Positions 1 to 64,000 of a DNA stretch of 64,000 bases are shown piece after piece. Under the pieces are notes generated by a model, which saw nothing but the letters and a program-made list of their open reading frames with translations, was not told the DNA's origin and searched no databases. Both the position numbers and the translations under genes were made by a program. Numbering within the stretch: position 1 is the first letter of the stretch; each line of letters begins with the position of its first letter. This DNA comes from Pseudomonadota bacterium (GTDB lineage: Bacteria > Campylobacterota > Campylobacteria > Campylobacterales > Sulfurimonadaceae). The stretch is from positions 1 through 64,000 of the forward strand of contig JAZDQA010000011.1 of assembly GCA_043797085.1 (NCBI GenBank). Reading direction: 5' to 3'.

Positions 1-140
1 ATGGACAATGCCAATCCGAAACTGGAGCTTGACGATCTCTCAGCTCAGTATCCATTTCGAGGGACGACTCGATAGCGCTTTAAATTTATGATACAATTTT
101 AGGAACTACTAGATGCTGACACAGAATTCTGAACAGTCCC
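1..140 (+). mobile_element. Right end of an IS256-family insertion sequence
   Basis: Transposase tail followed by ACACAGAATTCTGAACAGTCCC (119-140), which resembles IS256 terminal inverted repeats. Similarity of the neighbouring gene stops exactly here. Confidence 0.8.
2..91 (+). CDS. IS256-family transposase, C-terminal fragment (5' part lies outside the window)
   Basis: Frame from base 2 reads WTMPIRNWSLTISQLSIHFEGRLDSALNL*, the characteristic IS256 transposase C-terminus. Not in the ORF track. Confidence 0.88.
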   Translation, partial: WTMPIRNWSLTISQLSIHFEGRLDSALNL

Positions 141-312
141 ACTTGTCTTCCCAAACGCCGAATAAAAGAGAATGTTTATCATACTCATCGTATTCGATTC
201 GTTGACCATCTTCTCTCGGCGCTAAAAAATTAAACTCTTCCACAAAAATATCATACCGTTGCCGGAGTATAGCCGTTTGTTCGCTTGCCGTTGAAGCCAT
301 ACTGCATTTCAC
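141..312 (-). pseudogene. IS-interrupted GNAT/FeeM-like (autoinducer-synthase fold) N-acyltransferase, 5' fragment
   Basis: RQRYDIFVEE...IEYDEYDKHS matches the R-x-x-(V/I)-F..E-x-D-x-Y-D N-terminal motif. After GVWEDK the frame reads into the IS end and stops. Confidence 0.7.
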
Positions 313-448
313 TAATTCTATCCTTTTTTATTATTATGTACTTAAAAACATTGAATAATGTATTATAGGATAAAATTACATTACTTGTAAATATAATTCA
401 GTTTTTTCTAATATTTTATAAATAATAATAGCCTAGTAAGGATTATTC

Positions 449-2368
449 ATGATGTATCTTTCTAAAACCCGTCTTTCTTATAAAATTGTAGGATCGTTAA
501 TATTGATTTTCTTGCTAATTTTTTTAACGCTTGGGGTAGTTGTCAGGATAGTTTTTGAAAATACAACTTTAGTTTCGGAAAAACAAAAGGCTGATTTACT
601 ATTACGAACAATTGAGAAACCGCTTCAAATTACTCTCTATTTAAAGTTTTACGATCAGATTGCGGATAAAGTTTCCTCTGTCGTATCGGTTCCTGATGTA
701 ACGGAGCTTTCGGTTCGTGATAATAACGGAAAGATATTGTACCATTACTCTAACAGTAAAAAAATGTTGGCATCCCAACATGAAGCAATTAGTATTTTTC
801 ATCCGATTAAGGAACCGACATCCGGGAGGATGATAGGATCGATTAGCTTGCGTTACAGTGATTTGACCTATAATGAGACGCGTCAATCAATACGTAAGAT
901 TGTGTACGGTTTTGGAGTGAGTATAGCGCTGCTTTTTTTCGTTGCGGTATGGTGGGTCCGTTATCTTCTTTCTCCTTTGACTAAGATTGCCCAAAAAGTC
1001 CATTATTATAAACCCGGTGATCGTATGGTGTTTGAGGAGGATGGCAGTATGGAGATTGAACAAATCGTTACGGCATTCAATACAATGCAAGAGACGACTC
1101 ATATTTATCTGGAAAAAATTGAAACAATGAATACCTCTCTTGAAATTGCGGTCAATGTAAAAACCCATGAGTTGGAAGATCAATATTATCTTGATCGTTT
1201 GACAGGGTTACCTAACCGTTACAGACTGCAAGAAAAATTGCTTCAAGGCGAAGTTACCGCGCTAGCGATAGTCAATATTGATGATTTCAAGGAAGTTAAT
1301 GACTTTTTCGGAATTTCCATTGGTGATGAAATGCTGGTGCAGGTTGGTTCATGGCTCAATGAACTCTCAAGTACATGTTATCGTTTAGGGAGTGATGAAT
1401 TTGCTTTAACGTTCTCTAATGAACTTGATCAAGCTGAGGTAGAACGTCGTTTACTCATGCTCATCAAACTATTAGATGAGAAGACCTTTATGGTAAAGGA
1501 AGAGACTCTGAATATTAGAGTCACTATCGGTGTTGCTCTGGGAAGTGAAAAAGTGTTGACACGTGCTGATATTGCTTTGCATCATGCCAAAGATAATAAT
1601 AAACAGATTGCTTTTTACAATCAAGACGAAGGAGTTGAAGAACACTATCGTGCAAATTTGACAATGGCTTCTCGTGTTCGAAGAGCACTTTTTGATCGCC
1701 GTATTATCTGTTATTATCAGCCGATTACCAATCTGAAAACAGGTGCCGTAGACAAATACGAAACGCTGGTTCGAATGATAGATGAAGAGGGTAATATTGT
1801 CCCGCCGATGGAATTTTTACCCATCGCAAAAAAAACAAAACTCTATCCGCAAATTACCCTAGAAGTGGTCTATCAAGCCTGTACCCTTTTTGCTACTCGT
1901 CAAGAGGAATTTTCTATCAATCTGTCCGATAGTGATATACGCAATCCATATACAGTAAGTGAGATTATTAAAACAATTAATAAAACGGGTACCGCATCTA
2001 GAGTTGTATTTGAGATTTTGGAATCAGAAGGAATCGAGAGTTATGACGAAGTGACACAGTTCATTACGCAGGTAAAAGCATTAGGGGCTAAAATAGCTAT
2101 TGATGATTTCGGGACGGGGTATTCTAATTTTGAAAATATCCTAAAATTGAATGTCGATTATATCAAGATAGACGGTTCTCTGATACGAGAGATTACCGGT
2201 AACCAGCGTCATCACATTATTGTTGAAACTATTGTCGATTTTGCGCAAAAAATAGGTGCCAAGACTATTGCGGAGTTTGTTAGTGATAAGGACATCTATA
2301 ACACGCTCAAAGAAATCGGTGTGGATTATTCTCAAGGCTACTTCACCGGTAAACCGGCATCACTGTAA
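449..2368 (+). CDS. Membrane-bound HAMP-GGDEF(degenerate)-EAL c-di-GMP phosphodiesterase
   Basis: Two TM segments, DRLTGLPN, degenerate GSDEF, ETLVR, DDFGTGYS, IKIDGS, QGY motifs. Confidence 0.9.
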   Translation: MMYLSKTRLSYKIVGSLILIFLLIFLTLGVVVRIVFENTTLVSEKQKADLLLRTIEKPLQITLYLKFYDQIADKVSSVVSVPDVTELSVRDNNGKILYHYSNSKKMLASQHEAISIFHPIKEPTSGRMIGSISLRYSDLTYNETRQSIRKIVYGFGVSIALLFFVAVWWVRYLLSPLTKIAQKVHYYKPGDRMVFEEDGSMEIEQIVTAFNTMQETTHIYLEKIETMNTSLEIAVNVKTHELEDQYYLDRLTGLPNRYRLQEKLLQGEVTALAIVNIDDFKEVNDFFGISIGDEMLVQVGSWLNELSSTCYRLGSDEFALTFSNELDQAEVERRLLMLIKLLDEKTFMVKEETLNIRVTIGVALGSEKVLTRADIALHHAKDNNKQIAFYNQDEGVEEHYRANLTMASRVRRALFDRRIICYYQPITNLKTGAVDKYETLVRMIDEEGNIVPPMEFLPIAKKTKLYPQITLEVVYQACTLFATRQEEFSINLSDSDIRNPYTVSEIIKTINKTGTASRVVFEILESEGIESYDEVTQFITQVKALGAKIAIDDFGTGYSNFENILKLNVDYIKIDGSLIREITGNQRHHIIVETIVDFAQKIGAKTIAEFVSDKDIYNTLKEIGVDYSQGYFTGKPASL

Positions 2369-2395
2369 CGCGATACAGTTTTGTAGAGAGGGATT

Positions 2396-3574
2396 TTAGC
2401 GCAGTACATGCCCTACAAATTTTGACATATTGTTCAAAATTTTGCCACCGCGACGAAATCCTAGTCCGCATGCTTCGTAGGCGAAAAATACCCCTGCTTG
2501 GTAGCTGTTTCCTTTTGCATCTTTTGGGAACTCGACATATTCTTGATAAATTGCTTTGAAGTTCCCGTAAGGACCGTCATTGGCTTCGAGAACGCTGCCT
2601 GATGCATCCAAAATCTTAATATTCGCCCCTTCACGACCAAACATACGCTTTTCAACACATTGGAGTCCCTTTAGCGGCTCATGGGATGTTTTAAGGAGAT
2701 AGGGTGACTCTGGGAAAAGGTCGCAAAGTATTTTCAGCATCCCTTTGGATTGGAAGAGTAATGTGTAGGCGGGATTGAGGATGATTGCTTTTTGATTGTT
2801 CATGATAGTCGTAAGCAAAACTGCAAGTTCATTTTCATCGATGGCAATGTCTTCCCACGGGAAAAGTTTAAACCAGTATTCGTAAGGAATTTCATTGCTG
2901 TCATAAATCCCCTCTTCGTCAAATTTTACGCCTCCAAGCGGTTCAAATCCTGTTTCAAATCCTGCATCAATCGCCATTTGCTGTAATAATCTGACCGTTT
3001 GTTCCTCTTCGGTATTTCCACTCACAGAGCTAAAAAGAATTTTCCATCCATCGTAGTGTTTTTCAAACTCACTTGGATCATCAAAGAGGGTGACAAGACG
3101 GCGAAAGTTTTCACTAATGGCTTCATATATGTTGTTAAATTGACGCTCTTCATCCATGTTGTTGTGTTTGAGAATAGCCCATTGGAGTATGGCGGTTTCA
3201 AAAAGGGAGGTTGGGGTATCGGCATTGAATTCGATGAGTTTGATGGGTTTTCCATCAATTCCTCCTGCTAAATCGAAGCGACCATAGAGGTGCCAATGGA
3301 CATCGTTGTCCCAGCTTTTTTTGATGGTATCTATGAGATTAAACGGAATTCCCAATTCAAAAAAGAGGTTGTTGTCGATAACGTGCTGTGCAGCCGTTGC
3401 GTACATATCATAAAGTTCATTGACGCATTCGTAATAGGCTTCAGCCTCATGATCCGTTACGATAACGAGTTCATCCGCAACGTATTTACTCTCGTCACTG
3501 TCAGTATGCCATGCAAAACCAATTTCTTCAAGGGTTGTGTCATTAATGGGGTTAATCGTTTGAAGTGATACCAT
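2396..3574 (-). CDS. Glutathionylspermidine synthase family protein (ATP-grasp)
   Basis: LYGRFD, IEFNADTPT, FKLFPWE, GREGAN motifs. Confidence 0.9.
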   Translation of the reverse strand: MVSLQTINPINDTTLEEIGFAWHTDSDESKYVADELVIVTDHEAEAYYECVNELYDMYATAAQHVIDNNLFFELGIPFNLIDTIKKSWDNDVHWHLYGRFDLAGGIDGKPIKLIEFNADTPTSLFETAILQWAILKHNNMDEERQFNNIYEAISENFRRLVTLFDDPSEFEKHYDGWKILFSSVSGNTEEEQTVRLLQQMAIDAGFETGFEPLGGVKFDEEGIYDSNEIPYEYWFKLFPWEDIAIDENELAVLLTTIMNNQKAIILNPAYTLLFQSKGMLKILCDLFPESPYLLKTSHEPLKGLQCVEKRMFGREGANIKILDASGSVLEANDGPYGNFKAIYQEYVEFPKDAKGNSYQAGVFFAYEACGLGFRRGGKILNNMSKFVGHVLR

Positions 3575-3576
3575 CT

Positions 3577-4152
3577 TTATCCTCCGTAACTGCTAGAAGA
3601 AGAGGTACTGCTTGCACCTTTGTTTCCAAAAAAGCTTTTTTTACCTGAGTTAGTTGAGGATGATCCGCCGGCTGCAGATTTATGATATGCCGAGCGATTG
3701 GAGACATCTTGGTGTCTTTGAACATTTTTATTATTCATCAACGCATTTCCAATCATATTTCCAAGCAATGCTCCTCCAGCTGCTGCTAAAATGGTTCCGG
3801 CAAGACCCATCCCCTCGCCGTGAGGTTCGGCGTTAAGTTCGGATTTTCCTTCTTGCATTTTTTTGTACTCTTGATCCGCCATCTCTTTCATTTCGGCTTC
3901 ACTCATGACACGTTCATGCACTGTACCGTTTTCATCGGTCTCTTTGATAATTGCGCGACTAGGTCCAGTGGTTGGCATCTCTTCGATGATAACGTATTTT
4001 CCACCAGGCTGTTGTTCTACCACTAGAAATTTATTTTGTCCCTCTGCAGCTTGCTGTTCTTCTGGGGCGCTTTGGCAACCGCTTAGAGCACTTAATACGG
4101 CGATTCCTGTAGCTCCAAGCATAATGTTTTTTGCACTGATAAAATGTTTCAT
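3577..4152 (-). CDS. UPF0323 family lipoprotein
   Basis: Likely start MKHFISAK, lipobox LSGC, Gly/Ser-rich tail. Conserved upstream of Gsp-like genes in Campylobacterota. Confidence 0.8.
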   Translation of the reverse strand: MKHFISAKNIMLGATGIAVLSALSGCQSAPEEQQAAEGQNKFLVVEQQPGGKYVIIEEMPTTGPSRAIIKETDENGTVHERVMSEAEMKEMADQEYKKMQEGKSELNAEPHGEGMGLAGTILAAAGGALLGNMIGNALMNNKNVQRHQDVSNRSAYHKSAAGGSSSTNSGKKSFFGNKGASSTSSSSSYGG

Positions 4153-4162
4153 TTTTCTTTTC

Positions 4163-4591
4163 CTATCGTAATTTTTTGGATTGTGTTGCGGTGAGTCTGA
4201 AAATCTTAGAGGGGGCAGAGGAACTGAAACCTCTCGAATCTTCAATGATAGTGTCGCTATGGGCCAAGCAAAAATTTGGATCATATTCGTGACCGCTCTC
4301 ATTGGCGGAAGTAGAATAGAGCCATCCATATTTTTGAATCAAACGAGAATGGGTTGGATCACTCACATATCGGAGCGCTTGCTTTTTAATAACAAACGTC
4401 GTCTGTCGTGCATGTCGAACCCATGAGTGGTATTTAAGGGGGACTCTCACGGTGGATTTAAGCACGTTTAGTGAAGCAAAAACTTTTAAAAAAGGTTTTC
4501 CCTCTTCTCGCCCTTTGAGTCGCGCGAGTGTTGAGCTATCTTGTGAGAGGAAACCGACGGTCGTATCGGTTTGGGCAAGGATGATTGGCAT
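4163..4591 (-). CDS. Sua5/YciO/YrdC-like protein
   Basis: AQTDTTVG, LKGR..KP, YSTSANESG motifs. Confidence 0.8.
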   Translation of the reverse strand: MPIILAQTDTTVGFLSQDSSTLARLKGREEGKPFLKVFASLNVLKSTVRVPLKYHSWVRHARQTTFVIKKQALRYVSDPTHSRLIQKYGWLYSTSANESGHEYDPNFCLAHSDTIIEDSRGFSSSAPSKIFRLTATQSKKLR

Positions 4592-4592
4592 T

Positions 4593-7500
4593 TTAGCGTA
4601 CCAAAAAATCCTGAAGAGCATGTGGTTTCATCCAGCTGTCATCACCCATATAAGTCATCGCTTCGATCGCTGCTCGTGCTGCACTGAGGGTTGTGAAATA
4701 AGGGATTCCCATACGCAATACTACTTGACGAATCTGTTCGGCATCTTTTTTGGATGTTTTATTGTCAGAGGTGTTGATGGCAAGAGAAACATCACCGTTT
4801 TTCATCATGTCTTCGATATTCGGACGACCCTCTGAGATTTTTAAAACGACTTCGCACGGGATTCCGGCAGCTTCAATGATTTTTTGAGTACCGCGCGTAG
4901 CAACCAGTTTAAATCCTTGGTTATGAAGACCGCGCGCGATTTCAGGTGCATGCATTTTATCCGTTTCGATAAAGGAGAGGAAACACGTACCCGCTGTCGG
5001 GATTTTATTTCCTGCCGCAAGTTGGCTTTTGGCAAAACTTATCCCAAAGTTCTCACTGATACCCATGACTTCCCCCGTTGATTTCATCTCAGGAGAGAGT
5101 ACCAAATCCGCGCCATAAAGTTTGTTGAACGGGAATACTGCCTCTTTAATAGCAACGTGCCCTTTAAGACGAGGTTTTAGAAGACCATTTTCTTCCATGA
5201 CAACGTTGTAATTGTCATAAAATTTCAGAGCATTTCGAAGTGTATCTCCTACCATAACGCGTGTTGCAACTTTCGCAAGAGGCATACCGGTCGCTTTTGA
5301 TACAAAAGGGACTGTACGTGATGCACGCGGGTTGACTTCGATGATGTAAACTTCATTTTGAAAGATTGCGTATTGGATATTGAGCAGTCCAATAACGCCA
5401 AGTCCCAATGCGATTTTTTTGGTTTGTTGTTCCACTTGCGCTTGATGGTCGGCACTGAGACTCACGGGCGGAAGAGAACATGCGCTGTCTCCTGAGTGAA
5501 TTCCTGCTTCTTCAATGTGCTGCATGACAGAGCCGATATAGACATCGGTTCCATCGGTAATCGCATCGACATCAAGTTCAACCGCTTGATCCAAGAATTT
5601 GTCAACCAAGACGGGAGAATCATTGCTCACCGATACGGCAACGTCCATGTAGGTACGAAGCTCGTCTTCATTGTAGACGATACGCATAGCCCGTCCACCC
5701 AAAACATACGAAGGACGCACAAGAACTGGATAACCAAGCTCTTCAGCCACTTTAAATGCCTGCTCTTTTGTCATAGCGATACCGTTTTCAGGCTGCTTGA
5801 GTCCTTGCTCGACAACGAACGCGGAGAATTTTTCACGGTTTTCAGCCAAATCAATCACTTCTGCTGAAGTACCTGCAATCACCGCTCCTATATTGTGGAG
5901 TGCATTGGCAAGCTTGAGAGGAGTTTGACCTCCGAAATGGACGATAATACCGTTAGGCTGCTCACGTTCAACGACAGCACGAACGTGTTCAAAATCGATA
6001 GGCTCGAAATAAAGTACATCAGACGTATCGTAGTCAGTTGAAACCGTTTCAGGATTACAGTTGTACATGATGGTTTCAATTCCCATCTCTTTAAGAGCAA
6101 ATGCGGCATGAACACAACAGTAGTCAAATTCGATTCCCTGTCCGATACGGTTTGGTCCACCGCCTAAAATCATTACTTTTTTCTTGTCACTAGCTCGAGG
6201 CTCTTGGGTACCTAAACGGGTAATATTGGTCGTTGAATACAGATATGGGGTTAAGGCGCCAAATTCTGCTGCACAGGTGTCAACCTCGTTGTATTCATGC
6301 GCAATTGCCAGGGCTTTACGTGCCGTATAAACATCATCTTCTTTGGTGATTTTATCATTAAGGGTGATGAGGCGTGCAATATTTTTATCTGAGAACCCTT
6401 CGGTTTTAAGAGTACGAAGTTGTGGCTCATCGGTAAGTGTTTTAGACGTAATACGAGATTCTTGAGCGATGATCTCTTCGATTTGTGTTAAAAACCATGG
6501 ATCGATTTTTGAAAGTTCAAAAATATCGCTATGGCTAAGACCCATACGGAAACCTTGGGCAACGTAGAGAATACGCTCTGCATTGGGACGGCGGATTTCA
6601 TGTTTGACAAATTCTAAATCACCATCGATCGGATCAAAACCGCATAATCCTGTTTCCAGAGAACAGAGCGCTTTTTGAATGGATTCTTTGAAAGTACGAC
6701 CGATTGCCATTACTTCCCCGACCGATTTCATACTCGTTGTCAGTGTTGATTCAGCTTCTGGGAATTTTTCAAAGGTAAAGCGAGGAATTTTGGTAACGAT
6801 GTAATCGATAACCGGCTCAAATGCTGCCGGAGTACCGGTGATATCGTTGGTGATTTCATCGAGAGTAAATCCTACAGCGAGTAGTGTTGCTACTTTGGCG
6901 ATAGGATAGCCTGTTGCTTTAGATGCTAATGCGGAAGAGCGAGAAACACGAGGGTTCATTTCGATGACGATCATGCGTCCGGTCGCGGGATCAACAGAAA
7001 ATTGAACGTTTGATCCGCCGGTATCAACCCCGATTTCACGTAAAATAGCAAACGACGCATCACGCATACGCTGATATTCTTTGTCGGTGAGAGTAAGGGC
7101 AGGGGCTACGGTAATCGAGTCTCCGGTGTGAACACCCATCGGATCGAAATTTTCGATCGAACAAACGATGATACAGTTATCACTGCGGTCACGAATAACT
7201 TCCATCTCGTATTCTTTCCACCCAAGAAGTGACTCTTCGATCAAAATTTCAGTGATAGGAGACTCATCGAGACCACGCTGTGCTAAGAGTTTGAATTCAT
7301 CAATGTTATACGCAACACCGCTTCCTCCTCCTGCAAGGGTATAGGAAGCACGAATGATGGTAGGGAAACCAATTTCATTGGCAGCGCTGATCGCTTCTTC
7401 AATATTGTAAGCGTAACGAGAGATTGGAAGATCCATCCCAATTTTTTGCATACACTCTTTAAAGGCTTGTCGATCTTCCCCTTTTTTGATAGCACTTGGA

Positions 7501-7850
7501 TTGGCCCCGAGGAATTCAATCCCCTCTAAAAGCCCTTGCTCGTGCATAAGCATGGCGGCATTAAGCGCGGTTTGTCCACCCATGGTTGGGAGTATGGCAT
7601 CTACTTTTTCATCTTTGATGATTTGAGCAATAATTTCAGGTTTAATAGGTTCGATGTAGGTGCGATCGGCAAATTCTGGATCGGTCATAATGGTGGCGGG
7701 ATTGGAGTTGATTAGTACAACACGGTACCCTAGCTCTTTAAGAGTTTTAACCGCTTGTGTCCCAGAGTAGTCAAATTCACACGCTTGACCGATGACGATT
7801 GGACCTGATCCAATGAGAAGTATCGTTTTAATGTCGTCGCGTTTTGGCAT
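4593..7850 (-). CDS. carB: Carbamoyl-phosphate synthase large subunit
   Basis: [30 protein letters not shown]; duplicated ATP-grasp domains and MGS domain. Confidence 0.98.
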
Positions 7851-7908
7851 GCTTACCCTTTTGTCAGAAAAATTTGTCAATTATAGGGTAAAAGCACTTA
7901 AAACCTGA

Positions 7909-8670
7909 TTATTTCACCTTGGTTATGACGTGAAAATAGGAGGGGTTTTTAGCATAAAAATAGGGTTCAACGACAGCGCTTTGGTAACCGCTTGCTTTTG
8001 AGATGGAGATTACTTTTCCTACCTTAAGTCCTGAGAAAAAAATTTGATCCAGTCCAGAGGTAACGATTTCATCTCCAACATAAATAGGGACCCATGTAGG
8101 GATAAATTCAACAACAAGTCGACGCTCATTATTACCTCGAACAATCCCCGGAGCTTGTGAATTGCCTACTGAAACGGCATAAGAACTTTTGATATCTCCA
8201 TTAAGCAGTGCCATAGGAGTACGATTTTTAGAGACAACAATACCGGCAACATACCCTCGATAGATTAACCCATAAACGCGAGCAGGATCAAAATGGTCCA
8301 TTTCAAGCCATAATTTATGAGGATCACCCATACGTACGTAGGAAATAGTGCGTACCAGTTCAACGTCCGGAAGTGCTTTGATGGAACTGTTTTGCAGTTT
8401 CAATAAATTTTGGTATTCATTTGCTACTTCGTGAAGGGTTAAAAGTTCACGTTCATAATAGCGGTTACGCTGCTGTAGATCAGTGATCGTTTGTGCTTGA
8501 GCAAGGTGTTTGGTGAAAGAGTTTTGAATTCCCTGTATTTGATTGAGATAGGTAATTTTGATGGTTTGTGAAAGATGAATAAAAGGAGTCTGTAAAAAAG
8601 GGCTAAAATAAAGAGCCCCTCCCACACACGCAAGAAGGAGAAACGTGAGAGAGATACGCTGTTTATTCAT
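7909..8670 (-). CDS. mreC: Rod shape-determining protein MreC
   Basis: N-terminal TM, coiled coil, GDEIVTSGLD motif; directly downstream of mreB. Confidence 0.9.
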   Translation of the reverse strand: MNKQRISLTFLLLACVGGALYFSPFLQTPFIHLSQTIKITYLNQIQGIQNSFTKHLAQAQTITDLQQRNRYYERELLTLHEVANEYQNLLKLQNSSIKALPDVELVRTISYVRMGDPHKLWLEMDHFDPARVYGLIYRGYVAGIVVSKNRTPMALLNGDIKSSYAVSVGNSQAPGIVRGNNERRLVVEFIPTWVPIYVGDEIVTSGLDQIFFSGLKVGKVISISKASGYQSAVVEPYFYAKNPSYFHVITKVK

Positions 8671-9700
8671 TATCAAAAAGTTCGTGAAGTTGATCGATCT
8701 CTTCGAGTGCACGACCAGTACCGCGTGCTACACATAGTAATGGCTCGTCTGCAACATAAACGGGAATTTTAATGGTTTCAGAGAGGTATTTGTCCAGTTG
8801 TCGAATTAATCCTCCGCCACCGGTCAAGATAACACCGTTGTTAACAATATCGCCCGCCAAATCAGGTGGCATATTTTCTAATACATCACGCAATGCTTCG
8901 AGAATCTCTTTGAGAGGCTCACGCATCGCTTCGCGAGCATCTTCACTGGAAAGTTCAAGTGAGGTTAGTAAGCCTTCTACTTGATCACGACCGTTGATAA
9001 TCATTTTTAGTTCTTGAGCCAAAGGCATTGCAGTACCGATATTGATTTTGATGTCCTCCGCGATACGTTCACCGATAAGGAGATTGTATTTACGTTTGAC
9101 ATAATCCATGATAGCGCGGTCGATTTTGTCTCCGGCAACACGAATAGAGCGGCACAGTACCAATCCGCCCAACGAGATAACACCGATTTCCGTTGTTCCG
9201 CCGCCGATGTCAACGATGACATTTCCCTTAGGTTCACGAATATCAATTCCGGCACCGATAGCGGCAGCCATCGGTTCATCGATCAGATATACTTCACGTG
9301 CACCTGCACTCATTGCCGATTCACGTACTGCTTTACGTTCCACTTGTGTTAATCCGTAAGGAATACAAATAATGATACGCGGGCTGATAAGGTTTCGTCG
9401 TCCGTGTGCTTTTTCAATAAATCGGCGAATCATTTTTTCGGTCATATCGAAATCTGCGATTACTCCGTCTTTCATTGGACGGATGGCTTTGATATTCCCC
9501 GGTGTTTTTCCAACCATTTCTTTGGCTTCACGCCCTACTGCGAGGACTCTTTGTTGACCATATTTTTCTGTTTTAACCGCAACAACGGAAGGTTCATTGA
9601 TAACAATACCTTTTCCCTTAACAATTACAAGGGTGTTTGCGGTGCCTAAGTCAATGGCAAGGTCGTTTGAAAAGAGTCCGATAAGTTTATTAAATAGCAT
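8663..9700 (-). CDS. mreB: Rod shape-determining protein MreB
   Basis: DLAIDLGTANT, VDIGGGTTE, LTGGG actin-like motifs. Confidence 0.98.
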   Translation of the reverse strand: MLFNKLIGLFSNDLAIDLGTANTLVIVKGKGIVINEPSVVAVKTEKYGQQRVLAVGREAKEMVGKTPGNIKAIRPMKDGVIADFDMTEKMIRRFIEKAHGRRNLISPRIIICIPYGLTQVERKAVRESAMSAGAREVYLIDEPMAAAIGAGIDIREPKGNVIVDIGGGTTEIGVISLGGLVLCRSIRVAGDKIDRAIMDYVKRKYNLLIGERIAEDIKINIGTAMPLAQELKMIINGRDQVEGLLTSLELSSEDAREAMREPLKEILEALRDVLENMPPDLAGDIVNNGVILTGGGGLIRQLDKYLSETIKIPVYVADEPLLCVARGTGRALEEIDQLHELFDNE

Positions 9701-9709
9701 TATTGTGTC

Positions 9710-10942
9710 CTATGCGCTTTTTTGCGACGTTTTTTTGAGGTAAACGGGTAGAGATGCTTCATCAACTACTTCTTTAGTAATGATCACTTCGTATCCGCTG
9801 TATTCTGGAAGCTCATACATGATTTCACCCATGATTTCTTCTAAGATTGCACGAAGACCGCGTGCTCCTGTTTTACGGGTAAGCGCTTTGGCTGCAATGG
9901 CATTTAATGCCTCTTTTTCAAAAGTGAGCTCAACATCATCAATGGCAAAAAGTTTGATGTATTGTTTTGCAAGACAGTTTTTTGGCTCAGTGAGAATACG
10001 TACCATCTCGTCTTCTGTGATTTTATTCAAGGATGCAATAATCGGAAGACGTCCGATAAGTTCAGGAATAAGACCATAGTTGACCAAATCATCGGGTTCA
10101 ACATTTTCAAAACTATCATCACCCTCAGCGGAATTACGTTTTTCATGACCGAAGCCCATAACGTTTTTACCTTTTTTACGCTCTAAAATCTGACCTAATC
10201 CATCAAAAGCTCCGCCACAGATAAAGAGGATTCCAGAGGTGTCGATTTGGATAAAATCTTGATTTGGGTGCTTGCGTCCCCCTTTTGGAGGGATGTTGAC
10301 GATAGCGCCTTCAATGATTTTAAGAAGTGCTTGCTGCACCCCTTCGCCTGAGACGTCACGGGTGATAGAACGGTTTTCGCTCATACGGGAAATTTTGTCA
10401 ATTTCATCGATAAAGACAATTCCCTGTTGAGCGCGTTCAATATCACCATCGGCAGCTTGAAGAAGTTTGGTAAGGATGTTTTCAACATCTTCTCCTACAT
10501 ATCCAGCTTCTGTAAGACTGGTTGCATCGGCAATAGCGATAGGTACATTGAGAACACGTGCGATGGTTTGTGCCATCAATGTTTTACCGCTTCCGGTAGG
10601 TCCGATGAGCAGGACATTGGATTTGGCAATTTCCGTATCATCATCTACATTATGATGTTTGAAAATTCGTTTGTAGTGATTGTAAACAGCAACGGATAGA
10701 AGTTTGCGGGCACGCTCTTGCCCGATAATGTATTGACCTAGAAAAGTATTGAGTTCTTTTGGAGTCAACAATTCAGTATTTAAATGTTCTCGTACAGCGG
10801 AAGAATCATTGCTGTTCTCTCCAAACATAATTTTATAGGCGGAAAACACACAATTTTTGCAAATGTAAACATTGTTACCGGCAATAAGTGGGTTTTGATC
10901 GCTTTCTTGTGCTTCACAGAAGCTGCAATGACGGTGTATCAT
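9710..10942 (-). CDS. clpX: ATP-dependent Clp protease ATP-binding subunit ClpX
   Basis: CSFC zinc finger, [28 protein letters not shown]. Confidence 0.98.
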
Positions 10943-11724
10943 GATTCTTTCCTTTCGAAGGGGATGCCCCGTTTGGTATTAATAATAAAGGTACATATAT
11001 TTTTTACATACTCACTTGACGTAGCATTTAGCAGTGCGGCTGCATTTTCTTGGAGAGGTTTCCCAGACTCAAAAAGTTCTCGATATGCCGCTCGCAGAGC
11101 ATCAATATCTTCACGCGCAACATGGCGTCGAAGACCGTTGAGATTAAGCCCTCGCAATACTGCGCGATTGCCTTCGACGAGACAATAAGGCGGTACATCT
11201 TGTGAGAGAGCCGACGCTCCGGCTATCATGGCATAATCACCAATCTTTACAAACTGATGAATCGGTGTCATACCGCCGACAACGGCGTAATTTCCCATCT
11301 CTACGTGTCCTGCAAGGGTTGCGGCATTGGCTAAAATACAGTGGTCACCGATGATAACATCGTGCCCTAAGTGAACATATCCCATGAAGAGATTATGATT
11401 GCCTACAACCGTTTTACTCCCGCCGCCTGCAGTTCCCGGATTAAAAAGGGTAAACTCACGAATGGTATTATGGTCGCCAATGATAAGTTCTACCTCTTCA
11501 CCAGCATATTTCAAATCTTGGGGAATGGAGCCCAAAACAGCGTGAGAAAAAATAGTATTGTTTTCACCAATGGTGGTTTTTCCATAAATGCAGGAACTAG
11601 CGGCAATCTTCGTCCCTTTTCCAATCGTAGATTGACCAGAGATAAAACAAAAAGGTCCGATTTCAACATCTTCTGCGATAAGAGCACCCTCTTCAATTAC
11701 TGCAAGTGGAGATATTTTACTCAT
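10939..11724 (-). CDS. lpxA: UDP-N-acetylglucosamine O-acyltransferase
   Basis: Hexapeptide repeats, PQDLKY, HLGHD, LAGHV. Confidence 0.97.
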
Positions 11725-11728
11725 AATG

Positions 11729-12172
11729 TTACTTGTCCACGATCATAGCTTTGAGTTCAGCTTGAGCAACAAGAGTGTCGTCTACATACGCTTTGCCCTC
11801 TAAAACCCAGATGGCACCTTTGTGTTTGATGACGTTCATACGGTATTGGAGACGATCTCCGGGACGGACAGGGGCACGAAATTTTGCACCATCGATACTC
11901 ATGAAATAAACTACTTTATGAGCGGCTTCTTCTTCGGTCATATCCATGCTTTGAAATGCCAAGATTCCGCCGGCTTGCGCCATTCCCTCTAAAATCATAA
12001 CGCCCGGATAAATCGGGTGACCAGGGAAATGACCTTCGAATATTTGTTCACCTATGGTGACGTTTTTGAAGCCGACAAGTGACTCATTGGGAGTAAGTTC
12101 GGTTACTCTATCGACGAGGAGAAATGGGAAACGGTGGGGTAAAATTTTTTGTATTTGAACGACATCCATCAT
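11729..12172 (-). CDS. fabZ: 3-hydroxyacyl-ACP dehydratase
   Basis: [23 protein letters not shown]. Confidence 0.97.
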
Positions 12173-12254
12173 ATTTGTAAACACCTTAGGTAAAAAAATC
12201 CCCCAATTTTACCGCAAAAATAGTTAATTAATAATAATTAGATTTCAACTTATT

Positions 12255-13859
12255 TTAAATAGTAATTTTGAGTGCATGTTTCACAAGTAAGTCTGCTACT
12301 TCAAAACTTGCATCCACAAACTCTAACTCAGGCAGATCTCTCATACTTTTTCGCTCTTCAACACTGTCAATTTTTAGAATTATTTTTGCTTTTGGGTCGT
12401 AACGGAGCACGGCTTCACTAATAAGACGACGCTTGTGTTCACTGATCATTGTGATTATGACCGCTTTTGCCTCTTTTACCATTAAGGATTCGAGAACAGG
12501 GAGTTTGTCAAGGTGCCCAAAATACGCCATATAACCAAGTTTTCGAGCATGTAAAACATGTCTTAGGTTGTCCGAGATAATGATGAAGTTGCCCTCTTGA
12601 GCCTGAAGATTCGATGCAACGATTTTACCCAGTACCCCAAACCCTGCAATGATGATGTGATTTTGACGCTCGATAGGGGTGATGACGTCGGATTCGTAAA
12701 ACTCTTTTTCGAAATACGACGAGAGCTTATAAATATTTCCAATAATAAACGGGGTAAGAATCATCGAAATAACACTTACCAAAATCAAAAAACTTGCCAT
12801 TTCGGATGAAATGAGTTTTTCTGCTCCCGCCAAAGCAAAAATAGCAAAGGAAAACTCCCCAATCTGTGCAAGTGCGAGAGCAGTTTTGGCAGAGGTGTTT
12901 TTATCGGAATTACGTCGGATAATGCCATAAATAACTACCGCTTTAAAGAGCATGGAAAAGATGAAAATAAACGTGATGATGTGGATATTTTCTAAAAAAT
13001 AGAGCATATTGATTTTGGTTCCAACACCGAAGAAAAAGGCTCCCAGAAGTAAATCTTTATAGCTTGCGATATCCGACTCGACTTTGACGTTAAAACGAGT
13101 GTCGGCGATAATCATCCCGGCGATAAAGGCTCCAAGAGAGTAGGTAAATCCCATACTGTGGGCAAGCAATGAAGCACCGATAAGAATGGAAAATACGGAA
13201 CCCAAAAAGAGCTCTTCAAGCTCTGTTTTAGCCGAAAACTGCAAAAGTGCATTAACAATCTTTTCACCAATGGTAAACATAAATACCACGACAATCACGG
13301 CGGATAAAACGGTTTTAAGCAATACTTCACCCAAAGAGAGGGTATCGTTGGACAAAAAGGTGATAAGCAATAAAATAGGGATAACGGCGAGGTCTTGAAA
13401 GATTAAAATCCCCATCGATTTTTGCCCATACGGAGTGTGGATGTCTTTGGACTCTTTGAGATAGGTGAGGACGATGGCAGTCGATGAGAGTGAAAACGCC
13501 AGCGAGATGATGAGCGACGTGTTGAAATCAAGGTGAAATAGAAAATAGGAGAGTAAAAAGATCACTACAACACTGAAAACCACTTGGAGTATACCGTTGG
13601 TGAGGAGGATATCTTTCATTTTTTTGATTTTTTCCAGACTCAGTTCCAGTCCGATCGTAAACATCAAAAATACGATCCCGAATTCTCCGATTAATTCTAA
13701 AGAATCATTGCCATGTCCATTGAAGCCAAAGAGGGTGCTAATGATTGTCCCTGTTGCAATGTAGCCTATGATATGCGAGATACCGAAACGTTTAAGGATG
13801 ATGTTGAGAACCGTTGCGATGGCAATGGTTAAAAAGATTGATAAAAGTAAAGTTTCCAT
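12255..13859 (-). CDS. CPA2 (Kef-type) cation:proton antiporter with TrkA-N domain
   Basis: Multi-TM, GILIFQDLA, LAQIGEFSF, C-terminal GFGVLG Rossmann motif. Confidence 0.9.
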   Translation of the reverse strand: METLLLSIFLTIAIATVLNIILKRFGISHIIGYIATGTIISTLFGFNGHGNDSLELIGEFGIVFLMFTIGLELSLEKIKKMKDILLTNGILQVVFSVVVIFLLSYFLFHLDFNTSLIISLAFSLSSTAIVLTYLKESKDIHTPYGQKSMGILIFQDLAVIPILLLITFLSNDTLSLGEVLLKTVLSAVIVVVFMFTIGEKIVNALLQFSAKTELEELFLGSVFSILIGASLLAHSMGFTYSLGAFIAGMIIADTRFNVKVESDIASYKDLLLGAFFFGVGTKINMLYFLENIHIITFIFIFSMLFKAVVIYGIIRRNSDKNTSAKTALALAQIGEFSFAIFALAGAEKLISSEMASFLILVSVISMILTPFIIGNIYKLSSYFEKEFYESDVITPIERQNHIIIAGFGVLGKIVASNLQAQEGNFIIISDNLRHVLHARKLGYMAYFGHLDKLPVLESLMVKEAKAVIITMISEHKRRLISEAVLRYDPKAKIILKIDSVEERKSMRDLPELEFVDASFEVADLLVKHALKITI

Positions 13860-14002
13860 AGAGACATTATAGTGCAAGGTCTGTACTACAGGTGGTTAAA
13901 AAGTTACCAAAATCAATTTGAATATAAAATAATATTTTTACATGCTGATATTTGTTTTTTTTGTGTCATAATAATGAAATTAAAAACAAATAGGATATAA
14001 CT

Positions 14003-14368
14003 ATGAAAAATATGCTAAAAAAAGCACAAGAACAGTTTCGGACAATCCAAGTGTTACTGAGTTTTCCGGATAGCCCTAAGAGTAACTATTTTACACGACT
14101 CAGTATTGCAACGGAAGAGGCGTATTTTACAATGAATGCTGGGATGTGTTCAAATATCCAACTATGTAAAAACTGTTTAAAGCATCGCGATTTTATTCGC
14201 TCACTCATGGATGTACTTAGTGAATTAGAGGTCAATAGTGAGGGCGCTGAAAAATATAGTATGCATTTGTCCGAATATTTGATAAGAGTTAATATAATCT
14301 TGGATCGAATCTCAGCAGTTTTATCTTTAAATGTTGATTCACGGCTAAAACATAATTTACCTTTATAA
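14003..14368 (+). CDS. Hypothetical protein (Cys/His cluster)
   Basis: AGGA RBS upstream, fills the gap between two minus-strand genes, contains C-x5-C-x2-C-x2-H. Confidence 0.6.
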   Translation: MKNMLKKAQEQFRTIQVLLSFPDSPKSNYFTRLSIATEEAYFTMNAGMCSNIQLCKNCLKHRDFIRSLMDVLSELEVNSEGAEKYSMHLSEYLIRVNIILDRISAVLSLNVDSRLKHNLPL

Positions 14369-14424
14369 TATATCCCTTCAACGTTTTCGTTTGGAATGGA
14401 GATAGATAGAGTGTGAAAAAATGC

Positions 14425-15519
14425 TTATTGGGAATGAGTGTAAATACGAATAAGCTTCTCTCTCGTATCGTCATACGTTTTTGTCTCTAAGAGAAGGGTG
14501 ATTTTAGCGGTTGGTATTTCATCCACGATGATAATCGCCGAAGTATTAAACGGACTTTCGGTCAAATGAGAACGCAGAGCCATTTCAGTCTCAATGGAGG
14601 GTGCATTAAACATCAATTCTTGTGTATTTTTATAGACGGATGAGGTGAGGGTGTTGAACGTAGATAGCGTGATAAAACGGACTTCTTCGCGATTGAGAAA
14701 AAATTGACTGTTTATCTCAAAATCGATTTTCCCCTCTGTTGATGTTCGGTTGATCGTCGAGTAGAAGAGGGGATAGGCGGGGATGATTTCAGAGCCTGTT
14801 TTTACCGAAGCACGCATGAGCCGATAATTTAAAAAACGTTCTTTGATAATCTTGTACGAAATATTTTCATCTTCAAGTTTCATTCGATGGGTATAAAGTG
14901 CTAGTCGCTCTTCAATGGACGAAGGGAGAACTTGCTTGGAAATAGGGGAAAACATCTCATCCATTAGTCGATGTTGTTGGTCACGCTGCATGGTGAGTCC
15001 GAAAATACAACCGCAATAGTCTTGACGATACAGTTGTTCTTCTTTGCTCACACGGGATTGGTCATTGCTTCCGCCGTTTTTACGGTAATCGAAAGCGATG
15101 AATTCCACACCGTGAGAGGCATGAAAGGTATCGCCTGATTTTTTGAGCTGTTCTTGTGATTTTAGAGGACTGACAAGGAGGGTTGTGGTCATCGATTTTT
15201 CACCGAGTTCCAATGCTTTGTACGCACTCACTTCGAAACGTCGGTCAAAGCACACTTCACAGCGTGATCCCTTTTCGGGTTCTTTTTCTAAACCTCGGAC
15301 GGCGTCCATCCAGTTTTCAAAATCGTATTCGCCTTCGATGAGCTCAATCCCCAGTTTTTGACAGCTTCGTGTTACGTCCAAAAGACGGAGTTGATATTCG
15401 CTGTAAGGGTGGATATTGGGATCATAGAAGAACCCGATGAGTTTTTCATCGGGGAATTCCTGCTGCAGTTTTTCCATAAAGAAATGGGAATCGACGCTGC
15501 AACAGATGTGGACTAACAT
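14425..15519 (-). CDS. queH: Epoxyqueuosine reductase QueH (DUF208), long Campylobacterota form
   Basis: HICCSVDS, PNIHP..EY, RCEVCF, YRQDYCGC. Confidence 0.88.
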   Translation of the reverse strand: MLVHICCSVDSHFFMEKLQQEFPDEKLIGFFYDPNIHPYSEYQLRLLDVTRSCQKLGIELIEGEYDFENWMDAVRGLEKEPEKGSRCEVCFDRRFEVSAYKALELGEKSMTTTLLVSPLKSQEQLKKSGDTFHASHGVEFIAFDYRKNGGSNDQSRVSKEEQLYRQDYCGCIFGLTMQRDQQHRLMDEMFSPISKQVLPSSIEERLALYTHRMKLEDENISYKIIKERFLNYRLMRASVKTGSEIIPAYPLFYSTINRTSTEGKIDFEINSQFFLNREEVRFITLSTFNTLTSSVYKNTQELMFNAPSIETEMALRSHLTESPFNTSAIIIVDEIPTAKITLLLETKTYDDTREKLIRIYTHSQ

Positions 15520-15521
15520 AA

Positions 15522-16028
15522 TTAGTCGCGTGTCGCCAAAATTTCAACTTTTTCAATAACATCACGCATAGCAATAGAGTCAAGAACTGCCATAGATTGG
15601 GCATCGTCTTTCTCGATTCCTCCGAATACTGTGTGAACACCATCAAGATGAGGAGTTGCAGCAAAACAGATGAAGAACTGGCTTCCTCCTGTGTTTGGTC
15701 CTGCGTGTGCCATTGACAATGTTCCCTTAACGTGACGGTGCGTGTTAAGTGCTGTTTCGCATGGGATCGCCCAACCTGGTCCGCCTGTACCTGTACCATG
15801 AGGACAACCGCCCTGCGCCATGAATCCTGGGATTACGCGGTGAAAGTTAAGACCGTCATAATAGCCGTCTTTTACCATTGCCGCGAAGTTCGCAACGGTG
15901 TTTGGAGTTTCATCATTGTAAAGTTTAATCCACATAACCCCTTTTGCGGTGGTCATTTTTGCCCATTGGTAACTTGCCATCTCTTCTGGAGTGACAGTAT
16001 AGGTTTTGAGTTCTTTGCGTCCGAACAT
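15522..16028 (-). CDS. Cyclophilin-type peptidyl-prolyl cis-trans isomerase
   Basis: FHRVIPGFMAQGG, SQFFI, HLDGVHTVFG. Confidence 0.95.
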   Translation of the reverse strand: MFGRKELKTYTVTPEEMASYQWAKMTTAKGVMWIKLYNDETPNTVANFAAMVKDGYYDGLNFHRVIPGFMAQGGCPHGTGTGGPGWAIPCETALNTHRHVKGTLSMAHAGPNTGGSQFFICFAATPHLDGVHTVFGGIEKDDAQSMAVLDSIAMRDVIEKVEILATRD

Positions 16029-16090
16029 TAGGTGATCCTTGAGGGAATTTTTTGAAATTATAGTCGCTTTTTCTTAACCAATCGGGTGTA

Positions 16091-17350
16091 ATGAGTTATA
16101 ATGGAGCAATTTTATTTGACAGGAATAGCATGGAGTCATGGTTACAGCGTAGGTTGTCTCGTATCTCTTTACGAGAACTTAATTTCTATACTATTGTTTT
16201 TATTCTCTTTTTTACCCTTATTTTTTCATCATTACTAATTTACGATGAGTATAAAGATTTTTTAAAAACAGCCCAAGACGGTGTTGTAGTCACTAATACA
16301 CTCTCTTCAATCGCTCCTCATTCATTTCAAAATTTACCTAAAACACGTTTGATTAAAATTATGGTTGAGATTGCGACGCTGGCGTTGATTTTATTTGGGT
16401 TTATTGTGGGAATCTCGAAAATTATTAACAGTATGATTGCCCGTGATATGGAGCGTTTTTTGACTTTTTTTGAATCGGCGCATGAAAAACCGAAAGAAAT
16501 TCTTCCTGACGAACTTTATTTTAATGAGTTCAAAAAAATGGCGGGATATGCCAATGAAATGGGATTAACGATTTATGAGCAAAAAGAGTCACTTCGGGCG
16601 CTTAATGCAAATTTGGAAGATCGGGTGAAACATAAAACAAAAGCGTTGCAAGCAAAAAATGAAGCGCTTGAAGAGGAACAGATGTTTTCACAAGGCTTGC
16701 TCGAATCGCACAAGCAATTTATCCGTTATGCGATTCACGAAACGCACACGCCGCTTTCGGTGATTATGGCAAATATTGAGTTGTTTAGTATGAGCGAGGG
16801 GCGTAACCGATATCTGGCTAAAATCGAAGCGGCGGTTAAAAATATCTTTAGTATTTACGATGATTTAAGTTATTTAGTGAAAAAAGATCAGATCGAATAT
16901 CCCAAAAAAGCGATGGATTTGGCAGAATACGTCGAAAAAAGGCTGGAGTTTTTTGATGAAGTTGCCCACTTTTCCAATCTCTCTTTTGAATACGAAAAAC
17001 CTGAATTTCCTGCATGGATTCATTTTAATGAAACAAAGCTTCAGCGTGTAATCGACAATAATCTGACAAATGCGATCAAATACACTAAAAATGGGGAAGT
17101 GGTTCGAGTGGGGGTCAGCTCCAACGTCGATGCGTGCTTATTTTGGGTTGAGAGCCGCTCTCAAAAAATTCAGGATGTGGATAAGATTTTTGAAGCCTAC
17201 TATCGGGAGCGTAAAAAAACCGATGGATTTGGGTTGGGACTTAGTTTGGTAAAATCGATTTGCGATGAGGAAAGGGTTGAAATTCATATTGATTCAACGG
17301 TTGAATATACCCGTTTCGACTATCAGTTTCCTAAAAAGGGGGATGCTTGA
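16091..17350 (+). CDS. Sensor histidine kinase
   Basis: Two TM segments, H-box HETHTPL, NNLTNAIKY, GFGLGL. Confidence 0.9.
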   Translation: MSYNGAILFDRNSMESWLQRRLSRISLRELNFYTIVFILFFTLIFSSLLIYDEYKDFLKTAQDGVVVTNTLSSIAPHSFQNLPKTRLIKIMVEIATLALILFGFIVGISKIINSMIARDMERFLTFFESAHEKPKEILPDELYFNEFKKMAGYANEMGLTIYEQKESLRALNANLEDRVKHKTKALQAKNEALEEEQMFSQGLLESHKQFIRYAIHETHTPLSVIMANIELFSMSEGRNRYLAKIEAAVKNIFSIYDDLSYLVKKDQIEYPKKAMDLAEYVEKRLEFFDEVAHFSNLSFEYEKPEFPAWIHFNETKLQRVIDNNLTNAIKYTKNGEVVRVGVSSNVDACLFWVESRSQKIQDVDKIFEAYYRERKKTDGFGLGLSLVKSICDEERVEIHIDSTVEYTRFDYQFPKKGDA

Positions 17351-18012
17351 AAATTCTTTTGTTGGAAGATGAACAAATGCTCAGTGAAGCAATTAGCGAA
17401 TATCTGGTGACATTAGGGCATCGCGTTGTGACGTGCTATGACGGGAGCGAAGCGTTGGTGTGTATTCAAGGTGAGAATTTTGATTTGCTCATATTGGACA
17501 TTAATGTTCCGGGAATCGATGGGCTGGATTTACTCGAACAGCTTCATGTCCTTAAAATTCGTCCTCCCGCGATTTACATCAGTGCTTTAGCGGACATCGA
17601 GGGGATTAGTCGAGCGTATGATTTAGGATGTTATGATTATCTCAAAAAACCGTTTCATCTTAAAGAACTCTCTTTGCGCATTGATAAAGTGATGCAAAAT
17701 TGTCTTATTCCCCAAAGTCATACACGTCTTTCGAAGAGCTACGCGTATGACGCTTCCACGTCTACTTTACTGTGTGATAACGTAACACATCCTCTCTCAA
17801 AACGGCAATTGCAGATTATTGATCTATTAGCACGAAATCGTGGTCGTGTCGTTGATTTTGATCAGTTTCGTACCTATATATGGGATGATGAGTACGTGGA
17901 TAATGCAACGATACGTGCGGAAGTAAGTCGTCTAAAAAAATCTTTGAAAGAAGATTTTATTCAAAATATTCGCGCATTAGGGTACATGATCGACATTCCT
18001 CGCTCTGTATGA
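17347..18012 (+). CDS. OmpR-family response regulator
   Basis: LLEDE, LDINVP, KPF receiver motifs; winged-helix tail IRALGY. Confidence 0.93.
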   Translation: MKILLLEDEQMLSEAISEYLVTLGHRVVTCYDGSEALVCIQGENFDLLILDINVPGIDGLDLLEQLHVLKIRPPAIYISALADIEGISRAYDLGCYDYLKKPFHLKELSLRIDKVMQNCLIPQSHTRLSKSYAYDASTSTLLCDNVTHPLSKRQLQIIDLLARNRGRVVDFDQFRTYIWDDEYVDNATIRAEVSRLKKSLKEDFIQNIRALGYMIDIPRSV

Positions 18013-18080
18013 CGTTACTTTTTTACTCATTTTTTTTGTCTCGTTTTAATTTTTATAGATAACTTTTTCTAATTTATCAA

Positions 18081-18114
18081 ATGCTACGTTCATGCTACGT
18101 TTACTTTCTATGAT
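18081..18114 (+). promoter_or_regulatory. Tandem direct-repeat operator plus putative -10 of the porin-actP-acs operon
   Basis: ATGCTACGTT at 18081-18090 and 18092-18101 (11-bp period), then TATGAT at 18109-18114. Confidence 0.6.
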
Positions 18115-18143
18115 GACAGTGTAAGAAACCAAAAGGAGCAAAA

Positions 18144-19496
18144 ATGAAACGAGCGATACATCTATCGTTTTTAGCATCAATCATTGTTGTCAACAGTATG
18201 GCAGCTGATGATTTAGTTGGAATGTTTAATGAAGGAAAAGTTAGCGGGCAGTTTCGTGAGTTTACAATTAGCCGTGAGGTTGATGATACACGTCCTACTT
18301 TAAATAACGATTATACGCGCAAAGCTAATGCGATTGGTGGATACATCAAGTATGAAACGGGCGCATGGAATGGATTGAGCCTAGGTACAGCAGCATATGG
18401 GACAATCGGTTTTCATTTAGGAAATCGTGCTAATGTAAACGATGTGGATCCAACGTTACTTGGTGAACAAAACAGCAATGACCTTTATCTTGGTGAAGCG
18501 TATTTACAATATAAAAACGGAAATACAGCATTTAAAGCGGGTCGTCAAAAGCTTGATACTCCTTTAGCGGGAAGCGATGACGCTCGTATGCTTCCAAACC
18601 TTTTTGAAGCATATGTACTTTCTAATACTGATATAAAAGATACGACATTAATCGCAGCGCATGTAACAAAGTTCGCGCAAGGGACATTCGGACGTGCTTA
18701 TGCAGCTACAAATCCGGTAGGAATTAATTCTATTCTTAGTGTCACATCTGGGTATTCACTAATTGATTCTCGTAATCAAACGGGTGATTTTACCGACATG
18801 GGTAAATATGCGATCGGTCAAAATACTGACGGCGTGACTGCCGTAGCAGCCGTTTACACAGGTATTAAAGGTCTAAAACTCCAACTTTGGGATTATTATG
18901 CTCATGATATTTTGAATGCAGTTTACGGTGAAGCAAACTATGGTTGGTCGTACGATAGCGGTGTAGCACCGTATGTTGCGGCACAATGGATAAATGAACG
19001 TGATGTTGGAAGTAGCCTTATTAACAAAGTGGATAGCGATTTTATCGGTGCTAAAATGGGTGTTAAAGTAGCTAATTTTGATCTCTCAGCAGCGGTTTCT
19101 CATAATAGTAAAGATGCGTCATCTGCTGTAAGTGGCGGGACTATTTCTCCATGGGGCGGAATGCCTGCGTATACCCAAGGTATGGTAACGCGTCATCAGT
19201 TTTTGGCAGGTACCGATGCTATGAAAATTGCGGGTAGTTATGACTGGAAAAATTTTGGAATTAATCTTAATACCGGAGTTTATTACACCGAGTTTGATAT
19301 GGATAAACTAAATGGTTATTCCACAAATTATGCTTGGACGGCAAAAGAGTCAGGATTTGATATTATTTTCAATCCGCAAACAATTAAAAATCTGCAATTG
19401 CGTCTACGTGCAAACTATGCGGATGATTTTTATCAAAATGCAACCGGTTCAGTCAGCTGGGATGAATATCGCTTTATCGCAAACTACAACTTTTAA
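18144..19496 (+). CDS. OprD-family outer membrane porin
   Basis: Signal peptide, GRQKLDTPL..SDD.RM, terminal YRFIANYNF. Confidence 0.85.
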   Translation: MKRAIHLSFLASIIVVNSMAADDLVGMFNEGKVSGQFREFTISREVDDTRPTLNNDYTRKANAIGGYIKYETGAWNGLSLGTAAYGTIGFHLGNRANVNDVDPTLLGEQNSNDLYLGEAYLQYKNGNTAFKAGRQKLDTPLAGSDDARMLPNLFEAYVLSNTDIKDTTLIAAHVTKFAQGTFGRAYAATNPVGINSILSVTSGYSLIDSRNQTGDFTDMGKYAIGQNTDGVTAVAAVYTGIKGLKLQLWDYYAHDILNAVYGEANYGWSYDSGVAPYVAAQWINERDVGSSLINKVDSDFIGAKMGVKVANFDLSAAVSHNSKDASSAVSGGTISPWGGMPAYTQGMVTRHQFLAGTDAMKIAGSYDWKNFGINLNTGVYYTEFDMDKLNGYSTNYAWTAKESGFDIIFNPQTIKNLQLRLRANYADDFYQNATGSVSWDEYRFIANYNF

Positions 19497-19508
19497 AGGA
19501 GGTTTATT

Positions 19509-19823
19509 ATGAAACAAGAAATGGTTGATCGTATTAAAAACGATCCGGATTTTATTCAGCTTGTCACTGTGCGAAGTAAATTCGCATGGACATTGACAAT
19601 CGTTATGTTAGTGATTTATTTTGGTTTTGTATTGACGATTGCGTTTGATCCGTCGATTTTGGGAACTCCTCTCTCTTCGGGTTCAGTTACAACAGTTGGA
19701 ATTCCTGTGGGCGTTGCTGTTATTCTCAGTGCGTTTCTTTTGACAGGAATTTATGTACGTCGTGCAAACGGTGAGTTCGATGAGCTTACTCGTCGTATTA
19801 AAAGCAAAGCGAAGGGGGAATAA
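19509..19823 (+). CDS. DUF485 (YjcH-like) small membrane protein
   Basis: Two TM segments, YVRRAN..FD motif, directly upstream of actP. Confidence 0.9.
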
Positions 19824-21484
19824 TGAAACCAATACTCTTTTTACTTCTTGGATCAGCTGGAATATTCGCCAGTGAAGCACTCACGGGTGCAGTAGAAAAA
19901 CAAGCGTTAAATATGTCAGCGATTATCATGTTCTTGATTTTTGTTGGAGCGACACTCGGAATCACGTATTGGGCGGCAAAACGTACCAAAACGGCAAAAG
20001 ATTTCTACACCGCAGGCGGTGGAATTACCGGTTTTCAAAACGGTATGGCGATTGCGGGAGACTATATGTCTGCGGCATCTTTTTTGGGTATTTCAGCTCT
20101 AGTATACGGAAAAGGGTATGACGGTTTGATCTACTCTATCGGTTTCTTGGTTGGATGGCCGATTATTTTGTTTATGGTGGCTGAACAGCTTCGTAATCTT
20201 GGTAAATATACGTTTGCAGACGTTGCATCGTACCGTTTGCGTCAAACGCCTATTCGTACATTGGCAGCATTTGGTTCAATTGCAACGGTTATTTTGTATC
20301 TCATCGCTCAAATGGTCGGTGCGGGTAAATTGATTCAGCTTCTTTTCGGACTTGAGTATGAAATCGCGGTTGTATTGGTCGGTGTATTGATGATTCTTTA
20401 CGTCACTTTTGGCGGAATGCTCGCAACGACGTGGGTACAAATCATTAAAGCGTTCTTATTGCTCTCGGGCGCAACCTTTATGGCGATTGCGGTTATGGCT
20501 CACTATAACTTCAACTTCGAGACATTGTTTGCGACTGCGGTTGAAATGAAAGACGTAAGCATTATGGCTCCGGGTAAATTGGTATCTGATCCGATTTCAG
20601 CGATTTCTCTAGGTATTGCTTTGATGTTTGGAACAGCGGGTCTTCCACATATCCTTATGCGCTTTTTCACCGTTAGCGATGCAAAAGAGGCACGTAAATC
20701 GGTTTTCTATGCGACAGGTTTTATCGGATATTTCTATATCTTGACGTTCATTATCGGTTTTGGTGCTATCGTTATGGTATTCCAAAATCCACAGTATCTT
20801 GATCTCGCAAAACAAGCGGTTGACGGTGGTTCTCCGATTCTTGGCGGCGATAACATGGCGGCAATTCACTTATCCCATGCAGTGGGCGGCGACTTCTTCC
20901 TAGGCTTTATCTCAGCAGTAGCGTTTGCAACGATCCTTGCGGTTGTTTCGGGGCTTACTCTTGCAGGGGCTTCAGCAATTTCACACGATCTTTATGCGAG
21001 TGTTATTCGTAAAGGCAAGGCAGACGGATTGATGGAAATGAAAGTTTCTAAAATCGCAACGGTTATTCTTGGTATTGTTGCAATCTATCTTGGTATTGCA
21101 TTTGAAGAACAAAACATTGCGTTCATGGTCGGATTGGCGTTTGCGATTGCTGCAAGTGCGAACTTCCCGATTTTGTTCCTCTCTATGTATTGGTCTAAAC
21201 TCACCACTCGCGGTGCATTGCTCGGTGGATCATTAGGTCTATTGACAGCGGCTGTTCTAGTGGTTCTTGGACCAACCGTATGGGTTGACTTCTTAGGACA
21301 TGCAGAAGCTATTTTCCCTTATAAATATCCTGCACTGTTTTCTGTGAGTGCTGCGTTTATCGGAATTTGGTTCTTCTCGATTACGGATAAAAGTGATACG
21401 GCAGCTAAAGAGCGTGAAGCATTTGAAGCTCAATACATCCGTGCTCAAACGGGTATCGGTGCTGAAGGTGCAGTAGAGCACTAA
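19823..21484 (+). CDS. actP: Cation/acetate symporter ActP
   Basis: [24 protein letters not shown]; solute:sodium symporter family. Confidence 0.93.
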
Positions 21485-21495
21485 TTGGAACGTCA

Positions 21496-21622
21496 GCCGA
21501 CAGCGGGGCAAGCCCTTCGCTTTTGGTTCCGAACCTACGAAAGTGAGGTTTCTCACATTCATTACGGTTCTCATGCTTGCCGCTATGGCACTAAAGCTTG
21601 CCCCTTTGGGGCAGATTTTTTT
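21496..21622 (+). other. Structured intergenic element ending in a terminator-like hairpin
   Basis: Nested stems (GCAAGC/GCTTGC, GGTT/AACC, GTGAG/CTCAC), then TGCCCC-TTT-GGGGCA plus a T-run. Confidence 0.5.
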
Positions 21623-21642
21623 CATTGAATTAGGAGTTACCT

Positions 21643-23466
21643 TTGAGTCTTTTTGACCAAAAAGCATTATTAATGTCGATCCATCCTTTTGACCTTTTGG
21701 GTGAGAGGATGATTGAACAGCTGATGACCCAGATGGATATTGCGTATTATCCCAAGGAGACGGTTTTGATCGCTCCGAGGGTTCGCGCTCAATCGCTTTA
21801 TATTATTATAAAAGGGATTGTCAACGAAACCATCGAAGGTGAACTCCAAAATGTGTATGGAGAGCGTGACAGTTTCGACCCAAACGCTCTCATATATGGC
21901 AATACCGACAGTACTTTTAGTGTGGCAGAAGATCTCATCTGTTATGAACTTCCCAAAGAGTCATTTCTTAACCTCCTCCAAGACGTCGAATCTTTTCAAA
22001 ACTACTTCATGCAAGACTTCATCACCAAACATCAAAACCTAAAAGAGCGTCAGCATCAAAATGAATTGACACCTTTTATGGTTGCTCGTGTCGATGAAAT
22101 TTACCTGCATACACCTTGTTTTGTAGATAGTACGACCACGATTAAAGAAGCATTGCGAAACATGGCAGATCAAAATGCGGATGTTATTTTAGTTCGTGAT
22201 GAAAAATCCATAGGGATTGTAACCGATACGAATTTACGTGAAAAAGTATTGTTAGCCGAAAAAAGTACGCAAGACCCCATCGGTGAGATTGCAACCTATG
22301 GTCTCGTGAGTATTGAGCGGAGTGATTTTCTCTTTAACGCACTGCTTCTTTTCACGAAACATGGAGTCAAACGTCTGATTGTGGTAGAGAATGAAAAGAT
22401 AGTGGGAATTTTGGAGCAGCTTGATTTATTAAGTCACTTTGCTAACCATACTCATCTCATTGCTGCGTCTATCGATCGTGCAGTGACCATTGATGAACTT
22501 GAAAATGCACAACGCTCCTTGACACATCTTGTAAGTTCATTGACGACTAAAGGGGTGAAGGTTCGCTATATCTCAAAGTTGGTGAGTGAACTCAATGCCA
22601 AAATGTACCGTAAAGTATTTGAGATGGTCGTTCCGCAAGACCTTCAGACTAAGTGTGCCCTCATCGTGATGGGAAGCGAGGGGAGAGGTGAGCAGATATT
22701 GCGAACCGATCAAGACAACGCGCTGATACTTCGTGATAGTGAAGATGAAGCAAAATTTGAATCCTACATGATGACGTTTAATGAATATTTACTGCAATTA
22801 GGATTTCCAAAATGCAGCGGTAATGTCATGGTGAGCAATCCCTACTGGCGCCGAAGCGTTGCGGGATACAAAGAAATTATTTCCCAGTGGGTTGAGACAC
22901 TTAATGAAGAGTCGCTCATGGCGCTTTCGATCTTTTTGGATGCTTCATGCGTAGCAGGAGATGAGAGTTTATTGATCGAGTGCAGAGAGTATTTGAATGA
23001 GCATTTCGAGGGTCGCAACGATGTCTTGGCGCATTTGGCAAAATCGGCACTTGCTTTTGAAACTCCGTTGAGCCTCTTTTCAGGGTTCGTTTTAGGGCGA
23101 GCCTTGCATGAGGGTGAACTGGATATCAAAAAAGGAGGTATTTTCGCGATTGTTCACGGTGTTCGTATTTTGGCTTTGGAGCATAAAATCGAGTATACGA
23201 ATACGACAGAGCGGATTAAAGAACTCAACAATGTGGGATTGTTTGATAAACGGTTTGCCAGTGAACTGATCGAGGCATACGATACCTTGCTGGAAATACG
23301 TTTGCGCTCGATGCTATCCCAAAAGCAAAAGAGTGGAGAGCAAAACTACGTAAATCCAAAGCTCTTTAGTAAAACCGATCGGGATTTACTCAAAGATGCA
23401 TTTAAAATCGTTAATACGTTCAAGAAATTTCTCACGTACCATTTTCATTTAGGAATGGTTGTGTGA
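21643..23466 (+). CDS. cNMP-binding/CBS/DUF294 putative nucleotidyltransferase
   Basis: CBS pair, MGSEGRGEQ..TDQDN nucleotidyltransferase motif, DIKKGG in the C-terminal domain. Confidence 0.9.
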   Translation: MSLFDQKALLMSIHPFDLLGERMIEQLMTQMDIAYYPKETVLIAPRVRAQSLYIIIKGIVNETIEGELQNVYGERDSFDPNALIYGNTDSTFSVAEDLICYELPKESFLNLLQDVESFQNYFMQDFITKHQNLKERQHQNELTPFMVARVDEIYLHTPCFVDSTTTIKEALRNMADQNADVILVRDEKSIGIVTDTNLREKVLLAEKSTQDPIGEIATYGLVSIERSDFLFNALLLFTKHGVKRLIVVENEKIVGILEQLDLLSHFANHTHLIAASIDRAVTIDELENAQRSLTHLVSSLTTKGVKVRYISKLVSELNAKMYRKVFEMVVPQDLQTKCALIVMGSEGRGEQILRTDQDNALILRDSEDEAKFESYMMTFNEYLLQLGFPKCSGNVMVSNPYWRRSVAGYKEIISQWVETLNEESLMALSIFLDASCVAGDESLLIECREYLNEHFEGRNDVLAHLAKSALAFETPLSLFSGFVLGRALHEGELDIKKGGIFAIVHGVRILALEHKIEYTNTTERIKELNNVGLFDKRFASELIEAYDTLLEIRLRSMLSQKQKSGEQNYVNPKLFSKTDRDLLKDAFKIVNTFKKFLTYHFHLGMVV

Positions 23467-24080
23467 TGTTTGAGTCAATGTTTCGCGGATGGAATCGCAG
23501 AGGTCTTCTTGACGCAAACTATGAGTGGCTTTTTGATGTGTATGACGGTGATGAAGTAGTCGTATTTGATACGGAAACGACAGGTTTGAATACTAGAAAA
23601 GATGCTGTTTTGAGTATCGGAGCAGTAAAGATTAAAGGGGACAAAATCCTCACGTCACAGAGTTTTGAAGTTTTTTTAAAACCTTCAAAAGAGATCAGCG
23701 TGGAGAGCATCAAAATCCACCATATTCGTCCCTGTGATTTAGAACATGCCATTGAGCCTTTAGAGGGGGTAAAAAAGTTTTTGGAATTTATCGGAAATCG
23801 CCCTCTTGTAGGCTATTATTTGGAGTTCGATATGGCGATGATCAATCGTCTGATCAAACCGTGGCTTGGGATCACGTTGCCCAACAAGCAAATCGAAGTT
23901 TCGGGGCTTTATTTTGATAAAAAAATTGCTTTGATTCCTCAAGGAAATATTGATTTACGCTTTGATACAATCCTCAAAGATTTGAAAATCCCAAGGATGG
24001 GACAGCACAACGCATTGAACGACGCGATCATGACTGCAATGGTCTATATAAAATTACAACACACTACAAAATTAAACTAA
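23463..24080 (+). CDS. DEDDh 3'-5' exonuclease (DnaQ-like)
   Basis: FDTETTG, FD, HNALNDA. Confidence 0.9.
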   Translation: MMFESMFRGWNRRGLLDANYEWLFDVYDGDEVVVFDTETTGLNTRKDAVLSIGAVKIKGDKILTSQSFEVFLKPSKEISVESIKIHHIRPCDLEHAIEPLEGVKKFLEFIGNRPLVGYYLEFDMAMINRLIKPWLGITLPNKQIEVSGLYFDKKIALIPQGNIDLRFDTILKDLKIPRMGQHNALNDAIMTAMVYIKLQHTTKLN

Positions 24081-24098
24081 ACACAAGGAGCATTAACA

Positions 24099-26057
24099 AT
24101 GAGCGATATCGTAAAACCAACTTTTCAACCTAACCGAGAGTTTGCAAAGCAAGCCCGCATTAAAAATATGTGTGAATACAACGACCTTCAAACATGGGCA
24201 CATGAGGATTACGAAGGATTTTGGGGTCATTTTGCGAATGAAAAAATTGACTGGTTTTCACCGTATACCCAAGTGCTCGATGAGAGCAATGCGCCGTTTT
24301 ACCAATGGTTCGTGAACGGAAAACTCAACGTTGCACACCAATGTATCGACCGTCATTTATCTTCACGCAAAAACAAAGCGGCGATCATTTTTGAAGGTGA
24401 CAGAGGCGATAAACAAATCATTACCTATCTTGAACTCTATTACAACGTCAATAAATTCGCGAACCTTCTGAAAAATGAATTCCACGTCAAAAAAGGGGAT
24501 CGCGTCGTCATCTATATGCCGATGATCCCTGAAGCGGCGTACGCGATGCTTGCATGTGCTCGTATCGGTGCGATCCACTCGATCGTTTTCGGCGGGTTCT
24601 CATCTGAAGCGTTGAAAGACCGTATCGAAGATGCCGAGGCAAAAGTGGTTATTACTGCTGATGGAGCATTCCGTAAAGACAAACCGTACATGCTCAAACC
24701 GGTCGTTGACCAAGCAATCGATGAAAAATCTCCGGTTGAGAAAGTTCTCGTAGTCGAGCGCAACAACGAAGACATCACATGGGTAGCGGGACGCGACTAT
24801 TCGTACAACGAACTCATCAAAAACCAATCAAGCATTTGTGAAGCCGAAGTTATGGATGCGGAAGACCCTCTTTTCCTACTCTACACCTCAGGCTCTACTG
24901 GAAAACCAAAAGGAGTTCAACACAACAGTGCTGGATATATCCTTTGGGCGCAAATGACGATGGAATGGGTATTTGATGTCAAAGAAAACGACACCTACTG
25001 GTGTACCGCAGACGTAGGCTGGATTACCGGACATACCTACATCGTCTATGGACCACTCGCGATGGGCGCGACGACGGTAATGTTCGAGGGTGTACCTACT
25101 TATCCCGATGCAGGGCGCCCATGGAAAATGGTCGAAGAGTACAAAATCAACCAATTCTACACCGCTCCGACTGCAATCCGCGTATTGCACAAAATGGGTG
25201 AAGATGAGCCGGCTAAATACGACTTGTCATCTCTCAAAGTCTTGGGTACAGTTGGTGAGCCTATCGATCCTCCGGCATGGAAATGGTACTACGAAGCAGT
25301 CGGTGGAAGCAAATGTGCAATCGTCGATACCTACTGGCAAACGGAAACGGGAGGACATATCGTCTCTCCATTGCCGGGTGCAACGCCGATCAAACCTGCA
25401 TGTGCGACCTTCCCGCTTCCGGGTATCATCGCTGAAATCCTTGATCCTCAAACGGGTATCAAAGTCGAAGCAGGCGAGCCAGGTTATATGTGTGTAACCC
25501 GTCCTTGGCCATCTATGATTCGTGGAATCTGGGGTGATCCTGAGCGTTTCGTGAAATCGTATTTCGGTGATGTGAAAAAAGAGGGTCAGCCGGTATACTT
25601 TACCGGTGACGGCGCAATCTACGACGAAGAGGGCTACATCACGATTACCGGACGTACCGATGACGTTATCAACGTTTCGGGTCACCGTATGGGAACCGCA
25701 GAAGTTGAAGCGGCATGTAAAAAACACCCCAACGTCGCGGAAGTAGCCGTTGTCGGTAAACCGCACGAGATAAAAGGCGAGGGAATCTTCGCCTACATCG
25801 TCCTCAAAAGCGAAGACACCGTCGGTGAAGAGATGGAAATGGTCAAAGAGATCAACAAAGTGATCATGAAAGAGATCGGTAACATTGCGATTTGTGATGA
25901 CATCGTTTTCGTTCCCGGCCTGCCAAAAACTCGCTCAGGTAAAATCATGCGCCGCATCCTTCGCTCTATCGCGAAAGGTGAAGCGATCACTCAGGATATC
26001 TCGACTCTCGAAGATCCAAGTATCGTTGCAACTATCGAAGCAAAAGTAAAAGGGTAA
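24099..26057 (+). CDS. acs: Acetyl-CoA synthetase
   Basis: [28 protein letters not shown]. Confidence 0.97.
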
Positions 26058-26064
26058 CTTCTAC

Positions 26065-26110
26065 CCGTTCACCCTGAGCCCAAGTGCCCTTTGGGTAAGT
26101 CGAAGGGTGA
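26065..26110 (+). repeat. REP-like palindrome, family A (CCGTTC..CTGAGC..GTCGAAGGG) with an internal insertion
   Basis: ccgttcaccctgagc[ccaagtgccctttgggtaa]gtcgaagggtga; related to 27900-27963 and 30436-30466. Confidence 0.7.
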
Positions 26111-26121
26111 GCTTTCGCTCC

Positions 26122-26149
26122 CGTCATTCCGTGATACGACACGGAATCC
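26122..26149 (+). repeat. CGTC-tagged palindrome, family B variant
   Basis: cgtc-attccgtg-atacga-cacggaat-cc; same architecture as the 37387 and 38391 copies. Confidence 0.7.
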
Positions 26150-26386
26150 ATCCCCTAAATATTTGCTTTTTTTATAATTTTTAGCTATTCTATTCTGACA
26201 GAATAAAACGGGATAATGAGAAAAATGATAACCGAAGTTAAGTTCATTACCTCTAGTCAACTTGTCACATTTTTTTTAATTTCAAACTGATAAAGCTACG
26301 GGACGAGGATGTTTTCAACCTCGATGGTGTCCTTCCGAAGATGCTTTTGAAGTTTGGGGTACAGACGTATTAAAAAGGGAAACTAA

Positions 26387-27292
26387 GTGGAAAAACAATT
26401 TCGATATTATTTAGGTCGAATAACAAAAGGTGGCGTATTAAAAACAAATGATCTTATTGATGCAATTATGCAGCCAATGATTATTTCAAAAAAAGAATAT
26501 AGTTATACATTTGCTAATATGCAATATGATCGAAGTCGAAATTTTATATTTGGCAAATTAGTTAAGTTTAAACCTGAGGGGAAAGTTGAGACCTTAGAAC
26601 CAGAGCAACACCTTGAGTCAACACTTAATACTCCTAATAAAAGAGAGTCATCTAGTGCATTTATAATTGTTCTAGATTATATGGGGATTGTATATCCGCA
26701 TATTTGGAATTCTTTGCTAAAAGATCAATTTGAACGATATTTTGCAGATTTAATTCATGAAAAACATGACAATTTTTTTGTCAGTTGCGATATTGATCCA
26801 ATTGTAGATTTGAGATCTTTTGTAGAACATATTTCGCATATGGATAAAGTTGACAAAATTAGTGCAACGGTTGTGCCACCAAACCCTTTGTTCGGTCCTG
26901 TATGGAAAGATTTGAAAGAGTATATGGAAGGACGAGGAAGTGGAGAACTAACCATAAATGAAAAATCAAAGTATATTAATGGTATCAAAACTAAAATTAT
27001 GGATATTGTTACATCTGTATTTGAAGCAGAAAAGATGAATGATTCTGAGCAAAAAAATAAGTTCTTTGAAAATAAAAAATTTGATATTTCAGATGCAGCA
27101 ATTTTAATGGCAGCTGATGGATATGGACGCGCCAGAATTGAAGGTTCAAGTGGAAAAGATAAAGTAGTTATTAGGACAAAAGATAATCAGAAAAGTTTTT
27201 TATTTGATAAAGATCCAAATATTAATGATTTATTTGAGTTGGCTTTAGAAGAGTTTGAAAAAATAAATGGAGAAAGATATCTTAACCATTAA
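26387..27292 (+). CDS. Hypothetical soluble protein (possibly DUF4747-like)
   Basis: 301 aa, GTG start after an AAAGGGA RBS, AT-rich; PPNP and AADGYGRARIEG motifs. Confidence 0.75.
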   Translation: MEKQFRYYLGRITKGGVLKTNDLIDAIMQPMIISKKEYSYTFANMQYDRSRNFIFGKLVKFKPEGKVETLEPEQHLESTLNTPNKRESSSAFIIVLDYMGIVYPHIWNSLLKDQFERYFADLIHEKHDNFFVSCDIDPIVDLRSFVEHISHMDKVDKISATVVPPNPLFGPVWKDLKEYMEGRGSGELTINEKSKYINGIKTKIMDIVTSVFEAEKMNDSEQKNKFFENKKFDISDAAILMAADGYGRARIEGSSGKDKVVIRTKDNQKSFLFDKDPNINDLFELALEEFEKINGERYLNH

Positions 27293-27293
27293 A

Positions 27294-27758
27294 ATGTACA
27301 AATTTAAAGATTTAATGCAATTTATTTTACCTGAAGTAGTAGTCGGAATTATAGTTGCAATTATATTACTCATGTTTCCTGATATTATAGGTTTCGCTTC
27401 AACATATCTATTCAATGATAATATGAAATGGGATGATTATTTAAAATTGCTTGGATTACCAAGTACAATACTTGTTTTGACATATAACTTTGGTGATAAA
27501 ATTTTGAATCCAGAAGATGCAATAAATAGAAAAAAATTGAAACAATGGACTGGATATTGGATGTTAAAAAATCGAGTCTATTACAGTATTATTGTCTCAT
27601 TTTTAGTTTTATGCGGAAGTATTATTTGTTGGTACTATACACTAAATGTAAATATAGAGAAAGGAACAATTGTCCTTTTGTGTTTATGGTCAATTTCTTT
27701 AACTTCATTTTCAACGGTAGCACTAGCAAAATTAGCTATAAAAGATATATTGTATTGA
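27294..27758 (+). CDS. Hypothetical membrane protein with about 4 TM segments
   Basis: ATG one base after the upstream stop (alternative start 27267); four hydrophobic segments; AT-rich. Confidence 0.75.
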   Translation: MYKFKDLMQFILPEVVVGIIVAIILLMFPDIIGFASTYLFNDNMKWDDYLKLLGLPSTILVLTYNFGDKILNPEDAINRKKLKQWTGYWMLKNRVYYSIIVSFLVLCGSIICWYYTLNVNIEKGTIVLLCLWSISLTSFSTVALAKLAIKDILY

Positions 27759-27899
27759 TTTTGGAAAGGTAATGATAGTCATTTATTATCCTAAAAATAG
27801 CAATAAATATGTTAACATTAAATGATAACCAAATGGAGCTTATGTGGGTGATTTAGAATAGACGGTGAGATATTCGCGATAGATAATGAGTGATTTTTT

Positions 27900-27963
27900 C
27901 CGTTCGTAGTGAGCTTGTCGAACTATGAACTTTCTTACCCTTCGACAAGCTCAGGGCGAACGG
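27900..27963. repeat. Inverted dimer (REPIN-like) of family A palindromes
   Basis: ccgttcgtagtgagcttgtcgaac...cccttcgacaagctcagggcgaacgg forms one long hairpin. Confidence 0.8.
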
Positions 27964-27989
27964 GACTAAACTTGATAAACTTATTTTGA

Positions 27990-28103
27990 AGCAGTGTTAT
28001 AATTACACATGGATTTATAAAAAAGACGCAAAAAACTCCGCGAAGAGAAATAGACCGCGCAAAAGCGCTTCGTTCAGCTCATACAGAAAAGGAGAGCAAA
28101 TGA
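27990..28103 (+). pseudogene. C-terminal remnant of a RelE/HigB (Gp49-like) toxin
   Basis: Unannotated frame reads VIITHGFIKKTQKTPRREIDRAKALR...*, with an in-frame TGA at 27987 and no start codon. Confidence 0.75.
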
Positions 28104-28216
28104 CGAATTACGAACAATTAAAAGCAAAAAAAATGGAAAGTGCAACATTTAAGCGTTTTTATGACCTTGCCATGGGGCGAAAAAACGGGGGCTTACTGTT
28201 TCAAATAGAAAAGTAG
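28100..28216 (+). pseudogene. Truncated HigA-like antitoxin N-terminus
   Basis: AAGGAG RBS and ATGA overlap with the toxin stop; MTNYEQLKAKKMESATFKRFYD; ends at 38 aa before any HTH. Confidence 0.55.
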
Positions 28217-28363
28217 GGCGTATGATGACCCCTAAAAATCCTCCTCTCTCCGATCAGCTAAAAGCTATCTAAATAGTTCTCCCTCGCTTTGGCGGGAATC
28301 AATTTCTTCATGTATTTACTAAGCCCCCTTATGCCATAATCCCACACTTACAAGGGAGTTTTC

Positions 28364-28891
28364 ATGGCGGCAGGTTCGACGATTTATAAAGTACAGCTTA
28401 GCATAGCCGATATGGATTGTAACTACTACGAGACGCATGAGATTACGATAGCCCAGCACCCCTCCGAAACCGATCAGCGTCTTATGATTCGTCTTGCTGC
28501 TTTTGCCCTTAATGCGTCTGATCGACTCGTGATTACCAAAGGGATCGGGGGAGAAGATGAGCCGCAAGTTTGGGAGAAAAACTACGGTGGTGACATCGAG
28601 CTTTGGATTGATCTTGGGCAAGTGGATGAGAAACGGCTTCGAAAAGCGTGTGGGCGTGCGGAGAGGGTGATTGTTTATACGTATAACCTCAAAAGTGCCA
28701 CTGCATGGTGGAGACAGTACGGAGCACTGTTCGCGCGGTTTAAAAATCTTTCGGTGATTCATCTGCATTCAGAGGGTCTTGAAAAATTATCTGATCGGTC
28801 GATGCGATTGCAATGCAATATTAGCGATAGAGAATTGAGTTTTCATAGCGATCTTGGAGATGTAACTATAACGCAAGAAATTTGGCAATAA
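28364..28891 (+). CDS. yaeQ: YaeQ family protein
   Basis: AQHPSET..RLMIRL, DEP, WIDLGQ.DEKRLRKA. Confidence 0.9.
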   Translation: MAAGSTIYKVQLSIADMDCNYYETHEITIAQHPSETDQRLMIRLAAFALNASDRLVITKGIGGEDEPQVWEKNYGGDIELWIDLGQVDEKRLRKACGRAERVIVYTYNLKSATAWWRQYGALFARFKNLSVIHLHSEGLEKLSDRSMRLQCNISDRELSFHSDLGDVTITQEIWQ

Positions 28892-28974
28892 AATTGTGCT
28901 TCAACTCTCCTTTATCTTTAAATATATTTCCATTGGTTATACTCACATATCAATTTTAAAATAATGGATTATTC

Positions 28975-29694
28975 ATGCGCGCAAAAATAGGAACATTTAA
29001 AAATAGTATTGCAACGTTGGAATTAACAGAACGAACTCTTTATCAAAATACTCTAATTTTAGGTGAAGAGGGTTCGGGTAAAACTCATTTGGCGAATAAG
29101 ATTCGCCATTTCGTTATGGCATGCGGTATTCCTACTCTCTATCTTGATTTTTCAGATCCTTCTATAGATCAAATCGAAGATAAATTTAAAATAGACGAAG
29201 CCTTTTTTTATCTCCGTTTTGATGAGAGTGAAGAGTTTGATACGGCACTCAACAAGGCAATTGCAGAGGGTAAAAATATTTATATGGCAGTAAATCCGAA
29301 CTATTTCGCGTCAAAACGCAATATAAAAAGTAAGCTTTCTCAAATGATTCAAAAGCCTGAACTCTTAGAAAAATATTATTATTTCTTTCATGAAATTGCA
29401 AATCTTGACGGTTTTTATACCAAATTTGAAGATTTCCTTTATTATATTTTCGATCTTGTGAATCTGAAAAAATTCGGATTTACCTTTTTAACGCAACCTC
29501 ATGAAACGTTTGAAGATCCGCGCATTAAACTGCTCTTTACTTTCTTGTATTTGGGACGATGTTCGAATGCCCATTATTACAATACGTCGGTATTGCGAAG
29601 CTTAGCCACGAATACATTTTATTACCAATATCGTATGGATAACCGATCGTTGTTATTCAATCAAATCAAAAGTGATATTGCAATCATTGATTAA
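28975..29694 (+). CDS. P-loop NTPase-like protein (HerA/VirB4-like, degenerate)
   Basis: Walker A GEEGSGKT; Walker-B-like position reads FFHE; KKFG..FLTQ motif. Confidence 0.65.
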   Translation: MRAKIGTFKNSIATLELTERTLYQNTLILGEEGSGKTHLANKIRHFVMACGIPTLYLDFSDPSIDQIEDKFKIDEAFFYLRFDESEEFDTALNKAIAEGKNIYMAVNPNYFASKRNIKSKLSQMIQKPELLEKYYYFFHEIANLDGFYTKFEDFLYYIFDLVNLKKFGFTFLTQPHETFEDPRIKLLFTFLYLGRCSNAHYYNTSVLRSLATNTFYYQYRMDNRSLLFNQIKSDIAIID

Positions 29695-29715
29695 TTATTA
29701 AAGGAGACAGAGAGT

Positions 29716-30426
29716 ATGGGAAGAGCGTTCGAATATCGTAAAGCAGCAAAAATGAAGCGATGGGGAAATATGTCCCGAGTGTTTCCAAAGCTGGGTAAAA
29801 TTATCACAATGGCAGCCAAAGAAGGTGGTGATGATCCTAGCATGAACCCGAAATTGCGCAGTGCCATCATGACAGCAAAAGCGCAAAATATGCCAAAAGA
29901 CAATATTGATGCGGCGATAAAAAGAGCTTCAGGCAAAGATGCTATTTCATTGGCTGAGATGAACATTGAGGGGAAAGCTCCTCATGGTGCACTTATTTTT
30001 GTCGAATGTGCTACCGATAACAATGCCCGTACGATTTCGAACATCCGAACGATTTTTGGCCGTGCAAAAGGGGAAACTCTCAACAATGGTGCACTGGAAT
30101 TTATGTTTAATCGCAAAGCGGTCTTTCGATTTCCAACACCGTCTATTGATCTTGAAGAGCTTGAGCTTACGCTGATTGATGCAGGGTTGGATTCACTAGA
30201 AGAAGAAGAAGAGGGTGAAGTAAGTGTGTATGGTGAGTATACAGCATTTGGTGCGCTCTCATCTGCTCTTGAAGAATTGGGAATTGAACCTGCAAGTGCT
30301 GCACTGGAACGTATCCCCAGTGTTCCGGTAGAATTTACCGATGAACAGATGGCGGATATCGAAAAGCTCATTGATAAACTCGAAGAAGATGAAGACGTTC
30401 AGGCTGTTTATACGAATATCGGGTAA
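29716..30426 (+). CDS. yebC: YebC/PmpR family protein
   Basis: [32 protein letters not shown]. Confidence 0.95.
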
Positions 30427-30435
30427 ATTCTAACG

Positions 30436-30466
30436 GTTCACCCTTCGAGGGCCTCAGGGCTTTCGG
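30436..30466 (-). repeat. Family A palindrome copy overlapping the 3' end of the SLT gene
   Basis: Reverse complement ccgaaagccctgaggccctcgaagggtgaac matches the family A pattern and contains the gene's TGA. Confidence 0.6.
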
Positions 30467-31109
30467 TTACTTCTTCTTTATTTTTACCATGATGAATCGT
30501 TGCATCCAACAGGAGTGTTTTAGCAAAATGATCTTTTGTTCCCCTTGGAAATGCAGGGTCCCTTAAGAGGACCGAAATTTTCTTGCTTCCATTTTTTTTG
30601 ATGAGACGTTTGAGTTTCATTTCTCCCATTCCATAAGCAAAATCAGCTAAATACCAACTGCCAAATTCTTTTTTCAAATCTTTGATATAGAAAATAGCCG
30701 CATCAGTTGAGCGGCAGACATCGGTTCTCTCATCATTCCCTTTTTTGATCGTAAGCCCGTACGTACGTCCTGATTGCGCCATAAACTGCCATAACCCTGC
30801 CGTTCCATTTCCGCGAACATCACTTCTAAAATTGGATTCACAATAGGGGATCAGTGAGAAAAAGAGAGGGATATTGGCTTCTTCAAATTTTTTGGCAATC
30901 GTAGCATGCTCTTCTTTGGTTACCGTATATCGTTTCATATGGCTTTTATAACTTGTAGCATATTTGTCACGGATTTCATTGAGGGCATTTATATCTTCGT
31001 AAGATTCCTCTGATCCTATAGAGCGCAATGAGTCATTGAGTGCTTTTGATGAGGGTTGAGCATGCGCTAATGCACAGACAGCGATAAGCGCTAACAGAAA
31101 CTTTATCAT
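30438..31109 (-). CDS. Lytic transglycosylase (MltD-type SLT domain, no LysM)
   Basis: Signal peptide, ES catalytic motif, AGLWQFM, DER.D. Confidence 0.85.
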   Translation of the reverse strand: MIKFLLALIAVCALAHAQPSSKALNDSLRSIGSEESYEDINALNEIRDKYATSYKSHMKRYTVTKEEHATIAKKFEEANIPLFFSLIPYCESNFRSDVRGNGTAGLWQFMAQSGRTYGLTIKKGNDERTDVCRSTDAAIFYIKDLKKEFGSWYLADFAYGMGEMKLKRLIKKNGSKKISVLLRDPAFPRGTKDHFAKTLLLDATIHHGKNKEEVTESPEALEG

Positions 31110-32338
31110 GCTTCGATGTAATCCAAATCTTTATGAAATGTCTCATGGGTATAATAAAGGGCCATGGCTCCTAAACTAAAGCATACTGCTCCGACGATTG
31201 CACCGGCTCCTAGTATCCCATAGCTATCCTTGAGAGCAATAAATGAGAGGGTGATGGGTACAACGGCACCACGGACGAAGTTTGGAGCGGTCGTTGCTAC
31301 GGTAGCTCGGATATTAGTCCCAAATTGTTCGGCCGCCATGGTGATAAAGAGTGCCCAGTAGCCACAAAAAATACCCAAAGCAAAACAACTCCAATAAAAG
31401 GCATCAGGACTAGCACCTGTGAGGGTATAGTACCATAGAACACTCACTGCAGAGAGGGTTAAGAAAAGGGTAAACGCTTTTTTACGGCTTTTGAGTTTTT
31501 GAGAGAGGTAGCCGCTGCTGAAATCACCGATGGCCAAACCGATGTAACAATACATCAGTGCAGTTCCTGCACTTACTTCTCCCGTAATTTGGAGAGCTTT
31601 TGCAAACTCAGGGGAAAACATCACCAAAACGCCGACGACAAACCATAGCGGAATGCCAATCGCAATGGTCTTAAGATATTTGCCTAAAAGAATTCGATTC
31701 TTAAAGAGAGAGAAGAAATCACCGCGTTTGATGTTTTCACTAAGGTTGTGTTCAAACATCCCAGATTCTCGTACTCGCAGACGTAAAATGAGGAGAGAAA
31801 ATCCCAGTAATCCACCGAAAATATACGCGTTGCGCCAATCAAAATGCTGTGCTACGAGATTGGCGGCAACAACACCCAATACTCCGAAACTTGCAATACT
31901 CATGACACCGTACCCGCGAAGATGTTTGGGAAGGATTTCAGCTACAAGAGTAACGCCTGCTCCCAATTCTCCAGCGAGACCGATACCCGCAATGAAACGT
32001 AATGCAGCATATTGTTCAACATTGGTGACAAAAGCATTCAGAAAATTGGCAACGGAGTAAAGAATAATAGAGGCAAAAAGAACGGAAAGACGACCTTTTT
32101 TATCTCCTAATATTCCCCATAAAATACCACCGAGGAGCATTCCGCCCATTTGCATATTTAGTATCGTCGAGCCCCATGAGGTAATTTCATCGGCATTTAG
32201 ACCAAGTTCGCTCAAACTTGCCACTCGGACAACACCGAATAAAATGAGGTCATAGATATCGACAAAATACCCCATCGCGATGACGATAACGGGAAGTGTC
32301 AATACTTGACGAAGGGTAGAAAGAGTTGAAGTTGGCAT
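31106..32338 (-). CDS. MFS transporter
   Basis: About 12 TM segments, GILGDKKGR motif A. Confidence 0.92.
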   Translation of the reverse strand: MPTSTLSTLRQVLTLPVIVIAMGYFVDIYDLILFGVVRVASLSELGLNADEITSWGSTILNMQMGGMLLGGILWGILGDKKGRLSVLFASIILYSVANFLNAFVTNVEQYAALRFIAGIGLAGELGAGVTLVAEILPKHLRGYGVMSIASFGVLGVVAANLVAQHFDWRNAYIFGGLLGFSLLILRLRVRESGMFEHNLSENIKRGDFFSLFKNRILLGKYLKTIAIGIPLWFVVGVLVMFSPEFAKALQITGEVSAGTALMYCYIGLAIGDFSSGYLSQKLKSRKKAFTLFLTLSAVSVLWYYTLTGASPDAFYWSCFALGIFCGYWALFITMAAEQFGTNIRATVATTAPNFVRGAVVPITLSFIALKDSYGILGAGAIVGAVCFSLGAMALYYTHETFHKDLDYIEA

Positions 32339-32448
32339 TAAGGCTCCCAGAGTATAGTGTTTTATTATAATCTATTTTGACTTAGATGAAGAAATAGGAG
32401 ATAGTTGTATTATAATATTAATAAATATAATAAGGATGGTATAGAACA

Positions 32449-32721
32449 ATGGTGCAAGAAATCCAAAAAGATATTATTCGATTTGCTCTTGACTTGGCGA
32501 TTGATAGCATTAATACGTATTCAGGGTATAAAGGTGATTTGGTCGTTAAAATTCGTACAAGAAATAAAAGCGATGTTTTGGAAATCCGAAAACATGCCCT
32601 TTTTTTAGAAATTAAAGAAGTGGTTATAAAAGAAAAGCTTGATACAGCGCAATATGAGATTTATTGTGTCACTAAAGATGATAGTATTTATCATTTGAGA
32701 GAAGATACTAATTTTTTCTAA
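32449..32721 (+). CDS. Hypothetical protein
   Basis: 90 aa ORF with AAGGA upstream, in the gap between minus-strand genes. Confidence 0.55.
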   Translation: MVQEIQKDIIRFALDLAIDSINTYSGYKGDLVVKIRTRNKSDVLEIRKHALFLEIKEVVIKEKLDTAQYEIYCVTKDDSIYHLREDTNFF

Positions 32722-33664
32722 TACTTGTTCCGGTTAAAAATACATAATCTTTACCTGTTAGGGTTACTCTAAATTTCTTTTGTTGCAAATATTTTTTACA
32801 ATAATAGACATCTTTGTAGAGCAACGTCATTTCAGAATACGGATAATTCGGCGCTTTGGCACCGTAAATCATCTCTCCACCCATCCAGCGACAGTTTGGA
32901 AATCCTAAAATCATCGCTCCGTCTCGTACTAAATATTCTTGGACGAGCTGCATGAACAGCAGTTTAAAATCAATACCGGGACTTTGGAGAGTACCGATGG
33001 AGATGATGAGGTCAAATTTTCCTAATCCCAGTGAAGCTAAATCATTAATATCATGGACAAAAAAGGTTGCATTTCCTTGCGAAAAACGTTCTCGTGCGTG
33101 AGAAATAGCCGTTTGAGAATGATCGATTCCAACAAGTTCGAGATTGAGATACTCATCATGGGGCAAAATTTGACGAATAAGATCAAATTCGTCTCCGGTA
33201 TTAATACCTAGATTCAAAATTCGCTTTCGCTCACCGACGTGAACACTTCTCAATGCTCGTAAATAAGGATTAAGAAATGCAGGTTCTTCATTTTTATGAA
33301 GTGTTGAAAATTTAGATTGCGTTCCGTATTTTTCTTCTTTTTCATCACTGTGATGAAATGAGTCGCTGAGATCGAGTTTTTCATACGTAATTTGTACAGT
33401 ATGATCCGATAAAAGTTTCGGGGTTAACATTCGGCAAAAAAGTATTTCGCCCAAATCGCTCCATGCCTTGTAGCTGCGGTAAAGATAGTCTGTTTCATCA
33501 ATCGTAATGGTCTCACCCGCGTAGTGTCCACGTTCGATGTCAGGATTGAGAACTTCGAATGTCAGGGTATCAAATTCTTTTAATACGTTTTGCCCCCACG
33601 TAAGAATTTCAACAAGGGGTTCAATGCTAAAAGATTTCAAAACAATTCCCACGGTTGATTCCAT
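32708..33664 (-). CDS. Class I SAM-dependent methyltransferase
   Basis: ILNLGINTG motif I, GIDHS, FDLII. Confidence 0.8.
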   Translation of the reverse strand: MESTVGIVLKSFSIEPLVEILTWGQNVLKEFDTLTFEVLNPDIERGHYAGETITIDETDYLYRSYKAWSDLGEILFCRMLTPKLLSDHTVQITYEKLDLSDSFHHSDEKEEKYGTQSKFSTLHKNEEPAFLNPYLRALRSVHVGERKRILNLGINTGDEFDLIRQILPHDEYLNLELVGIDHSQTAISHARERFSQGNATFFVHDINDLASLGLGKFDLIISIGTLQSPGIDFKLLFMQLVQEYLVRDGAMILGFPNCRWMGGEMIYGAKAPNYPYSEMTLLYKDVYYCKKYLQQKKFRVTLTGKDYVFLTGTSIRKN

Positions 33665-34323
33665 ACATCAAGTTGCGTTTTGCACTCGACACTCACAAAC
33701 CGCTCTCCCTCATCGGGTGCTGAAATAAAACTAAATACCTCATCGTTTAGACGAAAACGCAGGGCATACGCGTGCAAATAGCCTCTCTCTTCTTTGCGGG
33801 CAACATCGGCTTGCGCGTAGCGCTCATCTCCCGCAATAGGGGAACCCAGGCTTTTGAGGGCAACACGGATTTGATGGGTTTTTCCGGTGTGAGGCTTGAT
33901 GAGAAAAAATCGCTCGTGTGTACGCAGTGCGCAGCTGATAAACTGAGTGATAGCCGGATTGTTCATTGTCGGCAGAAGCTTATAATCACCGCGTCTGGCG
34001 CTTCCCATATCTGCCTTGACCCACCCCATTTTTTTCTTCGGTTTGCGCATACTAATAGCAAGATAGTATTTCTCTATCTCACGGCTTTCGAACATTTTTC
34101 CAAACTGTGCAGCGGTTTGCGAATCTTTGGCGAGGATGACGAGCCCTGAAGTCATTTTATCGAGACGGTGGACGGGAAAGAGGGGGATTCCAAGCTGTTG
34201 GGAGACTTGCACAACAAATCCCGCTTCCCCTTCGGAGTGGAAGTTGACTCCTGCACGTTTAACGGTAATGGCAAAATGGTCGTTTTGATACAAAACAGTT
34301 GAATTTTTAGGAAGCTCAATCAA
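33637..34323 (-). CDS. RluA-family pseudouridine synthase (TIGR01621-like)
   Basis: VHRLDKMTSG, TGKTHQIRV, LHAY; start uncertain (TTG at 34323 assumed). Confidence 0.88.
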   Translation of the reverse strand: MIELPKNSTVLYQNDHFAITVKRAGVNFHSEGEAGFVVQVSQQLGIPLFPVHRLDKMTSGLVILAKDSQTAAQFGKMFESREIEKYYLAISMRKPKKKMGWVKADMGSARRGDYKLLPTMNNPAITQFISCALRTHERFFLIKPHTGKTHQIRVALKSLGSPIAGDERYAQADVARKEERGYLHAYALRFRLNDEVFSFISAPDEGERFVSVECKTQLDVWNQPWELF

Positions 34324-34437
34324 GCAGTCTCTTTTATAATAGATACGTGATTGTAGCAAGAGTAAACCTTGTTCCCATTTATTGTATCTAATGATGTACA
34401 ATCTATCTAGTTCTCAAACCTAAATAAAGGAGACCTA

Positions 34438-36741
34438 ATGGCAAAAGATATTGTCTGCGGAATGGAGGTTTCCCCTTCGACACCGTACCAAAGTGATTAT
34501 AAAAATCAACATTACCTTTTTTGCTCCGAGCATTGTCAGCACAAATTTGAAGAGCACCCTGAAAACTTTCTCCACTCTGAAAGCGTATCGTGTCCCAATC
34601 ATAGCTGTTCCATCGATACCGCCAAGAGTGTTCTCTATACGTGTCCTATGCATCCTGAAGTGGAGCAAATAGGACCCGGAAGCTGTCCAAAATGCGGTAT
34701 GGCACTCGAACCCAAAACAGTGCAGCTCGACGATGATACGACAGAATACGATACGATGAAGCGCCGTTTTTGGATCAGTAGCGTGTTGTCTCTCTTTGTT
34801 TTAATCAGTGCGATGGGTTCGGAGTTTTTTCCCGAACAATTTGATACGATGATCGATCCCAAATCGCGTCAGTGGTTTGAAATGCTCCTCTCCGCTCCGG
34901 TCGTATGGTGGGGCGGATCGATCTTTTATATAAGGGCTTACGAATCAATTCGTAACCGCAGCCTGAATATGTTTACACTTATCGCACTGGGTACTTCGAC
35001 CTCATGGATATACAGTGCCGTTGCCGTCCTTTTTCCTGCTATTTTCCCCGAAAATCTATCTATGCATATGGGGATTATCCCGGTTTATTTCGAAGCAGCA
35101 GCAGTCATCACCACCCTTGTCTTATTGGGGCAGGTATTGGAACTTCGCGCCCGCAGCCGAACGAACGATGCAATCCGGCTGTTGCTTGGACTCTCAGCGA
35201 AGAGTGCACGTATTATCCGCCCGGACGGAAGCGAAGAGGAAATATCCCTCAAACTCGTTCAGCCGGGGGATCGGCTCCGTATCCGTCCGGGTGAGAAGAT
35301 TCCGGTAGATGGTATCGTCGTTGATGGGGAGAGTCATGTGGATGAGTCGATGGTGACCGGAGAACCGATTCCGCTCTCCAAAAAAAACGGAGAGCATCTG
35401 ATCGGTGCGACCATCAATACGACGGGAAGCCTTGTCATGGAGGCGCAGAAAGTGGGAGCCGATACGCTCCTCTCCCAGATCGTCTCAATGGTTTCTCAGG
35501 CACAGCGTTCCCGCGCGCCGATTCAGAAGAGTGCGGATCGGGTATCGGGCTATTTTGTCCCTGTGGTTATTTTTATCGCCGTGGTGACGTTTATCGTTTG
35601 GTATTTTTTCGGACCCGAACCCTCATTGGGGTATGCTCTCGTTAATGCCGTCGCGGTATTGATTATCGCTTGTCCGTGCGCACTGGGATTGGCCACACCC
35701 ATATCGATTATGGTCGGCACCGGCAAAGGGGCAATAGAGGGTGTTTTGATCAAAAATGCCGAAGCTTTGGAGATGATGGAAAAGATCGATACCCTCGTCG
35801 TCGATAAGACGGGGACGTTAACGGAGGGAAAACCGAAACTGGTCTCCGTTATCGCACAAGAGGGATGGGATGAAAACAAAATTGTTTCTTTAGCGGCCTC
35901 ATTGGAGCGTTCCAGCGAACACCCGCTCGCCTCAGCGGTAGTGAATGCCGCGCAGGAGAGAGGAGTGCCACTGAGTGAAACGGATCAGTTCCGATCGGTA
36001 ACGGGCAAAGGGGTTGTCGGAAAAGTTGAGGGGTTGGAAATCGCCTTGGGAAATATCAAATTGATGGAAGAACTGGGAATCGAAACGGCAGGACTCTCGG
36101 CTGTGGCGGACGATTTGCGCCGCGAAGGTGAAAGTGTGATGTTTCTTGCCATCGATCATACGCTAGCAGGGCTACTCGGTGTTGCCGACCCGATCAAAGA
36201 GACCACCGCGCAAGCAATCCGTGATTTGCACGAGGAGGGGATAACGGTTGTGATGCTCAGCGGAGACAGCCGTATCACCGCCGAAGCGGTCGCCGCCCGA
36301 TTGGGGATTGATCACTTTGAAGCCGAAGTTCTGCCGCAGCAAAAAGCCGAAACGATAAAACGGCTCCAGAGTGAGGGGCATATCGTCGCGATGGCAGGAG
36401 ATGGGATTAACGATGCCCCCGCATTGGCTCAGGCTCAGGTGGGGATCGCTATGGGGAGCGGAACCGATGTCGCGATGGAGAGTGCGGGAATCACCCTCGT
36501 CAAAGGAGACCTTCGCGGTATCGTCCGCGCACGCCGTCTCAGCCGCGCCACGATGCGCAATATTCGCCAAAACCTCTTTTTCGCCTTTATTTACAACAGT
36601 GCGGGGATACCGATTGCGGCGGGAGTCCTTTATCCATTTTTCGGAGTACTGCTCTCACCGATGATTGCGGCGGCTGCTATGAGCTTCAGTTCGGTGTCGG
36701 TGATTACGAATGCATTGAGATTACGAGGGGAAAAGCTTTAA
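34438..36741 (+). CDS. copA: Copper-translocating P1B-type ATPase with YHS and YTCPMHP domains
   Basis: YHS-like N-terminus, YTCPMHP, TGE, CPC, DKTGT, HP, GDGIND, YN and MxxSS Cu(I) ligands. Confidence 0.93.
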
Positions 36742-36780
36742 AGCTCTTCACATATATAGTAAAAAGATAGTTACTGAAAC

Positions 36781-36822
36781 TTGACATGCTAGAATATAAT
36801 GTATATAATCATTACATACATT
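36781..36822 (+). promoter_or_regulatory. Consensus sigma70 promoter with overlapping inverted repeat, upstream of the BrnTA module
   Basis: TTGACA(36781)-17 nt-TATAAT(36804); AATGTAT-N11-ATACATT (36798-36822). Confidence 0.7.
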
Positions 36823-36838
36823 TAGTAAAAGGTGAGTG

Positions 36839-37144
36839 ATGTTTGATTGTCTCGATGTCGAACGATTGTGCGGGTTTGATTGGAATGATGGCAATATCCA
36901 AAAAAACAAACTCAAACACGATCTCGATTTTTGGCTGATCGAAGAGATATTTTTCAACGAACCGTTACTCATCTACGAAGATAATGCCCACTCAGAACAA
37001 GAGTGCCGATGCTACGCATTGGGAAAAACCGATGATGGGCAATTGCTCTTTGTCGCTTTTACCGTGCGGGGGCAAAGAATTAGAGTGATTTCGGCACGTC
37101 CGATGAGCAAAAAGGAGAGAAGCTACTATGAAAAAAATACCTGA
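36839..37144 (+). CDS. brnT: BrnT family ribonuclease toxin
   Basis: FDW..GN..KN..KH, E.R..ALG, IRVISAR.MSKKER..YE. Confidence 0.9.
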   Translation: MFDCLDVERLCGFDWNDGNIQKNKLKHDLDFWLIEEIFFNEPLLIYEDNAHSEQECRCYALGKTDDGQLLFVAFTVRGQRIRVISARPMSKKERSYYEKNT

Positions 37145-37385
37145 ACTGAAAACCGAAGATGAGATTGCGACATTTTGGGACGAACATGATTCGACGGAGT
37201 ATATTGACTGGGACAAAGCCAAACCGATGCGTTTGGCAAATCTACAAAAGAGTGCGAAAACGATTTCAATCCGTATGCCTGTTGATATGATCGAAACCCT
37301 CAAAATTCAAGCAAATAAAAACGACATTCCCTATCAGTCGTATCTAAAGATGTTGATTGCGGATGGTTTGAGGGCACATGGGTAA
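37128..37385 (+). CDS. BrnA/CopG-like RHH antitoxin
   Basis: FWDEHDS, ISIRMP, PYQSY; overlaps the toxin gene. Confidence 0.88.
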   Translation: MKKIPELKTEDEIATFWDEHDSTEYIDWDKAKPMRLANLQKSAKTISIRMPVDMIETLKIQANKNDIPYQSYLKMLIADGLRAHG

Positions 37386-37386
37386 A

Positions 37387-37413
37387 TGTCATTCCCGCGT
37401 AGGCGGGAATTCA
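37387..37413 (+). repeat. CGTC-type palindrome, family B (left copy)
   Basis: tgtcattcccgcgtaggcgggaattca. Confidence 0.8.
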
Positions 37414-37430
37414 GTAAAGCTATGTTGAAT

Positions 37431-38324
37431 TTAACTTATGTCATTGAGAATTTTATTGATAGTTTTTAAAACCTCAATTAAGCCTTTGTAGTCAAATTCA
37501 TTAGGTATTTTGCCATCTATATAATATTTTGAATCAAAACATCTGAATTCCTTTGATATAAATAGAAATATTTGTTTGTCTACAACAGCCAATGACATAT
37601 CACTATCTAATTCATTTAAAACTTTTAGAAGTTTTTCTTCTGCAAGTGAATTCAAAGATTTTGTTATTACAGTATGATTATCGCTATAGGTAGAAATGGG
37701 TGAAAAATCTTTTTTTAGCGATTGACGTAACTGTTCTAAAGATGGGAAAATATTTTTTTCATAAATATATATTTCATCAATCCATGATGTGTGAGTTTCA
37801 ATACTAATAAATAATCCTTTATTCATTTTATTAATAAAAATAGGATTTTCAAGATTGAAAAAATCAATATAGATTGAAGCTACTGTGGTTTTTTTATTTG
37901 AAATCTGTATATTAAATGCCCAATATTGCTGTATTGTACTTGATACAATAAATAAATCATATAAAAGAAAAAATCCAGATTTTTTTGCATTTTTGTTTAA
38001 ATCGGAATAGCCAATAAATGCACCTTTTTCATCGATACATTTTAATGTATTTGCAAAAATAGTAGTTGTTAATTCATCTTGGTATTCATATCTAAATGCA
38101 TAAGTTCCTATATAAAAAATCATTGCAGCTATGAATAAAGACATAATGAAAAAGATAATATGCAGACCAAAATGCTGTGTTAAAAGAAAAATACCAATGA
38201 CTACAGCTAATAGTGAAACTGTTAAAATGATAAGCTTATTTTCGACAGCATCTATTTTAGTCTTTAAAGTTAAAATATCAGATTGAACTTTTTGCATATA
38301 CAAATGTTTAAACTTATCATACAT
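37431..38324 (-). CDS. Orphan AT-rich membrane protein (2 N-terminal TM; weakly DUF3137-like)
   Basis: 297 aa ORF, two hydrophobic helices, visibly more AT-rich than its neighbours. Confidence 0.65.
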   Translation of the reverse strand: MYDKFKHLYMQKVQSDILTLKTKIDAVENKLIILTVSLLAVVIGIFLLTQHFGLHIIFFIMSLFIAAMIFYIGTYAFRYEYQDELTTTIFANTLKCIDEKGAFIGYSDLNKNAKKSGFFLLYDLFIVSSTIQQYWAFNIQISNKKTTVASIYIDFFNLENPIFINKMNKGLFISIETHTSWIDEIYIYEKNIFPSLEQLRQSLKKDFSPISTYSDNHTVITKSLNSLAEEKLLKVLNELDSDMSLAVVDKQIFLFISKEFRCFDSKYYIDGKIPNEFDYKGLIEVLKTINKILNDIS

Positions 38325-38390
38325 GGATTTACTTTTAATGTTTTTTTTATGATACGGTATTTTAACTTATAAAGTGAAATAAAATTAAGC

Positions 38391-38417
38391 TGGATTCCCG
38401 CTTACGCGGGAATGACG
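38391..38417 (-). repeat. CGTC-type palindrome, family B (right copy, inverted)
   Basis: Reverse complement cgtcattcccgcgtaagcgggaatcca. Confidence 0.8.
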
Positions 38418-38419
38418 GA

Positions 38420-39136
38420 TTAGTTCGGTATCTCTTCTTGGGATAGTATCCGATACTCCCCATCTTTTAAATTCCCAAGAGTTAAATTTCCAATACGGGA
38501 GCGGTGCAATGCCGTGACATGATTCCCCACCGCCGCGAACATTCGCCGTACCTGATGGTATCGTCCTTCGGTGATTTCTAATGTCACATGTGTTTCATCG
38601 ATTATGGTGAGTTTGGCAGGAAGACACGGAGATTTTTCACCATTTAGCATCAATGTACCTGTTGCGAAAATATTCGTTTCATTACCGTTTAATGGTCGAT
38701 CCAGTGTTACTTCGTAGAGTTTAGGGACATGATATTTAGGGGACGTAAGGCGATGAAGGAGTTGCCCGTCATCCGTAAGCAGAAGTAATCCGCTCGTCTC
38801 TTTGTCGAGTCGTCCGATGGTGGAAATCTTAGGATCACGTTTCTGCCATCTTGAGGGAAGCAGGGAATAAACGAGTTTTCCTTCGCCATCATCATGGGAA
38901 CAGACAAAATCAAGCGGTTTATTCATCATAATAACCATCCCCTCACGCGTGTCGAGTGGTTCACCCTGAAATGCTACATCGTGATGAAATGCTTTGAAAT
39001 CGGTTTTTTTTATGATCTCTCCATCAACGGTAACAAGACCTGCGGCAATGAGTTTTTTGGATTCATTGCGACTTGCATATCCCAGACTGGTGAGAAGTTG
39101 ATCGAGTCGTTGTTTAGAGGGTTTGGAGTTTTTCAT
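38420..39136 (-). CDS. rsuA: RsuA-family pseudouridine synthase
   Basis: S4 domain, GRLDKETSGLLL, EGRYHQVRRMF. Confidence 0.88.
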   Translation of the reverse strand: MKNSKPSKQRLDQLLTSLGYASRNESKKLIAAGLVTVDGEIIKKTDFKAFHHDVAFQGEPLDTREGMVIMMNKPLDFVCSHDDGEGKLVYSLLPSRWQKRDPKISTIGRLDKETSGLLLLTDDGQLLHRLTSPKYHVPKLYEVTLDRPLNGNETNIFATGTLMLNGEKSPCLPAKLTIIDETHVTLEITEGRYHQVRRMFAAVGNHVTALHRSRIGNLTLGNLKDGEYRILSQEEIPN

Positions 39137-40946
39137 CGGTCTCTTTAGTGATTCTATCGAATTCATTACTGGCTGTTTCTAATCTCTCAAACAAGTTTTC
39201 AATTTCTTTCTCATCCACAGAAATACTTTTTGAAAGTTCTTGGAGCTTACCGCTATCACCTTGATTGGAATATTCGATCAGTTTTTCGTGCGATATTTTG
39301 AGCTTATCTTCGAGTTTCATAATTGTATTTTCGCAAGTGTCAATCTCTTTTTTGAGAGGATTAAGGAGTCGTGAACGCTCTTGGATTAGTTCAGCGCGCT
39401 GCTGCTTTTGCTCTTTTTTATTGCTGTTTTGGGTTGCTTTGGCAGGTTTTGGTGCCTCAGATATTTCTTCATCCCATCCGATTTTTTCTAAAAATTGATC
39501 GTAGTTGCCATCAAAAAACTCAGCTCCGCCTTCACGGAAGATAATCAGCTGATCGGCAAGTTCACGCAACAGCATCTCAGAGTGGGTGACGATGACAACA
39601 GAGCCGTCAAAGCGTTTAAGCGCATCGCATAGGGAGTCAATGGACTGCATATCGAGGTGATTGGTCGGTTCATCTAAAAAGAGGAGATTGGCGGGGGTGG
39701 CGATGATTTTACCCAGCATTACGCGAGAGCGTTCACCTCCTGAGAGGATAGAGATTTTTTTATCGGCATCGTCACCGCTAAACATCATCGTTCCGCAAAT
39801 GGATCGGACACGGACATTTTGGAGGGTATTGTCAGCACTTTGAATTTCGTCCGCAATGGTATTATTTTTATCTAACCGATCGATGTTGGTTTGACCGAAG
39901 TGGGCGATAGCGGTCGAGGGATGAGAAATGATTTCTCCGGTAGGTTTTAAAACACCTGCCATTGTATTGAGAAGCGTTGATTTTCCTTTCCCATTTTTCC
40001 CGATAATAGCGAGGCATTTGTTCTTTTCCAAACTAAACGAGAGATTTTGAAAAAGCAGTTCATCCGCAGTGTAGCCAAATGAGAGGTTTTTGATTTCCAT
40101 AATAACTTTGGCGGGAGTAGGGCGATAGGAAAAAGAGAAGGATAAATCTTTTTCACCCTCCAAGGATTCCATAATCCCCATTTTTTCCAGCTCTTTGGCT
40201 TTGGATTGTGCCATGACAGCAGTGGATGCACGGGCTTTGTTGCGAGCGACAAAGTCGATGAGCTCTTCCCGTTTTTTATCATGATTGATTTTGGTCTTGA
40301 CGTACAATTCGTCTTCCCCTGCCATCATTTCATAATATTTGGCACTGCCGCCTTTGATGATCGATACATTACGGCGACGTAATCCCATGGTATGCGTAGA
40401 AACGGAATCCATAAAATCACGATCATGGGTGATAAGAATCACTTCTCCCTCAAATGCACGGATAAACGAGGCAAGCCAGCGAAGTGAGACGATGTCGAGG
40501 TAGTTGGTCGGTTCATCGAGAAGGAGTAAATTGGGTTCGGTAACGAGAAGTTTGACGAGGTTCATCCGTATCTGATAGCCACCTGAAAAGCTCAAGGGAT
40601 CTTTATCCAAATCTTCTTGGGTAAATCCCAAACCGAAAAGAATTTTTTCAACCTTATAGACATCATGTTGGGCATCTCCCACCAAGACAGAGGCACACTC
40701 TTCGCGAACGGTTTTATGGGTGAAATGGAGATGTTGTCGCAATGTTCCGATACGGTAATTTCGCGGGATGAGTATTTCGCCCTTATCGTAAGGCTCTTCA
40801 CTCAAAATGATTTTAAATAGAGTTGATTTACCGGAACCGTTGCGTCCGACAAACCCGATTTTTTGACCTGCGGAGAGTTTGAGATTGAGATTCTCAAACA
40901 GTACGCGTGTTCCGTAGCTTTTTGTAAGATTATTTATTTGAATCAT
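39114..40946 (-). CDS. ABC-F family ATP-binding protein
   Basis: Two NBDs (GRNGSGKST, GKNGKGKST, LDEPTN twice), no TM, C-terminal coiled coil. Confidence 0.93.
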   Translation of the reverse strand: MIQINNLTKSYGTRVLFENLNLKLSAGQKIGFVGRNGSGKSTLFKIILSEEPYDKGEILIPRNYRIGTLRQHLHFTHKTVREECASVLVGDAQHDVYKVEKILFGLGFTQEDLDKDPLSFSGGYQIRMNLVKLLVTEPNLLLLDEPTNYLDIVSLRWLASFIRAFEGEVILITHDRDFMDSVSTHTMGLRRRNVSIIKGGSAKYYEMMAGEDELYVKTKINHDKKREELIDFVARNKARASTAVMAQSKAKELEKMGIMESLEGEKDLSFSFSYRPTPAKVIMEIKNLSFGYTADELLFQNLSFSLEKNKCLAIIGKNGKGKSTLLNTMAGVLKPTGEIISHPSTAIAHFGQTNIDRLDKNNTIADEIQSADNTLQNVRVRSICGTMMFSGDDADKKISILSGGERSRVMLGKIIATPANLLFLDEPTNHLDMQSIDSLCDALKRFDGSVVIVTHSEMLLRELADQLIIFREGGAEFFDGNYDQFLEKIGWDEEISEAPKPAKATQNSNKKEQKQQRAELIQERSRLLNPLKKEIDTCENTIMKLEDKLKISHEKLIEYSNQGDSGKLQELSKSISVDEKEIENLFERLETASNEFDRITKETDEKLQTL

Positions 40947-42022
40947 TATTCTTCTATTTTGTGAGGAAGTTTTCCGGGCATCGCCTCTTTATTGGCGAGG
41001 AGATCTTCGATCTGACGTTTTACTTTGTCGTAGCGAAACTGCTCTTTAAACCCATTGATTCGTCCACCTGCAGCATTAGGATGTCCGCCGCCACCTGCCC
41101 ATTCGCCTGCCATCATGGCAACATCGACTTGGTCGTGTCCTCGTAGACTCATTGTCCCGCGCGTACTGATATCAACGATAAAATCAAAATCAGGAAATGC
41201 GGTGACAAAACCATTTCCGATGATGGACGTATTACCCAAGCCGTAACTTAAAAATCCGCGCCATCCTTTGTAATAGATGGTCATAGTAGAGCGTTTGCTT
41301 CCCAGTAGTGCTACGATGTATTTTGTAGAGAGATTATCGAGTGTATTGTCTATACCGTCTTTGAAAAAATCTTTTTTCATGCTATGGATTGCTTCATCCA
41401 GTACAATATTTCCATTGGGTATAAATCGCATTGTTGCGGCACGTTCCAATAGGCTTAGCTTGTACTCACGGTCTTCATTCGCAAACATCACACGGCTAAG
41501 TTCACGGGCATCACTGATGAGGCGCATACAGACTTTTCCGTACTCAAAATCTTCTTCTTCCTCTTGTTTCCACAAATCGACGGCATTAACGACTTTGACA
41601 AACGCTTCGAGCCATCCTCCCGCACTCAATCCATAGTTTTCAATGGCATATTCGTACACGATTTTCGTTGCACATCGATCGGTATCCAACGTATACCATT
41701 CGTATTGCACCGCCGAATCCTTGCCGCTTCCGTGATGATCGAGGAGAGTTAGTGTAATCGTCCATCCTGCTTCGTTGAGTTTTCGTACTTCATGATGAAG
41801 CCATTTTGCTTCGTCGGGACTGAGATTGAGATCACTGATAAGAATCGTCGCTTCTTGTTTATTTTTTTTGAGCGTATCCACGATTTCTTCGAGACGCTCC
41901 ATGACTTCTGCCCCGTAATTGGCATTATAACTGTTCATAGTGTGCTGTGTTTGAGCCATAACCAGTTGGCAACTGTAACCGTCTAGGTCGGTGTGCGAGA
42001 GGTGGTAAAAAGTTTTTTTCAT
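40946..42022 (-). CDS. DHH/DHHA1 phosphoesterase (NrnB-like)
   Basis: HTDLDG, LDHH, GGGHPNAAG. Confidence 0.88.
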   Translation of the reverse strand: MKKTFYHLSHTDLDGYSCQLVMAQTQHTMNSYNANYGAEVMERLEEIVDTLKKNKQEATILISDLNLSPDEAKWLHHEVRKLNEAGWTITLTLLDHHGSGKDSAVQYEWYTLDTDRCATKIVYEYAIENYGLSAGGWLEAFVKVVNAVDLWKQEEEEDFEYGKVCMRLISDARELSRVMFANEDREYKLSLLERAATMRFIPNGNIVLDEAIHSMKKDFFKDGIDNTLDNLSTKYIVALLGSKRSTMTIYYKGWRGFLSYGLGNTSIIGNGFVTAFPDFDFIVDISTRGTMSLRGHDQVDVAMMAGEWAGGGGHPNAAGGRINGFKEQFRYDKVKRQIEDLLANKEAMPGKLPHKIEE

Positions 42023-42029
42023 AACTGTC

Positions 42030-44219
42030 CTATTTGTCTAAAGTAATGGAGCCGAGAACTTCGAATTTGGCACTCGAATCGATCTCAGCATGGGAGAGAA
42101 CAACAATATCAAGATTAAACCGCTCGAAAATCTCTGCCAATGGACGACGAAGTTTCGGGTCAACAATAATGATAATGGGAGAGATTCCGCGTTGAAGAAG
42201 CTCGCCCGCTTTCGCGCTGCTGGCTTGAATCAGACCGTTGATTTCCCCTACATTGAGTTGAAGTTGGCGAGTACCGTCTCGATCATTCGATTTTTCCAGC
42301 AGTCGTTGTTCGCTCATCGTTTCAAATGTTAGCAGCTTTATAATTCCATCAGGACCGGTGTAAATTTGGGTAATAATTCGAGAAAGCTTGGCTCGAACGT
42401 GCTCGGTGATGGTATCTATATTTTTGGTATATTCACTGACATCGGCAATGGTTTCTAAGATGGTTATCATATCTTTGAGAGGGATACGTTCATGTAATAA
42501 TGCTCTGAATACTCGTTGAATCAGACCGATATTAGCGACTTTGAGCAAATCATCAATCAAAACAGGATAGTCATTTTTAATTTTATCAATAAGAGATTGT
42601 GTCTCTTGACGTGTCAGGAGCTCTTCCGCATGTTTTTTGACCAATTCGCTCATGTGAGTAGAAATAACCGTTGAAGGGTCAACCACGGTATACCCGTTGA
42701 TAATGGCATCTTCTTTGAGCTCAGGAGCAATCCAAAATGCATCCAGTCCAAATGCCGGTTCTTTTGTCGCTTCCCCTTCAATCTCACCGATTGCCATACC
42801 GCTGTCCATGGCTAAAAACTTATCAGGCTGGATGAGACCATCACCGATCATTACACCTTTTAGAAGGATGGAATATTGTGTCGGTTTGAGATGAAGATTA
42901 TCACGAATACGTACTTGAGGCATTAAAAATCCAAAATCGGAGGCAATCTTGCGGCGCATGGATCGGATACGCTCGAGTAAATCGCCTCCTTGATTGTTAT
43001 CGGCAAGACGAATGAGCTGATACCCAAGAGTGAGTTCGAGCATCTCGATTTTTAAAATATCTTCAAGCGCCGCTTCTTCGTCTTTGGCAATTTCTTCATT
43101 GCTCTTTCGGCGAGGAGTTGTAGAAGATGTTCCATCACCAGATGTTTGACTTCCTGCAGATGCCGCACCGCTTTTCGCAACTGCAGGGGCGGAAGTGAGA
43201 ACAAGATCCCCTTTTTCATACTTGTAAAGCGCGTAGCCAAGTCCTAGGAAGATCAAACCGACAAAGCCCATTGAAAGTGTTGGCAAGCCTGGAGTAAGAG
43301 CAAACATCATCATGATTACTCCGACAATAATCATCACTTTTGCATTGCCCATCAGTTGTTTGATACTGCCCTCGGCAAAGTTGCTTTGATCATCATTAGA
43401 GCCGCGGGTGATCATAATACCGGTTGCGGTGGAGATGATAAGTGCCGGAATCTGAGAGACTAGACCGTCTCCAATTGTGAGGATAGTATACGTTTGAGCA
43501 CTGGTAGCAACGTCGAGATCAAACTGAAAGACTCCGATTAAAAAGCCGCCGATGATATTGATAAAGGTGATGATAATCCCCGCAACCGCGTCTCCTTTGA
43601 TAAACTTGCTCGAACCGTCCATCGCCCCATAGAAATTGGCATCTTGTAAAATCGCTGCACGACGTTGCTTGGCTTCAGATTCATCAATCAGTCCACTGTT
43701 TAAATCCGCATCAATCGCCATTTGTTTTCCGGGCATTGCATCCAATGTAAAACGGGCTGCAACTTCTGCAACGCGTCCTGAACCTTTGGTGATAACCATG
43801 AAATTGATTAAAACCAAGATTGTAAAGACAATTATCCCGATAACCATATTCCCGCCGACAACAAAATTTCCAAAGCTGGTAATGATGTCACTGACGGCTT
43901 CTGGTCCTTCATGTCCGTTACTTAAAATCATACGAGTCGTTGCTATGTTGAGAGAAAGCCTAAAAAGGGTGATTATCAACAATAAAGTTGGAAAAGTGGT
44001 AAGATCGGTAGGTTTGGGGATATACAGTGAAATAAGCAGAATCAAAACAGACATTGAAATGACAATGGCGAGAAAAAAATCGAGCATTCCACTGGGAAGC
44101 GGGATGATGATAATCGCCAAAATCGTCATGACAAAAACAACGACACTCAAATCTCGTGATGCAAAAATCAGTGAGATGATACTTTGTGTGGTTGGGGTTT
44201 TATTTTTTACTTTTGCCAA
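42030..44219 (-). CDS. flhA: Flagellar export protein FlhA
   Basis: RVAEVAARFTLDAMPGKQMAIDADL, FYGAMDG. Confidence 0.97.
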   Translation of the reverse strand: MAKVKNKTPTTQSIISLIFASRDLSVVVFVMTILAIIIIPLPSGMLDFFLAIVISMSVLILLISLYIPKPTDLTTFPTLLLIITLFRLSLNIATTRMILSNGHEGPEAVSDIITSFGNFVVGGNMVIGIIVFTILVLINFMVITKGSGRVAEVAARFTLDAMPGKQMAIDADLNSGLIDESEAKQRRAAILQDANFYGAMDGSSKFIKGDAVAGIIITFINIIGGFLIGVFQFDLDVATSAQTYTILTIGDGLVSQIPALIISTATGIMITRGSNDDQSNFAEGSIKQLMGNAKVMIIVGVIMMMFALTPGLPTLSMGFVGLIFLGLGYALYKYEKGDLVLTSAPAVAKSGAASAGSQTSGDGTSSTTPRRKSNEEIAKDEEAALEDILKIEMLELTLGYQLIRLADNNQGGDLLERIRSMRRKIASDFGFLMPQVRIRDNLHLKPTQYSILLKGVMIGDGLIQPDKFLAMDSGMAIGEIEGEATKEPAFGLDAFWIAPELKEDAIINGYTVVDPSTVISTHMSELVKKHAEELLTRQETQSLIDKIKNDYPVLIDDLLKVANIGLIQRVFRALLHERIPLKDMITILETIADVSEYTKNIDTITEHVRAKLSRIITQIYTGPDGIIKLLTFETMSEQRLLEKSNDRDGTRQLQLNVGEINGLIQASSAKAGELLQRGISPIIIIVDPKLRRPLAEIFERFNLDIVVLSHAEIDSSAKFEVLGSITLDK

Positions 44220-44222
44220 AAA

Positions 44223-44630
44223 TTACTCTTCTAAAATGGCTTCAAGGGTTAGAACACCTAAAAAGCCATCTACTTTACCCTGTAATCGGTTTAGAAATGG
44301 CCATAAAGAACACGTAGTCGCTTTATTCGACGGGCACTCTTCTTTTGAAGGCGAACAGTTAAAGACAGCAGGACTTTTCCCCTCAGCTGCTTCCATTACC
44401 TCAAGCATAGTGATTTCTGAACTGGGACGTGCCAGTTCAAATCCACCATTTACCCCTTTAAAAGATTTTAAAATCCCTTTTCGGGCAAGCGATTGAAGAA
44501 TCTTGGCTAAAAAACTTTTAGAAATATCGAGTTCTCGAGAGAGCGTGTCAACATCAAGAGGATGTGATGCTTTGGCTAAAATGATGAGTGACAATAGAGC
44601 GTATTCACTCGCTTTGGTCATCAGCATCAC
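44223..44630 (-). CDS. Rrf2-family transcriptional regulator
   Basis: SEYAL, KGVNGGF, three Cys in the C-terminal region. Confidence 0.9.
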   Translation of the reverse strand: MMLMTKASEYALLSLIILAKASHPLDVDTLSRELDISKSFLAKILQSLARKGILKSFKGVNGGFELARPSSEITMLEVMEAAEGKSPAVFNCSPSKEECPSNKATTCSLWPFLNRLQGKVDGFLGVLTLEAILEE

Positions 44631-44722
44631 GATACCCCCGTAATTTATTTATTTTTATAGAAAAGATATTATAGCTAAATATCATTAGAGAGAGTTTCAC
44701 CGCAAAAAAAGAGTTTTTCAGT

Positions 44723-44792
44723 TATAATTCCGGTCCTGCTTGAAGAGAACTCTCTTTATCAAGTAAATTCAACTACCCATCAGGAGGCTATT
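44723..44792 (+). promoter_or_regulatory. rpsO promoter (-10) and structured 5' leader
   Basis: TATAAT at 44723; stem GCTTGA/TCAAGT; TCCTG complementary to CAGGA in the SD region. Confidence 0.5.
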
Positions 44793-45068
44793 ATGGCTTT
44801 AGATACGGCTAAAAAAACTGAAATTATTAAAGAATTTCAACGCACAGAAGGCGATACCGGTTCAAGTGAAGTGCAAATTGCATTGCTTTCAAAGCGTATC
44901 AGTGATCTTACTGAACACCTTAAAATTTTCAAAAAAGATCACTCATCACGTCTTGGTCTTTTGAAATTGGTTGGTCAACGTCGTCGTTTGATGCGTTATT
45001 TGAAACGTACAAATCGTGCAAGCTACAACAAGCTTATTGCTGAACTTGGTATCCGCGACAACATCTAA
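44793..45068 (+). CDS. rpsO: 30S ribosomal protein S15
   Basis: [21 protein letters not shown]. Confidence 0.98.
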
Positions 45069-45085
45069 ATTTTACGATTTAGAAC

Positions 45086-45120
45086 TTCCGCCTCTTTTGA
45101 GGCAGAATTTTTCCTTCTTT
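45086..45120 (+). terminator. Intrinsic terminator after rpsO
   Basis: GCCTC-TTTT-GAGGC hairpin followed by a T-rich tract. Confidence 0.65.
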
Positions 45121-45145
45121 TTTTCTTTTATTTCCACAAAATTAA

Positions 45146-45487
45146 TCAAGCATCATGATGATAATGATCCAGTATACGTTTGTACTCTTCACAAATTTCT
45201 TCCACCGATAATGAGTTTTTATACATACGCAAAATTTGGCGAACAAAATCAAGAGGATATTCTACGCTCAACCCTCGGTTACGTTTGTATATTTCGCTCA
45301 GGACATTGTACATCTCTTCATACACCTCTGGCGATTCATTTTTAAGTCGTTCAAGATTTTCTTGCGCTTGGAGTAATTTAGCATCGTTAAATTCCCCGCG
45401 TTCGGTGGTGCTTTTACGATATTGTACGTAGTCATTAAGACTTTTTTTGTTGAGTATATGATCGGTGAAAGCTTCTATCAATAACAT
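45146..45487 (-). CDS. Hypothetical protein
   Basis: AAGGAG RBS before MLLIEAF; helical, about 113 aa. Confidence 0.65.
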   Translation of the reverse strand: MLLIEAFTDHILNKKSLNDYVQYRKSTTERGEFNDAKLLQAQENLERLKNESPEVYEEMYNVLSEIYKRNRGLSVEYPLDFVRQILRMYKNSLSVEEICEEYKRILDHYHHDA

Positions 45488-45651
45488 TGTATCTCCTTGA
45501 TTAAATATCCATGTACAACCATTGTACGCCTCAAACATAGCAACAGTATAGCAGTTATAGTAGATTGGTTGTATAAATTATATACATAATACCCCATTTG
45601 ATTTTTAAGCATAATAAGGCATAATAATCAAAAATATATGGAGAAATTATC

Positions 45652-46050
45652 ATGAAAATTGCTGTACCTGTTGTGGACGATTCGTTAAAAATGGCTGGAA
45701 ATGCGGGACATACTCCTTATTTCGCTATTTTTAATCTCAAAGGCGGAATGTTCCGAAGCTTTGAGCTAGAAGGTTTACGCGCCAATCCAAAAGTTGCCGG
45801 AGAAGAAGAGGATCATCATGGTCATGATGAAGGTCACACCTGTGATCACGATGAAAATGATGTTGAACATATCAAAGCACACGATACGATGGCAGATGCT
45901 ATTCACGATTGCGATTATCTCGTGGTTAAAATGGCGTGTAAAAATACGGCTAAAAGTATGAGTAATTTAGGGATAAAAATTAAAAAGTACAACGGTACAG
46001 AAGCATCAGCTCAAAAGATTTTGATGGAATTAGCTCCACAGTTTGCATAA
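45652..46050 (+). CDS. NifX/NifB-like (FeMo-co-binding fold) protein with His-rich insert
   Basis: MKIAVPV...GH..YF, DHHGHDEGHTCDH, DCD.LV. Confidence 0.75.
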   Translation: MKIAVPVVDDSLKMAGNAGHTPYFAIFNLKGGMFRSFELEGLRANPKVAGEEEDHHGHDEGHTCDHDENDVEHIKAHDTMADAIHDCDYLVVKMACKNTAKSMSNLGIKIKKYNGTEASAQKILMELAPQFA

Positions 46051-46070
46051 ATTAAAAAGATTTTTTGGGT

Positions 46071-46790
46071 TTAAATCCCAAAAATCTTTTTTGCCCTCTC
46101 CAAATCTTCCACCGTATCGATCCCGAACCCTGCACTTGCCACTTTTACCATAGAAATTTTCTTACCATGATAGAGGGCGCGGAGCTGTTCAAGTTTTTCG
46201 ATATCTTCCAACGGTGCTTCTCCTAGCGTACAAAAATCATGCAAACTTTTTTTCGTAAATCCATAAATCCCGATGTGTCCGAAATACGATGCTTCCCCGC
46301 TACGGTTAAACGGGATAGGGGAACGGGAAAAATAGATGGCATTGTGGGCATCATCGGTAATGACTTTTACCATATTCGGGTCATTTGCGGATTCAGTATT
46401 GATAGCGTTGTAGCAGCTAGCCATAATGAAGGGAATATTTTGTGACTTAAGGGCGTTAAGTCGTTTGATGAGCTGAACCAAAACTTCGGTTTCGATAAAA
46501 GGTTCATCGGCTTGAACATTGATGATAAGTTCATCGTCACTAATGTCAAGGAGTTGTGCGCATTCGTTGATCCGATCCGTTCCGCTTTTATGCGTTGTAG
46601 AAGTGAGACGCGCTTCGACACCGAAAGCAGCACAAATTTCGAGGATTTTTTCATCATCGCACGCAACAACGACACGATCGATGGATGCGACCCGTTTAGC
46701 GGTACGAATCACCATCGGCAAACCGCCGATATCGGCTAAAACTTTTTGTGGAAAACGGGTTGAGGCTAGACGGGCAGGGATGATAATCAT
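46071..46790 (-). CDS. kdsB: 3-deoxy-manno-octulosonate cytidylyltransferase
   Basis: IPARLASTRFP.K, SGTDR, NVQADEP, EKLEQLR. Confidence 0.96.
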   Translation of the reverse strand: MIIIPARLASTRFPQKVLADIGGLPMVIRTAKRVASIDRVVVACDDEKILEICAAFGVEARLTSTTHKSGTDRINECAQLLDISDDELIINVQADEPFIETEVLVQLIKRLNALKSQNIPFIMASCYNAINTESANDPNMVKVITDDAHNAIYFSRSPIPFNRSGEASYFGHIGIYGFTKKSLHDFCTLGEAPLEDIEKLEQLRALYHGKKISMVKVASAGFGIDTVEDLERAKKIFGI

Positions 46791-46843
46791 TAGTAAACCT
46801 TGGTAACGATATAATTATTAAATTATAACTCAAAGGTAGATAA

Positions 46844-47536
46844 TTGCTTCTTTATCAATTCGACGGCGGCTATTGTTACAACAGTGATTCGATACTTTTG
46901 TATGGATTTATCACTTCATTTGTACCAAAAGGTAGAATGCTCGATGTTGGTGTAGGGTGTGGAATTGTTGGACTTTTGGTTGCTCGTGATTGTGATGTTG
47001 CACTTGAGGGAGTTGAAAAACAAACTTCTTATGCTCAGATAGCTCGTCGTAACGGAGAGATCAATCGTATCGAGTACAGTGTGCATGAAGGAGATTTTGC
47101 CGAATTTAATGATGCAAAAGGATTTGACTGGATCGTTTCCAATCCCCCTTTTTATCATGAAGGTTCTGCGCGTTCTGAAAACCAAATGCTTCATCAAGCC
47201 CGTTATAATATCCATTTACCCATTGAGATTTTTGCACGTAAAATTTCGAAACTTTTGAAGCCAAAAGGGCAAACGGCTATTTGTTATGATGCTAGGCAGT
47301 TTGTCTCATTATGCAGTGCATTTGAAGATGCAGGCTTAAGAGTCGTTAATGTACAATTCGTCCATTCAAAGCTGGATCGTACTAGTACATTGGTGATGAT
47401 ACATGCGAAAAAAAATAGTAAATCAATGACCAATATTTTGCCGCCATTGATAACATTAGAAGACGAGTGTTACACTCCTGCGGTGCAGGAAATTTATGAC
47501 AGAGCAAAGGTGCACAGTATCAAATGTCCGATTTAA
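46844..47536 (+). CDS. tRNA1(Val) A37 N6-methyltransferase family (YfiC/TrmN6-like)
   Basis: DSILL, LDVGVGCG, SNPPF. Confidence 0.85.
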   Translation: MLLYQFDGGYCYNSDSILLYGFITSFVPKGRMLDVGVGCGIVGLLVARDCDVALEGVEKQTSYAQIARRNGEINRIEYSVHEGDFAEFNDAKGFDWIVSNPPFYHEGSARSENQMLHQARYNIHLPIEIFARKISKLLKPKGQTAICYDARQFVSLCSAFEDAGLRVVNVQFVHSKLDRTSTLVMIHAKKNSKSMTNILPPLITLEDECYTPAVQEIYDRAKVHSIKCPI

Positions 47537-47901
47537 TGACACAAGAAGGATTTTGTTATGCCTTTAATCCAGATGCATGTTCTTCATGCGGCGGTAACTG
47601 CTGTACGGGTGAGAGTGGAAATATTTTTGTTTCGGTAACGGAAATTACTGCTATTGCAAAGCTTTTAGAAATGGATGAGCGCGAATTTCGGCGTAATTAT
47701 TTGCGTAAAGAAGGATACCGCTATTCGCTTCAAGAGCGCATCGTGAAGGGTTCGCACGATTGTGTGTTTTTTGATCGTTCACGAAATGGGTGTAGTATTT
47801 ACACAGCCCGTCCCCTACAGTGTCGAACATTTCCGTTTTGGGATTATTTTCGTCATCGCATTGATGAGCTAAAGCAAGAATGTCCGGGGATAATAGGATG
47901 A
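47524..47901 (+). CDS. YkgJ/UPF0153 cysteine-cluster protein
   Basis: CSSCGGNCC, CVFF, CSIY..RPLQCRTFPFW. Confidence 0.9.
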   Translation: MSDLMTQEGFCYAFNPDACSSCGGNCCTGESGNIFVSVTEITAIAKLLEMDEREFRRNYLRKEGYRYSLQERIVKGSHDCVFFDRSRNGCSIYTARPLQCRTFPFWDYFRHRIDELKQECPGIIG

Positions 47902-49172
47902 ACAAAATTTTCTTAATCGTGCTTGTAATGACATTAGGTTTAGAGGGTGCTGTAAAGCCCAAGCAAGAAAAAAACAATGTTTTACCCATTGAAATCAATG
48001 ATGAGACGTATATTTTGGGCGCTTTAGATGCTCAAATGCGTCAAAAACATGATTTAGCCTCGAGCTATTTTGAGGCACTGTATGGTAAAACCGGACGTAA
48101 AGAGTATTTGTATCAATCTTTGCGGATGCTTGAACAAAGTAATAATACTGAAAAGCTCACGCGTTTAACCCAAAGCGCATTAGCTGCAAACCCTGAAGAT
48201 CAAACCTTACAGCGTTTTGCCGTTATTGCATTGCTTAAAAGCGGGAAATATTCGCAAGCAGCACAGGAATCATCGACGCTAAGTGAGAAAACAAAGGCAG
48301 CGGGTGATTATGCATTAAATGCAGAAGCACTTATAAAGCTTGGTAATTTTCAAGGTGCTTATACTGCTCTCAAAAAAGGGTATGAGCTTACTCATGACCA
48401 AGAAATGGCGGATCGCATATCACTTATCATGTATGCCCATTTGGAACAAAAAAAAGAGGCGATAGCCTTTTTAAAAGAGCATATTGTATTATATGGAAAC
48501 AGCAAAATTATTGGAAAACGTTTGGGCAGTTTGTATGCTGATAGCGGTGAGCTTAATGATGCGGCGTTGATGTATGAGCAAACGTATGATTTGACCCTTG
48601 ATCCTTTGATTGCGCAAGAGGCAATTAAGATTTACGCCTATCAACAAGATATTGTTAAACTCAATGTACTACTTGAAAAATCAGGTGTTAATGATGCACT
48701 TCTATTGGATCTTTATGTTCGAAATAAACAATTCGATAAAGCCTCTGAATTGGCAAAAAAATTGTATAAACAAGACCAAAACCCTCTCTATTTGGCGCAA
48801 AGTTCTGTTTTCGCATACGAAGCCTCTCCTAACAAAAATGATCCTATCCTTTTGACTGCGGTAGTTGACGGACTGAAAGAAGCGAACAGTGAGATGGAAA
48901 GTCCTTTGTATGCTAATTATTTAGGCTATTTGATGATTGATCACGATATTGATATCGATGGTGGGATTGTGTATGTCAAAAAAGCGTTGCTTGCACAGCC
49001 TGAGTCACCGTTTTATCTCGATTCTCTCGCATGGGGATATTATAAAAAAGGTGAATGTGCCGAAGCCCTGCGCCTGATGAAACAAGTTGAGTCGATGATT
49101 GGCACAGATGAACAAGAAGTAAAAGATCATCTCAAAGCGATTGAGACGTGTAAAACTAAGGAGAAAAAATGA
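47898..49172 (+). CDS. TPR-repeat exported protein
   Basis: Signal peptide; NYLGY...[13 protein letters not shown] signature. Confidence 0.8.
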
Positions 49173-49954
49173 TACTTGATGACATCATCAAAAAAACAAA
49201 AGAAGATTTAATAGAGCGCGAAGCGAAGTTTAGTATGGAGTGGTTGGGACGTTCTTTAGCATTTAATGCACGTGCTCCGCGTGATGTGCGTCCGTTTTTG
49301 ACGGCAACTCCTGATGAGCCGTACCGCATCATTTCAGAAGTTAAAAAAGCGAGTCCTTCTCGTGGCATTATTCGCGAGGATTTTGATCCTGTGGCGATAG
49401 CGCAAAGCTATGAGCGTGGCGGTGCAAATGCGATTTCAATTTTAACGGAACCTCATTTTTTCCAAGGTAATCTCGATTATCTCGCGGAGATCCGCCGTTA
49501 TGTGAGTATTCCTCTTCTACGTAAAGATTTTATTATCTCCAAATATCAGCTTCTTGAAGCACTCGTTTACGGTGCTGATTTCGTCCTCCTGATTGCGGCA
49601 GCATTGTCCAAAAGTGAGCTCAAAGAGCTGTTAAACTATACACGCCATTTAGGAATGGAAGCTTTGGTGGAAATTCACGATAAATCCGAACTTACCAAAG
49701 CCATCTACGCGGGTGCGGATATTATTGGAATCAATCATCGTAATTTACAAACATTTGAAATGAATATGAACCTGAGTTACGATCTTATCCCCCTTATCCC
49801 TAACGGTAAAATAATTGTGGCTGAAAGCGGTATCTATGAACACGGTCAATTGGAAGATTTAAGCAAGGCAGGTGTGGATGCATTCTTGGTCGGTGAGTCA
49901 CTTATGCGTCAAGATAATGTAGAAGAGGCACTCAGAGTTTTAAAAAACGGATAA
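49169..49954 (+). CDS. trpC: Indole-3-glycerol phosphate synthase
   Basis: [25 protein letters not shown]. Confidence 0.96.
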
Positions 49955-50094
49955 GCTTTTATAGCGGGTAAACAGGATCTATTATCTCTCTAAACTATAA
50001 TATTTCTTATATATTCTACTCACACTATCAAGCTACACGCTTGATGTGAGTCCTTTTTTCCTTTTTCCCCCTCATTTTCATTTAAAAATCAAAA

Positions 50095-50113
50095 TTGCTT
50101 TTTTTTTAAGCAA
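50095..50113. promoter_or_regulatory. Palindromic operator upstream of the ATP-grasp operon
   Basis: TTGCTT-N7-AAGCAA, about 55 bp before the start codon. Confidence 0.5.
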
Positions 50114-50165
50114 CCCTTGAGATTACTTTAGGATATCATAAGGAAGTCCACTATTTTTACAAGGG

Positions 50166-51536
50166 GTGTTCATGATTGAGCCAGTGAGTCCGGAGCTACA
50201 AAAGTTTTACGATATTTTTGAAAGTATTGATAAGAGTAAGATCCCTGAATTTAAAGATTTTTTAGAGGCTAATGCGGTTAACTTTAACCTATTCAAAGAA
50301 GGTAATTTTATTGAGAGATCCTTCCCTTTTGATATGATCCCCCGCATCATTCCGAAAAAAGAGTTTGATCATCTCGAAGCAGGTATTATTCAGCGCGTCA
50401 AAGCATTAAATGCTTTTTTGAATGATATTTACGGCGAACAGCGTATTATAAAAGATGGAATTGTTCCTCGTGAATACATCGATTCAGCGGTGGGTTTTCT
50501 CCCATCTTTTATGGGTGTCGTCCCTTCTCAGGGTATTCGAACCCATATCAGCGGTATTGATTTAGTCAAAGACAGCGTGAGTGGTGAATGGGTAATTCTT
50601 GAAGACAATCTGCGGGTCCCTAGCGGTGTCAGTTATCCGCTTACGATTCGTCGTGCATTTCGTCACACGTATCCTGAATTTTTTGAATCGATGAAAATCT
50701 CAAAGATCAAACAATATGGTGACCAGCTAAAAGCGGCTATGGATCATGTTAATACGGGTGGACTCAATGTCGTTCTTACCCCGGGACGATATAATTCTGC
50801 TTATTATGAGCACAGTTATTTGGCAAAAATCACGGGTGCAACCCTTGCCCTTGGTGAAGATTTGATCGTTGAAAACGAAGAAGTATTTTTGTGTGCATAC
50901 AACGGCGAGCGTAAACGTGTCGGAGCGATATACCGTCGGCTTGATGATGACTTTTTAGATCCCGAAGAGTTTGATAAAGAGAGTTTGATCGGAGTTCCGC
51001 ACCTTGCAAGCGTTTATCGAGCGGGTAATGTCGCCATCATGAACAGTATAGGAAACGGTGTTGCAGATGACAAAGGTATTTATTATTTTGTTCCGCAAAT
51101 GGTAAAGTATTATTTGGATGAAGAACCGTTGCTTAAAAATGCACCGACGTATCTCCCTTATTATGAAAAAGATCGTGAATATGTATTGGCAAATATTGAT
51201 AAATTGGTTATAAAAGACGTGGCGGAAGCAGGCGGTTATGGAGTACTGTTTGGTAATCGTTTGACGCCTGAAGAACGTGCTAATATCATAGAGATGATTT
51301 TAGAAAATCCTCGTCGTTTTATTGCTCAAGAGGTTATTGAATTTTATGATTTGCCTTGTATGCTGGAAGAAGGAATTCTTCCTAGAAAAGCAGATTTGCG
51401 TGCGTATGTCATCTATGGAGAAGAAGTAAGTGTGAGCATGGGCGGATTAACCCGTTATGCGATGGAAGAGGGCAATTACCTCGTCAATTCGTCTCAAGGG
51501 GGCGGATTTAAAGATACATGGGTGGTAGAATTATGA
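50166..51536 (+). CDS. Circularly permuted type 2 ATP-grasp protein
   Basis: PFDMIPR, LEDNLRVPSGVSY, YRRLDDDFLDP, VNSSQGGGFKDTWV. Confidence 0.93.
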   Translation: MFMIEPVSPELQKFYDIFESIDKSKIPEFKDFLEANAVNFNLFKEGNFIERSFPFDMIPRIIPKKEFDHLEAGIIQRVKALNAFLNDIYGEQRIIKDGIVPREYIDSAVGFLPSFMGVVPSQGIRTHISGIDLVKDSVSGEWVILEDNLRVPSGVSYPLTIRRAFRHTYPEFFESMKISKIKQYGDQLKAAMDHVNTGGLNVVLTPGRYNSAYYEHSYLAKITGATLALGEDLIVENEEVFLCAYNGERKRVGAIYRRLDDDFLDPEEFDKESLIGVPHLASVYRAGNVAIMNSIGNGVADDKGIYYFVPQMVKYYLDEEPLLKNAPTYLPYYEKDREYVLANIDKLVIKDVAEAGGYGVLFGNRLTPEERANIIEMILENPRRFIAQEVIEFYDLPCMLEEGILPRKADLRAYVIYGEEVSVSMGGLTRYAMEEGNYLVNSSQGGGFKDTWVVEL

Positions 51537-52225
51537 TGACAAACGGTATTGCGATTTCGGTCAATACGGCGCAACGACTCTACTGGTTTGGTCGGTATGT
51601 ACAACGTGCGGAAACGATGCTCAAAGAGTTGGTAAACAGTTATGATTATGTCATCGATCGAGATATAGATGATGGACGTAAACTTTATGCCAAATTGGGT
51701 GTTAAGATCGAGTATAAAAATGCGCTCGATTTTCTCAAGCAGGGTGTTTATGGAACGTACGGCGGAAGTGTTGAGCAAATCATCAGCTGGGCGCGTGAAA
51801 ATGCGATAGAATCACGTCATTTACTTGATGAGAGAGGTTTTTCCACCCTCAATAAAATTCATAATCAGCTAGTAGCAGGACGAGATGATGCGGTAAGTCC
51901 AAGTAATCTCGAAGAGATTATTGATAACTGCAGTTTGATTTTGGGGATATTTTCGACGGAACTTGATCGAACTCAAGCGTATCAATTGATCCGTTTTGGG
52001 CAACAAATCGAACGTTTTGATTTGATTCTTCGGATGTATGGCGAGATTGAGATGGTAACGGCTGATATTGATGTGATTAATAGCATTGCCAGACAGTTAA
52101 ATCGCAATTATCGACCGATTAATGTAACGACTTCAGATATTCCGAAATTTTTGGTATTTCTCAACAGTGTTGTTGATCGGGTCATTGTCAAAGAGACTTG
52201 CTTAACACAATCACAAGAACAGTAG
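51533..52225 (+). CDS. Alpha-E domain protein
   Basis: LYWFGRYVQRAE, ARENA, GQQIER.D; coupled to the ATP-grasp gene. Confidence 0.85.
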   Translation: MMTNGIAISVNTAQRLYWFGRYVQRAETMLKELVNSYDYVIDRDIDDGRKLYAKLGVKIEYKNALDFLKQGVYGTYGGSVEQIISWARENAIESRHLLDERGFSTLNKIHNQLVAGRDDAVSPSNLEEIIDNCSLILGIFSTELDRTQAYQLIRFGQQIERFDLILRMYGEIEMVTADIDVINSIARQLNRNYRPINVTTSDIPKFLVFLNSVVDRVIVKETCLTQSQEQ

Positions 52226-52233
52226 GAGAAAAT

Positions 52234-53178
52234 ATGGGCGTTATTGAAGAAGTTTTTACCATTGAGCTCCCTGTAGGGGAAAATTTTAGAATTCAGCGCT
52301 GTAGGTATACTTCTCCCAATGCAAAAGCTAAAAATGAAAAAAGAATCTCTATTGTCAGCGGCATCCACGGCGATGAACTAGAGGGGCAATATGTCTGTTT
52401 TTTACTCGGTGAGTGGCTACGTGCCAATGGTGATAAAATCAAAGGGACGATAGATATTTATCCCGCTATTAATTCGTTAGGGCTTGACAGTATCACACGT
52501 TCTATCCCTTTTTACGATGTTGATCTAAATCGTACCTTTCCGGGAAGCAAAAACGATTTTCTCCCTGCTCAGATTGCTGATGGTGTAGTGGATGTGATGC
52601 GTGGGAGCGATTTTGCTATTGATATTCACTCCAGTAATGTCTTTTTACGCGAAATTCCTCAAGTACGTATCGCAAAAGCGCAAGAAGCATCGTTAGTTCC
52701 TCTGGCAAATTTACTTAATATCGATTTTGTGTGGGTGCATGATGCGGTAACGGTTTTGGAATCGACTTTTGCCCATGCTATGAATACAATCGGTACGAAA
52801 ACATTGGTCGTTGAGATGGGTGTAGGGATGCGCTTAGGACATGCGTACGGTCATCAATTGCTCAAAGGTCTTTTAAATCTTATGGCACACGAAGGGATTC
52901 TCGATATTGAACCCCTTGATGTCCGTTTTCCGATACAGTCCCATGTGGGCGAAGTAGCATATCTCAATGCCTCATGTCCCGGATTGTTTGTTCCTGCCAT
53001 AGAGCATTGTCAAATGATTGTCAAAGGAGACGTTGTCGGGCACATTGTGAGTGCTTTGAGTGGTGAAGTGATGGATGAAGTGATAGCTCCGATAGGGGGC
53101 ATACTTTTTACCCTTAGAGCTTATCCTATCGTATACGAGGGTTCATTGCTTGGACGGATTTTTGGAGAAAAACAATGA
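52234..53178 (+). CDS. M14 succinylglutamate desuccinylase/aspartoacylase-family peptidase (intact site)
   Basis: GIHGDE, DLNRTFPG, DIHS, VEMG. Confidence 0.88.
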   Translation: MGVIEEVFTIELPVGENFRIQRCRYTSPNAKAKNEKRISIVSGIHGDELEGQYVCFLLGEWLRANGDKIKGTIDIYPAINSLGLDSITRSIPFYDVDLNRTFPGSKNDFLPAQIADGVVDVMRGSDFAIDIHSSNVFLREIPQVRIAKAQEASLVPLANLLNIDFVWVHDAVTVLESTFAHAMNTIGTKTLVVEMGVGMRLGHAYGHQLLKGLLNLMAHEGILDIEPLDVRFPIQSHVGEVAYLNASCPGLFVPAIEHCQMIVKGDVVGHIVSALSGEVMDEVIAPIGGILFTLRAYPIVYEGSLLGRIFGEKQ

Positions 53179-54137
53179 AACGATTTGATATAGTAACCCT
53201 AGAATCCCCCAACCGAGCACCTTTAAGAATTGAAGGCTTTTTATTTGGTGAAGAAAATACGAAAGGTCCTTCTATCGCAATCGTCGGTGCTATGAGCGGT
53301 GATCATATCAATCAGCTTTATGTTGCATCCGGATTGGTTGAGTATTTGCGTATCAAAGAAGAAGAGGGGAAGATTAGCGGACGAATTCTCGTTATCCCTG
53401 CCGTCAATGCCTATGCTCTTAATATGGGAGAAAAAAACTGGCCACTCGATAAAACAGATCTCAATATGATGTTTCCCGGATATGCGCAGGGTGAAACGAC
53501 TCAGCGCATTGCATCACGGCTTTTTGATGAGCTCAAAGGGTATGATTACGGAATTATTTTAGAAGGTCGTCGTGATCAGGGGATGTGTCTCCCATACGTC
53601 AAGCTCATTCAAAGTGGTTATGAAGATTTAGAGTGTGTCAAAGATTTGGGGATGGGTTTTGTCCATTATCGTCCTCATGAACCTATTGAAACGGCTATGC
53701 TTCAGTATAACTGGCAATTGTGGGAAACGAAAGCTTTTTCGATTGTTTTTGGTAAAAATGGATCCATTGATCAAAATGATACGGATCAAGTTCATACCGC
53801 AATTGTGAGATTTCTGTCAAAACGTGATATCCTTGATTTTCATGTTTTTGAAGGACATAAAAGTAATATTCTGGATCCTAATCGTATAACAATAGTCAAA
53901 GCATCACGTGCAGGAATTTTTATTTCCAAAGTGCATTGCGGTTCATCCATTAAAAAAGGTGAAGTTGTAGGGGTGATTATGGACGCATTGAGCGGCAAAA
54001 AACTCGAAAAAATGCTTTCGCCTTGTGAGGGGATTGTTACGTGCCAATATTCTCATCCACTTATTTTTCAAAATTCGATTGCTTTTCGAATTGCATCCGT
54101 AGAATTGTGTTGTCAAATCGACACTAAACGGGAATAG
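53175..54137 (+). CDS. M14 AstE/AspA-like protein with degenerate active site
   Basis: Paralogous layout, but MSGDH, DLNMMFPG and ILEG replace the Zn/Arg residues. Confidence 0.8.
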   Translation: MKRFDIVTLESPNRAPLRIEGFLFGEENTKGPSIAIVGAMSGDHINQLYVASGLVEYLRIKEEEGKISGRILVIPAVNAYALNMGEKNWPLDKTDLNMMFPGYAQGETTQRIASRLFDELKGYDYGIILEGRRDQGMCLPYVKLIQSGYEDLECVKDLGMGFVHYRPHEPIETAMLQYNWQLWETKAFSIVFGKNGSIDQNDTDQVHTAIVRFLSKRDILDFHVFEGHKSNILDPNRITIVKASRAGIFISKVHCGSSIKKGEVVGVIMDALSGKKLEKMLSPCEGIVTCQYSHPLIFQNSIAFRIASVELCCQIDTKRE

Positions 54138-54225
54138 TAGTGGGAATATAAAAATTAAATTACATTTTCAGTTTAAGAATATAAAGTTATAATTTGACAC
54201 TTTTCTTTTTAAGGTGTTTTAATTA

Positions 54226-56247
54226 ATGAAAACATATACAACTTATAAACGTTTGATTGCAAAAACGGTGATTTTATCATTATTGGCAAGTTTGGCGATT
54301 GCATTCGTATATGGAATTTATATTAAACAGCGTGCCATTGATCAACTTGCACGAGTTGATGCTCGCAAAACAAGCCGTTTAGCTTTTGAAGCACTTTACT
54401 CTGCTATGGAAAAAGGGTGGAGCAAGAAAGAACTTGATTCAATTATTCTTCGTTTAAATCAAGTTGAGCCCAATATGCACATCAGTGCATATCGAAGTCC
54501 TGTTGTAGCAGAGCTGTTTGGCGATAGGAAGAAGGATAAACAAGTACGAGAACATGATCCGGTAGTTGCACGAGCAATGTTAGGTGAAGAGATTCTAAGC
54601 GGGGATGAAGAAATCCGTTACCTTTATCCTATTATTGTTAAGCAAGAATGTATTTCCTGTCATACCAATGCAAAAATAGGGGATGTTAACGGTGTTCTCG
54701 ATGTCCGTTTTCCTGTGGCAAATCTGAAAATATCTTTAACGACAATGGTTAATTCCTTTATTATCTTTTTTGTCTTTTTTACGATCCTTATCTTTGCTAT
54801 TTTGTATTTCAGGCTCAATACTTTGCTTGTGCAGCCGATTAATCAGTTTATTGGATTAATCCAAGAAATTATTAACAAAAATGATATGGCAAAGAGAGTC
54901 AGTCTCAAAACAAAAATACTTGAAGTTAAAAATATCGAAAATTTTTTCAATAAAATGCTCGACTCAATTCAAGACTATTATGAAAAGCTTCAAGAACTTT
55001 CGGATCGTGATTATCTTACGGGACTTTATAATCGTCGAAAATTTGAAGAGTTTCTTTCGTATGAGATTCTTCGCTCATTGCGTCATCACCATAAATTTAC
55101 AGTTATTATGATTGATTTAGATAATTTTAAATACATTAATGACACCTATGGTCATGCATCAGGGGATTTAGTACTTAAGGAAGTAACAGATATTTTCAAA
55201 CATAATCTTCGTAATGCTGATATTTTAGCTCGTTTGGGAGGTGATGAATTTGCTATTATTTTGCCAGAAACCCCCTACGAAAACGGTTATGTTGTGATTG
55301 AAAAACTTCGCTCACGTTTAGAGTCTTCTACAATTTCATTGATGATTGACCAAATATCACTGACAGCCAGTTTTGGAATTGCTGAATATCCAGATCAGGG
55401 GGAGAATATCGAGTCATTATTGACCGGATCAGATTTAGCAATGTATAAAGCTAAAAAATCGGGAAAAAATACCATCGCCCGTGCTGATCAAAATGATCAG
55501 GAAATTGCAGCAGAGATGCAGAAAAAAGGAGAATTTATCCGCCGTGCAATCGATGAAGATCGTATTGAGCCCTTTTTTCAACCCATATATGATATTCGTA
55601 CTAATAAGCTCTTCGGATATGAAGTACTCGCCCGTATACGTGACGGTCAGCGTTATATGGCAGCCGGACAATTTATAGAAATTGCGGAGAGTCTTGGATT
55701 GGCTTCAAGAATTGATCATATCGTATTAGCCAAAGGGCTTGAAGCAAGAGCAAGATTAACAATGTGGGACAAAAAATTCTTTTTTAATCTCTCAAGCCAT
55801 AGTCTTTTTACAGGAGATTATGTTTCAATAATTAAAGAACATTGCACACAAAATCCTCACGCAACCGTGGAAACGAATGTTGTAATTGAAATCTTAGAGA
55901 GGGAAGCAATTCATAATGTCAATGCTCTAATAACTATTATTGAAGAGACAAAAGAACAGGGAATAGGGTTTGCGCTGGATGATTTTGGCTCCGGCTTTTC
56001 ATCGTTTGTTTATTTGAAATATTTTGATACCAATTATGTCAAAATTGATGGCGAATTTGTCAAAAATATTGTCGTTAACGAGAAAGACCGTATTTTTGTC
56101 AAGCATATCAATCAAATTTCACAGGAGTTTGGTAAAGAGACGATTGCTGAATATGTAGAGGATGAAGAGACATTAATGGTACTCAAGGAGCTTGGAGTCA
56201 ACTATGCGCAAGGATATTACCTCGGAAAACCGAACCAGTTGAGCTAA
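54226..56247 (+). CDS. Diguanylate cyclase/phosphodiesterase with periplasmic c-type heme motif
   Basis: Two TM segments flank CISCH; intact GGDEF; EVLAR, DDFGSG, QGY. Confidence 0.9.
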   Translation: MKTYTTYKRLIAKTVILSLLASLAIAFVYGIYIKQRAIDQLARVDARKTSRLAFEALYSAMEKGWSKKELDSIILRLNQVEPNMHISAYRSPVVAELFGDRKKDKQVREHDPVVARAMLGEEILSGDEEIRYLYPIIVKQECISCHTNAKIGDVNGVLDVRFPVANLKISLTTMVNSFIIFFVFFTILIFAILYFRLNTLLVQPINQFIGLIQEIINKNDMAKRVSLKTKILEVKNIENFFNKMLDSIQDYYEKLQELSDRDYLTGLYNRRKFEEFLSYEILRSLRHHHKFTVIMIDLDNFKYINDTYGHASGDLVLKEVTDIFKHNLRNADILARLGGDEFAIILPETPYENGYVVIEKLRSRLESSTISLMIDQISLTASFGIAEYPDQGENIESLLTGSDLAMYKAKKSGKNTIARADQNDQEIAAEMQKKGEFIRRAIDEDRIEPFFQPIYDIRTNKLFGYEVLARIRDGQRYMAAGQFIEIAESLGLASRIDHIVLAKGLEARARLTMWDKKFFFNLSSHSLFTGDYVSIIKEHCTQNPHATVETNVVIEILEREAIHNVNALITIIEETKEQGIGFALDDFGSGFSSFVYLKYFDTNYVKIDGEFVKNIVVNEKDRIFVKHINQISQEFGKETIAEYVEDEETLMVLKELGVNYAQGYYLGKPNQLS

Positions 56248-56249
56248 GG

Positions 56250-56693
56250 TTAGCTCAATAGTTTTTTAGCACACTCGTTGATTCGTTTTCCATCGGCTTG
56301 AGCTCCAAGTGTTTTAGAAGCGGCACCCATTATTTTTCCAATTTCTTTTATTGAAGCGGCACCTACTTCGGTGATGATAGCACGCAGTGCACTTTCTAAT
56401 TCGTCATCACTGAGCTGCTTGGGTAAGTATGCTTCAAAAATCAGTGCTTCGGATGCCTCTTGCTCATACAAATCATCCCGTCCTGCACTTTTGTACTGTG
56501 TCATTGCGTCGTAACGCTGCTTGACTTGTTTTTGAATGATTTTGATAACATCCTCATCCGTTAGTTCTTTACGCTCATCGATTTCAATTTGTTTCATAGC
56601 GCTGCTTAGAAGACGCAATGCGTCACGAACAGCATTCTCTTTTGCTTTCATCGCGGTTTTAATATCGTTGTTAATTTGTTCTCGTAATGACAT
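56250..56693 (-). CDS. GatB/YqeY domain protein
   Basis: DIKTAMKAK, YLPKQLS, GKIMG, ADGK. Confidence 0.92.
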   Translation of the reverse strand: MSLREQINNDIKTAMKAKENAVRDALRLLSSAMKQIEIDERKELTDEDVIKIIQKQVKQRYDAMTQYKSAGRDDLYEQEASEALIFEAYLPKQLSDDELESALRAIITEVGAASIKEIGKIMGAASKTLGAQADGKRINECAKKLLS

Positions 56694-56750
56694 AGGTACC
56701 CTTTGGAACTATTTTTGCTTATTATAGCTAAATAATCATCGGGATGGGCT

Positions 56751-57467
56751 ATGCGATTATCACTCTATTTTTCAGTATTAGCGGCGTCATTGTTACTTAG
56801 TGGATGTACTGCCAAGCTCACAGAACCTGAAATCACGTTTACTCCTCCGAAATATGTTGAAGAGATGCCCTCACGTGAAGAGGAGAGCAGTTTTACTTCT
56901 CAGGGAAGTTTGTTCGGGCAGGGTGACAGTCCTCTTTTTTCGGATCATAAAGCGATGCATGTTAATGATATTGTTACCGTCGTAATCTCAGAAACAGCCA
57001 CGAGCTCAAATAAAGCAAGTAAAGCATTAAGTGAAGCGGATGCACTTGGGCTGGGCGGTGGTGCTTTTACCTCTGTAGGGCAAAATTCAGCAGTTAATGC
57101 TGCAGTTGGAAAGCTCAACGGAGCGGCTAATATTGGATTTACGGGTGGGTCAACATCCAGTTATAGCGGATCCGGTGCTGCAACTAAAAATGCTTCATTT
57201 ACAACGACCGTATCGGCACGTATTGTAAAAGTAATGTCCAACGGGAATTATTTTATTGTAGGACGTCGAGAAATCATGGTTGATGATCAGAAACAAGTTA
57301 TGCAACTAAGCGGAGTGATCCGTCCTTATGATATTGATCAAAATAATCAAATTAATTCTGCAAAAGTTTCGGATGCCAAAATACTGTATGCAAATGAAGG
57401 TGATGTAGACCGCTCAGTTAACCGAGGCTGGGGAAGCAAGCTTATCGAAACCATTTGGCCGTTTTGA
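56751..57467 (+). CDS. flgH: Flagellar L-ring protein
   Basis: Lipobox LSGC, SGVIRPYDI, ends in WPF. Confidence 0.92.
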   Translation: MRLSLYFSVLAASLLLSGCTAKLTEPEITFTPPKYVEEMPSREEESSFTSQGSLFGQGDSPLFSDHKAMHVNDIVTVVISETATSSNKASKALSEADALGLGGGAFTSVGQNSAVNAAVGKLNGAANIGFTGGSTSSYSGSGAATKNASFTTTVSARIVKVMSNGNYFIVGRREIMVDDQKQVMQLSGVIRPYDIDQNNQINSAKVSDAKILYANEGDVDRSVNRGWGSKLIETIWPF

Positions 57468-57491
57468 TTGTATTTGAACGGAAGTGATTTT

Positions 57492-58709
57492 TTACCTAAT
57501 CACTTGCAGTGGATCGATATGGGCATTGCGTTGGGTTACTTGGAACATAAGTTCACGACCTACGCGTCCGATGATAGAGCCTTGTTTTAGGCGCTGACCT
57601 ACTACTACGGTGGGAGCGATTTTATCAAGGTGCGCATAGATGGTATGAAGTCCGTTATCGTGTTCGATGATAATAACGTTTTCAAGCATGGCGGTAGGTT
57701 TAGCAAGAATAACCTTACCGTTTAGAATGGCTTTAACTTTTGCATCCGAATCGGTTGGACGCAGTGAAACGGATTCATTGTATATTTTTATGCCATACAC
57801 GGGATCTGTATAGGGACCAAAACGTTTGGTAACGACATATCCATCAAGAGGCGCGATGGTGCGTTCACCGCTGTACGCTGCAGTATTTGAGGGTTGATAC
57901 TTAGAGATAGCTTCTCTGGCTCCTGCCGGTAGAGGTTTTGAGCCAGGTTTTTGAACGACAAGCGCAGGAGGAGCTTTTTTCGGCTTCATTGCCTCACGCT
58001 TGATGATATTCAAACTTGCGAGAGTATTTTGAAGCGAACGCTGTTGGTTTAGGATGTGACCAAGAGAGCGTTTGTACTCATTTTTTTCTTTTTCCAAGAG
58101 GGCAATGGCTTTTTCATTTTCTTGTTTGGTTGCGATGACCGTTTGTTTTTGCTTGTCAATAACGGCAATGGATTGCTTTAAGACGGTTGTTTGACTGGAA
58201 AGAGAAGAGATTTTTTCGGCATTTTCACCAAAAATAAAATTGAGCTCTTTGATTTCAGAATTGATTTGTTTGAGATGCAGCTTGAGTGCTTCTTCTGTGA
58301 TAATCGTATTGGCTTCTTTGGCGCGATCATCATTGATGAGTAAGGATATAGAAGTATTTCGAGCAATGGCAAAGACAAGCTTTTGTTCAATCTCATTTTG
58401 TGTTTTTACTAAGAGATCTTGTTGGGTTTGCAGCCCGTGAAGGCTTTGTTTGTTCGATTGATAAACATTTTCTTTACTTTGCAGTTCGTTTACGAGGGTG
58501 TTGATACGCTGTTGCTGCGCTCCAACTATTTGGCGTTGAAGGATAATTTTATTGGCAGTTGCTGCGAGTTTCGCATTGAGTGAGGTATAGGTTTGCTTGG
58601 TCTCGCTTAACTTAGATGCAGTTGTTTTGATCCGTTCATCGATTTTAGCCCCGTTGAGAGAGAGCGCTAAAAAAGAGGCAAGAATAAGAGAACTAGAGAA
58701 ACGAACCAT
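57492..58709 (-). CDS. EnvC-like M23 murein hydrolase activator
   Basis: Long coiled coil plus degenerate M23 domain (TIYAHL); downstream of ftsEX. Confidence 0.85.
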   Translation of the reverse strand: MVRFSSSLILASFLALSLNGAKIDERIKTTASKLSETKQTYTSLNAKLAATANKIILQRQIVGAQQQRINTLVNELQSKENVYQSNKQSLHGLQTQQDLLVKTQNEIEQKLVFAIARNTSISLLINDDRAKEANTIITEEALKLHLKQINSEIKELNFIFGENAEKISSLSSQTTVLKQSIAVIDKQKQTVIATKQENEKAIALLEKEKNEYKRSLGHILNQQRSLQNTLASLNIIKREAMKPKKAPPALVVQKPGSKPLPAGAREAISKYQPSNTAAYSGERTIAPLDGYVVTKRFGPYTDPVYGIKIYNESVSLRPTDSDAKVKAILNGKVILAKPTAMLENVIIIEHDNGLHTIYAHLDKIAPTVVVGQRLKQGSIIGRVGRELMFQVTQRNAHIDPLQVIR

Positions 58710-59522
58710 TTATTCTTCTTCGCTGTTAAACATAACGATGGTAAACGTAAGGACTATTGAAATTCCAAGTGAAATAGCTAATGAGCGCAGTGAATCATGT
58801 ACAAAATTAAAAAGTTCAACACTTATTCCTATCTCTTTGAGAGGCAGTGCTAAAATAGCATAGTAATCAATGATAAAAAATGCTAAACACAAAATCATCG
58901 TTGCAATAATGGCATCCACGATAGCAAGACGGAAAAGCACAGCAGAACGAAGCCAAACCGGTGCTCCAAAAAGTGCCATGATGTTCATTCGCTCTGCATG
59001 CTGAAACTGCCACAGACGCATCTCTTTTAGGATGAGCAATGAGGTTACAGCAGCAATAGCAATAGAGAAAACTTGAACGACATCTTTGAAAAGAATCATC
59101 AGTTTGTAGACGGTATCGTGTGTTTGAGAAAATCCCTCTACCCGCTCAATGGCACTGTTCTTTTGAAGCTTTTTCTGAAGAGTATTGATCTCCTTTGGAG
59201 TTGGAAAACGATTAAGATAGATACGATAAAACTTAGGTAAAGTAAGTTTTAAGAGAGCAAGATTTTTTTCGCTCATCTCTCCTTTTAGTCTTTCTAAAAC
59301 TTGTGAAGTGCTAATAGGTTCACTTCGCTCGATCATCGAACTCATGTTTTTAAATTCTTCCGGCGTAAAGGCTTTGTTGGCAACAACAATAACAGAATAA
59401 TCGTTTTTTAGGTGAGATTCGTATGCTGCGATTGTGCGATCAACGGCTACGTAAATTTGAACAGATGCTAGAACTGTGAAAAGGGCGATGATGAGAGAAA
59501 TGTGATTTTTAAGGGATTTCAT
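58710..59522 (-). CDS. ftsX: Cell division permease FtsX
   Basis: TM layout, IMALFGA, position next to ftsE. Confidence 0.82.
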   Translation of the reverse strand: MKSLKNHISLIIALFTVLASVQIYVAVDRTIAAYESHLKNDYSVIVVANKAFTPEEFKNMSSMIERSEPISTSQVLERLKGEMSEKNLALLKLTLPKFYRIYLNRFPTPKEINTLQKKLQKNSAIERVEGFSQTHDTVYKLMILFKDVVQVFSIAIAAVTSLLILKEMRLWQFQHAERMNIMALFGAPVWLRSAVLFRLAIVDAIIATMILCLAFFIIDYYAILALPLKEIGISVELFNFVHDSLRSLAISLGISIVLTFTIVMFNSEEE

Positions 59523-60180
59523 TGATGTTTCCAAACTCAATATGATAATGTTTATAGGGGACTTTTAGCCCCTCTGGAATGTGGTGCGTCACGACAACGA
59601 CGGTTGTTTTCAGCTGGGTATTTGCCCCTTCAAGAAGACTCCAGATTACTGAGGACGAGTAGTCATCGAGGTTACCTGTGGGTTCATCGGCGAGAATAAG
59701 AATAGGGTTGTGCGCAAGAGCCCGCGCCATAGCAACACGTTGCTGCTCTCCCCCACTAAGCTCAGGAGGGTATTTCCCTGCTTGATGGGTTAGTTTTACG
59801 TGACCCAAAAGTTTTTGTACTTGAGCGCCGCTTACATCACCGGTATAACCCGAAATGATGAGGGGAAGCATCACGTTTTTTTCAATCGTCCATTCGTTAA
59901 TGAGCTTATAGTCTTGGAAGACGATACCGATGTGACGACGTAAGAAATTAAGCTTTGAGGTGCTGATACGGTTCATCTTCACCCCTCCGACACTTAAGTT
60001 TCCTTGACGCGGTTCAATGGCACCGTAAAACGATTTAAGGAGTGTTGATTTACCGCTGCCACTTGCACCGGTAATAAAGACAAAGCTTCCGGAATCAATA
60101 CTGAAAGAGGCTTTTGAGATGATGGTTTCAAACTCTTTATACGAGAGTGAAAGGTTTTCGGCAACTATTACTTTATCCAT
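59509..60180 (-). CDS. ftsE: Cell division ATP-binding protein FtsE
   Basis: [32 protein letters not shown]. Confidence 0.9.
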
Positions 60181-61348
60181 GGAGTAGCTCGTCAAGTAAG
60201 ATATGGGCTTTTAGGTTTGTGCTGGAACGGACGGGAACGGTTGGAAAATATCGGGCTTTTCCCTCTTTAACGATTAAATAAAGGTGTTCAGGTCGGTCAA
60301 AACTTCCCATTGCAAGTCGAATCATCCATCCTCCGTCGTGTATATCAAAACTAGCTTCTGCGTTTAAAAATCCCCATTCACGGCGATAAGTCTGACGCTC
60401 TATTTTCGGTAGTATAGCATCATTAATCGGTGTTTTAGAGAATATAAATTCTCCTTCGAGTCTTTTTTCAGGACTTTCTAAGTCGTTAATGAGAGTAACA
60501 TCATAAATATTTTTTTCCATCTTTTTCCAACGGTCTTCATATTTGCTGGTGATGGCAATCTCTTGATTTTTACGTACCTCAAAACTGACATGGAGCGGGT
60601 GCGAATAGGTTTCGAGTGCAAATCGATAGTAGTTTTCACTGTCTGTGCGCAGTTCAAGCCTTCCTTGTGGGGCTAATGCGCGAATCGCTTCCTCTACAAA
60701 CGCATCACCAATAACACGGCGGTGCGCTTTTTTGTCCCATGGAACAGGAAAGTGGACATAGATACGGTTCAAAGAATTGGATGGAACAAATTCTAAAAAA
60801 AGTCGGGCATCGTAATCCAAAATCATGATATTGGTCAAATTTTGGATGGTGATTTGTTTGAGCGCCTGTTCAATAGAGGGCTTATGAATCTCCAACCCGA
60901 TGAAAAGAACATCTGGATTGCTGATGGCTTGATGGAGCAGATGACGCGCTGATCCAAAACCCACTTCAAGACGTATTTCGCGTTCACGCGGGAAATCAGT
61001 AGCAAAAAAATCGACGGATTTTAGAGCATCGTGCTGTTTTAAGTGCACATTTTCACCTGCCGTATCGACATTGGAAGCTAAAATAGTGCTGCCAGAGTGA
61101 TTGGCATACGCGAGAAGGGCATGTTTGACCAAAAAATTTGGGCTTGGACGGGTGATTTTATCGCTTTTCAAAAGGTCTTTCTCACCGCTTTTTTTGTGCA
61201 GGATGAAAAATTCACGATCTTTATAGCGTGTTGCTATGAGTGTTTCTTTCCCTTCACCGCGAGAGAGAGCACTAAAGCCAAATGCTACATCCCCCTGTGA
61301 TGCAGGTAAGGAAACGTTACGAAATGAGTCTAAATGGAGATGCGGCAT
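60173..61348 (-). CDS. trmB: tRNA (guanine-N7)-methyltransferase
   Basis: LEVGFGS, HFPVPWDK..HRR, LRTDS, SKYE. Confidence 0.92.
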   Translation of the reverse strand: MPHLHLDSFRNVSLPASQGDVAFGFSALSRGEGKETLIATRYKDREFFILHKKSGEKDLLKSDKITRPSPNFLVKHALLAYANHSGSTILASNVDTAGENVHLKQHDALKSVDFFATDFPREREIRLEVGFGSARHLLHQAISNPDVLFIGLEIHKPSIEQALKQITIQNLTNIMILDYDARLFLEFVPSNSLNRIYVHFPVPWDKKAHRRVIGDAFVEEAIRALAPQGRLELRTDSENYYRFALETYSHPLHVSFEVRKNQEIAITSKYEDRWKKMEKNIYDVTLINDLESPEKRLEGEFIFSKTPINDAILPKIERQTYRREWGFLNAEASFDIHDGGWMIRLAMGSFDRPEHLYLIVKEGKARYFPTVPVRSSTNLKAHILLDELLHG

Positions 61349-61351
61349 AGG

Positions 61352-62605
61352 TTATTTTGTCTCAAAATAAAGTTCAATTCCCTGCGTAGGAAGAGAGCGG
61401 ATACCATCTTTGTCCACACCCATGACTTCGTATATATAGCCCGTATTGGCTTTAGTACCGGCATCATGAAATTTACTTCCTTTGATGTTGTTGATTTCCA
61501 CCGATTCACGCTTAATCCAGTTGATTTTAGTCGTTTTAATGACCGTATAGCTGACAATTCTCGGATCATCATTGGTCCATTGCAAATCAACGCCATTTGG
61601 ATAGATCTTACCGTCAAATGCGATAGGTGTATGGGGTTTTGCCAGACTCATCCCTTGGGTAACGAGTGCTCCCATTGGACTTTCTAAGCCATCTTTATCT
61701 ACTGCAGTAACCTTGTAATAAAAAGGTTCTCCGTCTTCTTTGGTCGTATCGGGAAAGGTTGTTTCTGTGAGTTTGACACGGTATGCATAGTTGCCGTTGG
61801 AGCTTGCGGCGCGATAAATGTTATAGTGACTCAAATCTTCCAAGGTACTTGCTTCCCATTTTAAGGCGATAGCTTTAGGCAAATTGGTAGTAGCAGTGAT
61901 ATTCTTTATTTCCGGAGGGAGTGGTTTTGTAACCAGTTTCGCTGTTTCACTTGGTTCTGTAGAGAGTTTGTCAAATGTAATCGCCCGTACGCGGTAATAA
62001 TAGACTTGACCGTCTTTGAGATCGGTATCAATGTACTCGGCGTTAAGACGTCCCTCTATGGTTTTAATCTCTGCCCATTTTTGATCGTTTACATTGAGTC
62101 TATCAATAATATAGCCGCTGATTCGTGTATTTGGATGCGGTCGCCAGAGTAGTTTTGCACTGCGAGGCATGTTGCCTACGGATTGAAAAAAGCTAATAGG
62201 CGCGATCATTGGCAACGTTGATACCGTCATCGTTTCACTGCCGTTAGATTCTCTGTTTTCTTTTCCGGTAGAGGTGAAACGATAGAGATATTGGGTATTA
62301 GGAGTTAATTTTTCATCAACATAATGCGTGGCAAATCGGCTGTTAATCGTGGCAATACGACTGAGTGTTTGATTGCTCTCAGCTGGGTTAGAGCGGTAAA
62401 TACTATAACCGCTAACGTCAGGATTACTAATCGCTTTCCACTCAAATGCTACGGTATTAATGTCTGATAATGACCCATTAAGAGAGGGTATAGGAAGTGT
62501 CGGATCGATAGTGATTTTGTTTTCAGGTGTTGGCTGTGGAGCACAGCCGCTAAAAAGACTAAGCGCTAAAGAGATGCTCAAAGCGTATTGAAGTGAACGT
62601 TGCAT
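61352..62605 (-). CDS. Fibronectin type III repeat lipoprotein (FlpA-like)
   Basis: Lipobox FSGC; repeated W...Y.IYR...Y.Y.V.A FnIII pattern. Confidence 0.85.
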   Translation of the reverse strand: MQRSLQYALSISLALSLFSGCAPQPTPENKITIDPTLPIPSLNGSLSDINTVAFEWKAISNPDVSGYSIYRSNPAESNQTLSRIATINSRFATHYVDEKLTPNTQYLYRFTSTGKENRESNGSETMTVSTLPMIAPISFFQSVGNMPRSAKLLWRPHPNTRISGYIIDRLNVNDQKWAEIKTIEGRLNAEYIDTDLKDGQVYYYRVRAITFDKLSTEPSETAKLVTKPLPPEIKNITATTNLPKAIALKWEASTLEDLSHYNIYRAASSNGNYAYRVKLTETTFPDTTKEDGEPFYYKVTAVDKDGLESPMGALVTQGMSLAKPHTPIAFDGKIYPNGVDLQWTNDDPRIVSYTVIKTTKINWIKRESVEINNIKGSKFHDAGTKANTGYIYEVMGVDKDGIRSLPTQGIELYFETK

Positions 62606-63527
62606 GCAATTCCTTTGGTTCAAAATGTTTTTCTAAATAATCATCCATGACGGCATCCATAGGAGCCTTGAATGAGAGGGATTCACCGCTGGTCGGATGA
62701 ATCAAATACAGCATATAAGCGTGGAGCAAAATATGTTCCACCTTATTGTCTTTTTGGTGTGTTCCATAGAGATGGTCGCCAAGGATATGACGGCTGATGG
62801 ACTCCAAATGGACACGAATTTGATGGGTTCGTCCGGTGAAAAGTTTGCAGACAATAAGTTCACACGTAGCATCATGAGAAGGGAGTAATTTACGAAACAT
62901 TGTCTTGGCGTTTTTACCCGATTCGATAATCCCCATTTTGAGACGATTTTGGCTGCTGCGCCCGATTGGTTTATCGATGGTTGTCTCTTCTTCTTTGAGA
63001 GGAGGGGTGATGACAGCCAGATAATAGCGTCCCATTGTTTTGTCTTGAAGTTGGAGGGAAAGGGCTTCGTGTGCTTCATTATTTTTAGCAATGACCATCA
63101 CACCGCTAGTACCACGGTCAAGTCGGTGAACGATACCGTGACGCTCTTCACCGCTAAGCGTTGAGAGTGCAATTCCGCGTGTTTTGAGCCAATCGACAAG
63201 CGTTGGTTCTTTGACACTAGGGGCTGGATGGACTGTTAAGCCGCTTGGTTTGTTGATGACCATCATGTCATCGTCTTCAAATAAAACCTCGACATCAAAA
63301 TCGATAATATGAGCAGGGGTTGATTTCATTTTCGGAAAATAGACCGCTACACTTTGACCAACTTTAAGTTTAAGTCCTGCCTTCGCAGTCGCTTTGCCAT
63401 CGATAACGATTGCGTTTTGTTCGATAAGTTGAACAATCTGATTACGTGTTTGAGCCAGCATTGATGTTAAAAAAACATCCAAACGCATTGCTTCTTCAAC
63501 GATAAAGGTAATATTTTCGCGTTGCAT
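62559..63527 (-). CDS. rluD: RluA/RluD-family pseudouridine synthase
   Basis: S4 domain, GIVHRLDRGTSG, TGRTHQIRVH. Confidence 0.88.
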   Translation of the reverse strand: MQRENITFIVEEAMRLDVFLTSMLAQTRNQIVQLIEQNAIVIDGKATAKAGLKLKVGQSVAVYFPKMKSTPAHIIDFDVEVLFEDDDMMVINKPSGLTVHPAPSVKEPTLVDWLKTRGIALSTLSGEERHGIVHRLDRGTSGVMVIAKNNEAHEALSLQLQDKTMGRYYLAVITPPLKEEETTIDKPIGRSSQNRLKMGIIESGKNAKTMFRKLLPSHDATCELIVCKLFTGRTHQIRVHLESISRHILGDHLYGTHQKDNKVEHILLHAYMLYLIHPTSGESLSFKAPMDAVMDDYLEKHFEPKELHATFTSIRFEHLFSA

Positions 63528-63605
63528 CGATCTCCTTGGTGGAATAGTTGGGTTATGCTACAATTCAAGTGAACAAAAAATTTAATAATAAATGAGACAA
63601 TTCAA

Positions 63606-64000
63606 TTGCTTAATATTGATCGGCGAATTCTAGCACATTTTGACTATGTAACCGTTGCGTTATTGATTCCTATTGTTTTTTTATCAGGTTGGTTGATTTA
63701 TGAGATCCATCCGGTACTGGGACAAAAGCATTTGACGTACGTCAGTATCGGTATCGGTGTTTTTATTACACTTTTCTTGTTACCGATTCGGCGGATGTTT
63801 TGGTTGATCCCTATTGCGTATTGGGGAAGTATTCTTCTTTTGATCGCAGTTGAGTTTGTGGGTCATGCACGGTTGGGAGCAAAACGATGGATTGAGATAC
63901 CGTTTGTCCATTTTACGCTTCAGCCATCAGAGCTACTAAAACCTGCATTTGTCCTTATGCTTGCCTACCTCATCAGTCGTAATCCGCCACCTCGCGAGGG
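63606..64000 (+). CDS. rodA: Rod shape-determining protein RodA (partial, runs off the window)
   Basis: From TTG: LNIDRRILAHFDY...LGAKRWI...LQPSELLK (SEDS motif). Not in the ORF track. Confidence 0.88.
   Translation, partial: MLNIDRRILAHFDYVTVALLIPIVFLSGWLIYEIHPVLGQKHLTYVSIGIGVFITLFLLPIRRMFWLIPIAYWGSILLLIAVEFVGHARLGAKRWIEIPFVHFTLQPSELLKPAFVLMLAYLISRNPPPRE

Follow-up and report, generated by a model that had tools for sequence, protein, structure and literature searches.

The hairpins of two GIY-YIG nuclease systems edge two hypervariable gene slots in a genome of the Sulfurimonadaceae. We propose, giving the idea about an even chance of being right, that genes are swapped at these slots by way of the conserved flanking genes, and that the hairpin is an optional crossover or joining point. 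It is likely that the repeats act as such optional joining points, and not as the termini of units in a system dedicated to gene capture.

The DNA analysed (hereafter the window) is a stretch of 64,000 nucleotides (GCA_043797085.1, contig JAZDQA010000011.1, positions 1–64,000, forward strand), with a focus on 26,065–38,417. The completeness of the genome under study, G000, is 95.9%. The relatives used for comparison include 65 genomes of the genus, in which ssnA-type genes were counted, and 250 other genomes of the family, in which the rarity of the cargo genes was assessed.

The acs-yaeQ and brnA-rsuA slots

The first slot lies between an acs-like acetyl-CoA synthetase gene (24099..26057, + strand) and yaeQ (28364..28891, +; PF07152). 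The DNA 3' of acs differs among relatives, although acs itself is 90–98% identical. A family A repeat (26065..26107, +), 7 nt past the acs stop, forms a fixed left edge; its loop is interrupted by a 17-nt mini-hairpin (26081..26097, +), of which G000 has nine copies inside A or B repeats. In the relative G012, an A copy without this mini-hairpin occupies the same place, with other cargo behind it. The next element, an NTS-like family B hairpin of the B2 subtype (26122..26149, +), is also common to G012. Strain alleles (X7, X8) part at 26154–26159, directly past the 3' tail of this hairpin: the repeats are constant in G012, X7 and two X8 contigs, while the cargo that begins 5–10 nt past them differs.

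The cargo is preceded by a remnant (26160..26386, +), consisting of the start and the end of a gene for about 299 amino acids which is whole in G015 and stands upstream of other cargo in G008; contigs of X1 and X14 share its start and then diverge. The first cargo gene, A1 (26387..27292, +), codes for a DUF4747 protein (PF15931), predicted to be RexA-like: the best fold match of its model is lambda RexA (8twq, E 1.6e-5), with a TM-score of 0.27 and a pLDDT of 58. The second, A2 (27267..27758, +), codes for three membrane helices according to hydropathy. A homologue of A2 immediately follows that of A1 in 10 of 15 loci, and A2 is likely a RexB-like partner. Cargo A thus has the gene layout of RexAB-type abortive infection systems (lambda RexA/RexB, Butters gp30/gp31; PMC7542560), a DUF4747/RexA-fold protein and then a small membrane protein, and we predict such a pair from a weak A1 model. 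It differs from them in having three predicted helices instead of four in the membrane protein, and in residing in a chromosomal slot instead of a prophage; PADLOC returned no match for cargo A.

A sequence-only reading of this DNA had proposed that cargo A is a cassette held between inverted A repeats at 26065 (+) and 27963 (−). In fact the copy at 27963 pairs with that at 27900 in a local inward dimer (27900–27924, +; 27939–27963, −) of 64 nt, with a computed fold of −20.7 kcal/mol, which lies inside the variable DNA; the same form of dimer is found at C12:118918 and C13:70684 with no cargo. Beyond the dimer, variable DNA with short ORF remnants continues (27964..28273, +); a contig of X1 carries 27994–28273, preceded by DNA that does not map to the window. 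The hairpin at 28279..28300 (+), which had been taken for a degenerate B copy near 28276, is by alignment with G035, G034, G023 and G002 the ancestral hairpin that trails acs in relatives, displaced by the insertion. The variation ends at 28314–28319, about 350 nt beyond the dimer, at an edge that has no repeat. The A-to-A cassette is therefore wrong.

The second slot is bounded on the left by a BrnT toxin/CopG-family antitoxin pair (36836..37385, +; PF04365, PF12441) and on the right by an rsuA-like pseudouridine synthase gene (38420..39166, −; PF00849, PF01479). Two B1 hairpins point toward the cargo, one (37387..37412, +) 1 nt past the antitoxin stop, the other (38391..38417, −) 2 nt past the rsuA stop. 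The proposal that this pair encloses a single ORF holds: the inward-facing hairpins bound the insert, which carries cargo B (37431..38324, −), a gene for 297 amino acids and two predicted membrane helices with three homologues found. A target duplication was looked for at this insert, and none was found. At the same rsuA-end position, G009 has a B3 copy and then an Abi_alpha gene. The last eight codons of rsuA vary by allele, which may indicate that exchange takes place by way of the neighbouring genes.

Both slots, as the sequence-only reading had expected, are hypervariable, with cargo that differs or is lacking among close strains and species. The idea that the repeats are ends or landing pads fits the acs side, where the repeat is a constant edge behind which the cargo changes, but not the empty brnA-rsuA alleles, which carry no repeat. 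Empty repeat dimers, sought at both intervals, were not found at either. Empty brnA-rsuA alleles offer no resident repeat as a landing site, an observation that speaks against joining points.

The cargo genes had been described as AT-rich orphans. They are indeed AT-rich (GC 0.29 for A and 0.25 for B, against a gene mean of 0.41) and rare (A1 in none of the 250 other family genomes, cargo B in one), but cargo A, with a DUF4747 gene and a membrane partner, is no orphan. Cargo homologues at other places carry no repeats (0 of 15 for A; 0 of 1 for B, this one being the G241 homologue, 44% identical). A search for a donor, in which a repeat at some other locus would be followed by the same cargo, found none, and this speaks against joining points.

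It may be that the hairpins are bystanders, hairpins and foreign genes gathering independently at tolerant gene ends while exchange proceeds through the flanking genes only; we regard this as possible, though somewhat unlikely. Single inward repeats would then be the remains of dimers cut by replacements, and brackets would reflect local clustering or repeat-rich donors. At the two slots, this fits with the absence of the family B repeat from the acs stop in 8 of the 10 relatives that have cargo there, and with the different, repeat-free brnA-rsuA cargo of the closest relative, G012. The two outcomes that the sequence-only reading had named as refuting its proposal were each obtained in part: relatives have cargo without repeats, and the enrichment of A and B repeats beside AT-rich genes fails in three of four genomes. 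The bystander idea does not explain why several alleles part within one 6-nt stretch past the acs repeat.

Repeat families and their nucleases

Judged by its sequence, family B is identical with the NTS/dRS3 hairpin that has been published for the Ssn GIY-YIG nucleases, in agreement with the CGTC/dRS3 type assigned earlier: the copy at 38417 (−) matches the SRM exactly and the NTS with one mismatch, that at 37387 (+) has one mismatch to the SRM and three to the NTS, and that at 26122 (+) has one to the SRM. Family A, which shows covariation of its 3-bp stem in 255 of 291 copies (shuffled mean 92), has no description that we could find in the literature. It was rejected as an Ssn member, since its three window copies do not match the SRM at up to one mismatch and its nuclease lies outside the SsnA branch; its layout resembles Ssn, and on these sequence grounds it is probably a separate system.

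The repeat scan recovered all the A copies (26065, 27900, 27963 and about 30433–30468) and B copies (26122, 37387, 38417) listed before. Within the window, A and B matches are confined to 26,065–38,417, but the repeats are not local to this region: the genome holds 82 copies (55 B, 12 A and 15 that belong to a third family), spread over 55 sites and mostly in the form of short inward dimers. Matches exceed chance (35 on three contigs against none in one shuffle of these contigs). The clustering of four sites in 12.4 kb is not significant under random placement (P=0.12), and contig C6 also has four sites within that distance. An eroded A copy without cargo lies at the yebC/slt junction (30433..30468, −), where G007, G075 and G068 have A repeats too. 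Inverted dimers are gained and lost among relatives, as seen from dimer-only indels between G012 and G000.

Single-domain GIY-YIG genes of the ssnA type (about 95 amino acids) occur in 13 of the 65 genus genomes, in 16 copies at at least six loci, every one beside B repeats and 8 of them between two inward B1 copies. They are probably of the SsnA type, as judged from their repeat, their size and their separate branch in the tree; the proteins presumably also resemble SsnA in sequence. One repeat-nuclease-repeat unit of G012 has an internal deletion. Family A repeats lie within about 300 nt of another GIY-YIG nuclease gene in 76 of 80 loci, on both sides in 60, while the SRM adjoins one of these 80 genes. 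The family A nucleases span several phyla, are 27–39% identical to the SsnA type and form their own group (support 98/92), nearer a repeat-free GIY-YIG group than the SsnA branch in a tree of 45 proteins with a midpoint root only. Neither nuclease was found in G000, a point against joining points; the repeat-flanked GIY-YIG gene that had been suggested as something to look for is present in relatives but not found in this genome. It is likely that both hairpin families are spread by these small, putatively single-strand DNA-cutting nucleases.

The repeat-cargo-repeat arrangement could also be a non-autonomous version of the repeat-ssnA-repeat unit, which the nuclease, acting in trans, would excise and insert; we think this improbable. 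Cassette B fits best: it shares the B1-flanked layout, its left joint against the empty allele is 3 nt 5' of the tag, the SsnA cut site as we read the oligonucleotide descriptions in PMC11893778, and its right joint is at the tag provided that the rsuA tail of G074 is the reference; moreover, several loci are occupied by ssnA units. Against the closest strains, however, the right joint falls within rsuA, 27 nt beyond the repeat. The two ends of a bracket are unlike in most cases among relatives (B1/B3, B2/B2', B/A), comparison of the cargo proteins gave no cargo that occurs together with its repeat ends at two loci, the idea fails for cargo A, and the available text on Ssn reports no transposition (PMC11893778).

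We consider it highly improbable that the repeats serve as att sites for an enzyme whose gene lies elsewhere, be it an integron integrase, a RAYT or a recombinase of the IS110/Piv type. There is a precedent in Neisseria, where dRS3 is a target of phage integration (PMC1797815); an IS110/Piv-type recombinase places the filamentous phage there. Yet G000, at 95.9% completeness, has no integron integrase match above the cut-off (TIGR02249), no Y1/RAYT match (PF01797), RAYT/TnpA having been suggested earlier as something to look for, and no IS110 domain; neither phage genes nor a repeated att core were seen at the slots. The cargo types are toxin-antitoxin, Abi and small membrane proteins, which we take to resemble integron cassettes, a point in favour of att sites. 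An Rfam scan of 25000–40000 gave no matches, which has no bearing on attC.

Repeats and inserts across genomes

In three relatives, 91 of 115 inserts (79%) have no repeat at all, as expected of bystanders, and 46 of the 55 AT-rich islands of G000 are likewise repeat-free. Among the repeat-bearing inserts of these relatives, by contrast, 8 of 24 are bracketed at both ends (4–7% expected, P=2e-4), an excess that argues against bystanders and shows that inward pairs around cargo recur in the genus. End repeats face inward in 29 of 32 cases. Random breakpoints through resident dimers would equally yield this polarity, which counts against joining points. Of the single repeats, 31 point toward the non-core gene and 5 the other way, compared with a control bias of 36/55 (P=0.03).

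The question whether repeats are randomly placed relative to AT-rich genes has a mixed answer, since A and B repeats are significantly enriched beside low-GC genes in one of four genomes, G075 (19/50 against 8/90). There is no significant enrichment in G000 outside the window (5/37 against 63/889, P=0.18) or in G012 (5/39, P=0.19), and the trend is reversed in G007 (0/41 against 10/77, P=0.014), which favours bystanders. Enrichment beside genes missing from G000 is not significant in any of three genomes.

A constant repeat with unlike cargo behind it is also found at polA-higA, at the hemJ slot and at the rsuA end. One hemJ-slot cargo gene is accompanied by two B repeats in both G069 and G075, and the left one is missing in G007, as bystanders would allow. 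Less easily accommodated by that explanation is a 4.9-kb array with six repeats between rpsL- and rpoC-like genes of G007, edged by inward repeats that are separated from core sequence by 19 nt and about 17 nt.

Proposed exchange and known systems

In the mechanism that we favour, the nuclease systems would deposit hairpins at gene 3' ends. Repeat-nuclease-repeat units, which are present at many loci in the genus, would then decay by internal deletion to short dimers and single hairpins. Among close strains and species the slots hold unlike genes or are empty, and the edge hairpin remains with the core gene while the cargo switches just past its 3' tail. This pattern may arise if the crossover lies within the resident hairpin and the incoming DNA carries a hairpin like it, since a change of cargo just past the 3' tail is then expected; the other side would be anchored by RecA-type homology or a second hairpin. 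DNA would enter by natural transformation (ComEC and DprA are present in G000), and in nuclease-bearing strains a cut of the Ssn type, immediately 5' of the hairpin, might expose it as a terminal homology arm. Hairpins would be dispensable, most slots operating without them. The joints are seen 3' of the hairpin and the published SsnA cut is 5' (PMC11893778), an observation unfavourable to joining points. We find it unlikely that the hairpins of both systems are general gene-capture handles in the genus, the nuclease trimming incoming single-stranded DNA at a hairpin, foreign genes led by a hairpin then recombining into resident ones, and integron-like arrays such as that of G007 being built without integrase or attC, with the family A branch as part of the machinery.

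That dRS3/NTS-type repeats promote gene exchange was put forward as a hypothesis in 2007, and the only experiment we found, in sources available in part, has SsnA restricting uptake. In this genus of environmental bacteria the material for a test exists in nature: one slot has numerous alleles that part behind a single hairpin, and there are bracketed inserts as well as empty alleles. Should the hairpins be joining points, an element of 25 nt together with a nuclease of 95 amino acids would account for the entry of defence and toxin-antitoxin genes into integron-less chromosomes; if they are bystanders, this is an ordinary REP family next to ordinary variable loci. Family A and its nuclease are a second candidate sequence-specific single-strand nuclease system.

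Among known systems, integrons were rejected (no integrase above cut-off), and so was a transposon or MITE with passengers: matched ends are found for cassette B only, no unit at two loci among the cargo proteins compared, and no target duplication at brnA-rsuA. REPIN-RAYT systems (PMC3116915, PMC3337134) also have inverted dimers that come and go and a repeat-flanked nuclease gene, but their partner is a Y1 HUH tyrosine transposase, of which G000 has no match, instead of a GIY-YIG nuclease. The CGTC-1 REPs of Di Nocera et al. (2013, PMC3733652) share the GTC tag, the 8-bp stem, the 4-nt loop, the CCA tail, inward (HH) dimers, the location at gene 3' ends and occasional in-frame intragenic copies; unlike here, that survey, as available, lists no transposase association for CGTC repeats, and the tag and stem of family A were not encountered in it.

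The Ssn/NTS-SRM system (SsnA, cd10448; Chenal et al. 2025, PMC11893778) is alike in the sequence, polarity and fold of family B, in the repeat-nuclease-repeat units of relatives, in the variable genes beside repeats and in the DNA-uptake genes of the host. It differs in that no ssnA was found in G000 and that family A partners another GIY-YIG branch. Moreover, what the available text of that paper demonstrates is not gene capture but restriction of uptake, SsnA restricting incoming DNA and lowering the integration of NTS-bearing DNA.

The dRS3/NIME repeats of Neisseria likewise accompany small variable gene sets, syntenic between conserved genes, for which Bentley et al. (2007, PMC1797815) proposed exchange by dRS3 crossover with RecA homology or by insertion of array-flanked genes. 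They form long arrays, whereas here one or two hairpins are found, the genus is a free-living one of the Campylobacterota, two families linked to nucleases occur mixed, and the cargo is often defence or toxin-antitoxin. In both our slots the same conserved genes enclose differing small sets of genes or nothing, which is the trait of minimal mobile elements. Such elements were reportedly described in Neisseria by Saunders and Snyder in 2002. What we describe is thus a known hairpin system together with a known type of slot, and the bracketing of a minority of inserts is real.

The repeats of the window and of the genome

The repeat copies listed by the sequence-only reading are all found where claimed: family A at 26065, 27900/27963 and 30436, and family B at 26122 (subtype B2), 37387 and 38417 (both B1). 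Two assignments change: the A copy at 27963, proposed as the partner of that at 26065, pairs with the one at 27900, and the supposed degenerate B copy near 28276 is the ancestral hairpin, near 28280, that follows acs. (The names acs, hemJ, polA, higA, rpsL and rpoC are those that we presume from the translated sequences, unless based on Pfam.) At 30436, the A repeat is eroded; the same junction in the relatives G007, G075 and G068 has A repeats and no cargo.

A seed-based census of the 2.40-Mb assembly (14 contigs, 95.9% complete) gives 82 copies at 55 sites: family B accounts for 55 copies, family A for 12 and a third family for 15. On three contigs there are 35 matches, versus 0 in one shuffle of the same contigs. 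The sites are mostly short inward dimers close to gene ends, and the B1 pair is the sole representative of the families among the longest 25 inverted repeats of the search. The 12-kb cluster had been regarded as special, but it has P=0.12 under random placement, and four sites per 12.4 kb are seen twice in the genome. Other, unrelated intergenic repeat types take turns at the same gene-end sites (contig:position C1:47209, C4:46908, C12:188826 and C13 ~17700–17780, after the hemJ-like gene; also L003 and L021, loci of relatives), which suggests that such sites attract several repeat families.

The third family is CTC-tagged, and AT-rich genes adjoin 6 of its 11 sites (P=1e-4; C10:5160–6699, C11:155751–159850, C11:199562, C14:85855). 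An enrichment of repeats by AT-rich genes outside the window (9/46 versus 113/2034) was discarded because it is driven by these six sites. A mini-hairpin of 17–19 nt interrupts A and B repeats, in either their loop or their stem, both in the window (26081–26097) and at C1:90712, C1:120979, C3:30806, C5:186211, C6:41263, C7:64713, C8:108784 and C13:289741; at the window site it is a later arrival, since the A copy of the relative G012 lacks it. B repeats also lie within long open frames (C7:2252 and L206:2965–3448, C1:123836, L211:3154), one case being the same gene in two genomes. Three related small proteins of exported type (32–38% identical) each adjoin a repeat, at three different loci (C8:22922–23503; G012 C7:6074–6700; L217:3466–4179). 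A gene of ~90 aa without Pfam family, beside a methyltransferase (window 32449–32721), is duplicated in several relatives (L015, L033, L035, L036).

Partner nucleases of the two families

Family B is a hairpin of the NTS/dRS3/CGTC-1 type, going by the accessible text of PMC11893778 and PMC3733652. The copy at 38417 matches exactly the published SRM pattern of Ssn nucleases and has one mismatch to their NTS motif, while those at 37387 and 26122 are one base off SRM. An SsnA-type gene is present in 13 of 65 other genomes of the genus, with 16 copies in all, spread over at least six loci; B repeats lie beside all of them, and half (8/16) are arranged as B1>gene<B1. In G012, a 152-nt unit has kept both ends while its gene is reduced to its two tips, which shows how dimers can arise. 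The inner flank of 37387 resembles the start region of the ssnA units, but the likeness is too short and was not retained.

Family A does not match SRM. Among 20 small GIY-YIG loci from relatives, A repeats flank 9 and B repeats 4, the other 7 being repeat-free, and these sets form three groups in a tree of 45 proteins. The genome collection contains at least 555 relatives of the A-type protein, 80 of which were kept for flank analysis. In these loci, from several phyla, an A repeat lies within ~300 nt of the nuclease gene in 76 cases, on both sides in 60, and SRM occurs at one. The 3-bp stem of family A shows covariation in 255 of 291 copies, against a mean of 92 and at most 115 after shuffling. 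Neither the family nor five of its 15-mers was found in the literature searched, most subscription journals and supplements being outside its scope, and the accessible part of the bioRxiv Minerva preprint contains no occurrence of "GIY". Family A is apparently an unpublished sister family. The frames of its nuclease often run on into the repeats, which gives VRPELVEG and PSTSSGRT peptide tails (several of the 80 loci, L117–L161). Several of these genes directly precede a putative type I restriction specificity gene.

The repeat-flanked GIY-YIG gene that the sequence-only reading proposed to look for exists in relatives, with A or B flanks, but was not found in the studied genome, where the search gives only a repeat-free GIY-YIG gene of 97 aa (contig C3) and that of a ~600-aa UvrC-like protein. 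The 97-aa gene was rejected as a repeat partner, since it lacks repeats and groups in the repeat-free branch. No Y1/RAYT transposase, IS110 domain or integron integrase above cut-off was found in this genome (95.9% complete). An outside recombinase acting on the repeats appears very improbable to us. ComEC and DprA are encoded.

Variable cargo in the two slots

In the acs–yaeQ slot, different cargo in relatives had been predicted, and this is what is observed. After acs, 18 of 19 relatives could be used (L004 was excluded, its ORF being mis-anchored): ten have foreign genes, three a tRNA gene alone and five no gene. A tRNA gene, by eye tRNA-Gln, is seen in the slot in L009, L010, L017 and L022. 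A family-B repeat lies at the acs stop in only 2 of the 10 relatives with cargo. G012 (~87% DNA identity) has the A and B2 copies in common with the window, but its cargo is another one, the two sequences parting 10 nt behind B2. For close strains, only joined contigs were counted as evidence, and missing cargo coverage in several runs was disregarded. The sequencing run or study X3 has the window's cargo at 99.7%; X7 joins B2 to 28314, the short side being 33 letters; two contigs of X8 continue from B2 with 683 or ~960 other letters; X1 has B2 and the same leader, also present in X14, followed by other DNA, and a second X1 allele joins acs to 28316 via 48 letters. The repeat is fixed while the cargo changes, and the variable DNA extends from 26154–26159 on the left to 28314–28319 on the right, where there is no repeat, so that the unit is not the A-to-A cassette that had been proposed.

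The cargo of this slot (26387–27758) consists of a DUF4747 gene and a gene for a membrane protein with three helices; the two are also linked at 10 of 15 other loci. The best match of its structural model (pLDDT 58) is lambda RexA (E 1.6e-5, TM-score 0.27), which is in line with a putative RexAB-like pair, as described in the accessible text of PMC7542560. PADLOC and NCBIfam gave no name to the cargo genes, and the sequence search of solved structures gave no match; the first gene has 767 homologues, and the pair is missed by PADLOC. No credible repeat is present in any of the 15 homologous loci (identity 38–62%), whose flanks are often short.

In the brnA–rsuA slot, the inverted B pair does bound the insert (cargo gene at 37431–38324), its inward B1 copies lying 1 nt from the brnA stop codon and 2 nt from that of rsuA, but empty alleles and the G012 cargo are repeat-free: brnA and rsuA abut without repeat in the genomes G077 and G074 and in contigs of the two studies X1 and X3, and in G012 the place is taken by another gene, AT-rich and of 155 aa. 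A B3 copy follows brnA in G075 and rsuA, at the identical position, in G009, each time before unrelated cargo. The left joint is located 5' of the tag, at a distance of 3 nt. The right one is at the tag relative to the rsuA tail of G074 and 27 nt further out relative to the closest strains, owing to allelic variation in the final eight codons of rsuA. This suggests that exchange proceeds through the flanking gene. The cargo has three homologues (46–56%); the sole genome-search match with flanks (G241, 44%) is repeat-free.

Repeats and inserts across the genus

We compared the studied genome with 821 kb of G012 and ~400–570 kb each of G075 and G007, in regions picked by repeat position, not content. 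The association of A/B repeats with low-GC genes holds in G075 (19/50 versus 8/90) but is absent from the studied genome outside the window (5/37 versus 63/889) and G012 (5/39 versus 13/195), and reversed in G007 (0/41 versus 10/77). Between G012 and the studied genome, repeats occur at 11/172 ends of unique segments versus 25/749 conserved junctions (P=0.08) and at 4/14 AT-rich versus 0/15 host-like clean indels (P=0.04), values that, like the next one, are only indicative, since the genomes are kin, gene calls are in-house and 87% intergenic identity blurs the joints. We counted 115 inserts between syntenic core genes: 91 are repeat-free, 16 have a repeat at one end and 8 at both; the latter exceed the 4–7% expected among repeat-bearing inserts (P=2e-4). 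That the repeats are bystanders, for which the repeat-free majority speaks and against which the two-sided excess does, is in our view possible rather than probable.

The repeats at insert ends face inward in 29 of 32 cases, and single repeats point toward the non-core gene by 31 to 5, versus a background bias of 36/55. This inward polarity is also expected from random truncation of dimers, which counts against a role in crossover. The same repeat with different cargo behind it is also seen at polA–higA and in a slot adjoining a family-A nuclease gene. Where the studied genome has ~45 nt, G007 has a 4.9-kb array with six repeats and nine lineage-specific ORFs. The array lies between rpsL- and rpoC-like genes (L265:7219–12120; G007:C1 ~273.2–278.1 kb); its left repeats point right and its right repeats left, three of the latter with a similar inner flank of ~35 nt. 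At the hemJ-like locus of L046, L047, L050, L053 and L057, family-A dimers enclose a variable slot of AT-rich genes, beside a family-A nuclease gene. The slot genes encode 215 aa, 253 aa or a 118–127-aa family; the flanks of L049, L051 and L056 show none, and the studied genome has neither slot gene nor A/B repeats there.

The two ends differ in most bracketed inserts, and we found no cargo that has its ends at more than one locus. Passenger units are in our view unlikely. The reading that we propose, and whose chances we hold to be even, is that the hairpins are optional joining points for gene exchange: the nucleases would have spread the repeats, exchange would occur by transformation and recombination, and a hairpin may serve as the crossover point. 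In the accessible text of PMC1797815, dRS3 was already proposed as a crossover point in Neisseria; against this, SsnA is reported, in that of PMC11893778, to lower integration, and its cut to lie on the opposite side of the hairpin.

Regarding the gene-capture system of the sequence-only reading, the bracket pattern is real in a minority of inserts, but a dedicated capture role is not established. Compared to what is known, this is a known hairpin–nuclease system with a sister family, at a known kind of variable locus, and with a real minority pattern of bracketed inserts.
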